Shown here piece by piece: positions 1 through 64,000 of a stretch of DNA of 64,000 nucleotides (positions within the stretch are counted from its first letter, which is position 1; the number at the start of each line of letters is the position of its first letter). The DNA is taken from assembly GCA_009839925.1 (NCBI GenBank), contig VXOS01000053.1, forward strand, positions 2,447 to 66,446. The letters run 5' to 3'. The translations under genes were made by a program, and so were the position numbers. The notes beneath the pieces are model-generated. The model was given only the letters and a program-made list of their open reading frames with translations. It searched no databases and was not told the DNA's origin. This DNA is from Chloroflexota bacterium (GTDB lineage: Bacteria; Chloroflexota; Dehalococcoidia; UBA2979).

Positions 1-1487
<1,487 letters not shown>

Positions 1488-1495
<8 letters not shown>

Positions 1496-2501
1496 CCAGT
1501 TCGTGCAGCAGGTCGGTCATCAGCCGGGCAAAGTAGCGAACGCGCGGGATGGTGTGCCCGTAGTGCATCCGCGTCGGGCCCAGCACCGCGACGGAGCCGA
1601 CCGCCCCGCCGGGCTCGCCAAAGGCCGAGATGACCATCGTCCAGTCGTGCAACCAGCTCCGCTCGTTCTCATCGCCGATCAACACGCGCGCGCCGGGGTC
1701 GGGGCTGTGCGGCGGCCGCAGCGCACCTCGCAGCTCGTACGCCTCGAGGTGCTCCACCGCGTCGAGCATGCGATCGGTGGTGGAGAACTCCGGCTGCGCC
1801 AGTGCCGCCCGGATGCCTTCGATGAAGAGCTGGGCCGCGCTCGCGCCCTCTGCCACGAGATCGGCGATCTCAAGCGTGAGCCGGCGATCGTCGTCGTCCT
1901 CGAACTGCGGGGCGATCGTGCGGATCCGCTCGGAATCGGAAAGCGAGAGGCGATCGTTGAGGCGCGAGGCGCGGGCAAGCAGCTCCGGCTGACCCTCGTC
2001 CTCCGGCACGGCGACGATCCGTTCCTGGATGCTCCCGTCGTCCAGCACACCCACCAGCAGCGCGGCGCCCGGCCGCAGGTGGACCAGTTGCGCCTGCCGC
2101 AAGTGCGGCACCGGACGCTGCGGACGCGCGACGACGGCAACGTTGCCAACCGCCGCCGCGAGGACGGAGGCCGCAAGCTGCAACCACTCATCGAGACCCG
2201 GCGCTACCTGGTAGAACTGGTGCTCGATCGTCCGGCGCTCGTCGGCGCCGATCGGCTCCTCGGCCATCAGCTCCTCAACGTAGAAGCGATAGCCCGTGTT
2301 GGAGGGGATGCGGCCGGCCGAGGTGTAGGGGTGCGTGATGTACCCCTCCTGCTCGAGGGCGGCCAGCTCGTTGCGCACGGTTGCGGTGGAGACGTCGAGG
2401 TTGTGGCGGTCGACCAGCGCGCGCGAACTCACCGGCGCAGCCGTGCCGATATACTCGTCGACGACGAGATTGAGGATGTCCGCCCGGCGCTGAGTAAGCA
2501 C
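1488..2501 (-). CDS. hrcA: Heat-inducible transcription repressor HrcA
   Basis: HrcA-like winged-helix N-terminus (LTQRRADILNLVVDEYIGTAAPVSSRALV) and full-length similarity. Preferred start is GTG (complement of 2499-2501), preceded by GGAGGG. The ATG at 2543 in the ORF track would be translated from the CIRCE operator itself and is rejected. Confidence 0.85.
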
Positions 2502-2530
2502 GGGCCCTCCATCCCGACTAACCCCACGGA

Positions 2531-2557
2531 TTAGCACTCTCATAGGGAGAGTGCTAA
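2531..2557. promoter_or_regulatory. CIRCE operator (HrcA binding site), perfect match TTAGCACTC-N9-GAGTGCTAA
   Basis: Sequence ttagcactctcatagggagagtgctaa read directly. Perfect 9-bp inverted repeat with a 9-nt spacer, immediately upstream of hrcA-grpE-dnaK. Confidence 0.92.
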
Positions 2558-2619
2558 CACACTGGATTCTAGCGGCCAGACGCCCGACTGGTCAACGCTC
2601 GGACGGGCCCGGAGAGCGC

Positions 2620-3192
2620 ATGGACCGAGATCCGGACCCCCAGGCCGCCGCCTCGCCCGCCGCCGACGATCCCGTTCGCGCGGACGAGGCCCGCGACGCC
2701 TTTTCCGAGCTCTATGAGGCGCACGCCGGCCGCGTCTACCGCTACCTCCTGTCCCGCACGAGCAGCGTCAGCGACGCCGAGGAACTGACCTCGCGCACCT
2801 TCACCAACGCCTTCGCCAGCCTCGGCAGCTACCGCGGGCGCGGCAAGTTCGAGTCCTGGCTGATGACCATCGCGCACAACCTGCTGGCCAACTGGTACCG
2901 CGACCGCGGCCGCAGGCCGCAGGCAGCCCCGCTCGACGAGGCGCTCGCCGTCCCCTCGGACGCGCCGGGACCGGAGTCGGCGCTTGAGGCGCTCGAGGAC
3001 ACACAGCGCGTCCGCGACGCGGCGGCGGCGCTCGCGCCCGACCGCCAGCGCCTGATCACGCTCAAGTACGTCGATGGCCTGACGAACGCCGAGATCGGCC
3101 GCATCCTCGGCCGCAGCGAGGGCGCCGTGAAGGCCCTTCACCACCGCACACTGCGCCAGCTCGCCGCGGCGCTCGCAGCCGACTCGGAGTAG
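2620..3192 (+). CDS. ECF-type RNA polymerase sigma factor (sigma-70 regions 2 and 4)
   Basis: Region 2-like YRYLLSRTSSVSDAEELTSRTF and region 4 HTH DGLTNAEIGRILGRSEGAVKALHHRTLRQL. ATG at 2620 is preceded by GGAGAG. Divergent from hrcA. Confidence 0.7.
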   Translation: MDRDPDPQAAASPAADDPVRADEARDAFSELYEAHAGRVYRYLLSRTSSVSDAEELTSRTFTNAFASLGSYRGRGKFESWLMTIAHNLLANWYRDRGRRPQAAPLDEALAVPSDAPGPESALEALEDTQRVRDAAAALAPDRQRLITLKYVDGLTNAEIGRILGRSEGAVKALHHRTLRQLAAALAADSE

Positions 3193-3280
3193 GCGCACAG
3201 CCCTCCTCCGGGCGGCAGGGTGTGGCGGCAGCCGCGCCCGCTCGCTACGATCGCGAAACCCCGGAAGGGCTGCGCCGATC

Positions 3281-3928
3281 ATGGACGTCAACTGGCTCGG
3301 ACACGCCTGCGTGCGGCTGCGCACGCGCCAGGCGGCCGTGGTGATGGACCCGGCGAGCAGGGACGCCGGCTTCGACATGGGCCGGCCCGGCGCCGATATC
3401 GTCACCATCAGCCGCCACCACCCGCACCACTCGCACGCTACCGGCGTGCGCGGCCAGCCAATCATCATCGACGGCCCCGGCGAGTACGAGATCGAGGGCG
3501 TCCAGCTCTTCGGTCTGCCCAGTCCGTTGCCTCGCGACGGCGGGGACGCGCCGAGCGAGCGCAACACCGCCTACGTCGTCGAGGCGGAGGGTCTGCACGT
3601 CGCCCACCTCGGCAGCGGCTGCACGCCGCCGCGCGAGGACGAGGCCGGGCTGTTCAGCAACATCGACATCCTGATCGTCCCGATCGGCGGGGATGAGTCG
3701 GTCGCGCCGGAGCGGGCCGCCCGGACCGTGCGCGATCTTGAGCCGACGATCGTGATCCCCGTCGGCTACGACGGGCCCGCGGCCGTGGGCGAGCAGCCTG
3801 CCGCGCTGCGCGCCTTCCTCGACGCCACCGGCCTCAGCGGCGGCGAGCCACTGGCGCGGCTCAGCATCCGCCCGCGCGGGCTCGGCGAGGAGCAGCGCGT
3901 CGTGCTGCTGGAAGCCTCGCGCCGCTAG
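3281..3928 (+). CDS. Metal-dependent hydrolase, MBL fold (UPF0173-like)
   Basis: MDVNWLGHACVRL start and a His-rich HHPHHSH metal-binding motif typical of beta-lactamase-fold hydrolases. Confidence 0.55.
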   Translation: MDVNWLGHACVRLRTRQAAVVMDPASRDAGFDMGRPGADIVTISRHHPHHSHATGVRGQPIIIDGPGEYEIEGVQLFGLPSPLPRDGGDAPSERNTAYVVEAEGLHVAHLGSGCTPPREDEAGLFSNIDILIVPIGGDESVAPERAARTVRDLEPTIVIPVGYDGPAAVGEQPAALRAFLDATGLSGGEPLARLSIRPRGLGEEQRVVLLEASRR

Positions 3929-3949
3929 CGATCTTCCGAGGCGGAATCG

Positions 3950-5110
3950 TCAGTCCGGCAGGTAGAGCAGCGGGTTGCGGCGCACGCCGTTGACCTTGAG
4001 TTCGAAGTGCAGGTGCGGGCCGCTCGTGCGCCCGGTCAGGCCGGCATGGCCGAGGACAGTCCCCGCTTCGACCGCGTCCCCGTGCTTCACCGCAAAGTTG
4101 CGCAGATGCGCGTAGAGCGTCGTGAACCCGCCCCCGTGCGCGACCTCGACGTACAGCCCGTAGGAGCAGCATGCGGCGCCACCCACGAAGACCACCGTTC
4201 CGGCGGCCGACGCCCTGATCGGCGTGCCCACCGGTGCGCTGATGTCGATCCCCAGCGGGTGGCTGGGACCGAAGTACGAAGTGATCACGTTTCTGGTGGG
4301 CCAGCTGAAGTTGTAGCGCCACTTCGCTGCCGCGATCAGGCCGGGAGTTGGCTGCGAGGGCTGCGCGAGGCGGCCATTCGGCACGAGAATCGTCGTACCC
4401 GCGACGATGCCGCCATCCCTCCCGAGCTCGTTCGCCTCGATGATATCGACGACCTTGGCGTCGTACTCCTCCGCGATCTCGAGCAGTGTCTCGCCGTAGC
4501 GCACGCCGTGGAGGATCCCCGGCCTGCTCGGCATCTGCAGCTCCGCCCCGACCCGCAGGAAGTCCGCGTCGGTAATGACGTCGATGTTGTTCCAGAGGAT
4601 GTAGTAGCCGGCGAGGTCGAAGCGTTCGGCGAGGCCGCTGACCGTGTCACCCGGCTGCACCTTGTAGCGGTACAGCAGTGGCTGCCGGACGAGTTCGCCT
4701 TCGTCGGCGAGGGGAGGTGCGACCGGCGGGCTGGCCACGTCGCTCGTACTCGCTGCATCGGCCGCCCAGGCGCCATCGATCATCGGATCCGCCCGCCCGA
4801 CAAACCCCCAGCGTGTTGGCGGGGTCTCCGGCCGCGGCGGGATCGGCCGCGGAACGGCCGCCGGCAGCGCGGCAGGCCGCGCCCAGACGGCCACGCCCGC
4901 AAGGCCCGGCAGCGAGATCTGCGAGGCCCTCAACGCCGGCCCTGGCCGGGCTGGACTCGCGGCTCCCGGGAAGAACCCCGCGATCAGGACGCCGGCCAGG
5001 ACGAGCGCGACGACCACGGCGCTCGGCACGGGCAGCGCAGCCGCAATCCGCGAATCACCATCGCCGCCGATCCGCGGGCGCTGCTGCAGCCGCAACTCGC
5101 GCCCGTTCAC
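3950..5110 (-). CDS. Membrane-anchored LysM-domain M23 family metallopeptidase
   Basis: N-terminal TM helix, Pro-rich linker, two LysM-like repeats (YKVQPGDTVSGLAERF; HGVRYGETLLEIAEEYD) and a C-terminal M23 domain (HPLGIDISAPVGTPI...GPHLHFEL). Confidence 0.8.
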   Translation of the reverse strand: MNGRELRLQQRPRIGGDGDSRIAAALPVPSAVVVALVLAGVLIAGFFPGAASPARPGPALRASQISLPGLAGVAVWARPAALPAAVPRPIPPRPETPPTRWGFVGRADPMIDGAWAADAASTSDVASPPVAPPLADEGELVRQPLLYRYKVQPGDTVSGLAERFDLAGYYILWNNIDVITDADFLRVGAELQMPSRPGILHGVRYGETLLEIAEEYDAKVVDIIEANELGRDGGIVAGTTILVPNGRLAQPSQPTPGLIAAAKWRYNFSWPTRNVITSYFGPSHPLGIDISAPVGTPIRASAAGTVVFVGGAACCSYGLYVEVAHGGGFTTLYAHLRNFAVKHGDAVEAGTVLGHAGLTGRTSGPHLHFELKVNGVRRNPLLYLPD

Positions 5111-5302
5111 CCGGCGCGGGAGGACGGGTCCGATACTGGTGATGCACCCCTCCTCCGGTTAGACGCTGTGGCGCGAAGACGACGCTTTCAACCCTTCGGC
5201 CAACGATACACGCGTGGGCTCCGGACTGGATGTTCGTCACGCCGGCAGCTGTCGCCAGCCGCCACGCGGCAGCGACACCCTGGTGCGAGGGCGACCGATT
5301 CG

Positions 5303-6613
5303 TCAGGGCAGGTAGACCAGCGGGTTGCGGCGCACGCCGTTCAGCTCGATCTCGAAGTGCAGGTGCGGGCCCGTGGTGCGCCCCGTCAGCCCGGCGAAGC
5401 CGAGCACGGTGCCCGCCGTGATCTCGTCGCCGCTCGCCACCGCGAAGCTCGCGAGGTGGGCGTAGAGCGTCGTGAATCCGCCGTCGTGCTGGACCTCGAC
5501 ATAGAGGCCGTATGAGCAGCAGCGCGTGCCTCCCACGAAAATCACCGTGCCGTCCGCCGCCGCCTTGATTGGCGTGCCCACCGGCGCCCTGATATCGATC
5601 CCCAGCGGGTGGCTGGGACCGAAGTACGAAGTGATGATGTCCCTGGTGGGCCAGATGAAGTTGAACTCCGAACTCGTCTGCGGCGACACGGCAACCACGC
5701 GCGACGGCGCCGGTGTCGAGGCGGCAGGCGGGCGGACCACGGCAGCAGGCCTCGTGACGATCCGCCCACCCGGCACGAGAATCGTCGTGTCCGCGAAAAT
5801 GCTGCCCTCCCGGTCCAGCCTGTTCACCTCGATGATGTCGACGATGCTGGCGTCGTAGCGCTCGGCGATCTCCAGCAACGTCTCGCCGTAGCGGACGCCG
5901 TGGAGGATGCCGCCCACGCTCGGGACCTGGATCTCCTCGCCCACGCTGAGGAAATCCGCGTCCGGGATGATGTCGATGTTGTTCCAGAGGATGTAGTTGG
6001 CCGTGATGCCGAAGCGCTCGGCGATCCCGGTCACGGTATCGCCCTCCTGCACCTCGTAGCGGAAGAACAGCGGGCGAGGTTGTGTCTCGCGTTCCTGGAG
6101 TTCCGTCGGGGTCGGCGCAGCCACGGCTGCCCGGATCGCCGTCCTCGCGAGGTCGACCTCGGAGGCGGATTCGGACTGATCCGCTGACGCAGCCGCCGCA
6201 GGCCGACCCGTCTCGGCCGAGCCCGGGTATGTGAGCAGCGAGTTGACGAGCGGCGGCTCAATGGGCTCCGGGGCGGACACCGCAGGCGCCGCCGGCTGCT
6301 GCCAACTCGTCGCGCCCGCCATACCCGGCAATGAGATCTGCGAGGTCCTCAGTCCGGGGTTCGGCTGCGTGGAACTCACCGTCACCGGGAAGAACCCGGC
6401 GATCACGACCAGGACCAGCACCAGGCCGACGAACGCCGCATAGATCGCCGGTGGCGCCACCGGTAGCCATGAGAGCCGGGCGGCGGCGATCTGCCGGCGC
6501 TGCGACAAGCGAACCTCACGCCCCGGCTTCGGGCGCGGTCGGGGAAGCACGGGGCCGATACTGCTGATGCGCGCCTCCTCCGGCCGGAGGCGACCACCCC
6601 CAGGGCCGCGCAA
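5303..6613 (-). CDS. Membrane-anchored LysM-domain M23 family metallopeptidase, tandem paralog of 3950-5110
   Basis: Same architecture and high similarity to the neighbour (YEVQEGDTVTGIAERF; HGVRYGETLLEIAERYD; HPLGIDIRAPVGTPI...GPHLHFEI). Confidence 0.8.
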   Translation of the reverse strand: MRGPGGGRLRPEEARISSIGPVLPRPRPKPGREVRLSQRRQIAAARLSWLPVAPPAIYAAFVGLVLVLVVIAGFFPVTVSSTQPNPGLRTSQISLPGMAGATSWQQPAAPAVSAPEPIEPPLVNSLLTYPGSAETGRPAAAASADQSESASEVDLARTAIRAAVAAPTPTELQERETQPRPLFFRYEVQEGDTVTGIAERFGITANYILWNNIDIIPDADFLSVGEEIQVPSVGGILHGVRYGETLLEIAERYDASIVDIIEVNRLDREGSIFADTTILVPGGRIVTRPAAVVRPPAASTPAPSRVVAVSPQTSSEFNFIWPTRDIITSYFGPSHPLGIDIRAPVGTPIKAAADGTVIFVGGTRCCSYGLYVEVQHDGGFTTLYAHLASFAVASGDEITAGTVLGFAGLTGRTTGPHLHFEIELNGVRRNPLVYLP

Positions 6614-6735
6614 ATCAACCGTCCAGGTAAGCGATCTACCCGACGGGGAAACAGGATTTTAGCACGAGGCCCGGTGGCCGGCCGCCGCGCGGCGGCGTGG
6701 AGGAGATCGCGGGCGTGCCACTCGGCCTTGCGCCG

Positions 6736-8250
<1,515 letters not shown>

Positions 8251-8527
8251 GCGCGTTGTGCGCCGTCCTGTTCGACGGCATCCAAAACCGGGGACAAGTG
8301 GACGTGAAGCATTCTACCTCACCAGACCGCAAGTTGCACAGTGCGATGCACACCTTGGCCACAGCGCGAACGACGACCACACCCTGAGCAAGACAGGGAG
8401 TCGTTGGCAGCTCTCGACGCGCACGCCCGATCCGTCGCACGGTCCAGACGAGGTTCGCAGTGCAGATCGTTCCGGAAGGGCGTAGCCTGAGCAAGGCGAC
8501 GCGGCGGGGCGCCGGAAGGTCGCCTTC

Positions 8528-10285
8528 GTGCACGAACACGCACTCGTTGGCGAACTCGCCATCATCGGCGTGCTGGCCGTGGCGACAGCGCTCGGGCTGC
8601 ACCGGCTCGGGCTACCCGCAACCATCGGCTTCCTGATCACCGGCAGCATCGCCGGCCCGCACGGCCTGCACCTCGTCAGCGACACCGATCGGATCATGCA
8701 GATCGCCGAACTCGGCGTGATTCTGCTGCTCTTCGCGATCGGCCTCGAGTTCTCGCTCTCCCGGCTGCGCTTCATCTGGCGCACCGTGGCGATTGGGGGC
8801 TCGCTGCAGGTCGGCGCTACGGCGGCGGCGGCGCTCGCGATCCTCGTGATTGCCGGCGACAGTGTCGAACGCGGTCTCGTCTTCGGGTTCATCGTGGCGC
8901 TTTCGAGCACGGTGGTCGTGTTGCGCGTGCTGGCGGTGAGGGGCGAGCTGGCCGCCCCGCACGGGCGCTTCACCGTCGGCGCGCTGATCTTCCAGGATCT
9001 GCTGATCATTCCCCTCACCCTTCTCGTCCCGGTCCTCGCCGGCGGCGACGGCAGCCGCTTCCTGCTCGATGCGGGTTGGGCGCTGCTCCGCGCCACGCTC
9101 GCGATGGCGATCTTGTTGGGTGTCGCCCGCCTCCTGATCCCGCGGCTGTTCGCGGCGGTGGACGCCACGCGCACACGTGAGGTGTTCCTGTTGACCGTGA
9201 TCTCGGTCGCCCTCGGCTCAGCCTGGCTGATGAACCAGCTCGGGCTCTCCGTCGCGCTGGGCGCGTTCCTCGCCGGCCTGCTGCTTGCCGATACGGACTA
9301 CCGGCATCGCGCCACCAGCGACATCATCCCGCTGCGCGATGTCTTCACGAGCTTCTTCTTCATCTCGCTCGGCATGCTTGTCGACTGGCGGGTGTTCGTG
9401 GAGCAGCCGCTCCTCGCGCTCCTGATCGTGCTTGGCCTGGTTCCCGGAAAGGCGCTGATCGCCTCGCTCGCCGCGGTCGCGATGCGCTACCCCGCACAGG
9501 CGGCGTGGCGCGCCGGCTTCTACCTCGCCCAGTTCGGCGAGTTCGGCTACGTGGTCCTGATCCTCGGGGCGAACGAGGGCCTGATCACCTCCGACGAGGT
9601 GCGCCTGATCGTCACCACCGGCGTGCTCAGCATCATGCTGTCGCGGCTGCTCATGCGCTGGACCGGCGAGATGCATGCGGGCGAGGTGCTGCTCCGGCCA
9701 CTCGAGCGGCTGCTGCGCGTGCGCGGAATCGACGAGCCGACACCGGATGACGCCGCCCTCTCCGGGCACGTCATCATCGCCGGATTCGGCATCGCCGGCC
9801 AACTGCTGTCCCGCACGCTGGCGCAGGTAGGCATCCCCTACCTCGTCCTTGAGCTCAACGCGGAGACCGTACGAGACGCCCGTCTGGGCCACGAGCACGT
9901 CTACTACGGCGACGTCACCAGCCAGGAGGCCCTGGTGCACGCGCGGATCACCCACGCACGCGCCCTGGTGCTCCTCATCAACGACCCACCCGCCGTGCGG
10001 AGCGCAATCATCGCCGCCCGCGAGGAGAGCCCGGTCATCCCGATCCTCGCGCGCACCCGCTACGTCGCCGAGCGCGGGCAGCTCCTCGCTCTCGGCGCCA
10101 ACCAGGTGATCTGCGAGGAGCTCGAGAGCGGCGTCGAGATGTCCGCCAACGTGCTGCAGGTGCTCGGGCTCGATCCCCCGGCGATCCGCCACCAGATCAG
10201 CGATGCGCTGAGCGCCGCCGACGGCGTCGACCTCAGCGGCGGCAGCGGCGACTGGATCGAGGCGCTGGGCGACCGACCGCGCTAG
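8528..10285 (+). CDS. Kef-type K+/H+ antiporter (CPA2 family) with C-terminal RCK/TrkA-N domain
   Basis: Twelve hydrophobic segments, then a Rossmann GHVIIAGFGIAGQLL and an RCK-like C-terminus. GTG start at 8528. Confidence 0.75.
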   Translation: MHEHALVGELAIIGVLAVATALGLHRLGLPATIGFLITGSIAGPHGLHLVSDTDRIMQIAELGVILLLFAIGLEFSLSRLRFIWRTVAIGGSLQVGATAAAALAILVIAGDSVERGLVFGFIVALSSTVVVLRVLAVRGELAAPHGRFTVGALIFQDLLIIPLTLLVPVLAGGDGSRFLLDAGWALLRATLAMAILLGVARLLIPRLFAAVDATRTREVFLLTVISVALGSAWLMNQLGLSVALGAFLAGLLLADTDYRHRATSDIIPLRDVFTSFFFISLGMLVDWRVFVEQPLLALLIVLGLVPGKALIASLAAVAMRYPAQAAWRAGFYLAQFGEFGYVVLILGANEGLITSDEVRLIVTTGVLSIMLSRLLMRWTGEMHAGEVLLRPLERLLRVRGIDEPTPDDAALSGHVIIAGFGIAGQLLSRTLAQVGIPYLVLELNAETVRDARLGHEHVYYGDVTSQEALVHARITHARALVLLINDPPAVRSAIIAAREESPVIPILARTRYVAERGQLLALGANQVICEELESGVEMSANVLQVLGLDPPAIRHQISDALSAADGVDLSGGSGDWIEALGDRPR

Positions 10286-10304
10286 GCGAGGTCCGGCCGA
10301 ACGC

Positions 10305-10772
10305 TCAGAACGGCTTGTAGATCGCGAGCCACGTCATCACTGGCACGGTCAGCACCATCAGCGTGCCGAACACGACCGGCACGCGGTCGTTGATCGCGTC
10401 CTCGAGTTCCTGGCTGGTCTCGCCTCGCTTCTTCGCCTGCAAGGCCAGCAGCCGCACCCGCCGCAGACCGACGCCGAGCAGCGGGAGGAAGATGAAGACG
10501 TCGACCGCGTAGATCAGCTCGAGCGCCAGCAGCCAGCCGGTAGTCACGAGGTTGATGTTCTCCGCGGCCGCCCAGGCGAAGCCGGTCAGCCCCGTGGCCA
10601 GCAGGCCGGACAGCAGCCAGCGCGTCTCGTTCTGCTGCGCCTCGGTCAGCAGCGTCGCGCGCAGGTTGATGTCGGAGGTGCCCCAGGCGCGCCAGACGGC
10701 GACCATCACCGAGCCGAGCCCGGCCATCATCCAGAACAGCGCCAGCACGTGTAGCAAGCGGAACAAGGTCAT
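10305..10772 (-). CDS. Hypothetical integral membrane protein (4 TM, DUF-type)
   Basis: 155-aa ORF with four hydrophobic helices; no recognisable catalytic motif. Confidence 0.45.
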   Translation of the reverse strand: MTLFRLLHVLALFWMMAGLGSVMVAVWRAWGTSDINLRATLLTEAQQNETRWLLSGLLATGLTGFAWAAAENINLVTTGWLLALELIYAVDVFIFLPLLGVGLRRVRLLALQAKKRGETSQELEDAINDRVPVVFGTLMVLTVPVMTWLAIYKPF

Positions 10773-10820
10773 CGCGGCTCCGCGATCCAGGCGCGCCCGT
10801 CTCGACTCAGGGCGTGACGC

Positions 10821-12461
10821 TCACGAGGACGCAGCCTGCGAGGCCGCCTCCCGCGCGGCGCCCGCGCGGTACTCCAGCGCCGCACCGACGAAATCGCGGA
10901 ACAGCGGCTGCGGGCGCAGCGGCCGCGAGGTGAACTCCGGATGGAACTGCGTCCCCAGCATCCAGGGATGATCGCGCAGCTCCATGATCTCGACCAGCTC
11001 GCCGTTCGGCGAGCAGCCGGAGGCGATCAGGCCGTGCTGCTCCAGCACCGGCAGCAGCGCGTTGTTCACCTCGTAGCGGTGGCGATGCCGCTCGCGCACC
11101 TGCTCCCGCCCGTAGGCGGCGGCGGCGTGCGTACCCTCGACCAGCCGGCACTCGAAGCCGCCGAGGCGCATCGTCCCGCCGTAGTCCTCGATGCCGCGCT
11201 GCTCCGAAAGCAGCGAGATCACGGGGAACGGGGTCCGCGGATCGGCCTCCGTCGTGTTGGCCTCCGGCATTCCGGCCACGTTGCGGGCGAACTCGCAGAC
11301 CATCATCTGCAGCCCGAGGCAGACACCGAAGTAGGGGATGCGCTGCTCACGCGCGTACGTCGCGGCGGAGATCTTGCCCTCCAGCCCGCGGTCGCCAAAA
11401 CCCGGACAGACGAGGATGCCGTCGACCTTGCCGATCGCCTCCTCCGGCGGGCGGGTGTCGAGCTCCTCCGAATGCACCCAGTGGAAGCTCATGCGCGCGC
11501 GATGGAAGACCGCGGCGTGGATCAGCGCCTCGCGGATCGAGAGGTAGGCGTCGTGCAGCTCCACGTACTTGCCGACCACGGCGATGCGCACCTCGGAGTC
11601 GGGGTTGCGCAGCCGCTGGACGAACTCACGCCAGTCGTCCAGATCGGAGGAGGGCGTCTCGATGCCGATGCGCCTCAGCACCAGGTCGGCGAGCCCGCAC
11701 GCCTCGAGGACCAGCGGGATCTCGTAGATCGAGTCGGCCGTCTGCAGCGGGATGACCGCCTCGCGCTCGACGTTACAGAAGAGGCCGATCTTCTCGCGCA
11801 GCGCCTCGGGCGCCGGCTGGTCGGCGCGAGCGATGATCACGTCCGGCTGGATGCCGAACGAGCGCAACTCGCGCACGGAGTGCTGCGTCGGCTTGGTCTT
11901 CAGCTCGCGCGTCGAGCCGATGTAGGGCAGCAGCGTGACGTGAATCGAAGCCGTCGCGTCCACGCCGAGCGTGTGCCGCATCTGCCCGATCGCCTCGATG
12001 AACGGCTGGCTCTCGATGTCGCCGATGGTGCCGCCGACCTCGACGATCACGACTTGGGCGTCCAGCGCGCTTCCCGCCTCGCGGATGCGCCGCCGGATCT
12101 CGTTGGTGACGTGCGGGATCTGCTGGATGGTGCCGCCGAGGAAATCGCCGTGCCGTTCCTTGCGGATCACCTCCTCGTAGATCTGGCCCGAGGAGGTGGA
12201 GTTGGCCTGCGTGAAGTTCTCGTCGAGGAAGCGCTCGTAGTGTCCGAGGTCCAGATCGGTCTCGGCGCCGTCGTCGGTGACGAAGACCTCGCCGTGCTGA
12301 TAGGGCGACATCGTGCCGGGATCGACGTTGATGTAGGGGTCGAGTTTGAGGACGGAGACGCGGAGGCCGCGGGCGCGCAGGATGCGGCCGAGCGAGGCGG
12401 TGACGATCCCCTTGCCGACGGAGCTCACGACGCCGCCCGTGACGAAGATGTACTTCGGCAT
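10821..12461 (-). CDS. pyrG: CTP synthase
   Basis: MPKYIFVTGGVVSSVGKGI N-terminus and a glutamine amidotransferase C-terminus (GVCLGLQ). The ORF-track start at 12488 adds 9 non-conserved residues; the canonical start is preferred. Confidence 0.9.
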   Translation of the reverse strand: MPKYIFVTGGVVSSVGKGIVTASLGRILRARGLRVSVLKLDPYINVDPGTMSPYQHGEVFVTDDGAETDLDLGHYERFLDENFTQANSTSSGQIYEEVIRKERHGDFLGGTIQQIPHVTNEIRRRIREAGSALDAQVVIVEVGGTIGDIESQPFIEAIGQMRHTLGVDATASIHVTLLPYIGSTRELKTKPTQHSVRELRSFGIQPDVIIARADQPAPEALREKIGLFCNVEREAVIPLQTADSIYEIPLVLEACGLADLVLRRIGIETPSSDLDDWREFVQRLRNPDSEVRIAVVGKYVELHDAYLSIREALIHAAVFHRARMSFHWVHSEELDTRPPEEAIGKVDGILVCPGFGDRGLEGKISAATYAREQRIPYFGVCLGLQMMVCEFARNVAGMPEANTTEADPRTPFPVISLLSEQRGIEDYGGTMRLGGFECRLVEGTHAAAAYGREQVRERHRHRYEVNNALLPVLEQHGLIASGCSPNGELVEIMELRDHPWMLGTQFHPEFTSRPLRPQPLFRDFVGAALEYRAGAAREAASQAASS

Positions 12462-12557
12462 CAGCCCTCGGATGGTTGGGGAGGACACGGACCATATTCC
12501 GCGCGCGGCGCGAAGGTGTCAACGATCGCGAGGTGTGGGAGCGTCCCAATGCACTCC

Positions 12558-12948
12558 CTACGGATCGCCCGTGTAGTCCTCAATCTCGCCCAGGGCCGGT
12601 ACGCGCCCGATGCCCCAGAGGATCACGTCACGACTTCGCTCGAAATCAGCATGGAACTCGAACCAGACCATGCACTCCGGCACGTTCGGAAATCCGGGCT
12701 CTGTGAGGAGCAACCCCTCACGGATCGGTCCGTCACCTGCAACAACCCTGATCCGTGGGTGCTCCAGGCCCTCCCGGTACGCCTCGATCTCGCGATCGAG
12801 GACGTGCTTGATGCCGCGGTCGAGCAGATGTCCCCGCGCCACGGCTGCCGGGGCCACCGAGCCAAGTTGCTCCGAAAACTCGGGCGTTACCTCGAAGTGG
12901 TGTGTCCAGCGGCCAGGCGGCTGCTCACGAGGAAGATCTCTTGGCACG
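12558..12948 (-). CDS. Uncharacterised ~130-aa protein translationally coupled to the Panacea-domain gene; candidate toxin (PanT-like) partner
   Basis: In-frame GTG (VPRDLPREQPPGRWTHHFEV...) overlaps the stop of the upstream Panacea gene by about 20 nt. Codons are visibly less GC-rich than neighbours (e.g. aga gat ctt cct, gag ttt tcg gag caa ctt). No recognisable family by eye. Confidence 0.35.
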
Positions 12949-13551
12949 TCGTTCCGCCAGCGCCCGCTGCCAGGCCGCGACCTCGGTCGGCGTGGGCTGG
13001 CGGTCCGAGATGTACACGGTTTCGTAGGGGATCTCCTCGCGGTCGCGCGCGAGCCTCCACCCCGCCTCGAGGTGCGACAGCGCGCTGACTTGCGACGCAT
13101 TGAGCTCCCGGAGGTCGGCGAGCACCGCATCTACGATGGCAAGTTCGGCGGGATCGAGGACCTCGCTTGCTTCCGACCCTCGCAGTGGGCGGATCACCTT
13201 CTGCGGGCGATTGAAGTAGCGCCGCTCGAAGCGTTCGAGTTCCCCCCCCGCCTCCATTGAGCGCAGGGCTGGAAGCAGTTCCCGGGGGGCAGGTCCTCTG
13301 TCCAGGCGCTGGTACGTAGCCCCGGTGATCGACTCGCCGAGCATTCCGAACGCCTTGAAGTCGCTGAAGTACAGGATCTTGTTGAGCTTCGTGGCGCCGA
13401 AGCGCGGATCCTCCTCCGACTCCTCGGCCACATAGAGAACGAGTTCCCGAAACTTACTGCTGTCGAAGGTCCTGGCCAGTGCCTCCTCCGTTATCGTGAC
13501 TGTGTGCCACCAACACGACCAGCCTCTTGCACGGCTAACCCGTAAACACAC
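12925..13551 (-). CDS. Panacea-domain (DUF4065, SocA/GepA-like) protein; putative PanA-type antitoxin
   Basis: ELVLYVAEESEEDPRFGATKLNKILYFSDFKAFGMLGESITGATY matches the DUF4065/Panacea core (KLxKLLYF...). GTG start at complement of 13549-13551; no internal Met until residue ~70. Confidence 0.6.
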   Translation of the reverse strand: MCLRVSRARGWSCWWHTVTITEEALARTFDSSKFRELVLYVAEESEEDPRFGATKLNKILYFSDFKAFGMLGESITGATYQRLDRGPAPRELLPALRSMEAGGELERFERRYFNRPQKVIRPLRGSEASEVLDPAELAIVDAVLADLRELNASQVSALSHLEAGWRLARDREEIPYETVYISDRQPTPTEVAAWQRALAERRAKRSSS

Positions 13552-13561
13552 TCTAGCCGTG
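13530..13561. promoter_or_regulatory. 8-bp inverted repeat (cacggcta-N16-tagccgtg) abutting the Panacea gene start; candidate autoregulatory operator
   Basis: Read directly from the sequence. The arm nearest the gene lies 3 nt upstream of the GTG start; the other arm lies inside the first codons. Confidence 0.3.
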
Positions 13562-13691
13562 TCTCACCACAACTGCCAAGGGCGGATCTCACGCAACCAT
13601 CGGCATTTCTTGCCGATGCTGTACGCCCGCCGTAGGCTGAGCCGCGTGCGTTCGAGGGCCCCCGAGGCCCCGCGACTAGAGAGGCGCACAG

Positions 13692-14975
13692 ATGCCACCC
13701 GCCGAGGCGATCCAGCCGCAGATCAGCACGCTCCCCAACGGCCTGCGCGTCATCACCACCCCGGTCCCCACTGCCCAGAGCGCCAGCGTCGCCTTCTTCG
13801 TCGGCGTCGGCTCGCGCGACGAGGACCCGCGCACCAACGGCGTCTCCCACTACCTGGAGCACATGCTCTTCAAAGGCACCTCGACGCGCCCCACCGCGCC
13901 GGAGATCAGCGAGGCCATCGAGGGCGCCGGCGGCGCCCTCAACGCCTACACGACGCGCGAGCTGACCTGCTACTGGAACAACATGCCCTTCGAGCGCGCC
14001 AGCACCGGCGTCGAGGTGCTGGCCGACATGATCCAGCGCTCCCTGCTCGACCAGGAGGAACTCGACCGCGAGCGCACCGTCGTCCAGCAGGAGATCCGTC
14101 GCGGCCACGACGCCCCGGCCTCCCGCGCCGCCGAGCTGATGGTGCGCGCCGTCTACGGCGACCAGCCGATCGGCTGGCCCGTCACCGGCTCGATCGAGAC
14201 GGTCGAGGGGCTGGCTCGCGACGACTTCGTTTCGCACGTCGAGCGCTTTTACGGCGCGGAGAATACGGTGCTGTCCGTCGCCGGCAACGTCACGCACGAG
14301 TGGGTGACCGAGGCCGCGGCGGAGTGGTTCGACGGCCTGCGCGACGGGGCCGCCCGCACACCTTCGGCCGCCGAGCACGGCCTCCCCGACGAGCCGATCA
14401 TCATCGAGGAGCGGGAGATCGAGCAGACCAACATCCGCCTCGCCGTGCAGGGCCCGGCGCGCCGCGACCCGGACCGTTACGCGCTGGCGCTGCTGCACAC
14501 CGTGCTCGGCCGCGGCATGTCCTCCCGGCTCTTCCAGGAGGTGCGCGAGCGCCGAGGGCTCGCCTACTCCGTCGCCTCGGGCGTCGCGCAGCACAAGGAC
14601 ATCGGCTCCTTCATCGTCAGCGCGGGCGTCTCGCGCGATGAGCAGGAGGAGGCGCTGCAGGTGATCGTCGGCGAGCTGCAGCGCGCCGCGAACGAGCCCG
14701 TGAGCGACGAGGAGTTGCAGCGCGCAAAGGACTTCGCCGCCGGCACCTTCCGGCTCTCGATGGAGACGCCGATGGCGCTTGGCCAGCACTTCGGCTCGCA
14801 GCTGCTGCAGGACGGCGAGATCGAGCTGCCGGGCGACACCGTCGAGCGCCTCCGTGCGGTCGAGGCCGGCGACATGCAGGCCGTCGCGCAGCGGCTGTTC
14901 GGCGGCGAATACGCGCTCGCCGTCGTTGGCCCCTCGGCCTCGGCGGATCGCCTGAGCGCGATCCTCGCTGCCTGA
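13692..14975 (+). CDS. M16 family zinc peptidase (insulinase/PqqL-like)
   Basis: Inverted zinc motif HYLEHMLFKG (HxxEH) and the two-domain M16 architecture. Confidence 0.8.
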   Translation: MPPAEAIQPQISTLPNGLRVITTPVPTAQSASVAFFVGVGSRDEDPRTNGVSHYLEHMLFKGTSTRPTAPEISEAIEGAGGALNAYTTRELTCYWNNMPFERASTGVEVLADMIQRSLLDQEELDRERTVVQQEIRRGHDAPASRAAELMVRAVYGDQPIGWPVTGSIETVEGLARDDFVSHVERFYGAENTVLSVAGNVTHEWVTEAAAEWFDGLRDGAARTPSAAEHGLPDEPIIIEEREIEQTNIRLAVQGPARRDPDRYALALLHTVLGRGMSSRLFQEVRERRGLAYSVASGVAQHKDIGSFIVSAGVSRDEQEEALQVIVGELQRAANEPVSDEELQRAKDFAAGTFRLSMETPMALGQHFGSQLLQDGEIELPGDTVERLRAVEAGDMQAVAQRLFGGEYALAVVGPSASADRLSAILAA

Positions 14976-14985
14976 GCCGGCCACG

Positions 14986-15627
14986 ATGAGCGCCCCTCGC
15001 ACGAACCTGATCCTGCTGCCGGGCGCACCCATCGCTGCCACCCGCGCCGACGCCGTCACCACCTCTCCCGACGCAACCGCTGCTGCACGCGCGGCCGGCG
15101 TCCCGATCCATGTCCGCCTCGCCCACCCTCGCGAGGGCCTGCTGCGCGAGCAGCTCGAGGGACTCGACGGCCCGGTTGCCTGCGTCCTGCTCGCCGCAAC
15201 CGCGCAGCCTCAGGATCTGCGAGCCGCCGATGTCGAGCTGCGCCGCCACGAGCTTCACCGCGGCCTCGACGCGGGCAGCATCGGGCTCATCCCGGAGATC
15301 GGGAGCGCGGCAGCGATCGAGCGGCTACCGCAGCTGCTCGCCGCCGTCGACCGCATCGCGAGCGTCGGTCTCGACATCGAGGCGGTCGCGGCCGACCTCG
15401 GTGCGCCCGACGCGCGCGGCGATGCAGTGCAGGCGCCGGTGCTGGCTCGGGTCGCCCTCGCGGCGAGCGCCACAGGGCTGCCCTGGACCGTTGGGGCGCT
15501 TGGCTTCTCTCCCGGCGATCGGGCGCGGCTCGCGGCTCGCGCCCACGCGCTCGGAGCGGCTGGCGTCTACGTGCTCGCCGAGTCCGAGGTCGCGGGCCTC
15601 AACGCGCTCTTCGCCGCCGGCTCCTAG
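14986..15627 (+). CDS. HpcH/HpaI aldolase / citrate-lyase beta (CitE)-like family protein, short form
   Basis: The C-terminal two thirds follow the CitE/HpcH pattern (IGLIPEIGSAAAIERL...ALGFSPGDRARL...AGVYVLAESEVAGLNALF). The N-terminus is degenerate and shorter than canonical CitE. Confidence 0.4.
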   Translation: MSAPRTNLILLPGAPIAATRADAVTTSPDATAAARAAGVPIHVRLAHPREGLLREQLEGLDGPVACVLLAATAQPQDLRAADVELRRHELHRGLDAGSIGLIPEIGSAAAIERLPQLLAAVDRIASVGLDIEAVAADLGAPDARGDAVQAPVLARVALAASATGLPWTVGALGFSPGDRARLAARAHALGAAGVYVLAESEVAGLNALFAAGS

Positions 15628-15636
15628 CTTCGGCCG

Positions 15637-16140
15637 CTACTCGATCCGTCCCAGCCGCCGCAGCAGCGCGCGGATCTCGCCCACCACACGGCGGTGGCGC
15701 CGCCCCAGCGTGCGCCGCGCACGCGCGACGTACGCGCCTCCCGCGGCATCGAGGAGCTCGCTCGCCAGCGCGGCCTCCACCTCGTCCCCGTCCTCCCAGC
15801 GCGCTCTGATGCGGCCGGCGGCATCGACGCGCACCACGAGGTCGAGCAGCAGATCGAGGTAGCGCACCTCGTCCCCCTCGATCGCGACGTCCCGCAGCAC
15901 GTCGAAGCGGCTCAGCACCTCGCGGCCCGCGTCCGGCGCACCGGGCGGGCGCACGATGTGGTAGCAGCCGTAGGGGCGGCGCGGCCAGAAGCAGCCGTAG
16001 GAGTCCAGCGAGTTCTCGCCACGTTCGATGCGGTAGAGCACGAGCAACAGGCTCGGGCTGCGGTGCACCAGCTCGGTCGCGAAGCGCTCCTCGCTTCCGT
16101 CGAGCTTGCGCTTGACCTCGATGATCTCGCCCTCGGCCAT
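15637..16140 (-). CDS. DUF402 family protein (FomD/Sa1684-like putative nucleoside di/triphosphatase)
   Basis: FATELVHRSPSLLLVLYRIERG...YHIV pattern resembling DUF402 proteins. Confidence 0.45.
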   Translation of the reverse strand: MAEGEIIEVKRKLDGSEERFATELVHRSPSLLLVLYRIERGENSLDSYGCFWPRRPYGCYHIVRPPGAPDAGREVLSRFDVLRDVAIEGDEVRYLDLLLDLVVRVDAAGRIRARWEDGDEVEAALASELLDAAGGAYVARARRTLGRRHRRVVGEIRALLRRLGRIE

Positions 16141-16184
16141 CCAGCCCGACCCCTCGGCGCTAGACTACGAGACGGGAGGCCGCG

Positions 16185-16895
16185 ATGACCTCAGGTGCTG
16201 CGCGCAGCGCCGTTGTGACGGGAGCGAACCGCGCAGACGGCATCGGCCTCGCCCTCGTGCGCGAGCTGCGCGAGCGCGGCTGCGCGCCCGTCGTGGGCAC
16301 CTACCGCGATCCGGCCACCAGCGACGCACTGCTCGCGCGGGCGGCCAACGATCCCGCCGTGCTCGCGGCGGAGCTCGACGTGACCTCGGGCAAGTCGGTC
16401 GCGGCCTTCGCCCGCTGGTGCGCGGAGCACCTCGAACGGGTCGACCTGCTGGTGAACAACGCCGGTCTGGGCAGCGTGCCCGGTTCGATCGTGACCGCGC
16501 CGATCGCGGAGCTCGAACAGCAGGTGCAGGTGCACGGCGTCGGGATGCTGCGCGTGACGCGCGCGCTGCTGCCACTGATGGGCCCCGGCGCGGTGGTGCT
16601 CAGTATCTCGTCCAGCCTCGGCAGCATCGCCGAGATGAACGCCGGCTCCACCTACTACGCGCCGGCGAAGGCCTTTCAGAACGCACTCACGAGGCAGCTC
16701 GCGGCGACCGTGCGGCGCGACGGCGTGATTGCCTTCTCCGCCAGCCCGGGCTGGGTCGCGACCTCGATGGGCGGCGCGGGGGCGCAACTGACGCCCGAGG
16801 AGTCCGCGCGGCAGCTCGCCGATCTGCTGCTCGGCGCGGGGCCAGAGGACGCCGGCACGTTCCGCAGCCTCGATGGGGGTGTGATCGCCTGGTGA
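16185..16895 (+). CDS. Short-chain dehydrogenase/reductase (SDR) family oxidoreductase
   Basis: N-terminal Rossmann motif AVVTGANRADGIGLAL and the catalytic S...YxxxK arrangement (YYAPAKAF). Confidence 0.8.
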   Translation: MTSGAARSAVVTGANRADGIGLALVRELRERGCAPVVGTYRDPATSDALLARAANDPAVLAAELDVTSGKSVAAFARWCAEHLERVDLLVNNAGLGSVPGSIVTAPIAELEQQVQVHGVGMLRVTRALLPLMGPGAVVLSISSSLGSIAEMNAGSTYYAPAKAFQNALTRQLAATVRRDGVIAFSASPGWVATSMGGAGAQLTPEESARQLADLLLGAGPEDAGTFRSLDGGVIAW

Positions 16896-16911
16896 GCCGC
16901 GCCGGCAGCGG

Positions 16912-17682
16912 TCACTCGAGAACCACGAGCCAGGCGATCAGCGGGTCCGGGCCGCCGTTCGGATCCGGGTCGAGCCCGACGGCGACCCGGTCGCCCGCTC
17001 GGAGCTCGTGCGGGCCCGCGACCACGAGGTAGCGGGCGCCCGGTGCATCCCTGGCGCTGACTCGATCTCCGAAGACCAGGTCGCCCTCGGGTATGGCATG
17101 GTCGCCCTCGAGATCCTCGAGCAGAATCGAGGCGCCCTCGACGGCAACGACCGTGCCGCTCACGACCGCCTCGCCGGCCCAGCGCATCACGCCATCGCCG
17201 CCGATGTGCACCCGGTGCGCCCCGCCGAGGGCGTCCCGCAGCACGACGCGGAAGCCGGGCGTCAAGACCGCGGCGCAAGCGACACCCGGCTGCGCAACGC
17301 CAAGGCAGGCGTCGGGCCAGACGACCGCCTCGGCGACATCCACAAGGAGGTCGGTCGCCGCTGCGCCCAGCCACTCGGCCATCAACTCGATCGCATTGCC
17401 TGTTACAAGCTCCAGCGGTTGCCCGTCGCTCGCCAGCTGATCGCCGCTCGGCGTGGCGGTCGCAATCGCGGTCGGACCCTCCGTCGCCGAGGGCGCTGTG
17501 GTCGGCGTCGGCGGAACGGTCGGCGCCGCGGTTGGCGTCGCCGCCGCCGTCTCGGTCGGCGCTGCCGGGCCGGAAGCCGTCGGGGAGTCGGCAACGGGGC
17601 TCCGAGGCGGCGGGCTCTCCGTGGAGGAGCACGCCGCGAGCAAGAGCACGGCCGCAAGCGCGAGCGACAGCCGGGCGATCAT
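16912..17682 (-). CDS. Secreted lipoprotein with Thr/Pro-rich linker, function unknown
   Basis: Start MIARLSLALAAVLLLAACSS (signal peptide plus LAAC lipobox), preceded by GGGGGAAG. The ORF-track extension to 17850 has no support. Confidence 0.55.
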   Translation of the reverse strand: MIARLSLALAAVLLLAACSSTESPPPRSPVADSPTASGPAAPTETAAATPTAAPTVPPTPTTAPSATEGPTAIATATPSGDQLASDGQPLELVTGNAIELMAEWLGAAATDLLVDVAEAVVWPDACLGVAQPGVACAAVLTPGFRVVLRDALGGAHRVHIGGDGVMRWAGEAVVSGTVVAVEGASILLEDLEGDHAIPEGDLVFGDRVSARDAPGARYLVVAGPHELRAGDRVAVGLDPDPNGGPDPLIAWLVVLE

Positions 17683-17840
17683 CGGTGCTTCCCCCAATCC
17701 CCAGCTTCGAGGATAGTGCGGCGCGGCCTGCGGTATCATGTCCGGGACACCGCGCATCGGCGACGGCGCCGCGCGCGGTGTGTTCGTGCGCCTCGCCGTG
17801 AGGGGCGCGGGCCAGCAGCACGCGGACGCGAGGACAAGCG

Positions 17841-19157
17841 ATGCCGGCAACGGTCATCATCGGCGGACAGTGGGGCGACGAGGGCAAGGGCCGCGTCGTC
17901 GACTTCTTCGCGCGGAGCTGCTCCGTGATCGCCCGCTACTCGGCGGGCAGCAACGCCGGCCACACCATCGTCAACGAGCTCGGCAAGTTCGGCCTGCACC
18001 TCGTGCCCGCGGGCATCTTCCACGCGGACACCACCTGCATCATCGGCAACGGCGTGGTCGTCAACCCGCAGACGCTGATCGAGGAGATCGAGATGCTCTC
18101 CAGCCGCGGCGTGGACACCTCGCGCGTGCGGCTCAGCGACCGCGCGCACGTCGTGATGCCGTGGCACCTCGCGATCGACAAGCTGGACGAGCAGCTGCGC
18201 GGCGAGCGTGCGATCGGCACGACCGGCACCGGCACCGGCCCCGCCTTCACCGACAAGGCCGCGCGGCTCGGCATTCGCACGATCGACATCGTCAAGCCGG
18301 AGGCGCTCGAGGAGAAGCTCAGCTTCATCCTCCCCTACAAGAATCGCGTCATCACGGAGCTGTACGGCGGCGAGCCGTTCGATTACGACGAGGTGCGCGC
18401 CGACTACCTGGAGTACGGCCGCCAGCTTCGCCCCTACGTGACCGACACCGCCGCGCTCGTCCAGGACGCCCAGGACCGCGGTGAGCAGATCCTGCTCGAG
18501 GGCGCTCAGGGCACGCTGCTCGACCTCGACAGCGGCACCTACCCGTACGTCACCTCGTCGCTTCCTACCTCGATGGCGGCGGGCGCCTGCCTCGGCGTCG
18601 GCGTCGGCCCGACGGCGATCGACCGCGTCGTCGGTGTCTACAAGGCCTACCAGACGCGCGTCGGCGACGGGCCCTTCCCAACCGAGCTGTTTGACGACGA
18701 CGCGCGGTTGCTGCGCGACCACGGCGTCGACCAGGGCACCGGCGAGTACGGCACGACGACCGGCCGCCCCCGGCGCTGCGGCTGGTTCGACGGCGTGCTC
18801 GCCGGTTACACGGCGCGCCTCAACGGCGTGACCTCCGTCGCCCTCACCCGCCTCGACGTGCTCGCGCAGTTCGAGCGCGTCAAGGTCTGCGTCGGCTACG
18901 AGCTGGACGGCAAGCGACTCGAGAGCCTGCCGCCCGCGCTCCTCGAGGCCTCCGCCGTACGCCCCGTCTACGAGGAGCTGCCCGGCTGGCAGCAGGACGT
19001 CTCGCACATCCGCCGGCTCGTCGACCTGCCACCCGAGGCACGACGCTTCGTGCGCCGCATCGAGGAACTGATCGGCGTGCAGGTGGACATGATCTCGGTC
19101 GGGCCGGAGCGCGAGCAGGCGATCGTGACGCGCGACATCTTCGGCGTGCCGCTCTAG
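17841..19157 (+). CDS. purA: Adenylosuccinate synthetase
   Basis: MPATVIIGGQWGDEGKGRVVD P-loop and full-length PurA similarity. Confidence 0.9.
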   Translation: MPATVIIGGQWGDEGKGRVVDFFARSCSVIARYSAGSNAGHTIVNELGKFGLHLVPAGIFHADTTCIIGNGVVVNPQTLIEEIEMLSSRGVDTSRVRLSDRAHVVMPWHLAIDKLDEQLRGERAIGTTGTGTGPAFTDKAARLGIRTIDIVKPEALEEKLSFILPYKNRVITELYGGEPFDYDEVRADYLEYGRQLRPYVTDTAALVQDAQDRGEQILLEGAQGTLLDLDSGTYPYVTSSLPTSMAAGACLGVGVGPTAIDRVVGVYKAYQTRVGDGPFPTELFDDDARLLRDHGVDQGTGEYGTTTGRPRRCGWFDGVLAGYTARLNGVTSVALTRLDVLAQFERVKVCVGYELDGKRLESLPPALLEASAVRPVYEELPGWQQDVSHIRRLVDLPPEARRFVRRIEELIGVQVDMISVGPEREQAIVTRDIFGVPL

Positions 19158-19193
19158 GCGGCGCCTCGAGGGAACGCGGAGAGGGGAACGACG

Positions 19194-19715
19194 ATGGAAC
19201 ACCTGCTGCCCGGGTTTCACGTGCTGTTCGCTGCCCTGCTCGTCGGAGGTCAGGTGCTGCTCGCCTTCGCCGTCATCCCCTCCACCTGGCTGATCGAGGA
19301 CGAGGGGCTGCGCCGCCGCGTCACGCTCGTTGTGGCGCATCGCTTCACCTGGATCGTCGGGATCTCGCTCGTCGGGCTGGTCGTGACCGGGCTCGCGCAG
19401 TTCTACACGGACATCTTCGTTCCGCCCGACATCCGCGAGAACCTGACCGAGTACCACTTCGGCCGTGTCTTCATGGTGAAGATGCTGTTCGTCACGATCC
19501 TGATCATCATGATCGCCGTGCACGGCGCGGTGTTCGGCCAGCGCATCGCCCGCATCTCGGACGCCGTGCAGGCAGGCGAGATGGACGCCGGCGATCTCGA
19601 GCATGCGCGCCGGACCTCGCTGGTCTTCTCGACGATCATGGTGCTGGTCTCGATCGTGCTGATCTTCCTCGGCGCCACCCTCGGCAATCACGCCTACGCG
19701 CACAACCCGCTCTAG
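19194..19715 (+). CDS. Hypothetical integral membrane protein (4-5 TM)
   Basis: Hydrophobic helices throughout; no clear family. Confidence 0.45.
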   Translation: MEHLLPGFHVLFAALLVGGQVLLAFAVIPSTWLIEDEGLRRRVTLVVAHRFTWIVGISLVGLVVTGLAQFYTDIFVPPDIRENLTEYHFGRVFMVKMLFVTILIIMIAVHGAVFGQRIARISDAVQAGEMDAGDLEHARRTSLVFSTIMVLVSIVLIFLGATLGNHAYAHNPL

Positions 19716-19719
19716 CAGC

Positions 19720-20271
19720 GTGAGCGCAGCCACCGAGGCGCCACGCCGCCTGCGCACGCTGCCCGACCTGCTGCGCCCCGGCCTCGACCTCGTCTTCGTC
19801 GGCATCAACCCCGGCGAGCGCTCGGCGCGGCTCGGCCACTACTACGGCCACCCCGGCAACGCCTTCTGGCCCGCCCTCTCGGTGAGCGGCCTCGTGCCGG
19901 AGCCCGTCGGCCCCGAGGACGACCGCCGCCTGCCTGCTGACCACGGCATCGGCTTCACCGACGTCGTGAAGCGCGTGCAGACGGACAGCACGCGCGTGAG
20001 CGACGCGGAGCTGCGCGCATCGGCCCCGGCCTTCCGCCGGCGCATCGCCTACGCCTCGCCGCGCGCGGTCTGCTTCACGACGACGCGCGCCTTCGACGTG
20101 CTGCATCCGCGCACGCGGCCCTCGCGGAGCTGGGGCCGCCAGCCCGTGCAGGTCGCGTGCGCGGACGCCTGGGTGATGCCCTCCACGTCCGGCCGGGCAG
20201 CCGGCTACCGCGACGAGGCGCACCGCGTGCTGCGCGAGCTGGCGATCCACCTCGGGCGGGTTGCCTCGTGA
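19720..20271 (+). CDS. mug: G/U mismatch-specific uracil-DNA glycosylase (Mug/TDG family)
   Basis: The GINPG motif (LVFVGINPGERSARLGHYYGHPGNAFW) is diagnostic of the Mug/TDG family. Confidence 0.7.
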   Translation: MSAATEAPRRLRTLPDLLRPGLDLVFVGINPGERSARLGHYYGHPGNAFWPALSVSGLVPEPVGPEDDRRLPADHGIGFTDVVKRVQTDSTRVSDAELRASAPAFRRRIAYASPRAVCFTTTRAFDVLHPRTRPSRSWGRQPVQVACADAWVMPSTSGRAAGYRDEAHRVLRELAIHLGRVAS

Positions 20272-20783
20272 GCGAGGAGCGGCGCTACCAGCCGGACGAC
20301 GACTGCCCGCTGTTTAGCGAGCGCCTCGAGGAGCTGCTCGTCGCCGTCACGCGCGGCGAGTCACCGAACGCCGGGCGTTTCTGCGGCTACTGCTACCACC
20401 CGCTCGGCGAGCGCACGCGGTATTGCCAGCACTGCTCCATGAGCACGGACGAACGCGCCCCGGTGGACTCCGTACCCGAGGAGATCATCGAGATGCTGCG
20501 CGCGCAGCGGCAGACGGAGAGCCGGATCGTAAACGCCTTCGCCTACACGGGACTGATCATCGCCGTGCTCGGCGGGCTGGCGCTGGTCCTCGGCGTCCCG
20601 TTCCTGCGCGCCAACCTGATCTGGGCGACGGTCGTGTACGCGGTCGTCCTGCTGATCGGTGGGCGCGGGCTGGCGGGCTTCCTCGGCGGCTACTACGGCG
20701 ACCGCATCGGCTACGAGCGCGCCCGCCGCGCCCTGCGCGAGCGCTGGGCGGAGTGGGTCGTCGAGCGGGACGGCGAAGCCTAG
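20268..20783 (+). CDS. Zinc-ribbon-containing membrane protein, function unknown
   Basis: GTG start overlaps the mug stop (GTGA). CxxC...CxxC ribbon (CGYCYHPLGERTRYCQHC) followed by two TM helices. Confidence 0.45.
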   Translation: MSEERRYQPDDDCPLFSERLEELLVAVTRGESPNAGRFCGYCYHPLGERTRYCQHCSMSTDERAPVDSVPEEIIEMLRAQRQTESRIVNAFAYTGLIIAVLGGLALVLGVPFLRANLIWATVVYAVVLLIGGRGLAGFLGGYYGDRIGYERARRALRERWAEWVVERDGEA

Positions 20784-21676
20784 ACCGCTGCCGTCACGTC
20801 GATGCGGTGCTTCGCGAGCTCGGCGCGGATCGCGGCCTGCGAGGCTTCCGAGGGCGGGAGCAGCGGCAGCCGCGGCTCGCCGGCTGTGACGCCGACCTCG
20901 TTGAGGGCGAACTTCACGGGGATCGGGTTCGACTCGATGAAGAGGATGTCCATCAGCGGCAGCAGCCGCTCGTGGAGCGCCTGCGCGTCGTCCTGCCGCC
21001 CGTCGGCAGCCGCCGCAACCATCTGGTGGATCTGGTCGCCGATCAGGTGCGAGGCCACCGAGATCACGCCGTAACCGCCCATCGCGACCAGCTGCGCCGT
21101 GTCGCCGTCATTCCCGGACCACATGCGGAAGCCCTCGGGCGCGCCCTCGAGGATAGCGGCGATCTGGGCGAAGTCGCCCGACGCCTCCTTTACGCCCACG
21201 ATGTTCGGCGACTCGGCGAGCCGCAGCGTCGTCTCGGCGGCCATGTTGAGCGAGGTGCGCGAGGGCACGTTGTAGAGGATGCAGGGCAGCGGCGTGGCCT
21301 CGGCGAGCGTCGTGAAGTGACGCACGAGGCCCTCTTGCGGCGGCTTGTTGTAGTACGGCACCGTCAGCATCAGCGCGTCCATGCCCGCGTCCGCACCCTG
21401 CGTCACCAGCTCCAGCGACTCGCCTGTCGAGTTCGTCGAGGCGCCCGCCACCAGGCCGGCGTCCGGTCCGACCGCCGCGCGCACCGCGCGCCAGACCGCG
21501 ACCTGCTCCTCCATGCTCAGCGAGGGCGCTTCGCCCGTGGTGCCGGTAATCACGAGGCCGTCCGAGCCGGAGGCAAGCAGCGCCCGCGCGAGGCGGCCCA
21601 GCGCCTCCTCGTCGACGCCGTCGTCGTTGAAGGGCGTGACCATGGCCGTGAGCACGCGTCCGATCTCGTTTGTCAT
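20780..21676 (-). CDS. dapA: 4-hydroxy-tetrahydrodipicolinate synthase
   Basis: TAMVTPF...GTTGE motif family; full-length DapA similarity. Confidence 0.9.
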   Translation of the reverse strand: MTNEIGRVLTAMVTPFNDDGVDEEALGRLARALLASGSDGLVITGTTGEAPSLSMEEQVAVWRAVRAAVGPDAGLVAGASTNSTGESLELVTQGADAGMDALMLTVPYYNKPPQEGLVRHFTTLAEATPLPCILYNVPSRTSLNMAAETTLRLAESPNIVGVKEASGDFAQIAAILEGAPEGFRMWSGNDGDTAQLVAMGGYGVISVASHLIGDQIHQMVAAAADGRQDDAQALHERLLPLMDILFIESNPIPVKFALNEVGVTAGEPRLPLLPPSEASQAAIRAELAKHRIDVTAAV

Positions 21677-21737
21677 GGCACACCTCCGCCGGGTTCTGCC
21701 TGGATGGGTGGGCGCAATGCGCCCGCCTGCCGGTCTG

Positions 21738-22778
21738 TTATAGCCCTCTGGCCTGGAGTTTGCCCCGCCGGATCAGCTCCTCGGCAATCTGGAGGGCGTT
21801 CGTGGCCGCGCCCTTGCGCAGGTTGTCCGTCACGCACCAGAAGGCGACGCCGTGCTCGACCGAGCTGTCGGCGCGCAACCGCCCGACGAAGGTGCGGTCG
21901 TCGCCCTCGCTGATCAGCGGCGTCGGGTAGACTGCCTCGGCCGGATCGTCGAGCAGCTCGAGGCCGTCCTGCGCCTCGATCGCCTCGCGCAGCGCGTCGA
22001 GCGGCGCGGGGCCGTCGAATTCGGCGTGGACCGCCTCGGCGTGCCCGACCATCGTCGGCACGCGCACGCAGGTGGAGGAGAAGGCCAGCTCCGGCAGGTG
22101 GAGGATCTTGCGCGTCTCGTTGCGCATCTTCGCTTCCTCGCGGGTGTAGCCGTCCTCCTCGAAGTCATCGACGTGCGGCAGCACGTTGAGGGCGATCTGG
22201 TGCGGGTACTCCTGCGGCGCGGGCAGCGGGCCGCCGCGCCCGTAAGCGCGCAGCTGCAGCGCCAGCTCTTCGACGGCGGCGGTGCCACTGCCGGAGACGG
22301 CCTGGTACGTAGCGGCGGTGACGCGCTTCAGCGGCGCGACCTCGCGCAGCGCGTGCAGCGCCATGGCGAGCGGGGTGGTGGTGCAATTGGGGATCGAGAT
22401 AATGCCCTCGTGCCACTCGACGTCGTCGCCGTTGACCTCGGGAATCACGAGCGGGACGTTCGGCTCCATGCGGAAGGCCGAACCGTCGTCGATCAGCACC
22501 CCGCCCGCCTCGGCGATCCGCGGCCCCCAGTGCCGCGAGGCCGCGGCGGTCGCCGAGCAGAAGACAAGGTCCGCGCCCTCGAGCGTGTCTTCGCCCGTCA
22601 CCTCGACGGTGATCATCTCGTCGCGGAAGCGCAGCTCGCGGCCGGCCGAGCGCTCGGTCGCGAGCAGCCGCAGCCTCCCGATCGGGAAGTCCCGCTCGGC
22701 GGCCACCTCGAGGAACACGGCCCCGACCGCGCCCGTCGCGCCGATGACGGCGACATCGAGTCCAGCGCTGCTACTCAT
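21738..22778 (-). CDS. asd: Aspartate-semialdehyde dehydrogenase
   Basis: VAVIGATGAVG Rossmann motif and the active-site IPNCTTTPL motif. Confidence 0.9.
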   Translation of the reverse strand: MSSSAGLDVAVIGATGAVGAVFLEVAAERDFPIGRLRLLATERSAGRELRFRDEMITVEVTGEDTLEGADLVFCSATAAASRHWGPRIAEAGGVLIDDGSAFRMEPNVPLVIPEVNGDDVEWHEGIISIPNCTTTPLAMALHALREVAPLKRVTAATYQAVSGSGTAAVEELALQLRAYGRGGPLPAPQEYPHQIALNVLPHVDDFEEDGYTREEAKMRNETRKILHLPELAFSSTCVRVPTMVGHAEAVHAEFDGPAPLDALREAIEAQDGLELLDDPAEAVYPTPLISEGDDRTFVGRLRADSSVEHGVAFWCVTDNLRKGAATNALQIAEELIRRGKLQARGL

Positions 22779-22818
22779 GGCTCGATCATATCGCGTGGCG
22801 TGCGGGGTGCGCGACGCC

Positions 22819-23610
22819 CTACGCCAGTCCGATCAGCGCGTCGAGGCCGTAGACGAGGCTCTCGCGCTGCATTACCTCGCGGACGGCGAGCAGCACGCCG
22901 GGCATGAAGGAGTCGCGGCCCGTTGAGTCGTGGCGCAGGGTCAGCGTCTGGCCCGCGCCGCCGAAGATCACCTCCTGGTGCGCCACCAGCCCCGGCAGCC
23001 GCACCGAGTGCAGCGCCACACCACCCAGTTCGGCGCCTCGCGCGCCCTCGACCGCCTCGAGCTCCGAGCTCCGGTGCATAAAGTCGCTGCCGCGCGCCTC
23101 GCGCATCAGCTGCGCCGTGGCGACGGCCGTGCCGGAGGGCGAATCGACCTTGCCGTCGTGGTGCAGCTCGATCACCTCCACAGCGTCGAAGTGCGGCGCG
23201 GCGAGCGTCGCGAGGTGCATCAGCACCACCGCGCCGAGGGCGAAGTTGGGCGCGACCACGCCGCCGAGGCCGTGCTCCGCGAGGCGCTCGCGCAGCGTCG
23301 CGACGAACTCGTCCGGCTGGCCCGAGGTGCCGATCACCGGACGCACGCCGTGCGCGAGGCAGGCCTCGGCGAGCGTCGGCGTGAACGCCGCGTTCGTGAA
23401 GTCGACCACCGCGTCCGGGCTCAGCTCTCCGAGTAGCGCCCCGGGGTCCGGGGACAGCGGGTAGGTCGCCCCGCTCGCCGCCTCGATCTCGCCCGCTTCA
23501 CCTGCGAGCGGCTCGACGATGCCGACCGGCTCGATGTCCTCGGCCGCCTCGAGCGTGGCGAGGACCTGCGCGCCCATGTTGCCGCTTCCGCTGACCACTG
23601 CCCGGATCAT
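22819..23610 (-). CDS. dapB: 4-hydroxy-tetrahydrodipicolinate reductase
   Basis: MIRAVVSGSGNMG start preceded by GGGGG, and a DapB C-terminal domain. The ORF-track start at 23676 adds 22 aa of non-conserved sequence. Confidence 0.85.
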   Translation of the reverse strand: MIRAVVSGSGNMGAQVLATLEAAEDIEPVGIVEPLAGEAGEIEAASGATYPLSPDPGALLGELSPDAVVDFTNAAFTPTLAEACLAHGVRPVIGTSGQPDEFVATLRERLAEHGLGGVVAPNFALGAVVLMHLATLAAPHFDAVEVIELHHDGKVDSPSGTAVATAQLMREARGSDFMHRSSELEAVEGARGAELGGVALHSVRLPGLVAHQEVIFGGAGQTLTLRHDSTGRDSFMPGVLLAVREVMQRESLVYGLDALIGLA

Positions 23611-23705
23611 CGCCTGCCCCCTGTCCGCGCCGCGCGCCCGCAACGACTGCGCCCCGCCTGTCGGGGCGGGGCGCAAGTGTAGCGACTCAGTTCTGGGCCT
23701 CGCGG

Positions 23706-24050
23706 CTACCAGCGGCGACCGCCGCCTCCGCCTCCACCGCGGCTACCGCCGTCGCGGCCTCCGCCACCTCGGCCTCCGCCGCCACCGTCGCGACCTCGAC
23801 CGCCGCCCGAGCCGCCGCGGCCTCCGCCGTCGCGACCACGGCCGCCGCCGCCACGGCCTCCACGACCGCCGCGACCCTCGCCGCCGCGGTTGCCACCACG
23901 GCCTCCGCCGTCGCGACCACGGCCGCCGCCCGGGCCGCCGCGGCCTCCGCCGCCGCCACCACCACGGCCGCGACCGCCGGCGAAGGCGGGCTCGCGCTCC
24001 GGCTCGTCGGCGCCGTCGGCGAGGCCGACGCGCTCGCTGCCGTCCTCACC
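23706..24050. repeat. Periodic GC-rich coding repeats (ggcctccgccgtcgcgaccacggccgccgcc recurs) encoding the PNPase GR-rich tail
   Basis: A repeated 31-nt block at about 23818 and about 23900, plus shorter ccgccgcc periodicities. These are coding on the minus strand, not a CRISPR array. Confidence 0.6.
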
Positions 24051-26138
24051 TTCGCGAAGGCGGGCGAGGTTGATGCGCCCGAGGTTGTCGATCTCGATCA
24101 CCTGGACGCGCAGCACGTCGCCCTCGGAGACCTCGTCCTCGACACGGTTGACGTGGTAGTCGGCCAGGTCGGAGATGTGCACCAGGCCGTCCTTGCCCGG
24201 GAGGATCTCGACGAACGCGCCGAAGGCCATGATCCGGCTGACGGGGCCCTCGTAGACCTCGCCGACCTCGATCTCCTTGGTCAGCCCGCGGATGGTGTCG
24301 ATCGCCTTGCGGACGCCCTCGGCGTCGGTGCCGGCGACGAGCACGGTGCCGTCGTCCTCGACGGTGATGTTCGATCCGGTCTCTTCCTGGATGGCGTTGA
24401 TGACGCGGCCGCCCGGGCCGATCACCGTGCCGATCTTCTCGCGGTCGATCTCGATCCGCTCGACGCGCGGGGCGTACGGAGACATCTCCTCGCGCGGCTC
24501 CGCGATCGCGTCGAGCATCACCTCGAGGATCGTCATGCGCGCCTCGCGCGCACGCTCGAAGACCGTCTCGAGCAGTCCGTCCGGCAGCGACTGCAGCTTG
24601 ATGTCGAGCTGCAGCGCGGTCACGCCGCGCTCCGTGCCGGCGACCTTGAAGTCCATGTCGCCGAGGCCGTCCTCGATGCCCGCGATGTCCGTGAGCAACC
24701 GGTACTCATCGCCGTCGCCGGTGATCAGCCCCATCGCGATGCCGGCGACGGGCGCCGTGATCGGCACTCCCGCGTCCATCAGCGCCAGGGTCGAGCCGCA
24801 GACCGACCCCATCGAGGTCGAGCCGTTGGACATCAGCGCGTCGGAGACGACACGCAGCGCGTAGGGGAACTCCTCGCTGTCCGGGAGCACCGGCTCCAGC
24901 GCCCGCTCGGCGAGCAGGCCGTGGCCGATCTCGCGGCGGCCGGGGCCGCGCAGGAAGCGCGCCTCGCCGACCGAGTACGGCGGGAAGTTGTAGTGGTGCA
25001 TGTAGCGCTTGAACTGCGTCGGCGCGAGCGTGTCGAGGCGCTGGCGGTCGCCGAGCGGGCCGAGCGTGGCGACCGAGAGGATCTGCGTCCCGCCGCGGCG
25101 GAACAGCCCGCTGCCATGCGCACGCGGCAGCAGTCCCACCGAGGAGTGGAGGCCACGCACCTGCTCGATCTCGCGATCGTCGGGGCGCAGTCCGTCATCG
25201 AGGATGCGCCGCCGCACCAGCTTCTTGATCTCGCCTTCGACGGCGTTGCGCACGGTGCGCGCGTTGAGCTCGTCGTCGCCGATCGCCGCGTAGACCTCCT
25301 TGCCGAGCGCGTCGACACCGCGCCAGCCCTCACCCTGTACGGCGGCCAGCATCTCGGCGTCGCGGCCGACGAGCGCCTCGGCGACGCGCTCCTCCAGATC
25401 CGTGTCCGGGGCGGGAGGCTCGAACGCGGCCTTCTCCTGGCCGAGCGCCTCGGAGATCTCGCGCTGCAGCGCGTTGAGCTTCGCGATCACTCCCTGGGCG
25501 TACTCGATCGCCTCGATCACCTCGGCCTCGGGCACCTCGCTGGCGCCCGCCTCGATCATCACGATCGAGTCCTCGGTGCCGGCGACGATCAGGTCGAGGT
25601 CGGACGCCTCGATCTCCTCGTAGGTGGGCAGTGCCTTGAACTCGCCCTCGACGCGCGCGACGCGCACCGAGGAGACCGGGCCCTCGAACGGGATGCTGGA
25701 GAGGCCCAGCACCGTCGAAGCGGCTGTCGTGCCGAAGACGTCGGCCGGGTTCTCGCGGTCGGCCGAGAGCGTGGTGAGCACCACCTGGATCTCGCGGCGG
25801 AAGCCCTTGGGGAAGAGCGGGCGGATCGGGCGGTCGGTCATCCGCGCGGCGAGGATCGCCTCGTTGCCGGGCCGCCCCTCGCGACGGAAGAACGAGCCGG
25901 GAATCTTCCCGATCGCGTACATCCGCTCCTCGAAGTCGATGGTCAGCGGGAAGAAGTCGATGCCCTCGCGCGCATCGTCCTCGGCGACCGTCGCGAGGAT
26001 CATGGTGTCGCCGTAGCGCACGGTGCAGGCGGCGGCGGCGTTGAGGGCCAGCAGCCCCACGCCGACGGTGAAGGGCTTGCCCTCGATCTCCGTGCTGAAG
26101 GTTCGCTCTTCGGTCTCAAGTCGCTGAGCGTTGGTCAT
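23706..26138 (-). CDS. pnp: Polynucleotide phosphorylase (PNPase) with a ~110-aa Gly/Arg-rich (RGG-box-like) C-terminal tail
   Basis: Two RNase PH domains, then KH and S1 domains (GEVYEGPVSRIMAFGAFVEI). After S1 comes [34 protein letters not shown]...GGGRRW. Start MTNAQRLE is preceded by GAGGAAGG. Confidence 0.9.
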   Translation of the reverse strand: MTNAQRLETEERTFSTEIEGKPFTVGVGLLALNAAAACTVRYGDTMILATVAEDDAREGIDFFPLTIDFEERMYAIGKIPGSFFRREGRPGNEAILAARMTDRPIRPLFPKGFRREIQVVLTTLSADRENPADVFGTTAASTVLGLSSIPFEGPVSSVRVARVEGEFKALPTYEEIEASDLDLIVAGTEDSIVMIEAGASEVPEAEVIEAIEYAQGVIAKLNALQREISEALGQEKAAFEPPAPDTDLEERVAEALVGRDAEMLAAVQGEGWRGVDALGKEVYAAIGDDELNARTVRNAVEGEIKKLVRRRILDDGLRPDDREIEQVRGLHSSVGLLPRAHGSGLFRRGGTQILSVATLGPLGDRQRLDTLAPTQFKRYMHHYNFPPYSVGEARFLRGPGRREIGHGLLAERALEPVLPDSEEFPYALRVVSDALMSNGSTSMGSVCGSTLALMDAGVPITAPVAGIAMGLITGDGDEYRLLTDIAGIEDGLGDMDFKVAGTERGVTALQLDIKLQSLPDGLLETVFERAREARMTILEVMLDAIAEPREEMSPYAPRVERIEIDREKIGTVIGPGGRVINAIQEETGSNITVEDDGTVLVAGTDAEGVRKAIDTIRGLTKEIEVGEVYEGPVSRIMAFGAFVEILPGKDGLVHISDLADYHVNRVEDEVSEGDVLRVQVIEIDNLGRINLARLREGEDGSERVGLADGADEPEREPAFAGGRGRGGGGGGGRGGPGGGRGRDGGGRGGNRGGEGRGGRGGRGGGGRGRDGGGRGGSGGGRGRDGGGGGRGGGGRDGGSRGGGGGGGRRW

Positions 26139-26229
26139 GCTCGCCTTCCTCGGGTGCGCGCGCATGTGGCCGCCCCGCTCTGTCGTAGCTGCTGGTAACT
26201 GGATGTGGTGATGCGGTCTCGCTCCCTAC

Positions 26230-26252
26230 TCCCGACGCGCGCGCACGGCGCG
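26230..26252 (-). terminator. Perfect 9-bp stem hairpin (gacgcgcgc-N5-gcgcgcgtc) between rpsO and pnp; rpsO terminator / pnp leader processing hairpin candidate
   Basis: Read directly. It lies in the 139-nt rpsO-pnp intergenic region, where RNase III-processed hairpins are classically found. No U-tract follows, which is common in high-GC genomes. Confidence 0.4.
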
Positions 26253-26304
26253 CGTCTTGCGTGCAATCAGTTGCGCCGGGAGGGGGAAGGGGCGGCAGGG
26301 TGCG

Positions 26305-26571
26305 CTAGCGGCGCAGCCCCAGCCTGCCAATGAGCGTGCGGTAACGCCCCACGTCCTTCTTGCTGAGGTAGCGGAGCTGACGGCGGCGCTGGCCAACGAG
26401 CTTCAGCAGGCCGCGCCGCGTGTCGTAGTCGTGCGTATGCGTGCGGAGGTGTTCCGTCAGATGGTTGATGCGATCGGTGAGTAGCGCGACCTGCACCTCG
26501 GGGGAGCCGGTGTCTCCCTCGTGTGTCTGGTACTCGGCAATGAGGTCGCGCTTGCGCTCCACGGAGGTCAT
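26305..26571 (-). CDS. rpsO: 30S ribosomal protein S15
   Basis: [69 protein letters not shown] is near-consensus S15. The upstream extension in the ORF track is not supported. Confidence 0.9.
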
Positions 26572-26791
26572 GCGTTGGTTCTGGTCTGTCCTTGTTCTGC
26601 TGCTATGTCCACCACGCCTGCACACACGCTCCGGTCTTCCCCGACCGGGCGATGAGCCGCTCGCTCCCTCCGGCGCCTGCCGTCGGGTCGGGCGCATCCT
26701 CGCGCCCGCGGCTCCGCAAACACGCTACCACGCAGTTTCCGCGAGGGGCAATGCTGCAGCGCACGGCGCCGCGGCGCGGTCGCCGCGACTC

Positions 26792-27652
26792 CTACGCCCC
26801 CGACCTGAGCCCTCGGGTCGGGCGCTGTGCGGGTCGCGGCAACGACGGCCGGGATGGGACCATCCCGGCCCACTTCCCCAGCCAATAGCGGATCACCGGG
26901 TAGCCACCCCGATGCAGCGCCAGCGTCAGCCCCAGCGCCACGCCGCACACGACCAACCCCGCGAGGCCGTCGAAGATGTAGTGGTTGCCCGTCCCCACGA
27001 CGGCGATCGATTGCAGCACGAAGGTGACGATCGAGGCCGCGCGCAGCCACGGGTTGCGCGTCGCCGCGAACACCCCGACGGCAAGCAGCAGTGCCCAGCC
27101 GACGTGCAGCGACGGCACCGCCGCGAAGGGATTCACGAACGGCTGCAGCGACTGCGCCTGGTAGGAGAGGTTGTCGTAGACCGCGAGCGTGTCGATGAAG
27201 CCCCATTCGCTCAGGAAGCGCGGCGGCGCGACCGGGTAGAGCCAGTAGATCACGAGGCCGATCCCGCCCGAGATCAGGATCGAGTCGCGCGTCAGCGTGT
27301 AGGCGCTGCGGCGCTTCCAGAACATCACCAGCGCCACTCCGACGATCAGCGGGAAGTCCATCCAGAAGTAGACGAAGTTCAACGCGCGCCGCAGCAGCTC
27401 GTACTCCAGCACCCAGGCCTGGAACGCCGGCTCGACGAACAGTCCGTACGAGTACTGCAGGTTCACGATCCAGTGCGCGTTCGCGAAGGCGTCGGCCGTG
27501 CGATCCACCACCGCGCCGCGCACGAGGAAGTAGAGCAGGAACCCGAGCGCGACGAGCCCCAGCTCCGAGGCGTCCCACCAGCTCAGGCCCTTGCGCCTCG
27601 GATCGGTCGAGAGGAAGAGATAGCGCGCAAGGCGCGCTCGCAATGCGTTCAT
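26792..27652 (-). CDS. PAP2-superfamily integral membrane protein (inositol-phosphorylceramide-synthase-like PAP2_C)
   Basis: Start MNALRARL, six TM helices, and a C-terminal PAP2 motif region (PSLHVGWALL...GNHYIFDG). Confidence 0.55.
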   Translation of the reverse strand: MNALRARLARYLFLSTDPRRKGLSWWDASELGLVALGFLLYFLVRGAVVDRTADAFANAHWIVNLQYSYGLFVEPAFQAWVLEYELLRRALNFVYFWMDFPLIVGVALVMFWKRRSAYTLTRDSILISGGIGLVIYWLYPVAPPRFLSEWGFIDTLAVYDNLSYQAQSLQPFVNPFAAVPSLHVGWALLLAVGVFAATRNPWLRAASIVTFVLQSIAVVGTGNHYIFDGLAGLVVCGVALGLTLALHRGGYPVIRYWLGKWAGMVPSRPSLPRPAQRPTRGLRSGA

Positions 27653-27782
27653 CGCGATGCCCTCGTACCTGTGTCCCCGCTGGCCCGGCCGCCTGCCCGC
27701 ATGCCGCGCCGTGCAGCAATGATAGCGTACGATCACACGCGTTCGTACTCGCATATCCCAAGGCTGCGAAAGGAGCCCCCCG

Positions 27783-29285
27783 GTGGAGATCAACGTCACA
27801 AGCGGTGACCTGGCGGACCAGCACGTCGACACGATCGTCGTCGCGTTGCCCGAGGAAACGCGCCGCCTCGGCGGCGCGGTGGGCGCGCTCGACCAGGCGC
27901 TCGACGGCGCGATCAGCGCGCTGCTGCGCTCCGGCGTGGCGCCGGGGCGCGCGAACGAGGCCACGCCGATCGCCACCGGCGGCCGCATCCCCGCCGCCCG
28001 CGTCGTGGTGCAGGGCCTGGGCAAGCGCGCGCAGCTGAGCCCCGACCGGCTGCGCAACCAGACCGCCGGCCTGGCGCGCGCCCTGCGCAGCCTGGACGCC
28101 GGCAGCGTCGCAATCTCCACGCAGAACAGCGCCCGCGCCACGAGCGACGCCGAGGAAGCCGGACGCATCCTCGCGGAGGCCTTCGAGCTCGGCCTCTACC
28201 GCTTCGATCAGCACCGCACCCGCGCGCAGGACAAGCCCCGCGGGTCGGTCACGGCCCTGACCATCGTGGAGACCTCGGCGCGCCGCGCTCGCGCGGCGGC
28301 GCAGGGCGCCGAGCGGGGCGCAATCCTCGCCGAGGCGCAGAACTTCACGCGCGACCTCGCCAACGCGCCCGCCAACCTGATGACGCCGAGCGACGTCGCC
28401 GAGCGCGCCCAGGCGCGAGCCGACGAGGTGGGCCTCGAATGCGAGGTGATCGAGCGTGCCGCGGCCGAGCGGATGGGCATGAACTCCTACCTCTCGGTGG
28501 CGCAGGGCTCGCAGCAGCCCCCAAAGTTCATCGTGCTGCGCTACCGCGGCGGTCGCGGCCGCCGCAGCGTCGGGCTCGTTGGCAAGGGCATCACGTTCGA
28601 CACGGGCGGCATCTCGCTCAAGCCGCCGGCGAACATGGAGCGGATGAAGGGCGACATGAGCGGCGCGGCCGCGGTGATCGGCGCCATCGGCGCCATCGCC
28701 CGCCTCGAGCCCGCCGTCAACGTGACCGCGCTCGCGCCCTGCACCGAGAACATGCCGAGCGGGACGGCGACCAAGCCCGGCGACGTCTTCTACGCGATGG
28801 ACGGACAGTCGATCGAGGTGATCAACACCGACGCCGAGGGCCGCCTCGTGCTCGCCGACGCGCTCGCCTACGCGAAGTCGCAGGGCTGCACGCCGCTCGT
28901 CGACGTGGCGACGCTGACCGGGGCGATGGCGATCGCGCTCGGCAACGTGCGGGTTGGCGTCTTCGCCAACAACGACCGGCTCTACGCCGACCTCGAGCGC
29001 GCCGCGGCGGCCTCGGGCGAGCGGCTCTGGCGCTTCCCGCTCGACGACGAGTACGACGAGCAGATCCGCTCGGACGTGGCCGACATCAAGAACACCGGCG
29101 GCCGCGGCGCCGGCTCAATCACCGCCGCGAAGTTCCTGCATCGCTTCGCCGGCGACACTCCCTGGGCGCACTTCGACATCGCCGGAGTGATGGACGCGGA
29201 CCGCGACCGCGGGGTGCTGGTCAAGGGCAACGCCGGCGCCGCGACGCGCACGCTCGTGCACTACGTCCTCAACCGCGCGCGCTAA
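27783..29285 (+). CDS. pepA: Leucyl aminopeptidase (M17 family)
   Basis: NTDAEGRLVLADAL and the preceding Lys/Asp metal-ligand motifs (VGKGITFDTGGISLKP). Confidence 0.85.
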   Translation: MEINVTSGDLADQHVDTIVVALPEETRRLGGAVGALDQALDGAISALLRSGVAPGRANEATPIATGGRIPAARVVVQGLGKRAQLSPDRLRNQTAGLARALRSLDAGSVAISTQNSARATSDAEEAGRILAEAFELGLYRFDQHRTRAQDKPRGSVTALTIVETSARRARAAAQGAERGAILAEAQNFTRDLANAPANLMTPSDVAERAQARADEVGLECEVIERAAAERMGMNSYLSVAQGSQQPPKFIVLRYRGGRGRRSVGLVGKGITFDTGGISLKPPANMERMKGDMSGAAAVIGAIGAIARLEPAVNVTALAPCTENMPSGTATKPGDVFYAMDGQSIEVINTDAEGRLVLADALAYAKSQGCTPLVDVATLTGAMAIALGNVRVGVFANNDRLYADLERAAAASGERLWRFPLDDEYDEQIRSDVADIKNTGGRGAGSITAAKFLHRFAGDTPWAHFDIAGVMDADRDRGVLVKGNAGAATRTLVHYVLNRAR

Positions 29286-29328
29286 GGCGCGGCACGGGCA
29301 CGCGGCCGGGCGGAGCTGCGAGGAGAGG

Positions 29329-30678
29329 CTAGGCGACCTCGCGGGCGCGCTCGACCAGCTCGCGCAACGTCGCGATGTCACGCTTCGTCTCGGGGTCGAC
29401 CTGGACGGAGCGCTCCATCTTGCTCCAGCCGTGGTGGACCGTGGAGTGGTCGCGGCCCCCGAGGGTCTGCCCGATCTCCGCGAGCGAGCGGTGCGCAAGT
29501 TCGCGCATCAGGTACATCGCGAGCTGGCGCGGGTAGGCGACGCGCTTCTCGCGGCTCTTGGACAGCAGCGCCTCGCGGTCGATCTCGAAGTAGCGGCAAA
29601 CCACGTCCAGGATCGCCTCCGGCGAGGGCGGTAGCCGCGGCTCCGTCGGGTCAAGCGAGGCGAGCGCGGACTGCACGAGCGCAGGCTCGATCGGCTCGCC
29701 GGTGAGGCGCGCGTAGGCGACGACGCGTGTCAGGGAGCCCTCGAGCTCGCGGATGTTGCTGGTGAAGCGCCGTGCGATCACGTGCAGCGCGTCGTCGTTC
29801 ACCCGCACGCGCTGCTCCTCCGCCTTTGAGCGCAGGATGGCGACGCGCGTCTCGAGGTCGGGCGCCTGGATGTCGGCGATCATCCCCCACTCGAAGCGCG
29901 ACTTCAGCCGCTCCTCGAGGTCGGGAATCAGGACCGGGCTCTTGTCCGAGGTGATGACGATCTGGCGTTCCGCCTCGTAGAGGCTGTTGAACGTGTGGAA
30001 CAGCTCCTCCTGCGTCGCCTCCTTGCCGCCGACGAACTGAATGTCGTCGATCAGCAGCGCATCGGCGGAGCGGTAGCGCGCACGGAACTCCTCCTGCGTG
30101 CGCTGCTGGATGGCGGTCACGAGGTCGTTCGTGAACTGCTCCGCGGAGATGTACGTGATCTGTCGGCCGGCGCGGACCAGGCGGTGCCCGATGCCCTGCA
30201 GGAGGTGCGTCTTGCCGAGGCCGACCGCGCCGTAGAGGAACAGCGGGTTGTGCAGCGTGCCGGGAGAGTCCGCGACGCCCTCGGCGGCGGCGAACGCGAG
30301 GTGGTTCCCGGGCCCGACGATGAACGTGTCGAAGACGTAGCGGGTGTGCAGCCGTGGACGCGGGTAGACGGGCCCGGCAGGCTCGGCCGCGCCACCGCGC
30401 TGCAGCAACGGGGAATCGTCCGCCGGGGCGCGCAACGGCTCGAAGGCGACCTCCATGGGCCGATCGGCGATGTCGGTGAGCGTGCGAACCATCAGCGGCC
30501 GGAGGCGCTGTTGCAGCCACTCGGTGACGAATTCCGAGCGCGTGCCGATGATCAGCGTGGAGCCGTCGACGCGTACGCCCTCGGTGTCCGCTAGCCAGGT
30601 TTGATAGTTCGCTTCGGAAACATGCTGCCGGAGGTAGCGCAGTGCGGACTGCCAAAGCTGCGCCGGGTCTTGTTGCAC
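29329..30678 (-). CDS. dnaA: Chromosomal replication initiator protein DnaA
   Basis: Domain I (LWQSALRYL...), AAA+ Walker [16 protein letters not shown], and the domain IV HTH ([34 protein letters not shown]). Preferred start is GTG (complement of 30676-30678) with GGAGG 9 nt upstream; the alternative ATG is at 30741. Confidence 0.9.
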
Positions 30679-30741
30679 CCTCGTGGCCCTCCGGCGCTCC
30701 AGCGACAGCCCGGCGCAGCCCTGCGCGCCAGGTGATCGCAC

Positions 30742-31081
30742 CCCGTGCGGATGTCAACGAGCAATGCACACGTGTTGGCAAACACGCGGACGCGACCTGA
30801 TGCCCCGCCGTGTCTATCCAGGGCCAGCCACACCCTCGCCCCCGCGATTCCAGCTCCGGGGGTGACCCTTACGTGATTTCAATGCCCTTGGCAGACGGGA
30901 GGCTAGCGAACCGACAGGCTCCGCGACAAGCCTGTTATGTGAGTACCGCGCCGCTTTCCCCAGCACTCGCCGCTCTGCAGCCTGATGTTGGGATGAACTG
31001 TGTATAATCCGCGCTCTCGGAACACCCCTTGCCAGCCCGGCAGCACACGCCGATCGCGATCGCCCACCGCACCCGCCTCAC
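30742..31081. promoter_or_regulatory. dnaA upstream intergenic region; candidate oriC / dnaA promoter region
   Basis: A 340-bp non-coding region at the point where coding-strand bias flips (minus-strand genes to the left, plus-strand to the right). It contains the palindrome cgtgtt-ggca-aacacg (30765-30782), a near-consensus DnaA box TGTGtATAA (revcomp TTATaCACA) near 30997-31005, and locally AT-richer stretches. Confidence 0.3.
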
Positions 31082-31870
31082 TTGCCCCGGAGCCGAACCT
31101 TGCTTCTCGCCATCGACATCGGCAACACCAGCATCTCGATCGGCGCCTACGACGGAGCGCAACTCGTCCTCCGCGCTCGCCTGCCCACCGACGCCGCCCG
31201 GCCCGCCGCAGAGTACGAGCGCGGGCTCGTCGCCGCCCTTCGCGATAGTGGCGTCGAACCCGCGCGGATCACCGGCGCCGCGCTCTCCTCCACCGTCCCG
31301 GCCCTCGAGGACACGTTTAGGGCGGTCTGCCGCAGCAGCTTCGGCTGCGTCCCGCTCGTCGTGGGCGCAGACGTGCACACCGGTATCCCGATCCGCTGCG
31401 ACGAGCCGCACGAGGTCGGAGCGGACCGCATCCTGCACGCCGTCGCCGCGCTCGCCCGTCACGCCCCGCCCCTGATCGTGGTGGACCTCGGGACGGCGCT
31501 GGTTGTCGATGCAATCTCCGCGGACGGGGACTACCTCGGCGGCACGATTGCCCCCGGCATCGGGATCGCCTCGGAAGCACTCTTCGAGCGCGCGGCCAAG
31601 CTGCCCAACGTCGCGATCGAGCGCCCGGGCATGGCCGGCGTGATCGGCCGCAACACCGAACACTCGATGCAGTCGGGTATCGTGTACGGCTACGCGGAGA
31701 TGGTGTGCGGCATGGTGCGGCGCTTCCAGGCAGAGATCGGCCCGCAGGCCACGGTGATCGCCACCGGCGGCTACGCCCCGGTGATCGCCGACGCCGCCTG
31801 CTGCATCGACGCCGTGGAGGACGACCTCAACCTCGAGGGCCTGCGCCTGGTCTACGAGGCGAACCGGTGA
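31082..31870 (+). CDS. coaX: Type III pantothenate kinase
   Basis: LLLAIDIGNTSISIG N-terminal motif and a CoaX fold; TTG start. Confidence 0.85.
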   Translation: MPRSRTLLLAIDIGNTSISIGAYDGAQLVLRARLPTDAARPAAEYERGLVAALRDSGVEPARITGAALSSTVPALEDTFRAVCRSSFGCVPLVVGADVHTGIPIRCDEPHEVGADRILHAVAALARHAPPLIVVDLGTALVVDAISADGDYLGGTIAPGIGIASEALFERAAKLPNVAIERPGMAGVIGRNTEHSMQSGIVYGYAEMVCGMVRRFQAEIGPQATVIATGGYAPVIADAACCIDAVEDDLNLEGLRLVYEANR

Positions 31871-33081
31871 CCGCGCCCCTGAGCGGCCGCACGATCGTGC
31901 TCGGCGTCAGCGGATCGATCGCCGCCTACAAGTCCGTCGAGGTCACGAGCCGCCTCGTCCAGGCGGGCGCCGAGGTCGAGGTCGTGATGACCGAGGCGGC
32001 CACGAAGTTCATAGGACCATTGACGTTCCGGGGGATCACCGGACACGAGCCGTTCGTCGATCTCTGGGCGACGGCCGGGCCCCACGCCGAACCGCACGTC
32101 GCCCTCGGGCGAAGCGCCGACCTGTACCTGATCGCACCCGCCAGCGCCTCGACGATCGCGCGGATCGCGCACGGCATCGCCGACGACTTCGTCTCGCTGA
32201 CCGCGCTGGCGATGCGCGCGCCGGTGCTGATCGCGCCCGCGATGGACGCACAGATGTGGGCGAACCCCGCGACGCAGGACAACGTCGCGCTGCTGCGCGC
32301 GCGCGGAGTCGAGTTCCTCGGTCCCGTCGAGGGCCGGCTCGCGTCCGGCGAGGTGGGCGCCGGACGCCTCATGGAGCCCGCTGCGATGGTGGACCACGCC
32401 CGGGCGCGCATCGGACGCGAGTACGGCGACCTCGCGGGCACGCGCATCGCCGTCACCGCAGGCGGCACTCGCGAGCCCGCCGACCCCGTGCGCTTCATCG
32501 GCAATCGCTCAACCGGCAAGATGGGCCACGCCCTTGCCGAGGCGGCGTGCGACCGTGGCGCCGAGGTCGTGCTGATCACCAGCGCCGAGCTCGCAGCCCC
32601 CGCAGCGGCCGAGGTCGTCCACGTCGAAACCGCCGAGCAGATGCTCGGAGCGCTTCAGCAGCACGTGCCCGGCTGCGAGGCGCTGATCATGGCGGCCGCC
32701 GTCGCCGACTATCGCCCCGCCGAGTCGCTGCCTCACAAGCAGAAGCGCGGGGGCCTCGAGCACTGGAGCCTGGACCTGGAACGCAACCCTGACCTCATCG
32801 CCTCGATCCAGCGCGAGGGCCTGATCAAGGTCGCCTTCGCCGCGGAGACGGACGACGTTCTCCGGAACGCCGCCCACAAGCTGGTTGCGAAGGACGCGCA
32901 TCTCATGATCGCGAACGATGTCAGCGCGAAGGACGCCGGCTTCGCCGTCGACACGAACCGCGTCGTCATCCTCGACCGCGACGGGGGCTGCGACGAGCTG
33001 CCATTGCTCTCGAAGTACGACTGCTCACATCGGATCCTCGACCGCCTCGCCCCCCTGCTGGCCCACTCCGCAGATGCGTGA
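31867..33081 (+). CDS. coaBC: Bifunctional phosphopantothenoylcysteine decarboxylase / phosphopantothenate-cysteine ligase
   Basis: Flavoprotein N-domain (IVLGVSGSIAAYKSVEV) and CoaB C-domain (TAGGTREPADPVRFIGNRSTGKMG). GTG start overlaps the coaX stop (GTGA). Confidence 0.85.
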   Translation: MTAPLSGRTIVLGVSGSIAAYKSVEVTSRLVQAGAEVEVVMTEAATKFIGPLTFRGITGHEPFVDLWATAGPHAEPHVALGRSADLYLIAPASASTIARIAHGIADDFVSLTALAMRAPVLIAPAMDAQMWANPATQDNVALLRARGVEFLGPVEGRLASGEVGAGRLMEPAAMVDHARARIGREYGDLAGTRIAVTAGGTREPADPVRFIGNRSTGKMGHALAEAACDRGAEVVLITSAELAAPAAAEVVHVETAEQMLGALQQHVPGCEALIMAAAVADYRPAESLPHKQKRGGLEHWSLDLERNPDLIASIQREGLIKVAFAAETDDVLRNAAHKLVAKDAHLMIANDVSAKDAGFAVDTNRVVILDRDGGCDELPLLSKYDCSHRILDRLAPLLAHSADA

Positions 33082-33088
33082 CCCGCGC

Positions 33089-33109
33089 CCGCCCGGCGCC
33101 TGCGGGCGG
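33089..33109 (+). terminator. 7-bp stem hairpin (ccgcccg-gcgcctg-cgggcgg) 8 nt after the coaBC stop; candidate terminator
   Basis: Read directly; no U-tract follows. Confidence 0.3.
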
Positions 33110-33419
33110 CTTGTGGACAACTCCCGCTCGGCTGTTTGCAGGCGTCCCGTAACGCGCCAGCTCCGGCCACGCTCCCGGCCCGCTCCGAATCGGCCGCCTT
33201 CTCCTCCGCTCCGGCTACCCACGATGTGATCACGAGTGTTGGCTCTTATGCCGCACCTCGCCCACGCTCTCCTGACCGATTCTTGCAACGACCGCGGCCG
33301 TGCGGTCTGCTTCTCCACGCCGCCCACAGCGCTACTACTACGGCGTTCCCGCATCCACATCACCGGCTCCCCCCGTGCTCCCGTGGACAAGCACCCTCGT
33401 TTCGTGTGGAGTAGATCCC

Positions 33420-34718
33420 GTGATCGATCAGGTTGAAATCGAAGTAGTTGCCGGAAAGGGCGGCGACGGGATCGTCTCGTTCCGGCGAGAGAAGTTCGTG
33501 CCGCACGGTGGCCCCGATGGTGGCGACGGCGGTCGTGGCGGCGCCGTGGGGCTCGTCGCCGACCGCTCGATCACGGGACTCGGCGCCTATCGCGCCAGCA
33601 GGGTCAGGGCCGCGCAGCATGGGCAGCCGGGAAGCTCGGTACAGCGCCGAGGCGCGTCCGGGGAGGATCTGTGGCTGCCGGTGCCGCTGGGTTGTGTCGT
33701 GTGGGACCTGGACTCCGGCGAGGCAGTGGTTGGGGAACCCGGCGCAGAGGAGCGGCGGCCGTTTGCCGATCTCGCGGAGAACGGCGCGCGGGCGATTGTT
33801 GCGAGGGGCGGCCGCGGCGGCTGGGGCAACAAGCGATTCGCCACGGCGACCCGACGCACGCCGAGGTTCGCGCAGCGCGGGATGGCCGGCGAACGGCGGA
33901 GGCTGCGGCTCGAGTTGAAGCTGCTTGCCGACATCGGTCTCGTGGGGTTGCCCAACGCAGGCAAATCGACGCTGCTGGGCGCTTGGTCGGCGGCGCATCC
34001 GAAGGTGGCGCCCTATCCCTTCACAACGCTGGAGCCCGAGCTGGGCGTCGTCGAGCTTGGCTACGACTCGTTCGTCGCGGCGGACATGCCGGGGCTCATC
34101 GAGGGCGCGAGCCAGGGGGTGGGGCTGGGGCACGAGTTCCTGCGCCACATCGAGCGTACGAGGGTGCTGGTGCATGTCCTCGATATGGCGCGGGACGACC
34201 CGTTCGCCGACCGTGAGCTGATCGACCGCGAGCTGGCGGAGTTCGGGCACGGCCTCGCCGACAAGCCGCAACTGCTGGCCCTCAACAAGATCGACGACCC
34301 GGACGCCCGGGCGCACGTCGAGCTCTTGGAGGAGCTGCTGGACGCGCAGGAGACGCCGTGGCTGGCTGTCTCGGCGGCCTCGCTGGAGGGCACGAGGCAG
34401 CTCGCGGAACGGGCCTTCCAGTTGCTCCGGGAGCAGCTGCTGCGCGAGGAGGCCGAGGTTGCGCCGCCGCCGCGAGTCGAGCCGCGCGAGGTCCGGCGCG
34501 AGCGCTTCCAGATCGAGCGTGACGAGTTGGGGGGCGTCGTGGTGCGCGGCCGCACTCCCGAGTGGCTCGCGGCGACGTTCGACCTCGAGGATGACGAGGC
34601 GCGCGAGGAGCTGCTCGACCGCCTGCGGCGGCTCGGACTGGCGCGCGCGCTCTCTCGCGAGGGCGTGACGCCCGGCACGACCATCCACGTCGGCGCTGTA
34701 GCGCTGGTCTGGGAGTAG
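33420..34718 (+). CDS. obg: GTPase Obg/CgtA
   Basis: Obg fold N-terminus (VDQVEIEVVAGKGGDGIVSFRREKFVPHGGPDGGDGGRGG), G1 motif GLVGLPNAGKST, and a C-terminal OCT/TGS domain. GTG start with GGAG 9 nt upstream. Confidence 0.9.
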   Translation: MIDQVEIEVVAGKGGDGIVSFRREKFVPHGGPDGGDGGRGGAVGLVADRSITGLGAYRASRVRAAQHGQPGSSVQRRGASGEDLWLPVPLGCVVWDLDSGEAVVGEPGAEERRPFADLAENGARAIVARGGRGGWGNKRFATATRRTPRFAQRGMAGERRRLRLELKLLADIGLVGLPNAGKSTLLGAWSAAHPKVAPYPFTTLEPELGVVELGYDSFVAADMPGLIEGASQGVGLGHEFLRHIERTRVLVHVLDMARDDPFADRELIDRELAEFGHGLADKPQLLALNKIDDPDARAHVELLEELLDAQETPWLAVSAASLEGTRQLAERAFQLLREQLLREEAEVAPPPRVEPREVRRERFQIERDELGGVVVRGRTPEWLAATFDLEDDEAREELLDRLRRLGLARALSREGVTPGTTIHVGAVALVWE

Positions 34719-34723
34719 CGGCG

Positions 34724-35332
34724 ATGCGCATTGGCGTCCTCGGCGGCACGTTCGACCCGCCGCACCTCGCGCACCTCGTGCTGGCCGCGGCCGCGAGGCG
34801 CGCGCTCGGCCTTGAGCGCGTGGTGCTGGTGCCGGCGGGCGACCCCTGGCGCAAGGCGGGGAGCGGCGTATCGCCGGCGGCCGATCGCCTGGCGCTGACG
34901 CGCGCGGCCGTCGAGGGCAGCTCGCCCTGGGCCGAGGTCAGCGAAATCGAGGTGCGGCGGCCGGGCCCCAGCTACACCGCCGAGACGCTCGAGGAGCTAC
35001 AGGCGGAGGCGGCCGGCAACGAGTGGTGGTTCATCCTCGGCTGGGACGCACTCGCCGACCTGCCCGACTGGCAGCGGCCGGAGCGCATCATCGAGCTGGC
35101 GCGGCTCGCCCTCGCCGAGCGAGGCGACGAGGCGGGCGGGAGCGCGCTCCCGCCCGCGACGGTCGAGGCGTTCCCGGACCTGGCCGAGCGCGTCGACCGC
35201 GTGCCCATTCCGCGGCTGGACGTGTCCGCCTCGGAGCTGCGCCGCCGGCTGCGCGACGGTGAGCCGACGGCGCCGCTGCTGCCGCGCGGCGTGAGGGAGC
35301 TGATCGCGGAACGCGGGCTCTACCGCGCCTGA
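34724..35332 (+). CDS. nadD: Nicotinate-nucleotide adenylyltransferase
   Basis: MRIGVLGGTFDPPHLAHL (HxGH-type nucleotidyltransferase motif). Confidence 0.85.
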   Translation: MRIGVLGGTFDPPHLAHLVLAAAARRALGLERVVLVPAGDPWRKAGSGVSPAADRLALTRAAVEGSSPWAEVSEIEVRRPGPSYTAETLEELQAEAAGNEWWFILGWDALADLPDWQRPERIIELARLALAERGDEAGGSALPPATVEAFPDLAERVDRVPIPRLDVSASELRRRLRDGEPTAPLLPRGVRELIAERGLYRA

Positions 35333-35338
35333 CGCGCG

Positions 35339-36031
35339 CTACGCGTCCTCCGGCGGCCGCCCGAAGAGGATCGAGGCGCGCGGGACCGGCGGGAACAGGA
35401 ACGGCCGCAGGCCCGCCTCGATGGCGAACGGGAAGCCCGCCTCCTGCGCGAAGCGCAGCAGCGTGCGTCCCGAGCGCAGCTGCGGCGATCGCACATGGCG
35501 GCCCAGCCAGCGCCGGTTCCAGGCATCGAGGAAGCGCCGCCCGGTCGACGCGAACTCCCAGATCAGCGCCAGCCCGCCGGGCGCGAGCACGCGCCAGACC
35601 TCGTCGAGCAGGTCGCGCAGGCCGTCGTCATCGAGGTGCTTCACCAGGTAGCCGCAGAGCACGAGGTCGAACGCGCCCGATGCGATCGGCAGGCTCGTCG
35701 CGGACCCCTGCACGAGCGCGGGCGGCCGTGCCGCTCCCGCCGCGTCGCGCTGCGCGTGGCGCAGGATCGCTCGCGAGAAGTCGAGACCAACGGGTTGGTG
35801 GTCGAAGCGAACGCGGCCATCCATGAAGCGCAGCACCGAGGCGCGTCCGCAGCCGATGTCGAGCACGCGCAGGTTCGGCTCCATGTTCAGCTCGTCGGGC
35901 AGTCGCAGCAGCGGGCCGTTCATCACGAACGCGCCCTGCGGGCCGAGCGCCCAGCGCAGCCCCGTTGCCGCCAGCCCCGGGCGGCTCAACAGGTGCTCGT
36001 ACTCGTGGAGGCGGGCGCGCTCGAAGCTCAT
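35339..36031 (-). CDS. Class I SAM-dependent methyltransferase
   Basis: Motif I LRVLDIGCGRASV and motif post-II region LAPGGLALIWEF. Confidence 0.65.
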   Translation of the reverse strand: MSFERARLHEYEHLLSRPGLAATGLRWALGPQGAFVMNGPLLRLPDELNMEPNLRVLDIGCGRASVLRFMDGRVRFDHQPVGLDFSRAILRHAQRDAAGAARPPALVQGSATSLPIASGAFDLVLCGYLVKHLDDDGLRDLLDEVWRVLAPGGLALIWEFASTGRRFLDAWNRRWLGRHVRSPQLRSGRTLLRFAQEAGFPFAIEAGLRPFLFPPVPRASILFGRPPEDA

Positions 36032-36062
36032 GTGTGAATCGTGGCACGCCGGCGATCGGCGC

Positions 36063-36548
36063 TCAATCGCCGGTCACGGGCGGCCCTGGCTCGCCGAGGT
36101 CGAAGGAGAGCCGCACATGCGCGTCCTGCGCCGCGGCCCAGTCGCACATCGCCGCCAGCTCCCCGAGCCGCGGCGCGAGGTCCTCGTAGCCCTCGAGCAG
36201 CTCGTTGAGCTGGCGGTCGCCGGCCGTGGTCGCCGCCGCGACGGCGCGGCAGCAGTCGGCGAGGGCTGCCGGGTCCTGCCACATCCGCTGTAGCTCGCGG
36301 CGGTCCGCTTCGTCCTCGACGCGGCGGTCGGCGTAGCGCAGCAGCGGGCGCAGCGCGACCTTGTGCAGCGTCTCGATGCGGCTCGCGGCCTTCGCCAGCT
36401 CGTGCTGCGCCCCGAAGCGCAGCGAGAACGCCCACGAGGCGAAGTACAGCACCACCGAGGAGTCTCCCCCGAACGCGATCGGGCAGGCCTCGTCCGTGTC
36501 GAACTCGACGTGGAGGGGCGGCAGGGCGTGCTCGGCGGGGCTGGTCAT
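36063..36548 (-). CDS. Hypothetical protein cotranscribed between gyrB and the methyltransferase
   Basis: 161-aa ORF with GC3-rich codon usage; no recognisable motif. Confidence 0.4.
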   Translation of the reverse strand: MTSPAEHALPPLHVEFDTDEACPIAFGGDSSVVLYFASWAFSLRFGAQHELAKAASRIETLHKVALRPLLRYADRRVEDEADRRELQRMWQDPAALADCCRAVAAATTAGDRQLNELLEGYEDLAPRLGELAAMCDWAAAQDAHVRLSFDLGEPGPPVTGD

Positions 36549-36565
36549 GCCGGGTGTACGGGCCG

Positions 36566-38626
<2,061 letters not shown>

Positions 38627-38888
38627 TCAGTCCGTGCGAGGGCTACGGGAGGGCGTACCCGCGCCGCCGCGGTGCGCCCGGATCACGCCCGTCGGGGAGG
38701 CGGACTTCGCGCCAGGCGAGGAGGCCTTTCGCGGGGAAATCACGTGGCGGAGCGGCTGCGTTGGACCTGATGTTCCCGGCACTTGCATAGTATAGCCGAT
38801 CAGCGCCGATCGCGCTTGAATCCCGGGGGCCTCGGACGGTCCGGTGGCGGGCGCCGAAGGCTCGGAACGACAACGGAAAATCGCTGGT

Positions 38889-39341
38889 ATGACACGGCAA
38901 CCCGACCGCATCTCAGCCCCCCCGATCGGCGTCGTGCGCAACGGCGAACGCGACCCCGCTCGCCAGGACTGGGCGCGCGTCCGCAGCCGCATCGAACTGC
39001 ACCCGGAACTCGCCTCCGCCCTCGACGGCCTCGAGGGCTTCTCGCACGTGATCGTCGTCGGCTGGCTCGACCGCATTCCGAAGCAGCTGCGCGAGCGCCG
39101 GCAAGCGCATCCCGGCGGCGACGAGCGGCTGCCGCTGCTCGGCGCGCTCGCGCTGCGCGGCGGCGCGCGCCCCAACCCGATCGCGGTCACGGTCTGCCGG
39201 CTACGCTCGGTCGGTGACGCGACAGTCGAGGTCGAGGGCCTCGATCTGGTCGACGGCACGCCGGTGCTCGACATCAAGCCCTATATCGCCGCCTACGACT
39301 CGGAACCGGACGCAACGCTGCCGGACTGGGCGCAGGGCTGA
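38889..39341 (+). CDS. tsaA: tRNA (adenine37-N6)-methyltransferase TsaA/YaeB family
   Basis: IGVVRNGERDP...FSHVIVVGWLD...VLDIKPY, the hallmark motifs of the TsaA/UPF0066 family. Confidence 0.7.
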   Translation: MTRQPDRISAPPIGVVRNGERDPARQDWARVRSRIELHPELASALDGLEGFSHVIVVGWLDRIPKQLRERRQAHPGGDERLPLLGALALRGGARPNPIAVTVCRLRSVGDATVEVEGLDLVDGTPVLDIKPYIAAYDSEPDATLPDWAQG

Positions 39342-39345
39342 GGCG

Positions 39346-39732
39346 ATGTGGAGGCTGCGCGTGCTGGCGCTCGGGGCGGTCCCGGGACGCTGTCCGGGCT
39401 GCCTGCGTGTCTCGATGTTTCGCGGGTTCTACGAGTTGCACGAGACGTGCCGCATTTGCGGCGTCCGCTATGAAGGATCGGATGGGGCGTGGCTTGGCGC
39501 GATCGCCCTCGGCTACGCCATCGGGGCGCTCTTCGTGGTGGCGCTGGGGATGGCCGAGCTGGTCTGGGGGCCGATCCGCGCGCTCGGCCTCGACCCGCTG
39601 TGGACGATCGCGATCGCCAGTCTCCCCGTGACGGCGCTCGGCTATCGCCCGGCCAAGGGCCTCTGGTTCGCGCTGCTCTACCTCGGGGGATTCGTGGTGC
39701 CCGACGGAATCGCCGAAGGCGATCCCCCGTAG
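39346..39732 (+). CDS. DUF983-type zinc-ribbon membrane protein
   Basis: CPGC...CRIC ribbon followed by two TM helices. Confidence 0.45.
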   Translation: MWRLRVLALGAVPGRCPGCLRVSMFRGFYELHETCRICGVRYEGSDGAWLGAIALGYAIGALFVVALGMAELVWGPIRALGLDPLWTIAIASLPVTALGYRPAKGLWFALLYLGGFVVPDGIAEGDPP

Positions 39733-39792
39733 CAGCGCGCCGCCGCCTCCGTAGACGTTGCGCCAGCCCGCGACCCGTCCGAGGCTGACGGC

Positions 39793-40881
39793 ATGGACAT
39801 CGCGATCGTCGGACTGCCGGGATCGGGCAAGACCTCGCTCTTCAACGCGCTGACGCGCGGCGAGGCGCAGGTTGGCGCCTACAGCTCGCGCCTGGAGCCG
39901 AACCTCGGCGTGGCCGCGGTGCCCGACGAGCGGCTCGATCGCCTCGCCGTGCAGGAAGGCTCGAAGCGCGTCACGCACGCCGAGCTGCGCCTCGCGGACT
40001 ACCCCGCCAGCTTCGATGCGTCCGGCATCGAGGGGCAGCGGCTCCAGGATCTGGCGCAGGCGGACGCGCTCATCCTCGTCGCCCGCGCCTTCCAGAACCC
40101 CGCCGTGCCCGCACCCGAGGGCGGCGTGGACGCCGGTCGCGACATCGAGGCGATGCAGCTCGAACTGACCTACGCCGACCTCGCGCTGATCGAACGGCGC
40201 ATCGAGCGGATCGAGCCGGAGTTGCGGTCGCTGCCGGCTGCCGAGCGGGGGGCGCTCGAGCAGGACCGGGCGTTGCTGCTGCGCCTGCGTGAGGCCCTCG
40301 AGGCGGGGAGCGCGCTGCGCGCCATCGAGCTCACGGAGGGCGAGCGCCGGCTGCTCGCGAGCTACCAGTTCGCGACGCGCCGGCCGCTGCTGATCCTCGT
40401 CAACGTCGACGAGGACGACCTGCCGCACCTCGAAGCGATCGAGGCGGACTACGCGCAGCGGCACCGGGCGCCCGGCGTCGGTGTCGTCGCGCTCAGCGCG
40501 CGCATCGAGGCGGAGCTGGCGCAGATGGAGGCGGAGGAGGCGGCCGCGTTCCGCGGCGAGCTGGGCCTGCCGGAGCTGTCGCCGCTCGACCGTGTGATCC
40601 GGGAGACGTACGACCTGCTCGGCGTGCTTACCTTCCTCACCGCGAGCGACCGCGAGGCGCGCGCCTGGACACTGCGGCGGGGCGGGACTGCCCTCGAGGC
40701 GGCCGGCCGCATCCACAGCGACCTCGAGCGCGGCTTCATCCGCGCCGAGGTCGCCCGCTGGGACGAGTGGATCGAGGCGGGCAGCGAGGCGCAGCTGCGC
40801 CGCCAGGGCCGCCTGCGCACCGAGGGCCGCGACTACGTGGTGCAGGACGGTGACGTGGTGCACGTGCTCTTCAATGTCTGA
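39793..40881 (+). CDS. ychF: Ribosome-binding ATPase YchF
   Basis: MDIAIVGLPGSGKTSLFNAL P-loop and a C-terminal TGS domain (DYVVQDGDVVHVLFNV). Confidence 0.9.
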   Translation: MDIAIVGLPGSGKTSLFNALTRGEAQVGAYSSRLEPNLGVAAVPDERLDRLAVQEGSKRVTHAELRLADYPASFDASGIEGQRLQDLAQADALILVARAFQNPAVPAPEGGVDAGRDIEAMQLELTYADLALIERRIERIEPELRSLPAAERGALEQDRALLLRLREALEAGSALRAIELTEGERRLLASYQFATRRPLLILVNVDEDDLPHLEAIEADYAQRHRAPGVGVVALSARIEAELAQMEAEEAAAFRGELGLPELSPLDRVIRETYDLLGVLTFLTASDREARAWTLRRGGTALEAAGRIHSDLERGFIRAEVARWDEWIEAGSEAQLRRQGRLRTEGRDYVVQDGDVVHVLFNV

Positions 40882-40926
40882 GCACGTCACGAGGCGCGGC
40901 GATATGATCGTTGGCGTGAGGCGAGA

Positions 40927-41802
40927 ATGAGCGAACCGCAGGCAGGCGAAACCAGCGACGACGTGCGCGCGCGTTTCGTCGAGGAAGTCGAAGCCGCCCT
41001 CGGCGGTGGGCCGGCCGTCGCCGTCGCGACGGTGATCGACCCCGGCGAGCAGGACGGCCTGCAGCTCGGCGCGAAGCTGCTCGTGCGCGCCGCCGGCGGG
41101 ACGCTCGGCGCCCTCGGCTCCCCCGCGATCGACGAAGCCGCGGCGGAGGCGGGCCGCGCTGCGCTCTCCGCCCGCCCGCGCATCGAGGCGCAGACGGTCT
41201 ACGTGCGCGCCGGCGGCGAGCTCGTCACGCGGCGCTCGCGGGCGCGGGCCGGCGACGGCCGGCTCATGCTCGAGGTCTTCGAGGCGCCCGGCCGCCTGCT
41301 GATCGTCGGGGGCGGGCACATCGGACTCGCCCTCGCCACGATCGGTTCGACGCTCGGGTTCCAGGTGACCGTGATCGACGACCGCGAGGAGTTCGCGAAC
41401 CGCGAGCGCTTCCCGATGGCCTCCGAGGTGATCGCCGGGGAGGTAGACGAGGAGCTGGGCAAGGTCGCGATCGACGGGCGGACGTACGCGGTGATGGTCT
41501 CGCGCGGCCACCAGGTCGACGAGCTGGCGCTGCGCCACACGATCGGGCGCGGCGCTGCCTACGTCGGCATGATCGGCAGCCGCCGCCGCACCGGCACGGT
41601 GATCCAGCATCTCATCGATGAGGGCTTGCCGCGCGAGGATCTCGAGGCGGTACGCACGCCGATCGGGCTCGACATCGGCGCGGAGACGCCCGAGGAGATC
41701 GCGCTCGCCATCCTCGCGGAGATGGTGATGTTGCAACGCGGCGGCAGCGGCTCGCCGATGCGCGAGGTCAAGGGTCGCGCCCCTGCCGGGCAGGACGCGT
41801 AG
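40927..41802 (+). CDS. xdhC: XdhC/CoxI family molybdenum cofactor insertion accessory protein
   Basis: N-terminal XdhC_CoxI domain and a Rossmann-like C-domain (RLLIVGGGHIGLALATIG). Confidence 0.7.
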   Translation: MSEPQAGETSDDVRARFVEEVEAALGGGPAVAVATVIDPGEQDGLQLGAKLLVRAAGGTLGALGSPAIDEAAAEAGRAALSARPRIEAQTVYVRAGGELVTRRSRARAGDGRLMLEVFEAPGRLLIVGGGHIGLALATIGSTLGFQVTVIDDREEFANRERFPMASEVIAGEVDEELGKVAIDGRTYAVMVSRGHQVDELALRHTIGRGAAYVGMIGSRRRTGTVIQHLIDEGLPREDLEAVRTPIGLDIGAETPEEIALAILAEMVMLQRGGSGSPMREVKGRAPAGQDA

Positions 41803-41870
41803 CGCGGCGCCGCGCGCTGGTAGACTGTATCGACGCGACCGGCCGGGAGCCGGGCGGGACAAGGAACACG

Positions 41871-42188
41871 ATGGCAGACGCCGAACTGTTCGCCGAGATT
41901 CGTGAAGCGCAGGGGCGCGGGGAGCGCCGCGTGTTGGCGACCGTTGCCGACGCGCGCGGGTCGACGCCTCGCAGCCCCGGTGCGCAGCTGCTGCTGCGCC
42001 CGGACGGCAGTTTCCGCGGCACGATCGGCGGTGGCTGCGGCGAAGCCGAGGTCTGGCAGGAGGCGATGGAGACGATGGCCGACGGCCAGCCGCGCATCGT
42101 CACCGTCGACCTGACCGAGGACGTCGAGGGGGACGACAAGATCTGCGGCGGCGTGATGGACGTATTCATCGAGAGGATCGCGGACTAA
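41871..42188 (+). CDS. Stand-alone XdhC/CoxI N-terminal-domain protein
   Basis: VLATVADARGSTPRSPGAQLLLRPDGSFRGTIGGGCGEAEV resembles the XdhC_CoxI N-domain only; no Rossmann domain. Confidence 0.5.
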   Translation: MADAELFAEIREAQGRGERRVLATVADARGSTPRSPGAQLLLRPDGSFRGTIGGGCGEAEVWQEAMETMADGQPRIVTVDLTEDVEGDDKICGGVMDVFIERIAD

Positions 42189-42272
42189 CGGCGGGGGTTG
42201 CCCGCGGCGGCTGCGTGGTACGATTCGGCGCCCGTCGGCACGGCGGATGCGGCGCAACGAGGAGGCTGACCG

Positions 42273-42518
42273 ATGATCGGTGGACTGGGCTGGCAGGAGT
42301 TGCTGATCATCCTCGTGATCATCGCCCTGATCTTCGGGGCGACCCGTGTCGCCGACCTCGGCGGCGCGCTCGGGCGCGGTATCCGCGAGTTCCGCCAGGA
42401 GGCGGCGCGCCCCGATGACGAGGAGGAAGAAGAGGGCTCCGAGACGGCTTCCGCATCCGACGGCGGCTCGGCGTCCGACGAGTCGGAAGCCTCCAGTGAC
42501 AAGGAGTCATCCGGCTGA
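42273..42518 (+). CDS. tatA: Sec-independent protein translocase TatA/E with acidic Ser/Glu/Asp-rich tail
   Basis: MIGGLGWQELLIILVIIALIFGATRVADLG TM helix plus amphipathic helix, typical of TatA. Confidence 0.8.
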   Translation: MIGGLGWQELLIILVIIALIFGATRVADLGGALGRGIREFRQEAARPDDEEEEEGSETASASDGGSASDESEASSDKESSG

Positions 42519-42670
42519 CCTCGTTCCCACGAGGCTGAACGCGAGAACCAGGCCCGGCGTAGAGGTGCGCCGGGCTTTCGCTTGTCCGCCAGCCCCCGTT
42601 TCGTACCATCGATGTAGTGCGATTCGCCGAGGGCCGTACAGGGCGGCCCCTGCGCGACGCCCGGAGTGAT

Positions 42671-44101
42671 ATGGCCGCGCTCGCAACCATGACCAACAAG
42701 CTGCGCACCGGCGCCGCGCTGATCGCCGGCGCGGCCGCCGCCGAGGCCTCGCGGCGCCTCGGGCGCGGCGGGGGGACGGCGTTGCCCGGCCTCGTCGCGG
42801 CGACGATCGCGCCGGACATCACGGCGCAGCTCGTGCGCCGCGCCGGTGCGGGCACGGTCGTGGTGACCGGCACCAACGGCAAGACCACCACCGCGCACCT
42901 GCTCGCCGAGTGCGCCCGCGCGGCAGGCAGCGAGGTGATCGCCAACCGCTCCGGCTCCAACCTCGAACGCGGCATCGTCTCCGCGTTCCTCGCGGATCGC
43001 GGCAACGGCGCCCGCGGGCGCCTCGGCGTGCTCGAGGTGGACGAGGCGGCGCTGCCGCCGCTGCTGCCCGCGCTCGCGCCGCGCGCGATCGTCTTCCTCA
43101 ACCTCTTCCGCGATCAGCTCGACCGCTACGGGGAGGTGGACTCCGTCGCCGAGGGCTGGGAGCGGATGCTGATCGCCGACGCCTCGGGCGCCACGCTGGT
43201 ACTCAACGCGGACGACCCCTCGATCGCGCCGCTGGGGGACGCCGCACGCGGGGAGGTGGTGACGTTCGGGATCGAGGATGACGGCATCGCCCGCGACGGC
43301 CCCGATCACGCCTCGGATGCGCGCTTCTGCCGCTGCGGCGCGCCCTTCCGCTACGACGCGATCTTCGTCGCGCACGCCGGCCGCTGGCGCTGCGATGCCT
43401 GTGGCCGCTCACGGCCCCGTCCTCTCGTCGCGGCGCACGAGATCGAGCAGTTCGAGGACGGCTCCCGCTTCGTGCTCGATCTCGCTGGGGAGCGCATCGA
43501 GGTTGAGTTGCCGCTGCAGGGCCTGTACCCGATCTACAACGCGCTTGGCGCGGCGGCGGCGGCGCACGCGCTCGGCCTCGTTGCCCCAGTCGTCGCCGGC
43601 GCGCTCGCGGGTGCGGGCCCGGCGTTCGGACGGCAGGAGCGCTTCCAGTTGCGCGGGCGCGAGCTGCGGCTCTGGCTGGCGAAGAACCCCGCGGGCATGA
43701 ACGCCGTGCTGCGCGCCCTCACGGCTGCCGGGACGGCTGCCGGAGAAGCACCACAACCGAGGCTGCAGATCCTCGCGGCGCTCAACGACGGCATCCAGGA
43801 CGGCCGCGACGTCTCCTGGATCTACGATGCCGACTTCGAGCTGCTCGCCGGCCACGCGGCGAGCGTCTGCGTCACCGGCGATCGCGCCGACGACCTGGCG
43901 CTGCGGCTGCGCCTCGCCGGGGTGCGGGTCGACCTCGTGCAGCCGCATCGCGCCTCGGCGCTCGACGAGGCGCTGCACCGGCTGCCGCCCGGGGAGCGTC
44001 TCGAGGTGATCACGACGTACACGGCGATGCTGCAACTGCGGGAGATCATCGCGGCCGGTAGCGGCGTCGCGCCGTACTGGGAGCGGGAGCGGCAGCGATG
44101 A
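42671..44101 (+). CDS. murT: Lipid II isoglutaminyl synthase subunit MurT (Mur ligase domain + DUF1727)
   Basis: VVVTGTNGKTTTAHLL Mur ligase P-loop, Cys4 ribbon CRCGAPFRYD...CDACGRS, and a DUF1727 C-terminus. Followed by gatD. Confidence 0.8.
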   Translation: MAALATMTNKLRTGAALIAGAAAAEASRRLGRGGGTALPGLVAATIAPDITAQLVRRAGAGTVVVTGTNGKTTTAHLLAECARAAGSEVIANRSGSNLERGIVSAFLADRGNGARGRLGVLEVDEAALPPLLPALAPRAIVFLNLFRDQLDRYGEVDSVAEGWERMLIADASGATLVLNADDPSIAPLGDAARGEVVTFGIEDDGIARDGPDHASDARFCRCGAPFRYDAIFVAHAGRWRCDACGRSRPRPLVAAHEIEQFEDGSRFVLDLAGERIEVELPLQGLYPIYNALGAAAAAHALGLVAPVVAGALAGAGPAFGRQERFQLRGRELRLWLAKNPAGMNAVLRALTAAGTAAGEAPQPRLQILAALNDGIQDGRDVSWIYDADFELLAGHAASVCVTGDRADDLALRLRLAGVRVDLVQPHRASALDEALHRLPPGERLEVITTYTAMLQLREIIAAGSGVAPYWERERQR

Positions 44102-44874
44102 GCGCAGCGGCGGACCGGCCCGCGATCCGCGTCGTCTGGCTCTATCCGGAGCTGATGAACGTCTACGCCGATCGCGGCAACGTGATCGCGCTCGAGGCGC
44201 GCTGCGCCGCGCTTGGCGTGGGCTGCGAGGTCACTCGCGTCGGGATCGGCGATCCGCTGCCGGAGGAGGCCGACCTCGTGCTGATCGGCGGCGGCCAGGA
44301 TCGCGAGCAGCGCCGCGCCGCGCCGGACCTCGCGCGCCACGCCGGCACGCTGCGCGCCTGGGTCGCCGAGGACGCCGCGATGCTCGCCGTCTGCGGCGGC
44401 TTCCAGCTCTTCGGCCGCTGGTACCGCACCGCCGAGGGCGAGGAACTGCCCGGCGTGGGCGTCTTCGACGTGACTACCGTCGCGCCGCCGCGCGACGAGG
44501 AGCGCTGCATCGGCGACGTGCTCGCGCGCTCCACCCTCGAGGGCATCGGCGAAGTCGTCGGCTTCGAGAACCACGGCGGCCGCTCCTACCTCGGACCGGG
44601 CGTGGAGCCGTTCGCGCATGTCGAGTTCGGCTACGGCAACAACGGCGCGGACGGGGCGGAGGGCGCGCGCGTGCGCGAGGCGATCGGCACCTACCTGCAC
44701 GGCTCGCTGCTGCCTCGCAACCCCGCGCTCACGGACCACCTGATCCGCGCGGCGCTGCGCCACCGCTACGGCGAGGAGCCGGAATTGCCGGAGGCGCCGG
44801 ACCCGTTCGCGGCCCGCGCGCACCGCACGGCCGCGGCCGTCGCTCGACGGCGCAGCCGCCGATCGGAGGCGTGA
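44098..44874 (+). CDS. gatD: Lipid II isoglutaminyl synthase glutaminase subunit GatD (CobQ/CobB-type amidotransferase)
   Basis: Catalytic Cys in AVCGGFQLFG and a His in the C-terminal YLHGSLLPRNP region. Start overlaps the murT stop. Confidence 0.8.
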   Translation: MSAAADRPAIRVVWLYPELMNVYADRGNVIALEARCAALGVGCEVTRVGIGDPLPEEADLVLIGGGQDREQRRAAPDLARHAGTLRAWVAEDAAMLAVCGGFQLFGRWYRTAEGEELPGVGVFDVTTVAPPRDEERCIGDVLARSTLEGIGEVVGFENHGGRSYLGPGVEPFAHVEFGYGNNGADGAEGARVREAIGTYLHGSLLPRNPALTDHLIRAALRHRYGEEPELPEAPDPFAARAHRTAAAVARRRSRRSEA

Positions 44875-44953
44875 CGGCCGGCCCGAGGTTTGACGCCCTG
44901 CGCATGCGCCCCCGATCCTGTGATCGGCGGGGGCTGCACGGAGGCGCGGCCCG

Positions 44954-45859
44954 TTGACTGCGACAGGTTCCAGGCTCTCGCGACGCAGGTTCCTCAGGCG
45001 CACCGTCCTCGGCGTCCTGCTCGGGGGCGCGCTGATCGTCGCCTGCTCTCGCTTCCGCCCGGACGACGAAGAGCCGCCCGAGGTCGTCGCCCACACGCCG
45101 ACGCCGACACCAACCCCCACCGAGCCGCCGACGCCGACCGCGACGCCTACGCCAACGCCGCGGCCGCTGCCGACGCGCAGATCCCGGCCGGCCACGCCGA
45201 CTCCGATCCCCGCTTCCGATCCCACACCTGTCACGCCGACGCCGTACCCCTCGACGCTTGATCCCGAGGACCTGCGCGGCTTCACCGTTCCGATCGAGGG
45301 AGGCTGCCTGCCGGATTCGGACCGGCTGATGCCGAACGCGCCGCGTGAGTACCGCAACGGCTTCCACGAGGGCGTCGACTGGTACAACGGACTCGCCTGC
45401 GCCGCCGTCTCCGAGGGCACCCCGGTGATGGCGATGTACCGCGGCATCGTGATCCGCGCCGACCTCGACTACGTCGAGATCACGATCGAGCAGATCAACG
45501 AGTTCGCGGAGCGCACCGCCGAGAAGGGCTACACCGAGGAGCCGATCCTCGACATCTACCGGGGGCGGCAGGTCTGGATCGACCACGGCAACGGCGTCGC
45601 CACCCGCTACTGCCACCTCAGCGTGATCGCCGAAGGCATCGAGGAAGGCGTCGAGGTCGAGCAGGGCCAGCTGATCGGCGGCGTCGGCGAATCCGGCACG
45701 CCGGAGGCGATCACGGCGCCGGGCACGGAGCTGCACCTCCACGCCGAGGTGCGCATCGGGGACTCGTTCCTCGGCGCCGGCCTGCCGCCCGAAGAAGTGC
45801 GTGCGCTCTACGTCAAGCTGTTCGGTCTTGGCGAGGACGAGTCCGCCTCGGGAGGCTGA
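44954..45859 (+). CDS. M23 family peptidase, Tat-signal lipoprotein with Pro/Thr-rich linker
   Basis: SRRRFLRRTVLG twin-arginine motif, LIVACS lipobox, a PTPTPTPT linker, and the M23 core (HEGVDW...HGNGVATRYCHL...ELHLHAEV). TTG start. Confidence 0.75.
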   Translation: MTATGSRLSRRRFLRRTVLGVLLGGALIVACSRFRPDDEEPPEVVAHTPTPTPTPTEPPTPTATPTPTPRPLPTRRSRPATPTPIPASDPTPVTPTPYPSTLDPEDLRGFTVPIEGGCLPDSDRLMPNAPREYRNGFHEGVDWYNGLACAAVSEGTPVMAMYRGIVIRADLDYVEITIEQINEFAERTAEKGYTEEPILDIYRGRQVWIDHGNGVATRYCHLSVIAEGIEEGVEVEQGQLIGGVGESGTPEAITAPGTELHLHAEVRIGDSFLGAGLPPEEVRALYVKLFGLGEDESASGG

Positions 45860-45916
45860 CGAGGCCGCCGCGCCGTACACTGCCGCTAGCGCACGAGCTC
45901 ATGCGAAGGGGGCGCG

Positions 45917-46783
45917 GTGCCGATCCTCTCGATCGAGATCCCGTGGGATCCGAACATCACGCAGATCGGCGGCCTGCTGCTGACCTGGCACGGGCTGTTC
46001 ACCGCGATCGGCATCTTCGCCGGCGTGCGGCTCTCCCTGACCCTCGCGAAGGTGGTCGACTACGACTATGACGACGCCTACACGCTCGCCCTCGTGGGCG
46101 TGCCGAGCGGGATCGTCGGCGCCCGCCTGCTCTTCGTCTTCGAGCACTGGGATTCGTTCAGCGGCGATCCGGTGGCGATCCTGCGCATCACCGAGGGCGG
46201 CATCTCGATCTGGGGCGCGATCCTCGGCGGCGTGATCGGCGGGCTGGCCTTCGGGCTCTGGAAGGGCTACCCGGTCGCCCGAGGACTGGACCTCGCCAGC
46301 TTCGGCATCATCCTTGGCCAGGCGATCGGCCGGCTCGGCGATCTCGTGAACGGCGAGCACCTGGCGAAAGCGAGCGAGCTGCCCTGGGCCGTCTTCTACA
46401 CCCACGAGGACTCGCCCGCGTTTGTGCACTCGCTGCTCGTCGGTCCGCACCATCCCGCGACGACCTACGAACTGATCGGCGACCTCGTGATCCTCGGGGC
46501 GCTGTTCGTGCTGATGTTCGGCGTGCTCTGGCGGAAGCCGGGGCTGACCTTCTTTGCCTACCTGATCGGCTACGCGGTGATGCGCTTCTTCCTCACCTAC
46601 CTGCGCATCGACTCCAGTGAGACGGTGCTGCTCGATCTGCGCGTCCCGCAGCTCGTCTCCCTGCTCACGGTGCTCGCTTCGCTGCCCGCGATCTGGTACT
46701 TCGCGACACGCGAGCCGTTCGAGGAGCCCGCTCCGCTCCAGCGCCTCCCGCTGCTGGGTCGCCTGCTCGGCGCGGAGCGGTGA
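45917..46783 (+). CDS. lgt: Prolipoprotein diacylglyceryl transferase
   Basis: LTWHGLFTAIGIF and the GxxxxGARLxxV signature (SGIVGARLLFVFEHW). GTG start. Confidence 0.85.
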   Translation: MPILSIEIPWDPNITQIGGLLLTWHGLFTAIGIFAGVRLSLTLAKVVDYDYDDAYTLALVGVPSGIVGARLLFVFEHWDSFSGDPVAILRITEGGISIWGAILGGVIGGLAFGLWKGYPVARGLDLASFGIILGQAIGRLGDLVNGEHLAKASELPWAVFYTHEDSPAFVHSLLVGPHHPATTYELIGDLVILGALFVLMFGVLWRKPGLTFFAYLIGYAVMRFFLTYLRIDSSETVLLDLRVPQLVSLLTVLASLPAIWYFATREPFEEPAPLQRLPLLGRLLGAER

Positions 46784-47052
46784 CGGAGGTCGTCCTCTTC
46801 AGCCGCGAGGGCTGCAGTCCCTGCGTCCACGCCGGTGACGCCCTGCGCCGTCTCGGCCGCGAGTTCGCCTTCGAACTGCGCGAGCGGGATGTCGACGCCG
46901 ACCCGGCGCTCGCCGCCCGCTACGGCGATCGAGTGCCGGTGATCGCGGTCGAAGGCCGCGAGGTCAGCGAGGGCCGGATCGACACCGGTGCGGTGCGGCG
47001 CGCCCTTGCCGAGGCAGGGCGCGCTGTTGACAGCAACAGCGGTCGTTCATAG
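46780..47052 (+). CDS. Glutaredoxin-like protein (DUF836/YruB family)
   Basis: CSPC redox motif in VVLFSREGCSPCVHAGDAL. GTG start overlaps the lgt stop. Confidence 0.55.
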   Translation: MTEVVLFSREGCSPCVHAGDALRRLGREFAFELRERDVDADPALAARYGDRVPVIAVEGREVSEGRIDTGAVRRALAEAGRAVDSNSGRS

Positions 47053-47272
47053 CCTCGATTCACGCAGCGCGCCCGCGTTGCGTGACATGGGCGTAGAGGC
47101 AGGAACGCGGAACGACACGATGAGCGAACGACAGCTCCCGCTCCTCGCAGCCGCCGCCGTGCAGCGCCCCGATCGGGGCCACATGGTGATGCGCTAGCCC
47201 GCCCGCCCCGCGAGAGCCGGGGCTAGCGGGCAGCCTTGCATCACCCCGAACCGAGCCCGGAGCATTCCCGCC

Positions 47273-48532
47273 ATGTCCTTTGAACGTTCACTGCGCTGCC
47301 GCGAGTGCGCGCGCGAGTTCCCGCTCGCCGCGGCCTTCTTCTGCGAGTTCTGTTTCGGCCCGCTCGAGGTCGCCTACGACTACGACGCCATCGCCGCCTC
47401 GATCTCCCGCGAGTCAATCGCGGCCGGGCCGGCCACGCTCTGGCGCTACGCCGATCTGCTGCCCGGCGATCCCGAGTACCGCGTGGACCTCGGGGCCGGC
47501 TTCACCCCGCTGCTGCGCGCCGACAACCTGGCGGCGGCGCTCGGCCTCGATCGCCTCTGGATCAAGAACGACACGGTCAACCCGACGTGGTCGTTCAAGG
47601 ATCGCGTGGTCGCCGTCGCGATCGCCAAGGCGCGCGAGTTCGGCTACACCGGCATCGCCTGCGCCAGCACGGGCAACCTCGCGAACTCCGTCGCCGCGCA
47701 CGGCGCCCGCGCCGGCATGGAGACGATCGTCTTCATCCCGCACGACCTCGAGGAAGGCAAGGTCGTCGGCAGCGGCATCTACGACCCGACGCTCGTGATG
47801 GTCGAGGGCTCCTACGACGACGTGAACCGGCTCTGCACGGAGGTCGCGCAGTCCAAGCCGTGGGCCTTCGTCAACATCAACGTGCGGCCCTACTACGCCG
47901 AGGGCTCGCGCACGCTCGGCTTCGAGGTCGCCGAGCAACTCGGCTGGCGCACGCCGGACCACTGCGTGGTGCCGATGGCCTCGGGTTCGCTCTTCACGAA
48001 GATCTGGAAGGGCTTCAACGAGCTGCACGAGGTCGGGCTGATCGACGAGCCGCGCACCCGCATGTCGGGCGCGCAGGCGGCCGGTTGCTCGCCGATCGCA
48101 ACCGCCTTCGAGGAGGGCACGCTGAACTTCCGGCCGCAGAAGCCGGACACGATCGCGCGCTCGATCGCCATCGGCAACCCGGCGGACGGCTACTATGCGC
48201 TCAAGACGCTGGAGGAGACGAACGGCGTCGCGGCAATGGCGACGGACGCGGAGATCGTCGAGGGCATGAAGCTGCTGGCCGAGACCGAAGGCATCTTCGC
48301 GGAGACGGCGGGCGGCACCACCATCGCCTGCCTCAAGCACATGGTGGAGCGCGGCCAGATCGCCCCCGGCGAGGAGACCGTCGCCTTCATCACCGGCGGC
48401 GGCCTCAAGACCACCGAGGCGCTGCAGGGCGGGCTCGCCAGCCCGCTGCATGTGCCCGCCCGTGGCGACGCGTTCATCGAGGCCTACGAGGCGCGGCTGG
48501 CGCCCGCCGCGACCACGGCAGGAGGCGCATGA
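47273..48532 (+). CDS. thrC: Threonine synthase-like PLP enzyme (ThrC family; possibly a MetM-type O-phosphohomoserine sulfhydrylase given its neighbours)
   Basis: N-terminal Cys-rich ribbon (CRECAREF...CEFC), PLP lysine motif SFKDRVVAV, and a full ThrC fold. Immediately followed by a NIL/ACT-like protein and a CysO-like sulfur carrier. Confidence 0.8.
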   Translation: MSFERSLRCRECAREFPLAAAFFCEFCFGPLEVAYDYDAIAASISRESIAAGPATLWRYADLLPGDPEYRVDLGAGFTPLLRADNLAAALGLDRLWIKNDTVNPTWSFKDRVVAVAIAKAREFGYTGIACASTGNLANSVAAHGARAGMETIVFIPHDLEEGKVVGSGIYDPTLVMVEGSYDDVNRLCTEVAQSKPWAFVNINVRPYYAEGSRTLGFEVAEQLGWRTPDHCVVPMASGSLFTKIWKGFNELHEVGLIDEPRTRMSGAQAAGCSPIATAFEEGTLNFRPQKPDTIARSIAIGNPADGYYALKTLEETNGVAAMATDAEIVEGMKLLAETEGIFAETAGGTTIACLKHMVERGQIAPGEETVAFITGGGLKTTEALQGGLASPLHVPARGDAFIEAYEARLAPAATTAGGA

Positions 48533-48777
48533 TGGCGAGCAGACCGGTCCGCTTTACGTTCTCGCCCGAGCTGATCCAGGAACCCCTGATCTACCTGCTC
48601 GGCCATGAGTTCAAGGTCATCACCAACATCCGCATGGCCGACGTCGACGCGCGCGTCGGCTGGGTCGTGCTCGAGCTCGAGGGCGAGCCCGACGAGATCG
48701 ATCGCGCCATCGCCTGGGCCGAGTCGAAGGGCGTGCGCGTGGACCAGGCGACCCTCGGCGACGTCGTCGAGGGCTAG
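48529..48777 (+). CDS. Small NIL/ACT-like domain protein translationally coupled to the thrC-like gene
   Basis: 82 aa; ATGA overlap with the thrC stop. Sequence ...LIYLLGHEFKVITNIRMADVDARVGWVVLELEG... follows a ferredoxin-like beta-alpha-beta pattern reminiscent of NIL/ACT domains. Confidence 0.45.
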   Translation: MMASRPVRFTFSPELIQEPLIYLLGHEFKVITNIRMADVDARVGWVVLELEGEPDEIDRAIAWAESKGVRVDQATLGDVVEG

Positions 48778-48829
48778 CGAGCCGCAATCCGCCCGGCGAG
48801 CCGGGCCCAATAGCGAGAGGACCGCTGCG

Positions 48830-49105
48830 ATGGCAGTGAACGTGCGAATCCCAGCCCCGCTCCGCACCCTGACCGGCGACCAGGAGCTCGTGAGCGCCGA
48901 CGGCGCGACGCTGGCCGACGTGGTCGAGCAGCTCGAGGCGTCGTATCCCGGCATGCGCGAGCGGCTCTGCGAGGACGACGGCGAGCTGCGCCGCTTCGTC
49001 AACGTCTTCGTCAACGGCGAGGACGTGCGCTTCCTCTCCGGCCTCGCCAGCGAGCTGTCCGAGGGCGACGAGGTCTCGATCGTTCCGGCGGTCGCCGGAG
49101 GCTAA
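48830..49105 (+). CDS. MoaD/ThiS-family sulfur carrier protein, CysO-like (C-terminal GG)
   Basis: MAVNVRIPAPLRTLTGDQ...RFVNVFVNGEDVRFLSGLASELSEGDEVSIVPAVAGG* follows the mycobacterial CysO pattern. Confidence 0.75.
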   Translation: MAVNVRIPAPLRTLTGDQELVSADGATLADVVEQLEASYPGMRERLCEDDGELRRFVNVFVNGEDVRFLSGLASELSEGDEVSIVPAVAGG

Positions 49106-49146
49106 CCGCCCGCTCGCTGCACGGGGGGTGAGGATAAGAGGCCGCG

Positions 49147-50319
49147 ATGACCGGTTCGACGATCACGGACCTTCGCTACTACCTGGTCCACCCCACGCCG
49201 CCCGAGACCGGGCAGCCTGATCGCTACACGGCGGGCAAGAACCTCTGCTTCGTGCGCCTCGAGACCGCCGACGGCCTGCACGGCTGGGGCGAGTGCTACA
49301 CGCAGTCCGATCGCGACATCCAGATCACCGCGCACCTCGAGGCGCTGCGGCGCTACATCGAGGGTTGGGACGCCGCGCGCATCAAGCCCTGGACCGACGC
49401 GATCTACAACGACTTCGGCAACCGGCGCGGCGCGATGGATCTCTACTCTGCGATCTCCGGCGTCGAGCAGGCGATGTGGGACCTCGCGGGCAAGCGCGCC
49501 GGCATGCCCGTGCACCAGTTGCTCGGCGGCGCGGTCCGCGACCGGCTGCGCGTTTACGCCAACGGCTGGGCGCGCATGGACGACCTCGATGACCTGCAGG
49601 CCCGGGCGCGCGCGATGGCCGATCGCGGCTTTACCGGGCTGAAGTTCGACCCGGTGCCGGGCAAGTGGCGCAGCTACGTGGGCATGCCGGAACTGCGCAC
49701 CGCCGCCGATCGCGTCCGCGCGGTGCGTGAGGCGGTCGGTCCCGACGTCGACATCCTCGTCGAGGTCCACCGGCGGCTGAGCCCCTCGAACGCCGTGCGG
49801 CTGGCGAAGCTGGTCGAGGAGTACGAGCCGTACTGGTTCGAGGAGCCGGTCTGGGCGGAGAACATCACCGCCCTCGCCGCCGCCACGGCGCAGATCAACA
49901 TCCCCACGGTCACGGGCGAGGAGCTCTACACCAAGTTCGAGTTCCGGGAGGCCTTCGAACAGCGCGCCGCCGACATCATCAACCCGGACGTGGCGAACGT
50001 CGGCGGCATCAAGGAGCTGACGGAAATCGCGGCGATGGCCGAGGCCTACTTCGTCGCCGTCAGCCCGCACAACTACAACTCGACGACGGTAGCGCTGGCC
50101 TCGACACTGCAGGCCGCGGCGACGATGCCCAACTTCATCATCACCGAGTACTTCGTGAACTTCGAGCCGTGGGGCCGGGAAGCCGCGACGCCGGCTTTCG
50201 AGGTCGAGGACAGCCACATCGCCCTCCCCACCGCGCCGGGCCTCGGCATCGACCTCGACGAGGAGGTGCTGAAGGCGCATCCGGCGCGGGAGTTCCCCGT
50301 GCGCACGATCGGCGACTGA
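49147..50319 (+). CDS. Enolase-superfamily enzyme (mandelate racemase / muconate lactonizing enzyme family; galactonate dehydratase-like)
   Basis: N-terminal capping domain plus a TIM-barrel metal-ligand region (FDPVPG...VEVHRRL...FEEPV). Confidence 0.75.
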   Translation: MTGSTITDLRYYLVHPTPPETGQPDRYTAGKNLCFVRLETADGLHGWGECYTQSDRDIQITAHLEALRRYIEGWDAARIKPWTDAIYNDFGNRRGAMDLYSAISGVEQAMWDLAGKRAGMPVHQLLGGAVRDRLRVYANGWARMDDLDDLQARARAMADRGFTGLKFDPVPGKWRSYVGMPELRTAADRVRAVREAVGPDVDILVEVHRRLSPSNAVRLAKLVEEYEPYWFEEPVWAENITALAAATAQINIPTVTGEELYTKFEFREAFEQRAADIINPDVANVGGIKELTEIAAMAEAYFVAVSPHNYNSTTVALASTLQAAATMPNFIITEYFVNFEPWGREAATPAFEVEDSHIALPTAPGLGIDLDEEVLKAHPAREFPVRTIGD

Positions 50320-50342
50320 CTGTTTCCGGCAGCCTGATCCGG

Positions 50343-50480
50343 CTCCCTCTCCCTGGGGAGAGGGCGGGGGTGAGGGGGAGGACTCCCGCGCGCCTCCGAA
50401 CGCCCCGTGGCGCAGGGCAATCCCGGACGCCGGACCCTCCCTCACCCTGACCCCCTCCCCCGGGGAGAGGGGACCGGGAG
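50343..50480. repeat. Nested GC-rich inverted repeats (ccctctccc-tgg-ggagaggg palindromes inside a ~38-nt imperfect inverted repeat with ~55-nt spacer); MITE/REP-like or structured RNA
   Basis: Read directly. Arm 1 is ccctctccctggggagagggcgggggtgagggggagg; arm 2 is ccctccctcaccctgaccccctcccccggggagagggg. The reverse complement of arm 2 matches arm 1 with a few mismatches. Confidence 0.5.
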
Positions 50481-50660
50481 GGATGCGCTCGCTGCCCTGA
50501 GGAGAGGGTTCGCAACGGCCTCCCCTGGATTCCGGCTTTCGCCGGAATGACGGTTGTGCAAAGGTTCCCGAGGGGAGGGTTGGGGTGAAGGCCTGAGCCC
50601 CGCCCCGGCCCCGGTCCGCGAACCCGGACTGGGAACGATCGATGCGGACGGAGCTGGCCA

Positions 50661-52058
50661 ATGACCGATGATCTCGCTTACGCAACGATCGAGGAACTCG
50701 CCCCGCGGATCGCCTCAGGGGCGCTGTCGCCGGTCGAGCTGACGCAGGCCCAGTTGGACCGCATCGAGGCGCACGACGGTCGGCTCAAGAGTTACGCGAC
50801 CGTGATGGCTGATTCGGCGCTGGCGGAAGCGCAGCAGGCCGCGGACGAGATCGCCGCCGGCAACTATCGCGGTCCGCTGCACGGGATTCCGGTCGCGGTC
50901 AAGGACCTCTGCTACACGACGGGCGTCCGCACGATGGGCGGGACGAAGGTGCTCGAGGACCTCGTTCCCGACTTCGATTCCACGGTCGTCGCCCGATTCA
51001 AGGACGCCGGCGCCGTGATGCTGGGCAAGCTCAACATGACCGAGGGCGCGATGGCCGGATACAACCGCGCGCGAGAGGTGCCGGTGAACCCCTGGGACGC
51101 CGGACGCTGGACCGGCGTCTCCTCCAGCGGCTCCGCTGTGGCGACGGCGGCCGGGCTTTGCTACGCGTCATTGGGCAGCGACACCGGCGGCTCCATCCGT
51201 ACGCCGTCCGCGGCCTGCGGCATCGTCGGCCTGAAGCCGACCTGGGGACGCGTGAGCCGCTACGGCGTGATCGACCTGGCGCAGTCGCTCGACCACGTCG
51301 GCCCGATGTGCCGCTCGACCTGGGACTGCGCCGTCACGCTCGAGGCGATCGCGGGCGACGACCCCAACGATCCGACCACGCTGCCCGAGCCGGCCCCGGC
51401 GATGCTCGACGGGATCGAGGATGGCGTTGCGGGTATGCGGATCGGCTACGACGAGCGCTACGCGACCGAACCGGTCATCCCGCCAATCGCCGAGGCCGTC
51501 GCCGCATCGGTCGAGCTCCTGGCCTCGCTGGGCGCGGAGATCGTCCCGGTGCAGCTGCCCGACTTCGAGCCTTACATGGCCGACCTGGCGACGCTCTGCT
51601 CGGTCGAGGCGCTGCACGCGCATCTCGACAACTATCCGGACCGGGCCGACGACTACGGCAACTGGTTCGCCGCCTGGCTGGAGCTGGGGTCGTCGTTCAG
51701 CGCGACCGACTACGCCGACGCCTGCATCCGCCGCGAAGAGCTGCGCGGCCTGCTGGCTCGGGTCTTCGCCGGCATCGAGATGTTGGCCTGTCCGGCCCAG
51801 GGCACGCTGCCGCATCGGGTGACCGAGGACATGATGTACGACGACACGCCGGGAGAATTCCGGTGGTCGCGGCTGCAGTACACGGCCCCCTGGGACATGA
51901 ACCGCGCCCCGACGCTGACGCTGCCCAACGGCTGGAGCGATCGGGGGATGCCAATGGCGCTGCAGCTCGTCGGTCCGCTGGGCAGCGAACAGGCGCTCTG
52001 CCGGGCCGGCTACGCCTACGAGCAGGCGACGGACTTCATGCGCAACCCGGAACTCTAG
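50661..52058 (+). CDS. Amidase signature (AS) family amidase
   Basis: [33 protein letters not shown] signature with the Ser-cisSer-Lys triad (K in VKDL). Confidence 0.8.
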   Translation: [465 protein letters not shown]

Positions 52059-52133
52059 CGCGGACAAGCGGCGACCGATCGCTCGGGAGCGGGATGGGCC
52101 CATGAATCAACGAGCAATGCCGGGGGCAGTCGA

Positions 52134-53219
52134 ATGAAAGTAAGCAACTGGACCACCCGCGTCCTGGAGGCCCCGGACGTCAACCCGCTCATCGTCGGCG
52201 TCGACCAGCCCGGCACGCGGGAGTTCGTCACGCTGGAACTCGATACGGACGAGGGCGTGCAGGGCATCGGGATCACGTTCTTCGGCGCGGCGCTGACCCC
52301 CGCCCTGCGCACGGCGGTCGACAACCTCTGCGAACTGACGGTGGGCGAGGACCCGCTGCAGGTCGAGGCCGTGACCGACAAGCTGTGGCTCGCGGCGGGC
52401 GGCGCCGGCCCCGAGGGCATCTTCAGCCTCGCGATCTCGGCCATCGACATCGCGCTGTGGGACATCAAGGGGAAGGCGCTGAACCAGACGGTGTGCTCCC
52501 TGCTTGGCGGCCACCGCGACCGGGTGGTGACGTACGCCAGCGGCGCGCTGGGGCGGCCGATGAGCATCGAGTACCTGGCCGAGGCCGGTCCCCGGCTGGT
52601 GGAGCAGGGCTTCAGGCAGATGAAGACGCAGATGGGCGCCGAGCCGACCGCCCGGCGCGAGGTGGCCCGCATCCGCACGCTGCGCGACGCCGTCGGCCCG
52701 GACATCGACCTGATGTGCGACATCAACCAGCTCTGGGACGTGAACCAGGCGATCGCGATCGGATCGCGTGTCGAGGAGTACCACCTGTTCTGGCTGGAGG
52801 ACGTGGTCGTCCGCGACGACTACCAGGGGCTGGCGCGGGTGGCCGACGCGCTCACCACGCCGATCGCCGCCGGAGAGTACGTCTACGGCATCCGCCCGTT
52901 CCGGCACATGCTGGAGCAGCGCTCGATCGACATCGTGATGGTTGACCTGCTGCGGGTGGGCGGGTTCACGCAGTTCCGCAAGGTGGCGGGGATGGCCGAG
53001 GCCTTCAACCTGCCGGTGGTCAGCCATCTGATACCCGAGTTCCAGGTGCACAGCATCGCCGCGATTCCCAACGGACTGACGGTGGAGTACATGCCCTGGA
53101 CGCTGAGGCTGTTCGAGGAAACCCCGGCCATCGAGGACGGGGAAATCGTGGTGCCGGACAAGCCGGGTCTGGGCCTCGCATTCGACCAGGACGCCCTCAA
53201 GCGGTACCAGGTGAGCTGA
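52134..53219 (+). CDS. Enolase-superfamily enzyme (mandelate racemase/muconate lactonizing family), second copy
   Basis: KxK motif (DIKGKAL) and metal ligands DINQLWD...EDVV...DLLRVGG. Confidence 0.75.
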   Translation: MKVSNWTTRVLEAPDVNPLIVGVDQPGTREFVTLELDTDEGVQGIGITFFGAALTPALRTAVDNLCELTVGEDPLQVEAVTDKLWLAAGGAGPEGIFSLAISAIDIALWDIKGKALNQTVCSLLGGHRDRVVTYASGALGRPMSIEYLAEAGPRLVEQGFRQMKTQMGAEPTARREVARIRTLRDAVGPDIDLMCDINQLWDVNQAIAIGSRVEEYHLFWLEDVVVRDDYQGLARVADALTTPIAAGEYVYGIRPFRHMLEQRSIDIVMVDLLRVGGFTQFRKVAGMAEAFNLPVVSHLIPEFQVHSIAAIPNGLTVEYMPWTLRLFEETPAIEDGEIVVPDKPGLGLAFDQDALKRYQVS

Positions 53220-53226
53220 CGAACGC

Positions 53227-53254
53227 TTGGCTCGACAGGGCAATGTGCTAGAAT
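53227..53254 (+). promoter_or_regulatory. Candidate sigma-70-type promoter with extended -10 (TTGGCT-N16-TGcTAGAAT) for the rrf2-cysK operon
   Basis: Read directly, about 40 nt upstream of the Rrf2 start. A partially palindromic ttgagcaacttactcgacaa follows and could be the Rrf2 operator. Confidence 0.35.
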
Positions 53255-53292
53255 GTTGAGCAACTTACTCGACAATAGCGGCGGTCGGGTCC

Positions 53293-53739
53293 ATGTGGCT
53301 GAGCAGGAAGGGCGACTACGGCGTTCGCGCGCTGATTGACCTCGCGCTCCATGACGGCGAGGGGCCGGTCCAGCGCGCGGGCATCGCCGATCGCCAGGAG
53401 ATCCCGGAGTCCTACCTCGATCACCTGATGGCGCTGCTGCGCCGCGGCGGCTTCGTGCGCAGCGTGCGCGGCCCCGGGGGCGGCCACCTGCTGACCCGCC
53501 GCCCCGAGGAGATCTGCCTGCTGCACGTGATCGAGACCCTCGAGGGCTCCGTCGCGCCGATTTCCTGCGTCGAGGATGGCGAGGACTGCACCCACGACTG
53601 CGGTCTCTGCGCCCAGCGCCCCGTCTGGGAGGAGATCTACCAGGACATGCGCCGCCGCCTCGGCGCGGTCAGCATCGCCGACCTCGCGGAGCGCGCGCGG
53701 GCGCAACAGCACGCCCGGGCCGCGCACTACTCGATCTGA
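53293..53739 (+). CDS. Rrf2 family transcriptional regulator (IscR/CymR-like) with Cys ligands
   Basis: MWLSRKGDYGVRALIDLAL winged-helix N-terminus; Cys cluster CVEDGEDCTHDCGLC suggests an Fe-S sensor. Confidence 0.8.
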   Translation: MWLSRKGDYGVRALIDLALHDGEGPVQRAGIADRQEIPESYLDHLMALLRRGGFVRSVRGPGGGHLLTRRPEEICLLHVIETLEGSVAPISCVEDGEDCTHDCGLCAQRPVWEEIYQDMRRRLGAVSIADLAERARAQQHARAAHYSI

Positions 53740-54692
53740 TGACGGCGACCGCGCGCACCAGCGAGGGTCGCCGCGCCCAGCCGGCGATCGCCGACTCCGT
53801 GCTCGACCTGATCGGCGTGACGCCGCTCGTGCGGTTGCACCGCGTCGTGCCCGAGGGCTGCGCCGAGATTCTTGGCAAGCTCGAGTCGCGCAACCCGGCC
53901 GGCTCCGTGAAGGATCGCATCGCGCTGAGCATGATCGAGGATGCCGAGCGCGACGGCCTGATCGCGCCGGGCGACACGATGGTCGAGCCGACCTCCGGCA
54001 ACACCGGCATCGGCCTCGCCATGGTCTGCGCGCGCAAGGGCTACCGGCTGATCCTGACGATGCCCGAGGACATGAGCGTCGAGCGGCGGCGCCTGCTCGA
54101 GCGTTTCGGCGCGGAGTTGCGGCTTACCCCGGCGATCGAGGGCATGACGGGAGCGGTCTACGCCGCCCGGCAGCTGTCCGAGGAGCACGGCTACTTCATG
54201 CCGCAGCAGTTCGATAACCTCGCCAACCCGCGCGTCCACCGCGAGACGACGGGCCCCGAGATCATCGAGGCCACCGGCGGCGCGCTCGACGCGTTCGTCG
54301 CGGGCGTCGGCACCGGCGGCTCGATCACCGGCGTCGGCGAGGTGCTGCGCGAGGCCGTCGCCGACGTGCGCATCGTCGCAGTCGAGCCGTTGCGCTCGCC
54401 GGTGCTCCAGGGCGGACGCGCCGGGCTGCACGGCATCCAGGGCATCGGCGCCTCGTTCGTGCCGGGCGTGCTCAACCGCGAGATCTATGACGAGGTGATC
54501 AGCGTGCGCGACGAGGATGCCTACGCGATGACGGAGCGGCTGACCCGCGAGGAAGGTCTGCTCGTCGGGATCTCGGCCGGCAGTAACGTCTGGGCCTCGA
54601 TCGAGGTCGGCAAGCGGCTCGGGCCGGACTGTCGCGTGGTGACGATGCTCTGTGACACCGGCGAGCGCTACCTGAGCGTGGCGCTCTCGTGA
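53739..54692 (+). CDS. cysK: Cysteine synthase A (O-acetylserine sulfhydrylase)
   Basis: PLP-lysine motif NPAGSVKDRIAL, then TSGNTGIGLA and the GVGTGGSITG loop. Start overlaps the Rrf2 stop. Confidence 0.85.
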   Translation: MTATARTSEGRRAQPAIADSVLDLIGVTPLVRLHRVVPEGCAEILGKLESRNPAGSVKDRIALSMIEDAERDGLIAPGDTMVEPTSGNTGIGLAMVCARKGYRLILTMPEDMSVERRRLLERFGAELRLTPAIEGMTGAVYAARQLSEEHGYFMPQQFDNLANPRVHRETTGPEIIEATGGALDAFVAGVGTGGSITGVGEVLREAVADVRIVAVEPLRSPVLQGGRAGLHGIQGIGASFVPGVLNREIYDEVISVRDEDAYAMTERLTREEGLLVGISAGSNVWASIEVGKRLGPDCRVVTMLCDTGERYLSVALS

Positions 54693-55906
54693 GCAGCAGG
54701 GAACTGAGCAACACGCAACTGGGCAACAAGCGACAGGGAACGGATCGGGGACACATGGCAGATCAGCAGGAAGGACGGCGATCGGAGATGGCGGTCAGCG
54801 TCTACATCCCTCAGCCATTCCGCAGGTTCACGGCCAACCGCGAGTACGTCGAGGTGGACGGCGGCGACGTCGCGGGCGTGCTCGACGCGGTGAACGCGCG
54901 TTACCCCGGCTTCGACATGCTGGTCTACGACCGCGAGCGCCGGGTGCCCGCGCACATCAACATCTACGTCAACAACCAGGAGATACACGAGCTGGACGGC
55001 ATCTCGACCGCCGTCGGCGACGGCGACCAGATCGCGGTCATCCCCGCGCTCGCGGGCGGCGCCGCGCCCAGCACGGCGCTCACCCCGGACGAGGCGATGC
55101 GCTACTCGCGGCACATCATCATGCCGCAGGTCGGATCGATCGGGCAGCGCAAGCTGCGCAACGCAAAGGTGCTGATCGTGGGCGCGGGCGGCCTCGGCTC
55201 TCCCGTCGCGATCTACCTCGCGCTGGCCGGGGTCGGCACGGTCGGCCTCGTCGACTTCGACGTGGTGGACCTCTCCAACCTGCAGCGCCAGCTGCTGCAC
55301 CAGACCGAGGACGTCGGGCGCACCAAGCTCGATTCGGCAGTGGACACGCTGCACGCCTACAACCCGCACGTGCGGGTCGTGACGCACCCGGCGCCGCTGC
55401 ACTCGGAGAACGCGCTGGAGATCATCGGGGACTACGAGATCATCGTGAACGGCGCGGATAACTTCGCGACGCGCTACCTGGTGAACGACGCCGCCTACCT
55501 GCTGGGCAAGACGCTGGTCGACGGCTCGATCCTGCTGTTCGACGGGCAGGCCACGGTGTTCAAGCCCGGCGAGGGCTGCTACCGCTGCCTCTACCCCGCG
55601 CCGCCCCCGCCCGGCCTCGTGCCCTCGTGCGCCGAGGCGGGCGTGCTCGGGGCGATCACCGGCATCGTCGGCTCCATCCAGGCGACCGAGGTGTTCAAGC
55701 AGATCCTGGACATCGGCCGGCCGCTCGTCGGGCGGCTGCTGCTCATCGACGCCTTGACCATGGAGTTCCGTGAGATGAAGCTGCGGCGCGACCCGGCTTG
55801 CCCGCTCTGCGGGGACGAGCCGAGCGTGGTGGAGCTCATCGACTACGACGCGTTCTGCGGCTCGCCGCCGCTCGAGGCCCCGACGGCCAACGGCGGCGGA
55901 CACTAG
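54689..55906 (+). CDS. moeZ: Fusion protein: N-terminal CysO/MoaD-like ubiquitin-fold domain (ending ...PALAGG) joined in frame to a MoeB/MoeZ/ThiF E1-like adenylyltransferase, no rhodanese domain
   Basis: Residues ~34-124 MAVSVYIPQPF...IAVIPALAGG align with the two stand-alone CysO-like proteins. The ORF continues without a stop into AAPSTALTPDEAMRYSRHIIMPQVG...GAGGLGSP...CxxC...CPLC. The true start is probably ATG at about 54755 or 54791, not the GTG at 54689. Confidence 0.7.
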   Translation: MSSRELSNTQLGNKRQGTDRGHMADQQEGRRSEMAVSVYIPQPFRRFTANREYVEVDGGDVAGVLDAVNARYPGFDMLVYDRERRVPAHINIYVNNQEIHELDGISTAVGDGDQIAVIPALAGGAAPSTALTPDEAMRYSRHIIMPQVGSIGQRKLRNAKVLIVGAGGLGSPVAIYLALAGVGTVGLVDFDVVDLSNLQRQLLHQTEDVGRTKLDSAVDTLHAYNPHVRVVTHPAPLHSENALEIIGDYEIIVNGADNFATRYLVNDAAYLLGKTLVDGSILLFDGQATVFKPGEGCYRCLYPAPPPPGLVPSCAEAGVLGAITGIVGSIQATEVFKQILDIGRPLVGRLLLIDALTMEFREMKLRRDPACPLCGDEPSVVELIDYDAFCGSPPLEAPTANGGGH

Positions 55907-55954
55907 GGCACGCGGCGCGTTCATCGGCGACGGGGAGGGAGCCGGTCTTGGAGG

Positions 55955-56223
55955 TGCGGGTCAACGTGACCTCGGTCATCCAAAAGACCGTCGGCGGACA
56001 GCGCGAGCTGACCGCCGAGGGCGGCACCGTCGCGGAGCTGATCGACGACATCGATCGGCGCTACCCGGGATTCCGCGACCAGCTCGTCGACGAAGGCGGG
56101 CAGCTGCACCGCTTCGTCAACGTCTACCTCAACGACGAGGACGTGCGCTTCATGGAGGGCGCCGCGACGGCGCTGAGCGAGGGCGACGAGATCTCGATCC
56201 TGCCAGCGCTGGCCGGCGGCTAG
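55955..56223 (+). CDS. cysO: Sulfur carrier protein CysO (MoaD/ThiS family, C-terminal GG)
   Basis: VRVNVTSVIQKTVGGQ...QLHRFVNVYLNDEDVRFMEGAATALSEGDEISILPALAGG* closely follows mycobacterial CysO. GGAGG overlaps/precedes the GTG start. Confidence 0.8.
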
Positions 56224-56238
56224 CGGCGGAGGATTGTC

Positions 56239-57207
56239 GTGAGTGAGGCGGCAGCGCGGCAGACCGGCCGGACACCGGCCGGCAGCGTGCTCGACCGCAT
56301 CGGCGGGACGCCGCTGGTCGACATCTCCGTGCTGTCGCCCAACCCGGACGTCAGCATCTACGCCAAGCTCGAGGGCGAGAACCCGACGGGCTCCGTCAAG
56401 GACCGCATCGCCTGGTGGATGGTCTCCGCTGCCGAGCAGGACGGCCGCCTCGAGCCGGGCCAGACGATCCTCGAGCCGACCTCCGGGAACACCGGCATCT
56501 CCCTCGCCATGATCGGCCGCCTGCGCGGCTACCCCGTGAAGGTGGTGATGCCGGACGCCGTCACCCGCGAGCGCGTCGAGCTGCTGGAGAGCTTCGGCGC
56601 GGAGATCCTCTACTCGCCCGGCGACCTCGGCACGAACGGATCGGTGCGTGAGGCGGAGCGCATCCACGCCGAGCACCCCGAGTGGTTCATGCCCTTCCAG
56701 TACGAGAACGAGGACAACCCGCGCGCCCACTACGAGAGCACCGCCCCCGAGATCATCGAGGACCTGCCGGGCACCGATGTCTTCGTCGCCGGCCTCGGCA
56801 CGGGCGGGACGCTGACCGGCGTCGGTCGGCGGCTCAAGGAGCACAACCCGGCGGTGCGCATCGTCGCCGCCGCCCCGCACCCGGGCGACCTGGTGCAGGG
56901 CCTGCGCAGCCTCGAGGAGGGCTACATCCCGCCCGTGCTCGACGAGTCCGTGCTCGACGGCCGGATCGTCGTCGACTCGGCGACCTCGTTCCGGCTGACG
57001 CGTGAGCTGACGGAGCGCACCGGCATCTTCGCCGGCGTCTCCAGTGGAGCGGCGGTGCGCGCCGCGCAGCGCGCGGCGGAGCGGATGCGCAGCGGGAAGG
57101 TGGTCTGCCTGCTGGCGGACAGCGGCTGGAAGTACCTGTCCTCTGGCCTCTGGACGCAGGACTACGACGAGATCGAGGAGGACGTAAACACGACGCTCTG
57201 GTGGTAG
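56239..57207 (+). CDS. cysM: CysO-thiocarboxylate-dependent cysteine synthase CysM (O-phosphoserine sulfhydrylase type)
   Basis: PLP motif NPTGSVKDRIAWWM and the fold II family. Gene order cysO-cysM with Mec+ nearby mirrors M. tuberculosis mec-cysO-cysM. Confidence 0.8.
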   Translation: MSEAAARQTGRTPAGSVLDRIGGTPLVDISVLSPNPDVSIYAKLEGENPTGSVKDRIAWWMVSAAEQDGRLEPGQTILEPTSGNTGISLAMIGRLRGYPVKVVMPDAVTRERVELLESFGAEILYSPGDLGTNGSVREAERIHAEHPEWFMPFQYENEDNPRAHYESTAPEIIEDLPGTDVFVAGLGTGGTLTGVGRRLKEHNPAVRIVAAAPHPGDLVQGLRSLEEGYIPPVLDESVLDGRIVVDSATSFRLTRELTERTGIFAGVSSGAAVRAAQRAAERMRSGKVVCLLADSGWKYLSSGLWTQDYDEIEEDVNTTLWW

Positions 57208-57257
57208 CCGGAGCGTCGACGACCGGCGGCGCTATCGCCGGGAAAGGGGAACACAGG

Positions 57258-58082
57258 ATGGCTGACAAGCTTGTAACGGCAGACTGGGTCGCCGAACACG
57301 GCGCCGATGCGAACGTGCGCCTCGTCGAGGTGGATGTCGACACCGGCGCCTACGACGAGGGCCACATCGCTGGCGCCGTCGGCTGGAACTGGGCGACGCA
57401 GTTGCAGGACCAGGTGCAGCGCGACGTGATCTCGAAGGGCGACCTCGAGGAGCTGCTCGGCGCCTCCGGGATCGGCAACGACACGCACGTGGTGCTTTAC
57501 GGCGACAACAACAACTGGTTCGCGGCCTACGCGCTGTGGCTGCTGGAGCTGTACGGCCACGAGCAGGTCTCGCTGATGGACGGCGGCCGCGTGAAGTGGA
57601 TCGCCGACGGGCGCGAGATCACGACCGACGCGCCCTCGGTAGGCCGCGCCAGCTACTCGGCGTCGGAGCAGGACGCGGGCCTGCGCGCCCAGCGCGACGA
57701 GGTGCTCGCGGCGGTGGCGGCGCAGGCGCCGCAGCTGGTGGACGTGCGCAGCCCGGCCGAGTTCGTCGGCGAGATCATCGCCCCGCCCGGCCTCCCGGAG
57801 ACGGCGCAGCGCGCCGGGCACATCCCGGGCGCGATCAACGTGCCCTGGGCGCGCGCGGTCAACGAGGACGGCACCTTCCGCAGCGCCGACGAGCTGCGCG
57901 AGATCTACGGCGGCGCCGGCGTCAGCGCGAGCGATCCGGCGATCGCCTACTGCCGCATCGGCGAGCGCTCCTCGCACACCTGGTTCGTGCTCAAGTACCT
58001 GCTCGGCCACGAGGACGTAAAGAACTACGACGGCTCGTGGACCGAGTACGGCTCGCTCATCGGCGTGCCGATCGAGACCTAG
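57258..58082 (+). CDS. Thiosulfate/3-mercaptopyruvate sulfurtransferase (tandem rhodanese domains)
   Basis: Two rhodanese modules; active-site loop CRIGERSS. Confidence 0.8.
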   Translation: MADKLVTADWVAEHGADANVRLVEVDVDTGAYDEGHIAGAVGWNWATQLQDQVQRDVISKGDLEELLGASGIGNDTHVVLYGDNNNWFAAYALWLLELYGHEQVSLMDGGRVKWIADGREITTDAPSVGRASYSASEQDAGLRAQRDEVLAAVAAQAPQLVDVRSPAEFVGEIIAPPGLPETAQRAGHIPGAINVPWARAVNEDGTFRSADELREIYGGAGVSASDPAIAYCRIGERSSHTWFVLKYLLGHEDVKNYDGSWTEYGSLIGVPIET

Positions 58083-58107
58083 CCCGGAGCCGGGGACGGC
58101 GCGCGCG

Positions 58108-58491
58108 ATGGCCGAGAGCGACAGCGGGGCGCGAGGGTCGCAGCGCGCGATCGTCGAGCGTGCGATCGCGCGCTCCGAGTACGGGCTGCTGACGCTGCGC
58201 TTCCGCGCCTCCGTGCTCGACCGCTACCGCGAACGGGCGGACGCGCGGCTGATCCGCACGCGCACGGTCGGCCGCATCGCAATCGTGCGCGGCTGGTCGA
58301 TCGACGCGGGGATCGCGCCCGGCGAGGAGGAGATCGAGGTGTTCGCGTCGGACTTCGCCGAGCGCCTGCCCGAGTCGGAGCGCGCGCACTGGCTCGACCA
58401 TCTCGCGGGCCAGCCGTCGAGCGCCAACTTCGCGCTGATGCGCCTCAGCGGAAACGCCTGCATCGACGACGGCGAGCCGGAGGCCTGGTAG
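58108..58491 (+). CDS. Hypothetical 127-aa protein between the rhodanese and Mec+ genes
   Basis: GC3-rich codon usage, plus strand, 3-nt gap to mec. No recognisable motif. Confidence 0.4.
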   Translation: MAESDSGARGSQRAIVERAIARSEYGLLTLRFRASVLDRYRERADARLIRTRTVGRIAIVRGWSIDAGIAPGEEEIEVFASDFAERLPESERAHWLDHLAGQPSSANFALMRLSGNACIDDGEPEAW

Positions 58492-58493
58492 CG

Positions 58494-58925
58494 GTGCCGC
58501 GGATTCCTCGCGCCATTGCCGACGCGATCATCGCGCACGCCCGCGAGGACCTGCCGAACGAGGCCTGCGGCCTGGTGCACGCGAAGGACGGCCAACCGGT
58601 TTCCGTGCATCGCGTGACGAACGTGGCCGCCAGCCCCTACCGCTTCGAGATGCACGGCATGGAGCAGATGCGGCTGGAGCAGCAGCGCGACGAGCGAGGC
58701 GAGACGCTGTTCGCGATCTACCACTCGCACGTCGCATCGGCGGCCTACCCCTCGCAGACCGACGTGCGGATGGCGTTCTTCCCGCCCGGCGAGACGGATC
58801 GCGAACCGGCCTATCCGGGGACGTTCTACCTGCTCGTCTCGCTCGCCGAGGATCCTCCGCCGCTGCACACCTACTACATCCACAAGGGCGGCGTGATCGA
58901 GGAGATCCCCGCCGAGATCGTCTGA
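58494..58925 (+). CDS. mec: JAMM/MPN+ metalloprotease Mec+ (CysO-cysteine peptidase)
   Basis: JAMM motif E...HSHVASAAYPSQTD (HxHx7Sx2D) and N-terminal EACGLV. Confidence 0.8.
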   Translation: MPRIPRAIADAIIAHAREDLPNEACGLVHAKDGQPVSVHRVTNVAASPYRFEMHGMEQMRLEQQRDERGETLFAIYHSHVASAAYPSQTDVRMAFFPPGETDREPAYPGTFYLLVSLAEDPPPLHTYYIHKGGVIEEIPAEIV

Positions 58926-58942
58926 CCGCCGGAGCGTCCTCG

Positions 58943-59815
58943 ATGCCTTCCGAAGCGCCTGTGCAGCCACCCCCGCCGATCAAGATCGGCGGACACTGCT
59001 TCGAGTGGGGGCAGCGCAGCTACGTGATGGGCATCGTGAACGCCACGCCGGACTCGTTCTCCGGCGACGGCGTGCTCGACCCGGCCGCCGCCGCCGACCG
59101 GGCAGCGCGCATGGTCGAGGACGGCGCGGACCTGATCGATGTTGGGGCGGAGTCCACCCGGCCCGATCACCAGCCCCTCGACGCTGCTGGCGAGTGGGCG
59201 CGCCTCGCGCCCGTGCTGCGCGCGCTGCGCGAGGCAGTCTCCGCGCCGATCAGCATCGACACCGCCAAGGCCTACGTCGCCGAGCGCGCCTTCGACGCGG
59301 GCGCCGACGCGCTCAACGACGTGCACGGCCTGCGCGCCGACCCGGCGCTCGCGTCGCTGCTCGCAGCGCGCGAGCTACCCGCCGTTCTGATGCACAACCA
59401 GCGCGGCCGTCCCCCGGTCGGCGACGTGATCGCCGACGTGCGCGCGGGCCTCGAGGAGTCGCTCGCGATCGCCGAGGCGGCGGGCGTGCGGCGCGAAATG
59501 CTGATCCTCGATCCGGGGTTCGGGTTCGGCATCGGGCCGCAGCAGAGCCTCGAGCTGGTGCGCCGGCTCGGCGAGCTGCGGTGCCTGGGGCGGCCGCTGC
59601 TGCTCGGCAGCTCGCGCAAGTCCGCGATCGGCTGGGCGCTCGGCCGCGAGCAGGAGCCGCCCTCGACGCGCGCCGCCGGGAGCGCCGCGACGGTCGCGCT
59701 CGCCATCGCTGCCGGGGCCGACATCGTGCGCGTCCACGACGTGCGCGAGATGGCCGATGTCGCGCTCGTGACGGACGCGGTCCTGCACGGGCGGCGTCGC
59801 GGGGATCCGGCATGA
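58943..59815 (+). CDS. folP: Dihydropteroate synthase
   Basis: MGIVNATPDSFSGDG and DVGAESTRP motifs; pterin-binding TIM barrel. Confidence 0.85.
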   Translation: MPSEAPVQPPPPIKIGGHCFEWGQRSYVMGIVNATPDSFSGDGVLDPAAAADRAARMVEDGADLIDVGAESTRPDHQPLDAAGEWARLAPVLRALREAVSAPISIDTAKAYVAERAFDAGADALNDVHGLRADPALASLLAARELPAVLMHNQRGRPPVGDVIADVRAGLEESLAIAEAAGVRREMLILDPGFGFGIGPQQSLELVRRLGELRCLGRPLLLGSSRKSAIGWALGREQEPPSTRAAGSAATVALAIAAGADIVRVHDVREMADVALVTDAVLHGRRRGDPA

Positions 59816-60345
59816 CCAGCGGAGCCGAGGAGCGGCGGGTCTACCTCGGCATCGGCGGCAACCTCGGCGACCGCGTCGCCGCGCTGCGCACGGGTCTCGA
59901 ACGGCTCGCCGAGGCGGGCGTGGCCGTCGAGGCGGTCTCCTCGCTCTGGGAGACGGAGCCGTGGGGCGGGCCGGCCTGCGCGGACCCCGCGCCGCCCTAC
60001 GCGAACGCCGCCGCCTGCGTGCGCAGCGCGCTCGAACCCCTCGCACTGCTGCGCCTCTGCAAGCGCATCGAGGTGGCCGCGGGCCGCGATCTGGACGCCC
60101 CACGCAACAGTCCGCGGCCGCTCGACCTCGACCTGCTGCTCGCCGATGACCTGCGCATCGAGAGCGAGGAGTTGCGAATCCCGCACCCCCGGATGCACCA
60201 GCGCGGCTTCGTGCTCGTCCCGCTCGCGGAGATCGCGCCGGACGTGATGCACCCCACGCTGGAGCGCTCGATCGCCGAGCTGCGCGACGCCGTGGGCCTC
60301 GAGGGCGTCGAGCCGCTTGCGCCCGTGGGCTGGGAGTCCGGTTAG
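59812..60345 (+). CDS. folK: 2-amino-4-hydroxy-6-hydroxymethyldihydropteridine pyrophosphokinase
   Basis: RVYLGIGGNLGDR...ETEPWGG...RPLDLDLL HPPK motifs. ATG overlaps the folP stop. Confidence 0.85.
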   Translation: MTSGAEERRVYLGIGGNLGDRVAALRTGLERLAEAGVAVEAVSSLWETEPWGGPACADPAPPYANAAACVRSALEPLALLRLCKRIEVAAGRDLDAPRNSPRPLDLDLLLADDLRIESEELRIPHPRMHQRGFVLVPLAEIAPDVMHPTLERSIAELRDAVGLEGVEPLAPVGWESG

Positions 60346-60373
60346 CTCTCCAGCAGCCGCTCGCGCAGCCGCG
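60344..60373. repeat. 30-nt direct repeat copy A (agctctccagcagccgctcgcgcagccgcg), identical to 60815-60844
   Basis: Exact 30/30 identity found by direct reading. Copy A abuts the folK stop; copy B is the last 9 codons plus stop of the phosphatase gene (…RLRERLLES*). Confidence 0.85.
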
Positions 60374-60399
60374 GGTGACCCGCTGCGCGCCCCCGGCCG

Positions 60400-60756
60400 C
60401 TAGCTGAGGGCGTCGAGCCGCTCGACGAGTTCGCCGACATGGGTGAGGTGATCCTCGACCGTGTCGCGATCGAGCCAGCCTTCGTAGGAGTTGGTGTGGA
60501 GGGCGGCAGCGATGCCGAAGCTGCTGCGCAGCTCACCGTCGCCCGTCTCGTCGACCAGTCGTGTGACTGTCCGGAAGAGATCGCGGTGGCTGTGGTGGGG
60601 CCAGCCGCGGGTCTCGGCGGCGGCCTTGACCATTTGCGCGGCCGCACCCCAACCCTTCTCCGAGGCTTGGCGCAGGTCGTCCTCGGCGAGGTAGCTCCGC
60701 GCCCTCGCAAGGAACTCGTGGCCAGTGTCGCTGTAGGTGCTCCCGTTGCTGGTCAT
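60400..60756 (-). CDS. HEPN-superfamily protein, PaREP1-like
   Basis: MTSNGSTY...LRQASEKGWGAAAQMVKAAAETRGWPHHSHRDLFRTV... resembles the PaREP1 family (QASEK.W.A....KA.AE..G....SH). No nucleotidyltransferase partner is nearby. Confidence 0.5.
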   Translation of the reverse strand: MTSNGSTYSDTGHEFLARARSYLAEDDLRQASEKGWGAAAQMVKAAAETRGWPHHSHRDLFRTVTRLVDETGDGELRSSFGIAAALHTNSYEGWLDRDTVEDHLTHVGELVERLDALS

Positions 60757-60812
60757 GGCCTGATTGTAGCACCGCGCGAGGCGCTGCCATGGCACGAGGG
60801 CGCGCGGCCCCC

Positions 60813-61556
60813 TCAGCTCTCCAGCAGCCGCTCGCGCAGCCGCGCGATCAGGGGCTCGTCGACGCCGCCGAGGGCGAGCAGCGCCTCGGTCGAGTCGTAG
60901 CGCTCGTCGATGCCGCGCAGCAGCGACTGCATGGTGTCGGGCGTGGCGTCCAGCATCTCGCGTGTGAGCTCGGTGCCCCACGCCTTGCCACGCTCCGCGA
61001 TCTGTTCGTCGCTGAGGTCGCGCCACATCGTCAGGTACTCGCGGGTCAGCGCGTAGTCCTCGACGATCGTCTCGTCCGGCACGCCGAGCAGGCGCAGCAG
61101 CAGCGCCGCAGTGACGCCCGTGCGGTCCTTGCCGCCTTCGCAGTTGAAGGCGACGGCCTTGCGTTCGTCGGCCTCGGCGATCGCGGCGAAGACCGCGCCG
61201 ATCGCCGCCACCGCTTGCTCGACGCCTTGCAGGTAGTCGAGGCCGGGCCCCGAGGGGTCGCGCATCGTGACGCGCCCGTAGGGCACGTGGCGGTGCTCGA
61301 CGCCGTGCTCGTGCAGCGAGGAGATGCCGTGCCGCTCCAGTTCCTCGTTGGTCCGCAGGTCGAGGACCAGCGCCAGGTCAAGTCCGAGCAGGCGCTGCAC
61401 GTCGGCGCGCGTCGTCTGGGAGAGCGTGCTGGTGCGGAACACGGTGCGCCAGCGCACGCGGCGGCCCTCGCGCGTCTCGTAGCCGCCGAGGTCCCGGAAG
61501 TTGCTCACGCGCTCGAACGGGAGGCGACGCTCGAAGGTCTCCGTCGGGTCGGTCAT
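60813..61556 (-). CDS. Protein tyrosine/serine phosphatase (Y_phosphatase3-like, CX5R)
   Basis: Active-site CEGGKDRTG and a general acid region upstream. Start MTDPTETF. Confidence 0.7.
   Translation of the reverse strand: MTDPTETFERRLPFERVSNFRDLGGYETREGRRVRWRTVFRTSTLSQTTRADVQRLLGLDLALVLDLRTNEELERHGISSLHEHGVEHRHVPYGRVTMRDPSGPGLDYLQGVEQAVAAIGAVFAAIAEADERKAVAFNCEGGKDRTGVTAALLLRLLGVPDETIVEDYALTREYLTMWRDLSDEQIAERGKAWGTELTREMLDATPDTMQSLLRGIDERYDSTEALLALGGVDEPLIARLRERLLES
60815..60844. repeat. 30-nt direct repeat copy B (3' end of the phosphatase gene)
   Basis: See copy A. The two copies bracket a 441-bp segment holding only the HEPN/PaREP1-like gene. Confidence 0.85.
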
Positions 61557-61780
61557 GGGCTGCCGCCCGACGGCTCGTCCTCGGCGTCCCACTCGGCGTA
61601 GGCCATGGTGTAGCCGAGCCAGAAGGCGAGGGCGGAGAGCGCGGCGACGCCCGCGCCGACGGGCAGCGCGAGCGCGGCGTAGGAGCGCCTCGAGGCCGCG
61701 CCGAGGAAGACGAACAGCTGCAGGATCGCGCCCGCCATGAGCAGCAGTCCGAGCCGCCGCGAGCGGTCGGCGTCGCTCAC
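61553..61780 (-). CDS. Small two-TM membrane protein, 4-bp coupled to the phosphatase gene
   Basis: 75 aa, two hydrophobic helices, overlaps neighbours by 4 nt on both sides. Confidence 0.4.
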   Translation of the reverse strand: MSDADRSRRLGLLLMAGAILQLFVFLGAASRRSYAALALPVGAGVAALSALAFWLGYTMAYAEWDAEDEPSGGSP

Positions 61781-61983
61781 GGGGAAGCCTCTGCCAGCTC
61801 CGGCGGCAGCAGATTGGGGATGCCGTCGTCGATCCGGTAGCGGTAGTCGCAGGCGGCGCAGTACAGCTCGCCGCGCACGATCTCCTCGCGGCCCTGCGCG
61901 TCGCTCTCCGCCTGCTCGACCGTCAGCGTCAGTTCGGTCTTGCAGACGGGGCAGGCGAGGATCTTCAGCAACTCGTGACGCAT
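61777..61983 (-). CDS. Trm112/YcaR-like (UPF0434) zinc-ribbon protein
   Basis: KILACPVCKTEL...LYCAACDYRYRIDDGIPNLL is the Trm112p-like family signature. Confidence 0.65.
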   Translation of the reverse strand: MRHELLKILACPVCKTELTLTVEQAESDAQGREEIVRGELYCAACDYRYRIDDGIPNLLPPELAEASP

Positions 61984-62116
61984 CGGACCTCCGTGGCGCG
62001 CCTCGGCGCGGCGGCGCTCAATGATAGGTGCTGCAAACCGCGGGTGCTCGCTGGTGGCCGCCGTGCCGCCTCACTAGACTCGGAGATCCGAGGGCGCGAC
62101 GGACGGGGCTGGCCCG

Positions 62117-62794
62117 ATGGCAGAGCGGATCCCGCTGCAACGCGCCGTCGCCGTGATCGGGGACGACAGCGTCGCGATCCGGCGCTCGCGGGCACAGCTG
62201 GTTGCCCCGCTGATCCAGCTCGCGCTGGCCGCAGGGTCGGTCGCGTTGATCGTCGCCTTCCTCGATGCCCTGCCGCTGGCGCTGCTGATGGTGCTGCTCG
62301 TCGTCGCGCTGCTGATGGGGCCAATCGCGACGCTCGGGTTGGTCTACAACGTGATCGGCCGCTCCGTGCTCCTGGAGCGGCAAAAGCAGTCCGTGCGCTG
62401 GCAGCAGGGCCTGCTTGGACTCGGCATCGGCACCGACGAGCTCGTGCCGTTCTGGCGCATCGACCACATCGCCGTCGAGGGCGACTACGAGGCGGAGCTG
62501 GAGAGCGGCGAGCGGCAGGACCTCGTGACATGGGAGGTCGAGCTGGTGAAGGACAACGGCAAGCGGCTGACGATCGGCACGGTCGTCGCCGCGCGCCCGC
62601 TCGCGGACGAGGGTCTGGCGCGCGCCAACCGCCTCGCGGAGGCGATCGCCGAGCGCAGCGACTCGGAGGCGCGACTCGCCGCGCTGCCGGAGGAGGCGGA
62701 CGAGGAGGCCGCGCCGCCGGACGCCGCGCGGCCGCGGCGGCGCCGCCGCATGGTGCGCGCCGGCGCGGCTCCGCCGGAGGTGAGCGATGAGTGA
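62117..62794 (+). CDS. Hypothetical membrane protein with acidic C-terminal tail
   Basis: Three hydrophobic segments, then a soluble domain and an EEADEEAAPPD tail. Confidence 0.45.
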   Translation: MAERIPLQRAVAVIGDDSVAIRRSRAQLVAPLIQLALAAGSVALIVAFLDALPLALLMVLLVVALLMGPIATLGLVYNVIGRSVLLERQKQSVRWQQGLLGLGIGTDELVPFWRIDHIAVEGDYEAELESGERQDLVTWEVELVKDNGKRLTIGTVVAARPLADEGLARANRLAEAIAERSDSEARLAALPEEADEEAAPPDAARPRRRRRMVRAGAAPPEVSDE

Positions 62795-63218
62795 GGAGCC
62801 GCTGGAGCGCCAGCTCCTGCGCGAGGCGCGCACGATCGCCGTCGTCGCGCGCTCGGCGCGCACCGATCGCCCCTGGCACGACATCGCCGGCTATCTGATC
62901 GAGGCCGGGTACCGTGTCTACCTCGTGAACCCGCTGCTCGGCGAGGCGCACGGGCGGCGCTGCTACGACAGCGTTGGCGAGCTGCCGGAGCGCGTCGACA
63001 TCGTCGACGTGTTCCGCCTGCCGTGGGAGACGCCGGAGGTTGTCGAGGACGCGATCGAGGCGGAGGCGGGCGCGGTCTGGCTGCAACTCGGCATCGTGCA
63101 CGACGGGGCGGCCGCTCGCGCACGCGATGCGGGCCTGCGGGTGGTGATGGATCGCTGCACGAAGGTCGATCACATGCGGATGCATGCGGACGCAACGGGG
63201 GGCGGTACGCTACACTGA
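62787..63218 (+). CDS. CoA-binding domain protein (YccU family)
   Basis: TIAVVARSARTDRPWHDIAGYLIEAGYRVYLVNP pattern of CoA_binding_2. Confidence 0.65.
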   Translation: MSEEPLERQLLREARTIAVVARSARTDRPWHDIAGYLIEAGYRVYLVNPLLGEAHGRRCYDSVGELPERVDIVDVFRLPWETPEVVEDAIEAEAGAVWLQLGIVHDGAAARARDAGLRVVMDRCTKVDHMRMHADATGGGTLH

Positions 63219-63253
63219 CGATCTCCCCCGACCGGTAGCGGAGAGGGGCGCGC

Positions 63254-64000
63254 TTGATTCCGAGCCTGCGCGAATCCTGCGGCGTGATGGGCATCTTCGC
63301 CCCCGGCGAGGATGTGGCTCGACTCACCTTCTTCGGCCTCCACTCCCTGCAGCACCGCGGGCAGGAGTCCGCTGGCATCGCCACCGCCAACGGCGACCCG
63401 GAGGTGCAGCGCTTCGCCGAGATGGGCCTGGTCACCCAGATCTTCCACGAGGAAGTCCTGTCCGACCTCCAGGGCACCCACGCGATCGGCCACACGCGCT
63501 ACTCGACCACCGGATCGAGCACCCACGCGAACATGCAGCCGCTGATCGTCTCCGGCCCGCACGGCGAGCTCGCGCTCGCGCACAACGGCAACGTCGTCAA
63601 CGCGGACCTGCTGCGCAGCGACCTCGTCGATGCCGGGGTCGAGTTCCAGACCGGCACGGACTCCGAGGTGCTCGCGCAGCTGCTGGCCCACGCTTCGGGC
63701 GGCACCTGGGAGCAGCGCTTCAACTACGTGATGCGGCGCGCCTCCGGGGCCTACTCGCTGACACTGCTGACGGCGGACGCGCTGTTCGGCGTGCGCGATC
63801 CGCTCGGCATCCGCCCGCTCTGCCTCGGGCGTCTCGGCAATGGCTGGGTGGTCGCCTCGGAGACCTGCGCGCTGGACACGCTGGGCGCGGAGTTCGTGCG
63901 CGAGATCGAACCCGGCGAGGTCGTGCGCATCGACGAGGCCGGCGTGCAGTCCTGGACCTTCGAGGGCGAGCGCCCCGCGGGCCCCTCGCTCTGCCTGCTG
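63254..64000 (+). CDS. purF: Amidophosphoribosyltransferase (N-terminal part; gene continues beyond window)
   Basis: Short propeptide, then the catalytic N-terminal Cys in CGVMGIF. Ntn-glutaminase domain motifs follow (HTRYSTTGSS, DSEV). TTG start. Confidence 0.9.
   Translation, partial: MIPSLRESCGVMGIFAPGEDVARLTFFGLHSLQHRGQESAGIATANGDPEVQRFAEMGLVTQIFHEEVLSDLQGTHAIGHTRYSTTGSSTHANMQPLIVSGPHGELALAHNGNVVNADLLRSDLVDAGVEFQTGTDSEVLAQLLAHASGGTWEQRFNYVMRRASGAYSLTLLTADALFGVRDPLGIRPLCLGRLGNGWVVASETCALDTLGAEFVREIEPGEVVRIDEAGVQSWTFEGERPAGPSLCLL

Follow-up and report, generated by a model that had tools for sequence, protein, structure and literature searches.

A Panacea-domain gene and an overlapping small gene beside pyrG in Dehalococcoidia: a candidate PanAT-type toxin-antitoxin pair

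Panacea-domain antitoxins (PanA) are known to pair with dozens of types of toxins (PanT). Their documented partners include ParE and RelE/HigB2/YoeB-like clusters (PMC8832971), and the published PanT cluster T1 includes a Chloroflexi entry. Neutralisation by the Panacea domain directly or by appended C-terminal helices is likewise documented, and the published screens comprise 16 validated pairs and 10 further predicted pairs without toxicity in E. coli (PMC10440598).

The locus described here was found in a 64,000-nucleotide stretch of a Dehalococcoidia genome (contig VXOS01000053.1 of assembly GCA_009839925.1), called the window below. Two overlapping genes of the minus strand adjoin pyrG, with panA upstream and the gene of a 129-aa protein, called the partner, downstream. 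The local gene order is M16 peptidase, panA, partner ORF, pyrG and DUF2269, and the features used in this study are the following:

13574..13579, minus strand: -35 hexamer TTGGCA of the panA-ORF promoter, conserved in 8/8 syntenic loci aligned
13550..13555, minus strand: -10 hexamer TAGAGT of the same promoter, after an 18-nt spacer, containing GTG 13551
13530..13561, no strand assigned: 8-bp inverted repeat CACGGCTA/TAGCCGTG with a 16-nt spacer, arms at 13554-13561 and 13530-13537
13482..13489, minus strand: Shine-Dalgarno-like sequence GGAGGAGG, two bases 5' of the panA CTG
12925..13479, minus strand: panA, 184 aa with probable CTG initiation, Panacea core and basic C-terminal helix (residues 164-183)
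12953..12958, minus strand: weak Shine-Dalgarno-like GGCGGA read from the sequence, within the panA coding sequence, 5 nt before the partner-gene GTG
12558..12947, minus strand: partner gene (candidate PanT), 129 aa, GTG start
12494..12522, minus strand: promoter-like TTGACA-17 nt-GAATAT read from the sequence, in the 96-nt spacer before pyrG, given as context outside the module

The original prediction had recognised a Panacea/DUF4065 core in the upstream gene, and an HMM search bore this out: the ORF at 12925-13551 (minus strand) matches Pfam PF13274 over profile positions 1-112 of 113, with an E-value of 9.7e-15 and 55.9 bits against a cut-off of 25.7. The gene shows a dN/dS of 0.05-0.14, and the AF2 model of PanA has a pLDDT of 88. 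PanA has a basic tail, and its partner is acidic; the tails of PanAs paired with the partner family differ from those of PanAs paired with the sister family described below. The start codon had been placed at GTG 13551, in agreement with the list of ORFs. We rejected this start, since it is located inside the predicted -10 hexamer and since in loci L007 and L004 the conserved PanA N-terminus is preceded by a stop or by no canonical start codon. Judging from the alignment, initiation very probably takes place at CTG 13479, leading to a protein of 184 aa. The aligned position is TTG in L001 and ATG or GTG in L011-L014, and a purine-rich box (GGAGG, GGGGG or GGAGA) precedes it by 2-7 nt in all syntenic loci. 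In practical terms, because the conserved start is a CTG, gene calling in these genomes places the panA start wrongly or shortens the gene, with calls of 139-208 aa.

The panA-ORF promoter is the sole sigma-70-like site in 12300-13800 (1 found vs 0.1 expected, 10 times the chance rate), and the TAGAG core of its -10 hexamer is kept in 9/9 promoter regions scanned, namely those of eight syntenic loci and of the window. An inverted repeat abutting the start codon had been proposed as an autoregulatory operator. The 8-bp repeat does exist, but once the panA start is moved to CTG 13479 it is no longer next to the start codon and instead surrounds the -10 box and the probable site of transcription initiation. 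As five perfect 8-bp inverted repeats were counted in the 1.35-kb stretch, this one is not statistically special and may be due to chance. Its conservation is weak: it is identical only in L005, the closest relative, while L007 and L001 carry 6-bp dyads of other sequences at its place and no perfect dyad of at least 6 bp was found there in five further loci. The repeat is thus a possible, if weakly supported, candidate operator.

The second minus-strand ORF, announced with a GTG start and an overlap of about 20 nt with the end of panA, is present with 129 codons and an overlap of 23 nt, and it spans 12558-12947, the end at 12948 given initially being off by one. The junction stretch gcggaacgacGTG is kept in most syntenic loci, with ATG in L004, and the overlap and Shine-Dalgarno-like layout at this junction suggest translational coupling. 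A 190-aa ORF at 12558-13130 and an antisense 216-aa ORF at 12610-13260 were rejected as genes, the region being accounted for by the conserved start at 12947 (GTG or ATG) and by frame conservation. RNA folding was no better than that of shuffled sequences either at the panA/partner junction (z -1.5) or in the pyrG leader (z -1.4), so that a coupling hairpin and a structured leader were dropped as evidence, and an Rfam search of 12200-13800 gave no match. The real start of pyrG is the ATG at 12461. The promoter-like site before it scores below the threshold of the promoter scan; it is kept in 7/10 sequences compared (window, L003, L005-L009) and is lacking from the other three, L001/L002 and L004, in which the partner gene and pyrG adjoin directly.

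The pair occupies the same slot between the M16 gene and pyrG in all ten related Dehalococcoidia/Chloroflexi loci recovered (10/10, pyrG identities of 77-97%). A synteny comparison had been proposed to see whether the pair is an indel, and among these relatives it is not. Its distance matrices are congruent with those of pyrG and M16 (Pearson 0.75-0.89), down to 62% identity, and within the clade pyrG and DUF2269 always lie downstream on the same strand, as expected from vertical descent. Strict synteny and co-divergence in every relative found contradict the horizontal acquisition that had been suggested, and the comparison indicates that the pair is old and vertically inherited, not a newly acquired islet. 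The compositional deviation on which that suggestion was built was itself confirmed by a GC/GC3 analysis. GC3 is 0.78 in panA and 0.73 in the partner ORF vs 0.94 in pyrG, 0.95 in M16 and 0.96 in DUF2269, the lowest values among the real genes of the window (long-ORF mean 0.89, sd 0.055), and overall GC shows a mild dip (0.61-0.69 vs about 0.70). However, GC3 is depressed in every lineage (0.67-0.82) despite a dS saturated at about 1.7 between the deepest pairs, which points to a maintained equilibrium rather than to an unameliorated transfer scar. Low GC3 in a very GC-rich genome can thus be a stable gene-specific equilibrium, which calls for caution in composition-based island calls.

Sequence comparison also indicates that the partner ORF is a real, conserved gene under purifying selection. 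Its homologues share 62-99% identity, its dN/dS is 0.12-0.23, and its start codon is conserved in 10/10 sequences compared (window and nine syntenic loci). The family is rare, with only 18 representatives among 1.84 billion proteins. The protein carries a conserved disordered N-terminal segment (LPREQPxGxWxHxFEV) and a conserved acidic C-terminal tail (PxLDExEDY(S/T)xDP); its pI is 5.07, within the range of 4.3-5.1 obtained for all 15 family members computed, and its net charge is about -9. The ORF had been judged impossible to place in any toxin family. This holds for its sequence, since no match was obtained with Pfam, NCBIfam and PADLOC profiles (at E up to 1) or with PHROGs profiles, no sequence-profile match links it to a curated RelE, ParE, HigB or YoeB family, and a PDB sequence search with the partner-family profile returned nothing. 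It does not hold for its predicted structure. The AF2 model (pLDDT 77.6, built from 9 sequences) contains strand 17-20, helices 22-31 and 35-58, and strands 66-69, 75-81, 92-99 and 107-115, corresponding to the N-terminal strand, two-helix hairpin and antiparallel sheet of three to four strands of the RelE/ParE fold. The partner fold is hence modelled as RelE/ParE-like; Foldseek of the model against the PDB gave no significant match.

The association with a Panacea gene extends beyond this lineage. Six distant partner homologues were looked up, and all those with upstream DNA (5/5) are preceded, within unrelated neighbourhoods, by a Panacea gene that overlaps them; such a gene is also present in L016-L018, L097 and L098/L099. 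It overlaps the partner gene or lies at most 1 nt away in all syntenic loci and in L011-L015, L016-L018, L097 and L098/L099; across the homologous pairs examined, the two genes overlap by up to 38 nt or are separated by no more than 1 nt. Neighbours in the other lineages vary and include rplI, rpoB, a racemase gene and a convergent GNAT gene. Assessed by the in silico criteria defined for PanAT (Kurata et al. 2022, PMC8832971), one member of the pair carries a Panacea/DUF4065 domain above the Pfam threshold, the two genes are adjacent on the same strand and closer than the allowed 100 nt (23-nt overlap), and the pairing recurs in 10 syntenic loci (including five GTDB species representatives) and in at least nine further loci with other neighbourhoods. 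For the further criterion, that a conserved neighbourhood should not point to an operon of more than three genes, the signs are mixed: pyrG and DUF2269 are constant within the clade, whereas other lineages have different neighbours and most loci have a promoter-like site of their own before pyrG.

Profile comparison suggests that the partner family forms a rare offshoot within a larger family that lacks annotation and is encoded downstream of close PanA relatives (hhalign probability of 95%, E 2.9e-8, controls at most 0.9%). This sister family is associated with the same PanA subfamily as the partner family. Its distribution is patchy: most members come from short environmental contigs and some from viral ones, where 3/6 PanA relatives have a sister-family partner, and a homologue search recovered only metagenome or MAG proteins. 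Its only near-full-length sequence matches in the PDB are RelE toxins, and these are weak (E 0.6-1).

Taken together, we favour the reading, with somewhat better than even confidence, that the two genes form a PanAT-type (type II-like) toxin-antitoxin module fixed in the chromosome. The candidate PanA/PanT pair of the original prediction would thus be retained in part, as a Panacea gene tightly coupled to a conserved small gene across lineages, the product of the latter having a predicted RelE/ParE-like fold. In such a module, one sigma-70-type promoter (-35 TTGGCA, -10 TAGAGT) would produce a bicistronic mRNA, panA would be translated from its weak CTG start behind a good Shine-Dalgarno sequence, and translation of the partner would be coupled to that of panA through the GTG overlapping the panA stop by 23 nt. 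PanA, with its Panacea core and basic C-terminal helix, would bind the small acidic partner and hold it inactive, and the RelE/ParE-fold partner, if released, would inhibit growth. Formation of the PanA-partner complex, the neutralising element of PanA, the toxicity of the partner and its target are elements that we infer. For an acidic protein devoid of the RelE catalytic residues, a ParE-like action via a protein target seems likelier than ribosome-dependent mRNA cleavage. Some observations count against a PanAT-type module: 10 predicted pairs of the published screens had no toxic effect in E. coli, a CTG start implies a poorly translated antitoxin, which is odd for a neutraliser, and an acidic partner with neither an R61 equivalent nor a basic C-terminus is unlike characterised RelE-type RNases. 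Moreover, strict synteny and co-divergence with housekeeping flanks are atypical for selfish mobile toxin-antitoxin modules and fit a domesticated function.

Indeed, a less probable reading that still deserves weight is that the module derives from PanAT but is no longer toxic, and is kept for a host function under ordinary purifying selection, not by addiction. It could consist of a Panacea "sensor" and a small acidic adaptor modulating a protein partner, or play a role in the expression of the adjacent core operon. Besides the inheritance with pyrG and M16, this reading is favoured by the presence of partner-family genes directly upstream of core genes elsewhere, on the same strand as rplI-dnaB in L010 and L097 and as rpoB-rpoC in L098/L099. 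No separate promoter precedes pyrG in L001 and L004, where it adjoins the partner gene or is overlapped by it, and in the window no terminator-like site was found between the two genes. The acidic partner devoid of the RelE catalytic set and the fact that the partner family itself was not found on viral contigs point the same way, and a sensory role for Panacea has been proposed by Ernits et al. (PMC10440598). However, downstream neighbours vary by lineage, so that the pair is not tied to any one host pathway, and most syntenic loci have a separate conserved pyrG promoter-like site. The sister family has the patchy, sometimes viral distribution expected of mobile toxin-antitoxin or defence modules, and low GC3 together with weak start codons fits a low-expression accessory module.

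More speculatively, and in our opinion improbable, the partner might belong to an uncharacterised superfamily of acidic RelE/ParE-fold Panacea-paired proteins, whose conserved acidic-aromatic C-terminal tail would dock onto a host protein and which would not cleave RNA. Some sister-family members end in EDDIPF, DDDIPF or ESDFPF, a tip motif which is that of the bacterial SSB C-terminus, as in E. coli SSB. The resemblance hints that such proteins imitate the SSB tail and disturb its binding partners in replication or repair; nothing relevant turned up in a literature search that combined the SSB-tip motif with toxins. If the tail acted by docking, the Dehalococcoidia branch (tail PxLDExEDYxxDP) would have long been kept vertically beside pyrG, rplI-dnaB and rpoBC, and the depressed GC3 and CTG-initiated antitoxin would point to a domesticated low-level checkpoint, not to a selfish addiction module.

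A classical RelE-type module, in which PanA would neutralise a partner acting, as do RelE, HigB and YoeB, as a ribosome-dependent mRNA endonuclease, is a shade more doubtful again. It draws on the sister-family profile, which can be aligned to E. coli RelE from end to end, with an Arg retained where RelE has R61. The catalytic residues of E. coli RelE are K52, K54, R61, R81 and Y87. In the partner family, the position equivalent to R61 in this approximate alignment is Met or Leu (PECMVWF), and an acidic tail stands in place of the basic C-terminal segment carrying the R81/Y87 equivalents, so that neither the catalytic set nor a basic protein was found. Characterised RelE-type RNases are basic proteins, as against the acidic pI of every partner-family member computed. 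Finally, the ParE-type proteins PfiT, ParE and PrpT score almost as high and share the highest sequence identity with the partner, 16-20%. A recent, compositionally foreign islet between pyrG and the M16 gene is highly implausible: it is favoured by the lowest GC3 of the window and by the related PanA-partner modules on viral contigs, but opposed by the junction occupied in every related locus recovered, by the distance matrices matching the flanks and by the low GC3 shared by all lineages, and no integrase or tRNA gene is apparent on inspection of the immediate flanking genes.

If the favoured PanAT-type reading and the modelled fold are correct, the pair is of a known kind, and the partner family, known to date from uncultured Chloroflexi and environmental assemblies only, would add to the toxins paired with Panacea a sequence-orphan branch with a known fold. 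It would also be an unusually clean case of a toxin-antitoxin-like pair co-inherited with housekeeping neighbours over genus- or family-level divergence, useful for asking whether long-resident toxin-antitoxin modules remain toxic or get domesticated.

Among known systems, DarTG is set apart in that PanA has no macrodomain and shares 17% sequence identity with the C-terminal domain of DarG (PDB 7yk3), and no DarT-like ADP-ribosyltransferase is present. With SocAB, the type VI system of Caulobacter and founding Panacea system, the pair shares the antitoxin domain (Pfam family SocA_Panacea). However, PanA reaches 11.8 bits with the NCBIfam SocA equivalog NF047745 for a cut-off of 190, and the partner is not SocB-like but has a predicted RelE/ParE-like fold, so that neither a SocA equivalog nor a SocB partner was found; nor does anything point to ClpXP-adaptor action. 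The pair resembles type II ParDE and RelBE systems by the small size and predicted fold of the partner, by its antitoxin-first two-gene operon and by an antitoxin-toxin contact probably made through a C-terminal helix. It differs from them by an antitoxin that is a Panacea-domain protein and not an RHH, Phd/YefM or HTH one, and by an acidic toxin candidate without the RelE catalytic residues or sequence-level match to ParE or RelE profiles. The closest resemblance is to PanAT (Kurata et al. 2022, PMC8832971; Ernits et al. 2023, PMC10440598), with which the pair shares a Panacea-domain protein without N-terminal HTH, overlapping genes in antitoxin-first order, a pairing conserved across species and contexts, a modelled RelE/ParE-type partner fold and a C-terminal helical appendage on PanA, comparable to the Doc-neutralising Phd-C element of C. 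doosanense PanA. By their descriptions, the nearest members are the predicted PanT clusters with ParE or RelE/HigB2/YoeB-like HHpred matches (T14, T28). Compared with these systems, the partner belongs to a family of 18 representatives without profile match, is acidic, and is marked by a long, insertion-bearing helix 2 and by the conserved acidic tail at its C-terminus; panA probably starts with CTG, and the module, rather than patchy and mobile, is fixed by vertical descent next to core genes.

The pair is encoded on the minus strand between the M16 peptidase gene and pyrG, and its reading frames and control sites are as follows.

12925-13551, minus strand: open reading frame of 208 aa in the ORF listing, containing panA
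12558-13130, minus strand: open reading frame of 190 aa in the ORF listing, in which an internal GTG at 12947 gives the 129-aa partner
13579-13550, minus strand: sigma-70-like promoter from the promoter scan (-35 TTGGCA 13579-13574, 18-nt spacer, -10 TAGAGT 13555-13550)
13554-13561 and 13530-13537: 8-bp inverted repeat with one arm on either side of the -10 box and the probable start of transcription

As originally predicted, the upstream gene encodes a Panacea protein, since the Pfam profile SocA_Panacea (PF13274) covers it over the full profile with an E-value of 9.7e-15 and 55.9 bits for a cut-off of 25.7. Its score against the SocA equivalog of NCBIfam is 11.8 bits, far under the 190 needed. 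The GTG at 13551 is not a credible start as it sits within the -10 box of a sigma-70-like promoter, the one such site in the panA region (0.1 expected), both hexamers of which are kept in relatives. Aligning the panA sequences puts a CTG first in seven of them, the window (13477-13479, minus strand) and the syntenic loci L003, L004, L005, L007, L008 and L009; L001 has TTG there, the distant homologues L011-L014 have ATG or GTG, and a GGAGG-like box stands ahead of the codon in every case. From this comparison, which is not a proof, we infer that panA starts at CTG 13479 (CDS 12925-13479, 184 aa); homologues with canonical starts are 183-184 aa long. The GTG at 13551 is further contradicted by L007, which has a stop codon 4 codons before the conserved N-terminus, and by L004, which has no ATG, GTG or TTG ahead of it; L008 and L009 have an additional ATG five codons upstream of the aligned start. 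As CTG is not available to gene callers, the lengths called for panA orthologues in public records vary between 139 and 208 aa.

The partner was described as a 129-aa frame starting at a GTG and belonging to no recognizable family. The frame is present, with its GTG at 12947 and not at 12948, and no match was obtained with Pfam, NCBIfam, PADLOC or PHROGs profiles, nor between the partner-family profile and PDB sequences. Its homologues share 62-99% identity. All ten sequences compared, the window plus nine syntenic loci, keep this start codon (GTG throughout except for an ATG in L004) behind gcggaacgac; the overlap with the panA stop amounts to 23 nt in most of these loci and to 11 nt in L003. 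Compared with six relatives, dN/dS values are 0.05-0.14 for panA and 0.12-0.23 for the partner. Judged by these sequence comparisons, both are genuine genes whose models need correction. The partner family is acidic throughout (pI 4.3-5.1 for 15 members), the window's protein having 23 acidic and 14 basic residues.

What speaks most strongly for a module is the pairing of the two genes in database sequences. Searching 1.84 billion representatives with the family profile gave only 18 partner-family proteins at an E-value of 0.001 or better. Upstream DNA was readable for 5 of 6 distant representatives, and a Panacea gene lies directly upstream, overlapping or abutting, in all five, in unrelated neighborhoods (a racemase; HPPK/Trm112 with purF; a convergent GNAT gene; others). 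The PanA subfamily is far larger (435 proteins at an E-value of 1e-10 or better). Scanning metagenomes with its alignment gave 80 loci, three of which (L016-L018) contain the window's partner family. Among the 69 callable downstream ORFs from these loci, 53 encode another small protein of about 90-105 aa, hereafter family B, and a rescan of mis-called frames added further members. Family B has no match in Pfam, NCBIfam or PHROGs. By profile comparison it is related to the window's partner family: hhalign gives 95% probability (E 2.9e-8, 86 columns), a second run 89% (E 2.3e-6), and reversed or column-shuffled controls 0.9% at most. In some family B proteins the C-terminus reads ...EDDIPF, ...DDDIPF, ...ESDFPF or ...WEDIDF (L050, L059, L069, L088, L085), and many others have an acidic tail with an aromatic residue. 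An EDDIPF/DDDIPF-type ending is the C-terminal tip motif of bacterial SSB. In an unlikely reading, the acidic-aromatic tail would be a docking motif and these proteins would be protein-binding effectors and not nucleases. Six PanA relatives were found on viral contigs, three of them with a family B gene immediately downstream (IMG/VR contigs L102, L103 and L105; PanA identity 28-44%), so the wider module travels on phage or prophage DNA. Viral contigs yielded no member of the window's partner family.

The deviant composition of the pair had been taken as a sign of horizontal acquisition. The deviation is real at third codon positions, with a GC3 of 0.78 for panA and 0.73 for the partner versus 0.94-0.96 for the flanks. 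However, the order M16 peptidase (divergent), panA, partner, pyrG, DUF2269 is found in 10/10 related loci (L001-L009 and L016), at the same junction and with the pair never missing as an indel. Identity to the window in these loci is 77-97% for pyrG, 73-94% for the M16 peptidase, 72-98% for panA and 62-94% for the partner, and the pairwise identity matrices of pair and flanks are congruent (Pearson 0.75-0.89). GTDB species representatives with the partner are without exception Dehalococcoidia or Chloroflexi MAGs. These comparisons, which cover the 10 related loci recovered, indicate that the pair is not a recent islet. The GC3 depression recurs in every L001-L009 pair (0.67-0.82 versus 0.93-0.97 for flanks), and dS against the deepest relatives is about 1.1-1.7 (saturated) for the pair versus 0.45-0.60 for the flanks. 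The synonymous sites thus appear fully turned over with GC3 holding near 0.7-0.8, which argues for a gene-specific equilibrium and against a foreign composition yet to ameliorate; the offset could arise, for example, if a module expressed at a low level were under weak selection for codons ending in G or C. For the pair, dS exceeds the value of the flanks by a factor of two to four.

Other partner-family members immediately precede, in the same orientation, rplI(-dnaB) (L010 51-437, L097 5530-5874) or rpoB-rpoC (L098/L099 5524-5889), accompanied by a PanA gene wherever upstream DNA exists; these placements echo that beside pyrG in the window's clade. In L098, a fragment of an M16 peptidase sharing 76% identity with that of the window is encoded at 1-355, 4.6 kb upstream of the rpoB-linked pair, while the pair itself shares only 39% (partner) and 59% (PanA) identity with the window's. 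The deep history of the module may therefore include relocation or paralogy.

The 8-bp inverted repeat, proposed as an autoregulatory operator abutting the start codon, does exist, but it flanks the -10 box, the probable start codon being CTG 13479. It is one of five perfect 8-bp inverted repeats in the same 1.35 kb and is identical in L005 only; 6-bp dyads of other sequences occupy the place in L007 (CACCCG/CGGGTG) and L001 (CTAGAG/CTCTAG), and five loci have no dyad there. DNA binding by the PanA core is conceivable, and Panacea itself was argued by Ernits et al. not to be autoregulatory (PMC10440598); an operator role is possible and unproven. Between the promoters of the divergently oriented M16 and panA genes there is a second 8-bp inverted repeat, CATCGGCA/TGCCGATG (13598-13618, 5-nt spacer), which is partly kept in close relatives (tcggcaag.aa.tgccga). 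An imperfect 19-nt inverted repeat (79% complementary) at the panA 3' end, 12949-13008 on the minus strand, spans the partner's weak SD-like box, the RNA fold there not being significant (z -1.5). No terminator-like site was found between the partner gene and pyrG. A promoter-like TTGACA-17-GAATAT occurs in this spacer in 7/10 compared sequences; L001/L002 and L004, in which the partner gene abuts pyrG, are devoid of it. The true pyrG start is ATG 12461 (MPKYIF...) and not the listed GTG 12488; in its leader (12459-12522, minus strand) the ribosome-binding site could be hidden in a CCUC/GAGG hairpin, the fold of which is no better than shuffles (z -1.4).

An AlphaFold2 model of the partner, made from a 9-sequence alignment (mean pLDDT 77.6, pTM 0.71), has the element order beta, alpha, alpha, four beta strands, with disordered termini (residues 1-12 and 120-129, pLDDT below 50). 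Proteins that it resembles include YoeB, YafQ, PrpT, further chains of ParE and a RelE-like CdiA-CT. Since Foldseek against the PDB gave nothing significant (best E-value 0.18, first toxin at rank 23), the RelE/ParE fold is moderately supported, not certain. With the family B profile, RelE toxins were the only near-full-length PDB matches, albeit weak (E 0.6-1). In a rough register on what we take to be the E. coli RelE sequence, the aligned coordinates being consistent with the 4fxe_D match, the R61 position is Met or Leu in the partner family (PECMVWF) and a conserved acidic tail, PxLDExEDY(S/T)xDP, replaces the R81 and Y87 segment, making a ribosome-dependent RNase mechanism unlikely. Should it act as a toxin, the partner would more plausibly do so by binding a protein in the manner of ParE.

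The main rival explanation, that the pair has been domesticated, draws on its long vertical residence beside core genes, the family members upstream of rplI-dnaB and rpoBC, an acidic partner without the RNase residue set and the lack of viral contigs carrying the partner family; we nevertheless hold it to be rather improbable. We favor, as most likely, a bicistronic, translationally coupled and weakly expressed PanAT-type module, in which PanA would bind and silence a RelE/ParE-fold partner. Two candidate contacts are suggested by analogy: the basic C-terminal helix of PanA, similar to the Phd-C helices that extend Panacea in C. doosanense, and the partner's disordered but conserved N-terminal stretch, LPREQPxGxWxHxFEV, similar to the unstructured N-terminus of the B. 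choladocola PanT contacted by Panacea (PMC10440598). The PanA tail differs between PanAs found with the window's partner family and those found with family B.

Pairs of a Panacea antitoxin with ParE, or with clusters T14 and T28 having HHpred matches to HigB2/YoeB/ParE/RelE, are already catalogued (PMC8832971), and RelE/ParE are among the commonest folds of the NetFlax network. The pair is therefore a sequence-orphan addition to the known PanAT kind, neither a new toxin type nor a fresh islet, made unusual by its acidity, tail motif, CTG start, persistent GC3 offset and strict vertical inheritance.

Follow-up and report, generated by a model that had tools for sequence, protein, structure and literature searches.

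The gene order dnaA-oriC-dnaN is common in bacteria and may be compared with the order dnaA, putative oriC, obg in most relatives of the genome considered here. In Bacillus subtilis, the incC part of oriC reportedly contains a basal unwinding system (BUS), which consists of DnaA-boxes #6 and #7, a GC spacer and DnaA-trios (Richardson 2016 and 2019; Pelliciari 2021). The actinobacterial origins of Streptomyces and Mycobacterium occupy the dnaA-dnaN gap and, like the locus described below, combine TTGTCCACA-type DnaA boxes and about 70% GC with no strongly AT-rich unwinding element, whereas the Streptomyces oriC has about 19 boxes, compared to about six here, and the flanking genes differ. Other origins are bipartite, such as incAB/incC in B. 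subtilis and oriC1/oriC2 in Helicobacter pylori and Clostridioides difficile, or have been parted from dnaA by rearrangement, as in Escherichia coli (Pelliciari et al.). The BUS scaffold of B. subtilis has been validated experimentally, and its sequence is available (PMC8287927 supplement). For the Dehalococcoidia, no publication on oriC came up in a literature search.

The locus lies in a 64-kb stretch of DNA (the window, meaning the whole stretch analyzed), in which two intergenic regions are of interest, the dnaA-coaX gap (gap A) and the coaBC-obg gap (gap B). A first-pass annotation proposed a probable origin in gap A. The chromosomal origin is very probably in the neighborhood of the window's dnaA, in agreement with this proposal, but the exact gap was not upheld: its boxes are at chance level, it has no BUS, and the skew minimum lies elsewhere. 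The reading judged probable places oriC in this neighborhood with gap B, not gap A, as the unwinding core. The motif content, conservation, synteny and skew of gap B point to this site, where DnaA would bind and unwind the duplex by analogy with known origins, and the coaBC-obg origin is likely of a type usual among bacteria, here in a Dehalococcoidia lineage that is uncultured.

Gap B and the B. subtilis BUS are built alike: a pair of identically oriented tandem boxes is followed by a brief GC-rich spacer, the opposite strand carries 3'-GAT-5' trios, and the first trio is 12 bp from the upstream box. As in B. subtilis, the module of most relatives lies on the downstream side of dnaA and is directed at the gene that follows. 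Unlike in B. subtilis, conservation of the window's boxes is limited to the TCCACA core, the trios number three rather than six or more, no AT-rich 27-mer follows the trios, the downstream gene is obg and not dnaN, and dnaA has been inverted away from the module in the window's clade. Similar to bipartite origins, most relatives of the window have boxes on both sides of dnaA and trios downstream, but the upstream cluster in the window is degenerate and statistically unremarkable, and coaX-coaBC, not dnaA, forms the spacer. A clear and conserved run of CTA trios distinguishes the window's lineage from the actinobacterial oriC. As in E. coli, the proposed origin is no longer beside dnaA, though the separation is just 2.3 kb, recent and confined to one clade, and the BUS architecture is kept.

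Gene organization and inversion of the dnaA-coaX-coaBC block

Neither dnaN nor gyrA is found among the Pfam-annotated genes of the 64-kb window, which also has no tRNA or tmRNA genes. The gene arrangement in the first-pass annotation was borne out in its details. It had pepA after dnaA in place of dnaN, to which it should be added that pepA converges on dnaA and is not co-transcribed with it. Pfam annotation agreed that minus-strand gyrB is followed by a hypothetical gene and a methyltransferase, not gyrA, and the 340-bp gap A is free of ORFs, with dnaA on the minus strand and coaX on the plus strand at its edges. The neighborhood had also been called non-canonical, which is true of the arrangement. 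However, the absence of dnaN and gyrA is the family norm, conserved across about 45 related Dehalococcoidia genomes, and thus is not a peculiarity of this genome. A search of the whole window against Rfam at gathering thresholds gave no matches, so gap A corresponds to no known RNA family.

For two genes, the assigned start differs from that of the longest ORF. The start of dnaA is probably the GTG at 30676-30678 rather than the GTG at 30741: a GGAGG motif precedes the GTG at 30678 by 9 nt, the alignments of distant relatives begin only at residue 22-25 of the long ORF, and conservation is absent from its initial 15 nt, where close relatives show indels. In the case of obg, the Pfam GTP1_OBG domain begins at residue 42 of the long ORF, and the alignments of relatives begin with the first residue of the short form.

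Synteny determined by tblastn revealed the order pepA(+) coaBC(-) coaX(-) dnaA(+) obg(+) in about 40 loci, among them the outgroups L047 and L050, and gap B therefore equates to the intergenic region downstream of dnaA (dnaA-obg) in most relatives. The flipped block is found in the window, L001-L006, L008, L045 and the partial contig L007 (DnaA at least 89% identical). Judged from gene order, the block is inverted in place in the window's clade, the outgroups polarizing the direction, and the inversion took dnaA 2.3 kb from gap B and reversed its orientation. As a result, coaX and coaBC (31082-33081) now separate dnaA from the proposed origin core. A search for inverted repeats at the block ends (29150-33450) recovered just low-identity chance pairs within coding sequence.

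Table 1. Features of the dnaA neighborhood in the 64-kb window (positions in the window).
Feature	Position	Strand	Description
pepA	27783-29285	plus	Convergent with dnaA
dnaA-gap A-coaX-coaBC block	29329-33081		3.75 kb; tblastn synteny
dnaA (longest ORF)	29329-30741	minus	Pfam DnaA_N, Bac_DnaA, Bac_DnaA_C
Gap A (dnaA-coaX)	30742-31081		Flagged region; box counts, BUS scan, skew, conserved blocks
Degenerate inverted DnaA-box pair, ATGTCAACG-N13-TGTTGGCAA	30751-30781		3 and 2 mismatches to TTGTCCACA
Palindrome CGTGTTGGCAAACACG	30771-30786		Overlaps right-hand box of the degenerate pair
Putative dnaA promoter	30900-30944	minus	-35 TTGTCG 30929-30924, -10 TAGCCT 30905-30900; by homology
Conserved element ACTCACATAAC	30944-30934	minus	Upstream of dnaA promoter; homology
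TGTGTATAA	30999-31007	plus	Conserved -10 TATAAT/TATACT
TGTGTATAAT	30999-31008	plus	Holds -10 hexamer TATAAT, 31003-31008, facing coaX
coaX	31082-31870	plus	Pfam Pan_kinase
coaBC (longest ORF)	31705-33081	plus	Pfam Flavoprotein, DFP
Gap B (coaBC-obg), proposed oriC core	33082-33419		Boxes, BUS, skew
DnaA box TTGTCCACA	33112-33120	minus	Perfect high-GC-type box; box scan
BUS-like module	33311-33340	plus	Tandem boxes, GCG spacer, three DnaA-trios
Upstream tandem box TTCTCCACG	33311-33319	plus	2 mismatches; 12 bp to first trio
Second tandem box CCGCCCACA	33320-33328	plus	3 mismatches to TTGTCCACA, 4 to TTATCCACA
DnaA-trios CTACTACTA	33332-33340	plus	Three; other strand reads 3'-GATGATGAT-5' (3'-GAT-5' x3)
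Box GCATCCACA	33351-33359	plus	2 mismatches
Candidate unwinding region	33378-33457		Second least stable 80-bp window in 64 kb; straddles obg start
Box TTGTCCACG	33382-33390	minus	1 mismatch
Box TACTCCACA	33405-33413	minus	2 mismatches; overlaps obg GGAG ribosome-binding site
obg	33420-34718	plus	Start GTG 33420, not longest-ORF GTG 33300
gyrB	36566-38617	minus	Followed by a protein without Pfam match, then a methyltransferase

The dnaA-coaX gap

Scanning gap A for DnaA boxes gave one with at most one mismatch (P=0.07) and two with at most two mismatches (P=0.28), counts no higher than chance in Markov simulations of the same gap. Neither three or more boxes with at most one mismatch nor any other cluster above background was found, and a scan of 48 loci, like that of the window, returned no gap A match to the BUS box-plus-trio module. 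The near-consensus box named in the first-pass annotation, TGTGTATAA, is present with one mismatch, but it coincides with the predicted -10 hexamer of coaX. Of 53 loci, 51 have exactly one [TC]ATA[AC]T hexamer directed toward coaX in gap A, 29-207 nt ahead of the gene, and the TGTG prefix that lends it the appearance of a DnaA box is present in 17 of those 51.

This segment bears directly on the possibility that gap A is itself the origin, with unwinding near TGTGTATAAT. Gap A adjoins dnaA, lies between divergent genes, and contains conserved non-coding blocks in addition to the one-mismatch box, and no 20-bp duplex window in the 64 kb is less stable than the one at the TGTGTATAAT segment. However, the low-stability segment is TATAAT/TATACT in the same 51 loci regardless of any resemblance to a DnaA box. 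Together with the lack of box enrichment and of a box-plus-trio module, and with a skew minimum that lies 2.4 kb off in the window and does not come within 1 kb of gap A at any of 41 loci, this makes an origin in gap A very improbable.

Close to dnaA, gap A contains a degenerate inverted pair of DnaA boxes, in a block that is conserved in 9 close relatives. At the same position and with the same 13-nt spacer, near-intact TTRTCCACA-N13-TGTGGAYAA pairs with 0-1 mismatch per box are found in nine relatives (L014, L016, L018, L020, L021, L025, L034, L049 and L054). The pair is missing in L009-L013 and many other relatives, suggesting it is dispensable in several lineages. Located ahead of the dnaA start in the window, the pair is probably vestigial or a weak operator for DnaA, and it was probably an autoregulatory operator formerly. 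A TTGACA sequence (30757-30752, minus strand) was considered as the -35 of dnaA and rejected, as there is no -10 hexamer at 16-18 nt; the left half of the box pair would explain it better. The palindrome reported in the first-pass annotation exists, though it is not notable, given that 57 palindromes as good (6-bp arms, 4-nt loop) occur in the window. An RNA hairpin at this position was also rejected, since pairing survives the single substitutions in L045 and L002/L003 on opposite strands, a pattern that does not fit a structured transcript.

The promoter of dnaA was predicted by homology. In 27 of 30 more distant anchored loci, ACTCCACATAA is followed by TTGATC, an 18-nt spacer of variable sequence and TG-n-TACAGT/TACATT, with constant spacing (L036, L023 and L048 deviate). 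The version in the window's clade is weaker but invariant (TTGTCG-N18-TAGCCT). In relatives, TTGATC-N18-TG-n-TACAGT is followed by the inverted box pair and then by the dnaA start, and both elements are weakened in the window. A scan of 30500-33600 for consensus sigma-70 two-hexamer promoters and intrinsic terminators found none, and the promoter assignments for dnaA and coaX are thus based on conservation.

The inverted pair also bears on a bipartite reading, in which gaps A and B would both be needed and DnaA bound at gap A would loop to gap B and aid unwinding; after the inversion, the two halves would be separated by coaX-coaBC instead of dnaA. Box-bearing gaps flank dnaA in most relatives, as in bipartite origins, and gap A, pooled over all loci, has 2.7 boxes per kb compared to 0.10 per kb in the rest of the sequence, with near-intact inverted pairs in at least nine relatives. 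Additionally, published bipartite origins unwind in the half downstream of dnaA, beside the trios (PMC7561715), and distal boxes can act across hundreds of base pairs by looping (PMC6669920). In the window, however, the boxes of gap A are degenerate (3 and 2 mismatches) and at chance level, and the best of them is a -10 hexamer. Given also the many relatives without the pair, and a position between a promoter-like element and the dnaA start that fits autoregulation at least as well, a bipartite origin is considered unlikely. Gap A appears to be mainly a divergent control region for dnaA and coaX, with predicted promoters and worn-out DnaA sites, rather than the origin core; it may still assist the origin, though unwinding would not be specified there.

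The coaBC-obg gap

Gap B contains six boxes with at most two mismatches (P<0.0005), including two with at most one mismatch (P=0.0005), and it is the 338-bp window with the highest DnaA-box density in the 64 kb. Among 9 close relatives, its sequence is diverged apart from islands at the boxes and trios. The perfect box at 33112 is weakened in close relatives, to TGTGGGTAA in five and to CGTGGATAA, CGTGGGTAA and TGTGGGTAC in one each.

The module was identified with a BUS scan of the Pelliciari type, which looks for a box with at most two mismatches to TTATCCACA or a species variant, 0-16 bp upstream of the first trio (PMC8287927), a second tandem box in the same orientation with at most four mismatches, and at least three consecutive 3'-[G/A]A[T/A]-5' trios after a GC-rich spacer. 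Gap B contains the sole match in the window on either strand, with the box, the tandem box, the spacer and three trios in a B. subtilis-like orientation. Compared to the B. subtilis scaffold, 5'-TTATCCACAAATCCACAGGCC followed by CTACTATTACTTCTACTA, the window reads 5'-TTCTCCACGCCGCCCACAGCG followed by CTACTACTA in the same orientation, that of B. subtilis having been read from the scaffold sequences in the PMC8287927 supplement. The spacer and trios occupy 33329-33340, and CTACTACTA occurs once in the window. A pattern search for the module likewise gave one match in the window, compared to 0.00 expected by shuffling. The two BUS boxes are weak, with 2 and 3-4 mismatches and just the TCCACA core conserved. 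The number of trios in the window is exactly three, the minimum reported to be necessary in B. subtilis.

Downstream of the trios, the minus-strand boxes at 33382-33390 and 33405-33413 are invariant in 9 of 9 close relatives; with their proximity to the obg start, they could equally be transcriptional DnaA sites or owe their conservation to the ribosome-binding site. In a nearest-neighbor stability scan, the second least stable of about 64,000 windows starts at 33409 for a length of 40 bp and at 33378 for 80 bp. The stretch at 33397-33496 (100 bp), which partly codes for Obg, is 55% GC, and thus is AT-rich only relative to a 70% GC genome, without a truly AT-rich unwinding element.

By analogy with the B. 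subtilis BUS, DnaA would bind the same-orientation tandem boxes TTCTCCACG and CCGCCCACA, aided by the flanking boxes at 33112, 33351, 33382 and 33405, and would then oligomerize over the GCG spacer onto the three trios. The duplex would open toward the least stable stretch at the obg start, and bidirectional forks would depart, consistent with a skew switch at 33398 and a plus-strand bias on the right.

GC skew and conservation of the module in related genomes

The first-pass annotation placed a flip in coding-strand bias exactly at gap A. On the right, the bias is strong (25 of 28 genes on the plus strand from coaX to folK), but on the left it is weak (14 of 24 on the minus strand), and the compositional change-point falls at 33400 instead. 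Within the window, the cumulative G-C minimum is at 33398, 2.4 kb from gap A, and the sign of the skew flips for genes on both strands. Genes on the right are co-oriented with a rightward fork, apart from three minus-strand genes at 35.3-38.6 kb in this mostly plus-strand region. A switch from minus to plus skew is therefore seen at gap B locally, within 64 kb of the replicon, and 30 of 40 related genomes show such a local switch in the same neighborhood. Gap B is itself C-rich, which sharpens the local minimum.

Across 41 loci (40 related loci and the window, about 17 kb per locus), the skew minimum is found 32-112 bp downstream of the trios in 30, and skew on the right exceeds that on the left in 39 of 40. 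As the flanking genes are orthologous across loci, gene-intrinsic composition contributes to this repeated pattern. The skew within dnaA was tried as a means of separating gap A from gap B and rejected, since the coding strand of dnaA is C-rich in both orientations, indicating a signal intrinsic to the gene.

The module is similarly widespread. Applied to both strands of 48 loci (773 kb), a strict BUS scan returned 12 matches, all 12 in gap B, and the relaxed lineage consensus TCCACaCnncCCACAccn-CTACTACTAC is found in 37 of the 48 loci. In 36 loci, the consensus module is upstream of obg, usually 82-101 nt from its start (54-128 nt overall). The trio runs of relatives range from (CTA)3 to (CTA)5, and in one subclade CTACGATGACGATGATC replaces the clean CTA repeats. 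In L037, a gene is inserted between dnaA and the module. In L043, the module is located about 2.9 kb farther from dnaA, between convergent gene ends and beside an IS5-like transposase fragment, and the skew minimum has shifted with it, to 12570. This joint move away from obg argues against the module being an obg promoter element.

The same observations weigh on a reading in which the origin is elsewhere on the chromosome, for example near dnaN, and gap B only serves the obg-nadD operon as a promoter or leader under DnaA control. DnaA doubles as a transcription factor, the two invariant boxes are at most 40 nt from the obg start, and, with 64 kb of the replicon in view, a deeper skew minimum outside the window is possible. 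However, cumulative skew is repeatedly V-shaped with the minimum at the module, in 30 of the 41 loci, and the L043 module, with the minimum following it, is detached from obg. To our knowledge, no transcriptional role has been described for a box-spacer-trio architecture. Furthermore, the BUS predicted in Dehalococcoides mccartyi 195 (DoriC ORI10010023) is at genome coordinates 1629-1661 (PMC8287927 supplement). An origin elsewhere is accordingly given very little credence, and gap B is retained as the probable unwinding core.

Significance for the Dehalococcoidia

A broader joint reading is possible, if doubtful: the family's oriC module would be a self-contained unit whose boundaries are rearrangement hotspots, uncoupled from dnaA at least three times independently (the clade inversion, the move in L043 and the gene insertion in L037). 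It would work at 70% GC with TCCACA-core boxes, three trios and no real AT-rich unwinding element, and the window's clade may have a split origin, with an auxiliary gap A across two coenzyme A biosynthesis genes.

Gap B provides a concrete, testable oriC candidate for a high-GC lineage of uncultured Dehalococcoidia whose dnaA does not have dnaN as its neighbor, and origin calls made from dnaA adjacency alone would choose the wrong gap in the window's clade. Its coordinates would be usable for replichore orientation, for estimating growth rates from the read depth of metagenomes and for genome start-point conventions of these metagenome-assembled genomes. Conserved over about 40 species-level genomes and traveling with the skew minimum, the module offers natural-experiment support for the BUS as the ancestral origin core, and would extend this idea to the Chloroflexota and to GC-rich DNA in which the boxes are very weak.

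Gene Order and Inversion of the dnaA Region

The first-pass annotation placed a probable origin in the gap between dnaA and coaX, and its account of the surroundings of dnaA, coaX, pepA and gyrB agrees with open reading frame and Pfam annotation. In this window of ~70% GC, the gap is bounded by a full-length dnaA and by coaX, beyond which lie coaBC, obg and nadD, followed by a minus-strand methyltransferase gene, a gene whose product has no Pfam family, and gyrB. The Pfam-annotated genes of the window include neither dnaN nor gyrA. The strand bias said to flip at the gap holds on the right, where 25 of the 28 genes from coaX to folK are on the plus strand (the three exceptions lie at 35.3-38.6 kb), but is weak on the left, where 14 of 24 are on the minus strand. 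The longest dnaA reading frame begins with a GTG at 30741; an alternative GTG at 30678 is preceded by GGAGG 9 nt upstream, and alignments of distant DnaA homologues begin only at residue 22-25 of the long frame. The true start is probably GTG 30678, which would extend the intergenic region to ~403 bp.

Features of the window discussed in the text
Feature	Coordinates	Strand	Description
LysM/M23 genes	3950-6658		two adjacent LysM + peptidase M23 paralogues
Unassigned stretches	12519-13679; 16896-17801		~1 kb each, no convincing gene call or Pfam match
pepA	27783-29285	+	convergent with dnaA
Inverted block	29329-33081		dnaA-coaX-coaBC
dnaA	29329-30741	-	Pfam DnaA_N, Bac_DnaA, Bac_DnaA_C
dnaA-coaX gap	30742-31081		340 bp
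Inverted box pair	30751-30781		degenerate, ATGTCAACG-N13-TGTTGGCAA, overlapped by palindrome
Palindrome	30771-30786		6-bp arms, 4-nt loop
GCCCTTGGCAGACGGGAGGCTAGCGAAC	30880-30925		nearly invariant in the window clade
TGTGTATAA	30999-31007		DnaA box-like
coaX	31082-31870	+	type III pantothenate kinase
coaBC-obg gap	33082-33419		
Module	33311-33340		TTCTCCACG CCGCCCACA GCG CTACTACTA
161-aa protein gene	36063-36548		between gyrB and methyltransferase gene, no Pfam family
gyrB	36566-38617	-	
Third M23 gene	44924-45859		adjoins murT/gatD and lgt
Sulfur-carrier-like cluster	54656-58925		ThiF-ThiS fusion, ThiS, PALP enzyme, rhodanese, no-Pfam protein, JAB-domain protein; then folP, folK

A DnaA protein search, with one genome retained per species, retrieved 80 loci, onto which the window proteins were mapped by tblastn. 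The closest DnaA matches are Dehalococcoidia metagenome-assembled genomes, and several are complete chromosomes. The common order is pnp(-), PAP2(-), pepA(+), coaBC(-), coaX(-), the coaX-side gap, dnaA(+), the obg-side gap, obg(+), nadD(+), methyltransferase(-), hypothetical(-) and gyrB(-), an arrangement that some 40 species have in common, the most distant outgroups (loci L047 and L050) among them. Because so many species share this order, the absence of dnaN and gyrA beside dnaA and gyrB, described as non-canonical, is real but a family trait rather than a peculiarity of the window. Synteny of the 161-aa protein gene is likewise kept across the family. Elsewhere in the window, the M23 genes, which function in cell-wall remodelling, flank the proposed origin on both sides, and the cluster preceding folP resembles the sulfur-carrier-protein (CysO/CysM/Mec-type) thiocarboxylate pathway.

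In the window and its nine closest relatives (L001-L008 and L045; DnaA at least 89% identical), the dnaA-coaX-coaBC block is inverted in place, and one event separates this clade from the other relatives. Those relatives have a gap immediately downstream of dnaA; in the window clade it is still joined to obg and lies 2.3 kb from dnaA. The ends of the block showed no inverted repeats. In the best-supported model, a clade-specific inversion split dnaA from its origin. In usual and inverted orientation alike, dnaA in the window and at all loci has a C-rich coding strand, with a skew of about -0.05 to -0.08; this skew is either intrinsic to the gene or still un-equilibrated after inversion.

A Candidate Unwinding Module Upstream of obg

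A whole-window scan for DnaA boxes singled out the coaBC-obg gap, which contains the only perfect TTGTCCACA (33112, minus strand) and six boxes at up to two mismatches (P<0.0005), making it the densest 338-bp window of the 64 kb. Among the nine close relatives, this gap has diverged except for islands corresponding to DnaA-box cores and a CTACTAC run. Its module comprises two tandem boxes in the same orientation and a GC spacer followed by three DnaA-trios, which read 3'-GAT-5' on the opposite strand. Orientation, order and the 12 bp from upstream box to first trio are all the same as in the Bacillus subtilis basal unwinding system (BUS), 5'-TTATCCACAAATCCACAGGCC-CTACTATTACTTCTACTA (supplement of Pelliciari et al., 2021; PMC8287927). 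That study proposed this architecture to be ancestral and widespread, and its supplement predicts a BUS in Dehalococcoides mccartyi 195 at genome coordinates 1629-1661 (DoriC ORI10010023). Our literature search found no paper on a Dehalococcoidia origin.

Applying the published rules (a box with up to two mismatches, a 0-16 bp spacer, and at least three trios 3'-[G/A]A[T/A]-5') to both strands of the window gave exactly one match, at 33311, and a pattern search for the module likewise gave one match against 0.00 expected. Across 48 loci (773 kb), all 12 strict matches fell in the obg-side gap. Of the 48, 37 contain a looser lineage consensus, TCCACaCnncCCACAccn-CTACTACTAC, which in 36 sits in the obg-side gap, generally 82-101 nt ahead of the obg start (54-128 overall), and in L043 is displaced. 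The longest obg frame, starting at 33300, would engulf the module; Pfam domain position and homologue alignments place the predicted start at GTG 33420. No truly AT-rich stretch was found after the trios; the second least stable 40-bp (33409) and 80-bp (33378) windows of the 64 kb lie just past them, across the obg start.

In a subclade (L022, L029, L040, L046, L052 and L065), the (CTA)n trios of this gap are replaced by CTACGATGACGATGATC(TGATC), with similar repeats in L019, L028, L030-L033 and L038. Read in one frame, the replacement departs from the (NAN)x3 trio rule; it carries GATC sites, and could be either an altered array of trios or an extra regulatory motif.

Nucleotide Skew

Cumulative G-C in the window reaches its global minimum at 33398, and a two-segment fit puts the best change-point at 33400. 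The left side is C-rich and the right side G-rich in plus- and minus-strand genes alike; the switch is therefore not due to the strand of transcription. Skew is higher to the right of the module than to the left in 39 of 40 related loci, the averaged profile rising from -0.08 to +0.06. With the window included, 30 of 41 loci have the minimum of their whole ~17-kb sequence 32-112 bp downstream of the trios, and none has it within 1 kb of the dnaA-coaX gap; this ~100-bp precision is partly a local effect, as the loci share orthologous flanking genes and the obg-side gap is itself C-rich. Below 2 kb, motif evidence rather than skew decides between the two gaps. The visible sequence covers 64 kb of the replicon, and 8-kb flanks on each side of dnaA in relatives; given these minima, an origin elsewhere on the chromosome is very improbable.

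Displacement of the Module in Relatives

In the most telling case, L043 (OZ252250.1), dnaA and obg are just 192 bp apart with no boxes between them; the box cluster and tandem-box/CTAC module lie at 11450-12602, ~2.9 kb further from dnaA than usual, between the convergent ends of nadD(+) and the methyltransferase gene(-), adjoining a DUF772 (IS5-type) transposase fragment (11722-12201, minus strand). The skew minimum has shifted with the module, to 12570, which speaks strongly against reading the module as an obg promoter element. At L037 (CBDFJZ010000008.1), an MmgE/PrpD-family gene (9411-10766) is inserted between dnaA and the module, widening the dnaA-obg gap to 1.7 kb, and the module remains ~90 nt upstream of obg.

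The dnaA-coaX Gap as a Probable Control Region

The palindrome and TGTGTATAA, cited in favor of an origin in this gap, are present but not above chance: 57 equally good palindromes occur in the window, and the gap has one DnaA box at up to one mismatch (P=0.07) and two at up to two (P=0.28), no excess over expectation. Placement of the origin at dnaA-coaX is highly doubtful.

Close-relative alignment and inspection of all 53 loci revealed four conserved elements, one of them the probable dnaA start at GTG 30678. The conserved portion of TGTGTATAAT is a single [TC]ATA[AC]T hexamer toward coaX (51 of 53 loci), only 17 of the 51 having the TGTG prefix that gives it a DnaA-box look. It is best read as a putative coaX -10 element, which would explain why the least stable 20-mer of the window lies here. 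Toward dnaA, 27 of 30 more distant anchored loci carry ACTCCACATAA, TTGATC, an 18-nt spacer of variable sequence and TG-n-TACAGT, an apparent promoter signature; in the window clade the element is weaker yet invariant, TTGTCG-N18-TAGCCT. A consensus promoter scan returned no match in the gap, so these assignments are drawn from conservation. Rfam and tRNA searches gave no matches. GCCCTTGGCAGACGGGAGGCTAGCGAAC, whose GG-N10-GC loosely recalls a sigma-54 promoter, is more likely the clade's form of the dnaA promoter region.

Where the window has its inverted box pair, at least nine relatives carry a near-intact TTRTCCACA-N13-TGTGGAYAA (0-1 mismatch per box), of which the window's pair is a degenerate form. 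Such pairs would suit a bipartite origin in which this gap assists the coaBC-obg gap, an arrangement that seems unlikely given the weakness of the window's own sites. Judged from sequence, the best-supported model for the dnaA-coaX gap is a region that controls both divergent genes, dnaA and coaX, and retains a relic DnaA operator.

Implications for the Origin

The coaBC-obg gap is the best-supported model for the unwinding core of oriC, where we infer DnaA binding and unwinding; by analogy, it would work like the B. subtilis BUS, with obg as its context in place of dnaN. The module has repeatedly been uncoupled from dnaA, by inversion in the window clade, relocation at L043 and insertion at L037. 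This uncoupling, the obg context, and the very weak boxes against a 70% GC background are the points of modest interest in this family.

Follow-up and report, generated by a model that had tools for sequence, protein, structure and literature searches.

What kind of element fills the palindrome-rich intergenic region at positions 50320–50660 (341 nt) of the Chloroflexota DNA examined here, a stretch of 64,000 nt referred to as the window, was the question raised by this locus. The region is flanked upstream by a gene for an MR_MLE enolase-superfamily protein (49147–50319) and downstream by an amidase gene (50661–52058), and the proteins encoded in the window correspond to NCBI MYB41335–41340. 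The earlier note on this DNA had described the flanking genes as convergently unrelated; both are on the + strand and so are co-directional. It also gave the region as having no ORF; mechanical ORFs do overlap it, as happens anywhere in 70% GC DNA.

A mosaic of repeats occupies positions 50331–50591. Two arms previously described as near reverse complements were located at 50343–50381 and 50435–50472, with approximately 31 of 40 positions matching and 3 gaps, and the 53 nt measured between them agrees with the spacing of about 55 nt given before. The same pairing was recovered by an inverted-repeat search as I1 (26 nt, 81%), I3 (20 nt, 85%) and I4 (20 nt, 85%). Each arm does contain its own palindrome (CCCTCTCCC-TG-GGGAGAGGG at 50345–50364 and CCCCCTCCC-CCG-GGGAGAGGG at 50451–50471), and the further hairpin reported downstream is present as TTCCGGCTTTCGCCGGAA at 50530–50547. 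Overlooked in the earlier description were a third, G-rich segment, which defines the repeat unit, and the nature of the two arms as two whole units in opposite orientation. The mosaic contains two complete BoxC/TM_ECO units, each consisting of a C-stem, a loop, a G-stem, 3 nt and a second G segment, with unit 1 on the + strand, unit 2 on the − strand and their G tails facing each other. From left to right the region is composed of:

50320–50337, + strand: ancestral sequence following the MR_MLE stop codon (ctgtttccggcagcctga), outside the repeat and common to the repeat-less strain L002
50338–50344, + strand: left terminal linker TCCGGCT of the doublet, kept in all composite copies
50345–50376, + strand: triplex-motif unit 1, detected by motif searches, the three-segment pattern, a sequence-free scan and the match to E. 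coli
50377–50438, no strand assigned: 62-nt doublet spacer, 88–92% conserved among composite copies
50439–50471, − strand: triplex-motif unit 2, detected by the inverted-repeat search, a motif search, the three-segment pattern and the sequence-free scan
50472–50477, + strand: right terminal linker GACCGG, complement of the left linker, seen in composite copies and where the doublet aligns with the L204 element on its right
50478–50524, + strand: right outer arm of the longer (~250-nt) composite form, with hairpin GGAGAGGGTTCGCAACGGCCTCCCC, present in L147, L129 and L152
50525–50553, + strand: second, unrelated dispersed hairpin CTGGA-TTCCGGC-TTTC-GCCGGAA-TGACGG, with nine further copies having the same flanks
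50567–50591, + strand: degenerate or truncated unit 3, CCCGAGGGGAGGGTTGGGGTGAAGG, detected by a repeat search (D2) and as a 3-mismatch motif match
50606–50660, + strand: ancestral amidase leader, outside the repeat and homologous in the repeat-less L242, L243 and L244

In unit 1 the C-stem (50345–53, CCCTCTCCC) is joined by the loop TG to the G-stem (50356–64, GGGAGAGGG), which is followed by the loop CGG and the third segment (50368–76, GGGTGAGGG). Unit 2, read on the − strand, is CCCTCTCCC-CGG-GGGAGGGGG-TCA-GGGTGAGGG, with one stem mismatch and its tail directed at unit 1. The left linker together with the C-stem forms a 16-nt terminal inverted repeat with 50463–50477, and the terminal inverted repeats of the doublet read TCCGGCTCCCTCTCCC ... 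GGGAGAGGGGACCGG(A/G). The composite element has a core of ~140 nt and a long form of ~250 nt; L147, L129 and L152 also have an inverted left outer arm, GGGAGACCTTTGCGAAACTCCC, which is lacking from the window copy, and the BLAST match of the right outer arm reaches window position 50524. The nine further copies of the second hairpin were found in fetched loci from several MAGs, including Dehalococcoidia, Chloroflexota and Thermodesulfobacteriota, and often adjoin triplex-motif units. A similarity search gave 100% matches of 29–31 nt to this hairpin, and its DNA fold gave z = −2.9. Unit 3 keeps its G-stem and third segment, its C-stem having shrunk to CCC, and the amidase leader carries a small hairpin and then GGAG 8 nt before the ATG.

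BoxC, also called the "triplex motif", is a dispersed bacterial repeat described since the 1990s. As BoxC, PIT or TM_ECO it is the intrastrand triplex motif of E. coli and other Proteobacteria (Holder et al. 2015, PMC4666352), with the published pattern CCCTCNCCC-N-GGGNGAGGG-N3-GGGNGAGGG and a first loop of 3–6 nt, and the same sequence has been described as HPGQ, a "G-quadruplex-hairpin-duplex switch" (Kaplan et al. 2016, PMC5100583). In their stems, second loop and third segment, units 1 and 2 fit the triplex-motif pattern. The 9-nt pyrimidine stem is present in unit 1 and, as the reverse complement of 50463–71, in unit 2; the purine stem, with one mismatch allowed, is exact in unit 1 and has one mismatch in unit 2; and in both units a 3-nt second loop (CGG and TCA, respectively) leads into the second purine segment. 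The first loop of unit 2 (CGG, 3 nt) lies within the published range and that of unit 1 (TG, 2 nt) outside it; the same palindrome with a 2–3-nt loop, including the 2-nt loop AC/TG, occurs 100 times in Enterobacter sp. 638 (PMC2869309). Window positions 50338–50385 match unannotated intergenic sites in 4634 of 5426 E. coli genomes, the best match having 90.5% identity over 40–42 nt, with one example downstream of mmuM. The cluster is almost certainly made up of dispersed BoxC/TM_ECO-type repeats. As single-stranded DNA the E. coli sequence forms an intrastrand purine-motif triplex in vitro, as judged by CD and NMR, whereas the same authors detected none when the DNA was double-stranded, nor did footprinting in vivo reveal one (PMC4666352).

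The explanation that the palindromes are a product of chance in intergenic DNA of 70–75% GC is refuted. It could draw on the finding that the folds of single units do not surpass those of composition-matched shuffles (z ~0), but the motif GGGAGAGGGNNGGGGTGAGGG has 3 matches in the window, all within the intergenic region, against 0.03 expected, the full three-segment pattern occurs twice in the window and in none of 50 shuffles, and near-identical 195-nt copies exist elsewhere. A sequence-free triple-motif scan of the 64 kb returned real motifs only at 50344–50508, and no other copies of the motif were found elsewhere in the window. For the 341-nt region as a whole the z-scores of the fold are −3.4 (+) and −3.5 (−), and the doublet at 50338–50482 has DNA folds of −47.9 kcal/mol (+) and −49.0 kcal/mol (−), with z = −2.4 and −3.0, respectively.

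The block at 50331–50524 (195 nt) is 88–92% identical to copies in L147, L129, L178 and L145 and 76% identical to one in L152, and copies of 150–195 nt sit at unrelated loci in related Dehalococcoidia and Chloroflexota MAGs. Copies of the composite element were found in both orientations and it is multi-copy in the MAGs OZ219871.1, OZ250164.1 and VXMU01. The subfamily flanked by TCCGGCT was present in more than 117 genome stretches, mostly from Chloroflexota and Planctomycetota and with several stretches from the same MAG, and the general motif pattern matched more than 120 viral contigs. A single repeat cluster, intergenic in position, was seen in the 64 kb of the source MAG. The orthologous spacers of L002, L243 and L244 are 90–94 nt long and without any unit, whilst that of L242 holds a pseudogene fragment in place of the repeats; in L242 the following spacer has a unit that its counterpart in the window lacks. 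Unit 1 is also a point at which metagenome contigs break off. No target-site duplication was visible at the ends of three copies (window, L145 and L178), and no clean pair of filled and empty sites that would give exact boundaries turned up; here the repeat block stands in place of pseudogene remnants and interrupts no intact sequence. The tail of contig L003 could be a second genomic copy or a third allele of the spacer; it resembles the pseudogene remnant of L002 and L242, and an allele is the likelier of the two. The same tail resembles the Nextera adaptor at 16 of 19 positions, which was taken as coincidence. Very probably the region arose when non-autonomous interspersed repeats entered an intergenic spacer that was already decaying, and forms a mosaic of them without a locus-specific regulatory role. 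Of the two alternatives offered by the earlier note, the MITE/REP-like element is upheld by dispersed copies, a widespread family and absence from close relatives, and the structured RNA is not.

Roles in RNA have nevertheless to be weighed. The hairpins might have been co-opted to stabilise the 3′ end of the MR_MLE mRNA or to attenuate read-through into the amidase gene, as E. coli REP does. Unit 1 begins 25 nt past the MR_MLE stop codon on the sense strand, the 341-nt RNA fold beats shuffles at the z-score given above, and palindromes at gene 3′ ends were observed in Enterobacter sp. 638 by authors who presumed a role in termination (PMC2869309). Against this, close relatives that have both genes lack the block, the antisense fold is equally good, no covariation was detected, and a scan of 49800–51200 for intrinsic terminators (hairpin plus T-run) gave 0 sites; an earlier study cited by Holder et al. 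found neither terminator nor promoter activity for the motif in E. coli (PMC4666352). Co-option of this kind is accordingly improbable, and the terminator function proposed before was not borne out. Still less probable, and largely refuted, is a structured small RNA gene or cis-regulatory RNA such as a relative of whalefall-1 (RF01762). An Rfam search of the whole window at gathering thresholds found nothing, and an E-value scan gave a sub-threshold match to whalefall-1, which takes in the 3′ AGGGNGAGGAC, along with noise matches to miRNA and snoRNA families. The whalefall-1 match scores 28.8 bits for unit 1 (E ~1e-5) and 15.1 bits for unit 2, but the gathering score is 37 and the 24-nt insert of the model is 9 nt here. 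The copies lie in both orientations at unrelated loci, the element is missing from orthologous loci, neither strand folds better than the other, and a sigma-70 promoter scan found no promoter-like site. The consensus fold of five composite copies contained 52 pairs of which 0 were compensatory, the copies being so alike that this test is silent on RNA or DNA structure, either way. It appears more likely that whalefall-1 is itself one of these repeats.

A gene associated with the repeats was found at six of approximately 240 loci selected by the triplex motif (TM), where a DUF559 ORF is wedged between units. The repeat-flanked gene in these loci encodes a DUF559 protein (PF04480, E = 2.6e-44), a Vsr-like nuclease. 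A RAYT-like gene was sought in the repeat-richest locus, L204, and not found: genes for a sulfatase and an FGE-sulfatase and a succinyl-CoA ligase-like gene are the neighbours there, and it is DUF559 that the repeats flank. In the reverse test, 80 metagenome loci were selected by protein only, from an alignment of three DUF559 proteins, and 124 units lay within 250 nt of the DUF559 gene (3.30/kb) compared with 6 in the other 198 kb (0.03/kb). Inward tails are the usual arrangement in the protein-selected loci, which come from many phyla; among these 80 they were seen in 40 of the 58 units upstream of the gene and in 49 of the 66 downstream of it. A sequence-free test of 110 loci detected the full hairpin with a mirror third segment at 120 of 217 gene flanks, against 2.4% in windows at least 900 nt away and 3.9% after shuffling. 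Motif sequence and DUF559 subfamily change in step, the three segments varying jointly in such a way that the third remains the mirror image of the purine arm, also in subfamilies with asymmetric stems (e.g. GGGGGAAGG then GGATGGGGG). When third segments were compared, the mirror was the better fit in 84 cases and the direct copy in 37, with 61 tied, many stems being nearly symmetric and so non-discriminating. The mirror-image third segment favours triplex-type symmetry and lends indirect support to triplex formation. An alternative-hairpin or G-quadruplex switch is less favoured as the conserved feature, the third segment in subfamilies with asymmetric stems being a mirror of the purine arm and no complement of the C-stem.

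The association extends to cultured organisms. In E. coli K-12 the one annotated DUF559 gene examined, ycjD, ends in a degenerate unit and a full TM_ECO lies ~190 nt downstream, and DUF559 genes bracketed by the motif occur in Deinococcus, Sphingomonas, Picosynechococcus and Neisseria. These examples differ in geometry: tails are directed outward in Deinococcus, and the flanking units of the other three are direct repeats. The 64-kb window itself is without a DUF559 gene, and E. coli phylogroups reported to be without ycjD still carry 1–15 units. Both ends of the window doublet can be aligned with those of the DUF559 element at L204, which comes from a related MAG: 62 nt on the left (~88%), where both begin with the TCCGGCT linker, and 48 nt on the right (~90%). 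Only the outer parts of the spacer align, its middle 37 nt being without convincing alignment, and the gene-bearing interior of ~410 nt is missing from the window doublet; in gene-bearing relatives it is the DUF559 gene that occupies the position of the spacer. This link is absent from the triplex-motif and YcjD papers examined and none of the DUF559 papers listed by a literature search suggests it in title or abstract. It is an association: DUF559 might be carried along as a passenger, might home into doublets that were already there, or might belong to the host and act on structures of this sort.

Overall, there is good reason to regard the region as a BoxC/TM_ECO inverted-doublet mosaic and, probably, a MITE/REPIN-like derivative of a DUF559 element. 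The core at 50338–50477 is an inverted BoxC/TM_ECO doublet with tails inward, each unit being built of a pyrimidine stem, a pairing purine stem and a mirror of the latter as its third, purine-rich segment. The doublet is probably a gene-less relative of the DUF559 element, and would have arisen from a TM-bounded element of this kind by internal deletion, in the manner of MITEs and REPINs. More tentatively, DUF559 may be the mobilising enzyme. This Vsr-like PD-(D/E)XK nuclease would move or copy the doublet in trans, recognising its folded ends, probably as single-stranded DNA during replication; because the nuclease would recognise a folded end, the third segment would be kept as a mirror of the purine arm, that is, in purine-motif triplex geometry. 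Local effects would be side effects, namely instability of the spacer from strain to strain and strong hairpins in any MR_MLE–amidase read-through transcript.

A rival account makes DUF559 genes homing-type selfish genes that enter pre-existing doublets, with the window doublet an unoccupied target site and the doublets themselves spreading or kept by other means. A homing endonuclease of a group I intron is among the members of the Vsr/DUF559 clan (PMC3424549), in compact units the gene sits exactly between the two tails, and most units in any genome are without an adjacent gene, only 6 of the ~240 TM-selected loci having one. However, homing leaves unexplained the gene-less doublets of 88–92% identity at unrelated loci. 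The co-variation of motif with DUF559 subfamily is also less expected from opportunistic insertion into host repeats, whereas it is expected if gene and ends travel together or if the nuclease specifies the ends. Homing is on this evidence unlikely, although less so than a role in RNA. Returning to the mobile-element reading, it is conceivable, albeit somewhat short of an even chance, that BoxC/TM_ECO repeats are the ends of a compact selfish element of ~420–450 bp, distributed across phyla and encoding only a DUF559 Vsr-like nuclease, with solo units and gene-less doublets as its non-autonomous progeny. Such an element would parallel REPINs and RAYTs, a PD-(D/E)XK nuclease replacing the Y1 transposase, and, if this is true, the motif-associated genome instability reported for E. 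coli would be the footprint of its activity.

Taken alone, the feature in the window is another copy of a known repeat. What it adds is that the BoxC/TM_ECO sequence known from E. coli is at home in Chloroflexota, Planctomycetota and other phyla as well, where it builds longer composite elements. Triplex and G-quadruplex repeats of this kind are known biophysically and have been linked to genome instability, with their function and multiplication unstated in the papers examined. The strong, geometry-specific tie to a small nuclease gene, of a family that includes E. coli ycjD, leads to a concrete model that is testable in K-12 and that suggests a function for a Pfam DUF (DUF559). It also provides an argument for selection on triplex-type mirror symmetry, and one that is independent because the loci were chosen by their neighbouring protein and not by a triplex search.

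Compared with known systems, the element resembles REPINs in that an inverted pair of a short palindromic unit gives a hairpin of ~100–150 nt (52 pairs in the consensus here) without target-site duplication and, as for REPINs and RAYTs, many gene-less copies per genome accompany few copies of a gene that is itself flanked by the repeats. It differs in that the gene encodes a DUF559 PD-(D/E)XK (Vsr-like) nuclease of ~110 aa and not an IS200/IS605-type Y1 transposase, in that the unit in the window has a third, mirror-image segment, and in that DUF559 is a putative mobilising enzyme. REP elements carry a conserved 5′ GTAG-type head, which is absent from the aligned copies. Like MITEs, it is small, non-coding and dispersed, has terminal inverted repeats and shares its ends with a longer, putatively autonomous gene-bearing element (L204), but there is no visible target-site duplication and the partner gene is no known transposase. 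With whalefall-1 (Weinberg et al. 2010, PMC2864571) it has in common a CUCUCC/GGAGAG hairpin and then AGGGNGAGGAC; its score is below gathering, its spacing is different and nothing here points to a role in RNA. The closest likeness is to TM_ECO itself: the three-segment unit with nearly the same letters (CCCTCTCCC / GGGAGAGGG / GGGTGAGGG) and a 3-nt second loop, the intergenic location, the closely spaced inverted pairs (5 pairs in K-12), the link to strain-to-strain change of the intergenic region and the four G3 tracts that make a formal G-quadruplex motif are all shared. The 262 genomes for which the strict TM_ECO pattern has been published are proteobacterial, whereas the host here is a sponge-associated, uncultured member of the Chloroflexota known as a MAG; the first loop of unit 1 has 2 nt against the published 3–6 nt, and the pair in the window lies within a composite element of 150–250 nt that has its own conserved spacer and outer arms.

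The 341-nt stretch at 50320–50660 separates two plus-strand genes and contains a cluster of repeat units, each built of a pyrimidine stem, a loop, a purine stem and, 3 nt further on, a third G-rich segment:

49147–50319, plus strand: MR_MLE (enolase-superfamily) gene, upstream neighbour
50345–50376, plus strand: unit 1, CCCTCTCCC-TG-GGGAGAGGG-CGG-GGGTGAGGG
50439–50471, minus strand: unit 2, CCCTCTCCC-CGG-GGGAGGGGG-TCA-GGGTGAGGG
50478–50524: hairpin-bearing arm, right of the doublet
50525–50553: hairpin of another type, CTGGATTCCGGCTTTCGCCGGAATGACGG, right of the doublet
50567–50591: degenerate half unit, right of the doublet
50606–50660: ordinary amidase leader, final 55 nt of the region
50661–52058, plus strand: amidase gene, downstream neighbour

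The near-reverse-complementary arms of the earlier note are real (50343–50381 and 50435–50472, 53 nt apart, about 31 of 40 positions matching) and contain palindromes as described, but each is a whole three-segment unit. Units 1 and 2 are separated by a 62-nt spacer, with their third segments pointing towards one another, and the flanking genes, previously called convergent, are co-directional. A 21-nt motif had three matches, all within the region, against 0.03 expected, and the full three-segment pattern occurred twice in the window against none across 50 shuffles, ruling out a chance origin of the palindromes. The suggested folding check found the region more stable than random, with z about −3.4 on plus and minus strands alike, as expected of a DNA palindrome. 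A small hairpin comes before a GGAG that lies 8 nt ahead of the amidase ATG (window 50606–50660; relatives L242 2940–3000 and L243/L244 2950–3000); both are present in all relatives with varying stem letters, and this hairpin may be a true terminator of the upstream gene or an amidase leader element. Elsewhere in the window, imperfect short-period, GCC/GCG-rich tandem repeats at 23689–23988 and 8044–8169, with spacings in multiples of 3 (9–21 nt), are probably low-complexity coding sequence. Paralogous stretches of 72–80% identity (3957–4665/5307–6057, 48891–49109/56009–56227 and 53876–54283/56364–56774) in some cases overlap ThiS- and PALP-type genes, which suggests duplicated sulfur-carrier and PLP-enzyme modules.

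A full-text literature search with the two nonamers led to PMC4666352 and PMC5100583 and identified the units as the BoxC/PIT/TM_ECO "intrastrand triplex motif". The TM_ECO pattern, CCCTCNCCC-N3-6-GGGNGAGGG-N3-GGGNGAGGG (Holder et al. 2015, PMC4666352), was counted 3610 times across 262 genomes of Proteobacteria; E. coli K-12 has 23, without exception intergenic; its single strand forms a triplex in vitro, and it has been linked with intergenic variability between strains (PMC4666352). The G-quadruplex/hairpin switch of Kaplan et al. 2016 is the same sequence (PMC5100583), and CCCTCTCCCXX(X)GGGAGAGGG is present in 100 copies at gene 3′ ends in Enterobacter sp. 638 (PMC2869309). Window 50338–50385 matches 4634 of 5426 complete E. 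coli genomes at unannotated intergenic sites, the best match being 90.5% over 40–42 nt. In five K-12 cases two units lie close together in inverted orientation (PMC4666352), an arrangement also seen in the E. coli match 3′ of mmuM and in the window doublet.

Among viral contigs the general unit pattern was listed in more than 120 stretches, and the subfamily with the window left flank TCCGGCT in more than 117 species-genome stretches. Among the matches listed, hosts of this subfamily are mostly Chloroflexota (Dehalococcoidia, Anaerolineae, Ktedonobacterales) and Planctomycetota, with Thermodesulfobacteriota, Acidobacteriota, Cyanobacteria and some Proteobacteria, and one MAG often contributes several stretches. 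When the region was compared by BLAST with all fetched loci, 50331–50524 proved to be one copy of a composite element, with further copies in L147 (OY839116.1; 91.8% over 196 nt), L129, L178 and L152 (all OZ219871.1; 89.7, 87.9 and 76%) and L145 (VXMT01; 88.5%), supporting the proposed MITE/REP-like nature at 76–91.8% identity. Dispersed copies were thus found among the fetched related loci but not inside the window, where a sequence-free scan of all 64 kb confined real triple motifs to the region. Alignment of the composite copies gave the core order TCCGGCT, unit (+), conserved spacer, unit (−), GACCGG; three copies are extended by inverted arms outside the core (GGGAGACCTTTGCGAAACTCCC...), the left one being absent from the window copy, and no target-site duplication was visible in this alignment. 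The second hairpin (50525–50553) is another dispersed unit (consensus CTGGATTCCGGC-NNNN-GCCGGAATGACGG) of which the fetched loci contain nine further copies, frequently right beside triplex-motif units (L129 4761 and 4965; L204 1038 and 1265; L179 122; L205 5697; L150 3213; L229 6934), and presumably resembles the "GTCATTCCCGCGAAAGCGGGAATCCAG" repeats of Proteobacteria.

The window proteins are NCBI MYB41335–MYB41340, and metagenome contigs that encode identical proteins carry the sample prefix ENGE20-1, which we take to denote the sponge metagenomes of Engelberts 2020. In L002, with an identical MR_MLE protein, the spacer is 90 nt long and only its first 17 and last 14 nt are common with the window; it is 94 nt and without a unit in L243 (3.1 Mb) and L244 (4.05 Mb), and 490 nt with an MR_MLE pseudogene fragment in L242 (3.48 Mb). 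The L002 spacer is a remnant of an L242-type fragment, and L242 carries a unit in its next spacer, the corresponding window spacer having none. In the metagenome sharing this sequence, two contigs fork inside unit 1 (L003 11231–11270 and L001 1–20; window approximately 50362–50416), one diverging and ending 40 nt past the unit and the other beginning within it. After ...GGGGGTGAGGG L003 reads ctgtctcttagacagatcaccgcgcccacgagg, a tail resembling the L002 and L242 pseudogene remnant (tctctctagac...), so that L003 may represent a third spacer allele with a single unit; the tail also equals a Nextera adaptor at 16 of 19 positions. These differences place the block in a decaying, rearranging spacer that varies among close strains, the behaviour Holder et al. 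gave for E. coli TM_ECO (PMC4666352). In the MR_MLE/amidase/MR_MLE cluster of L242, fragments of MR_MLE have decayed and 3′ ends of genes are duplicated (2592–2933, 4627–4821; window 52059–52133), with a triplex-motif unit precisely at one duplication junction (4833–4865), and a common leader (cccatgaatcaacgagcaatgcc...) precedes each MR_MLE paralogue. The gene 3′ of the amidase is replaced in two relatives by DDE_Tnp_1 and IS110-family transposase genes (L243 4477–6892; L244 4472–6886), and this neighbourhood is a rearrangement hot spot.

The earlier suggestion of a structured RNA is not borne out. The Rfam scan of the window gave no family above threshold (best match whalefall-1 at 28.8 bits, the gathering score being 37), and the 52-pair consensus hairpin shows no compensatory changes, the five copies folded being near-identical and thus uninformative on structure, which together with the absence of the block from orthologous loci argues against a locus-specific RNA. 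Terminator function is likewise unsupported: Holder et al. cite earlier work in which the E. coli elements showed neither promoter nor terminator activity (PMC4666352). That the finding is a cluster of dispersed repeats of BoxC/TM_ECO type, accompanied by a second hairpin family, is settled.

An association with DUF559 (PF04480), a small Vsr-like nuclease gene, was observed in L204 (OZ219871.1), where 13 units in 8 kb surround a 114-aa ORF of this family (E = 2.6e-44), its closest solved structure being 3HRL, deposited as "endonuclease-like protein". In five additional motif-selected loci, units lie on either side of a DUF559 ORF or of a fragment of one. Because these loci had been chosen by motif, the reverse test was run on protein-chosen loci. 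In 30 viral-contig loci selected by DUF559 profile, inspection showed the gene to be repeat-bracketed in the great majority, the repeat comprising pyrimidine stem, loop, purine stem, sometimes a small hairpin, and a purine-rich third segment, with letters varying by DUF559 subfamily. In 80 metagenome loci chosen by protein only, 124 TM_ECO-type units lay no more than 250 nt from the gene (3.30/kb), and the other 198 kb had 6 (0.03/kb). A unit adjoined the gene in 54 of the 80, units lay on both sides in 26 of 57 loci with full flanks, and tails pointed inward in 40/58 upstream and 49/66 downstream units. Protein-chosen loci without a TM_ECO match have the same architecture in other letters. 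A sequence-free detector applied to all 110 protein-chosen loci found a pyrimidine/purine hairpin in 193 of 217 gene flanks and, in 120, also a third segment mirroring the purine arm (A or T opposite A, at most one mismatch); the control rates were 3.9% when the downstream sequence was shuffled and 2.4% in windows at least 900 nt from the gene. Asymmetric stems retain the mirror (GGGGGAAGG then GGATGGGGG; GGGGGAGG then GGTGGGGGG; GGGAGGGG then GGGGAGGG), a relation that, judged from sequence, is that of an antiparallel purine-motif triplex and not of an alternative Watson-Crick hairpin.

The compact DUF559 unit spans about 420–450 bp, and at several loci its G tail ends some 6–30 nt 5′ of the protein-match start (a compact example with the third segment 5′ of the match is L319 2459–2503). 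In a variant subfamily (L307, L329 and L333 upstream flanks) the tail directly abuts an ATG, so that the third segment could serve as ribosome-binding site. The gene 3′ end runs into the distal unit, and in ycjD, the E. coli member, the stop codon lies in the distal hairpin loop (L276 5408–5425); with repeats at both start and stop, their folding could control translation of the nuclease. At nine loci (L256, L264, L265, L268, L269, L271–L273, L275) on contigs of alphaproteobacterial appearance, the element lies just 3′ of GAAC-N7-GAAC (e.g. gagaacaaaatgagaacaatc), about 60–110 nt upstream of the gene. This sequence is presumably the alphaproteobacterial LexA box, and its proximity may point to a neighbour under SOS control or to a favoured site of insertion.

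Cultured organisms have related arrangements. In Deinococcus psychrotolerans (CP034185.1) near-perfect inverted repeats of about 50 nt with the triple motif, tails outward, surround a DUF559 gene between paaD and paaZ; such motifs also occur in Sphingomonas parapaucimobilis (CP155749.1), Picosynechococcus PCC 7002 pAQ6 and Neisseria gonorrhoeae, with the flanking units arranged as direct repeats. The E. coli sapF–fabI interval (L276 5030–5840) houses ycjD and triplex-motif units; the K-12 gene closes with a degenerate unit, a full TM_ECO follows some 190 nt further towards fabI, and the ycjD 3′ end is partly duplicated between gene and full unit. The strains in Table S7 of Holder et al. were assigned to phylogroups by us. 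Units per strain number 1–2 in phylogroup B2, 6–7 in F, 10–11 in E, 12–15 in D, 13–24 in A, 23 in C and 25–30 in B1 (PMC4666352 Table S7). ycjD is reported in A, B1 and C, with the efflux operon eefRABCD in its place elsewhere (PMC12817139); the comparison of unit counts with ycjD presence is suggestive and phylogenetically confounded.

The window doublet aligns at about 88% to the left 62 nt and at about 90% to the right 48 nt of the L204 DUF559 element, lacks the approximately 410-nt interior, and is likely the gene-less counterpart of the triplex-motif-bounded DUF559 element. The repeat family itself was already known, and the window adds one more member; the follow-up yields a testable model both for repeats that have long lacked an explanation and for a domain whose function is unknown. 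No DUF559/ycjD–repeat link appeared in the triplex-motif and YcjD literature covered, and the titles and abstracts covered on DUF559, YcjD and later intrastrand triplexes gave no hint of one, although a link may have been described elsewhere. As an alternative, DUF559 could be a homing-type gene targeting doublets, and a PD-(D/E)XK survey puts a group I intron homing endonuclease in one group with Vsr and DUF559. By analogy we infer that DUF559 would be the enzyme that moves or copies these units, as RAYT does REPINs.
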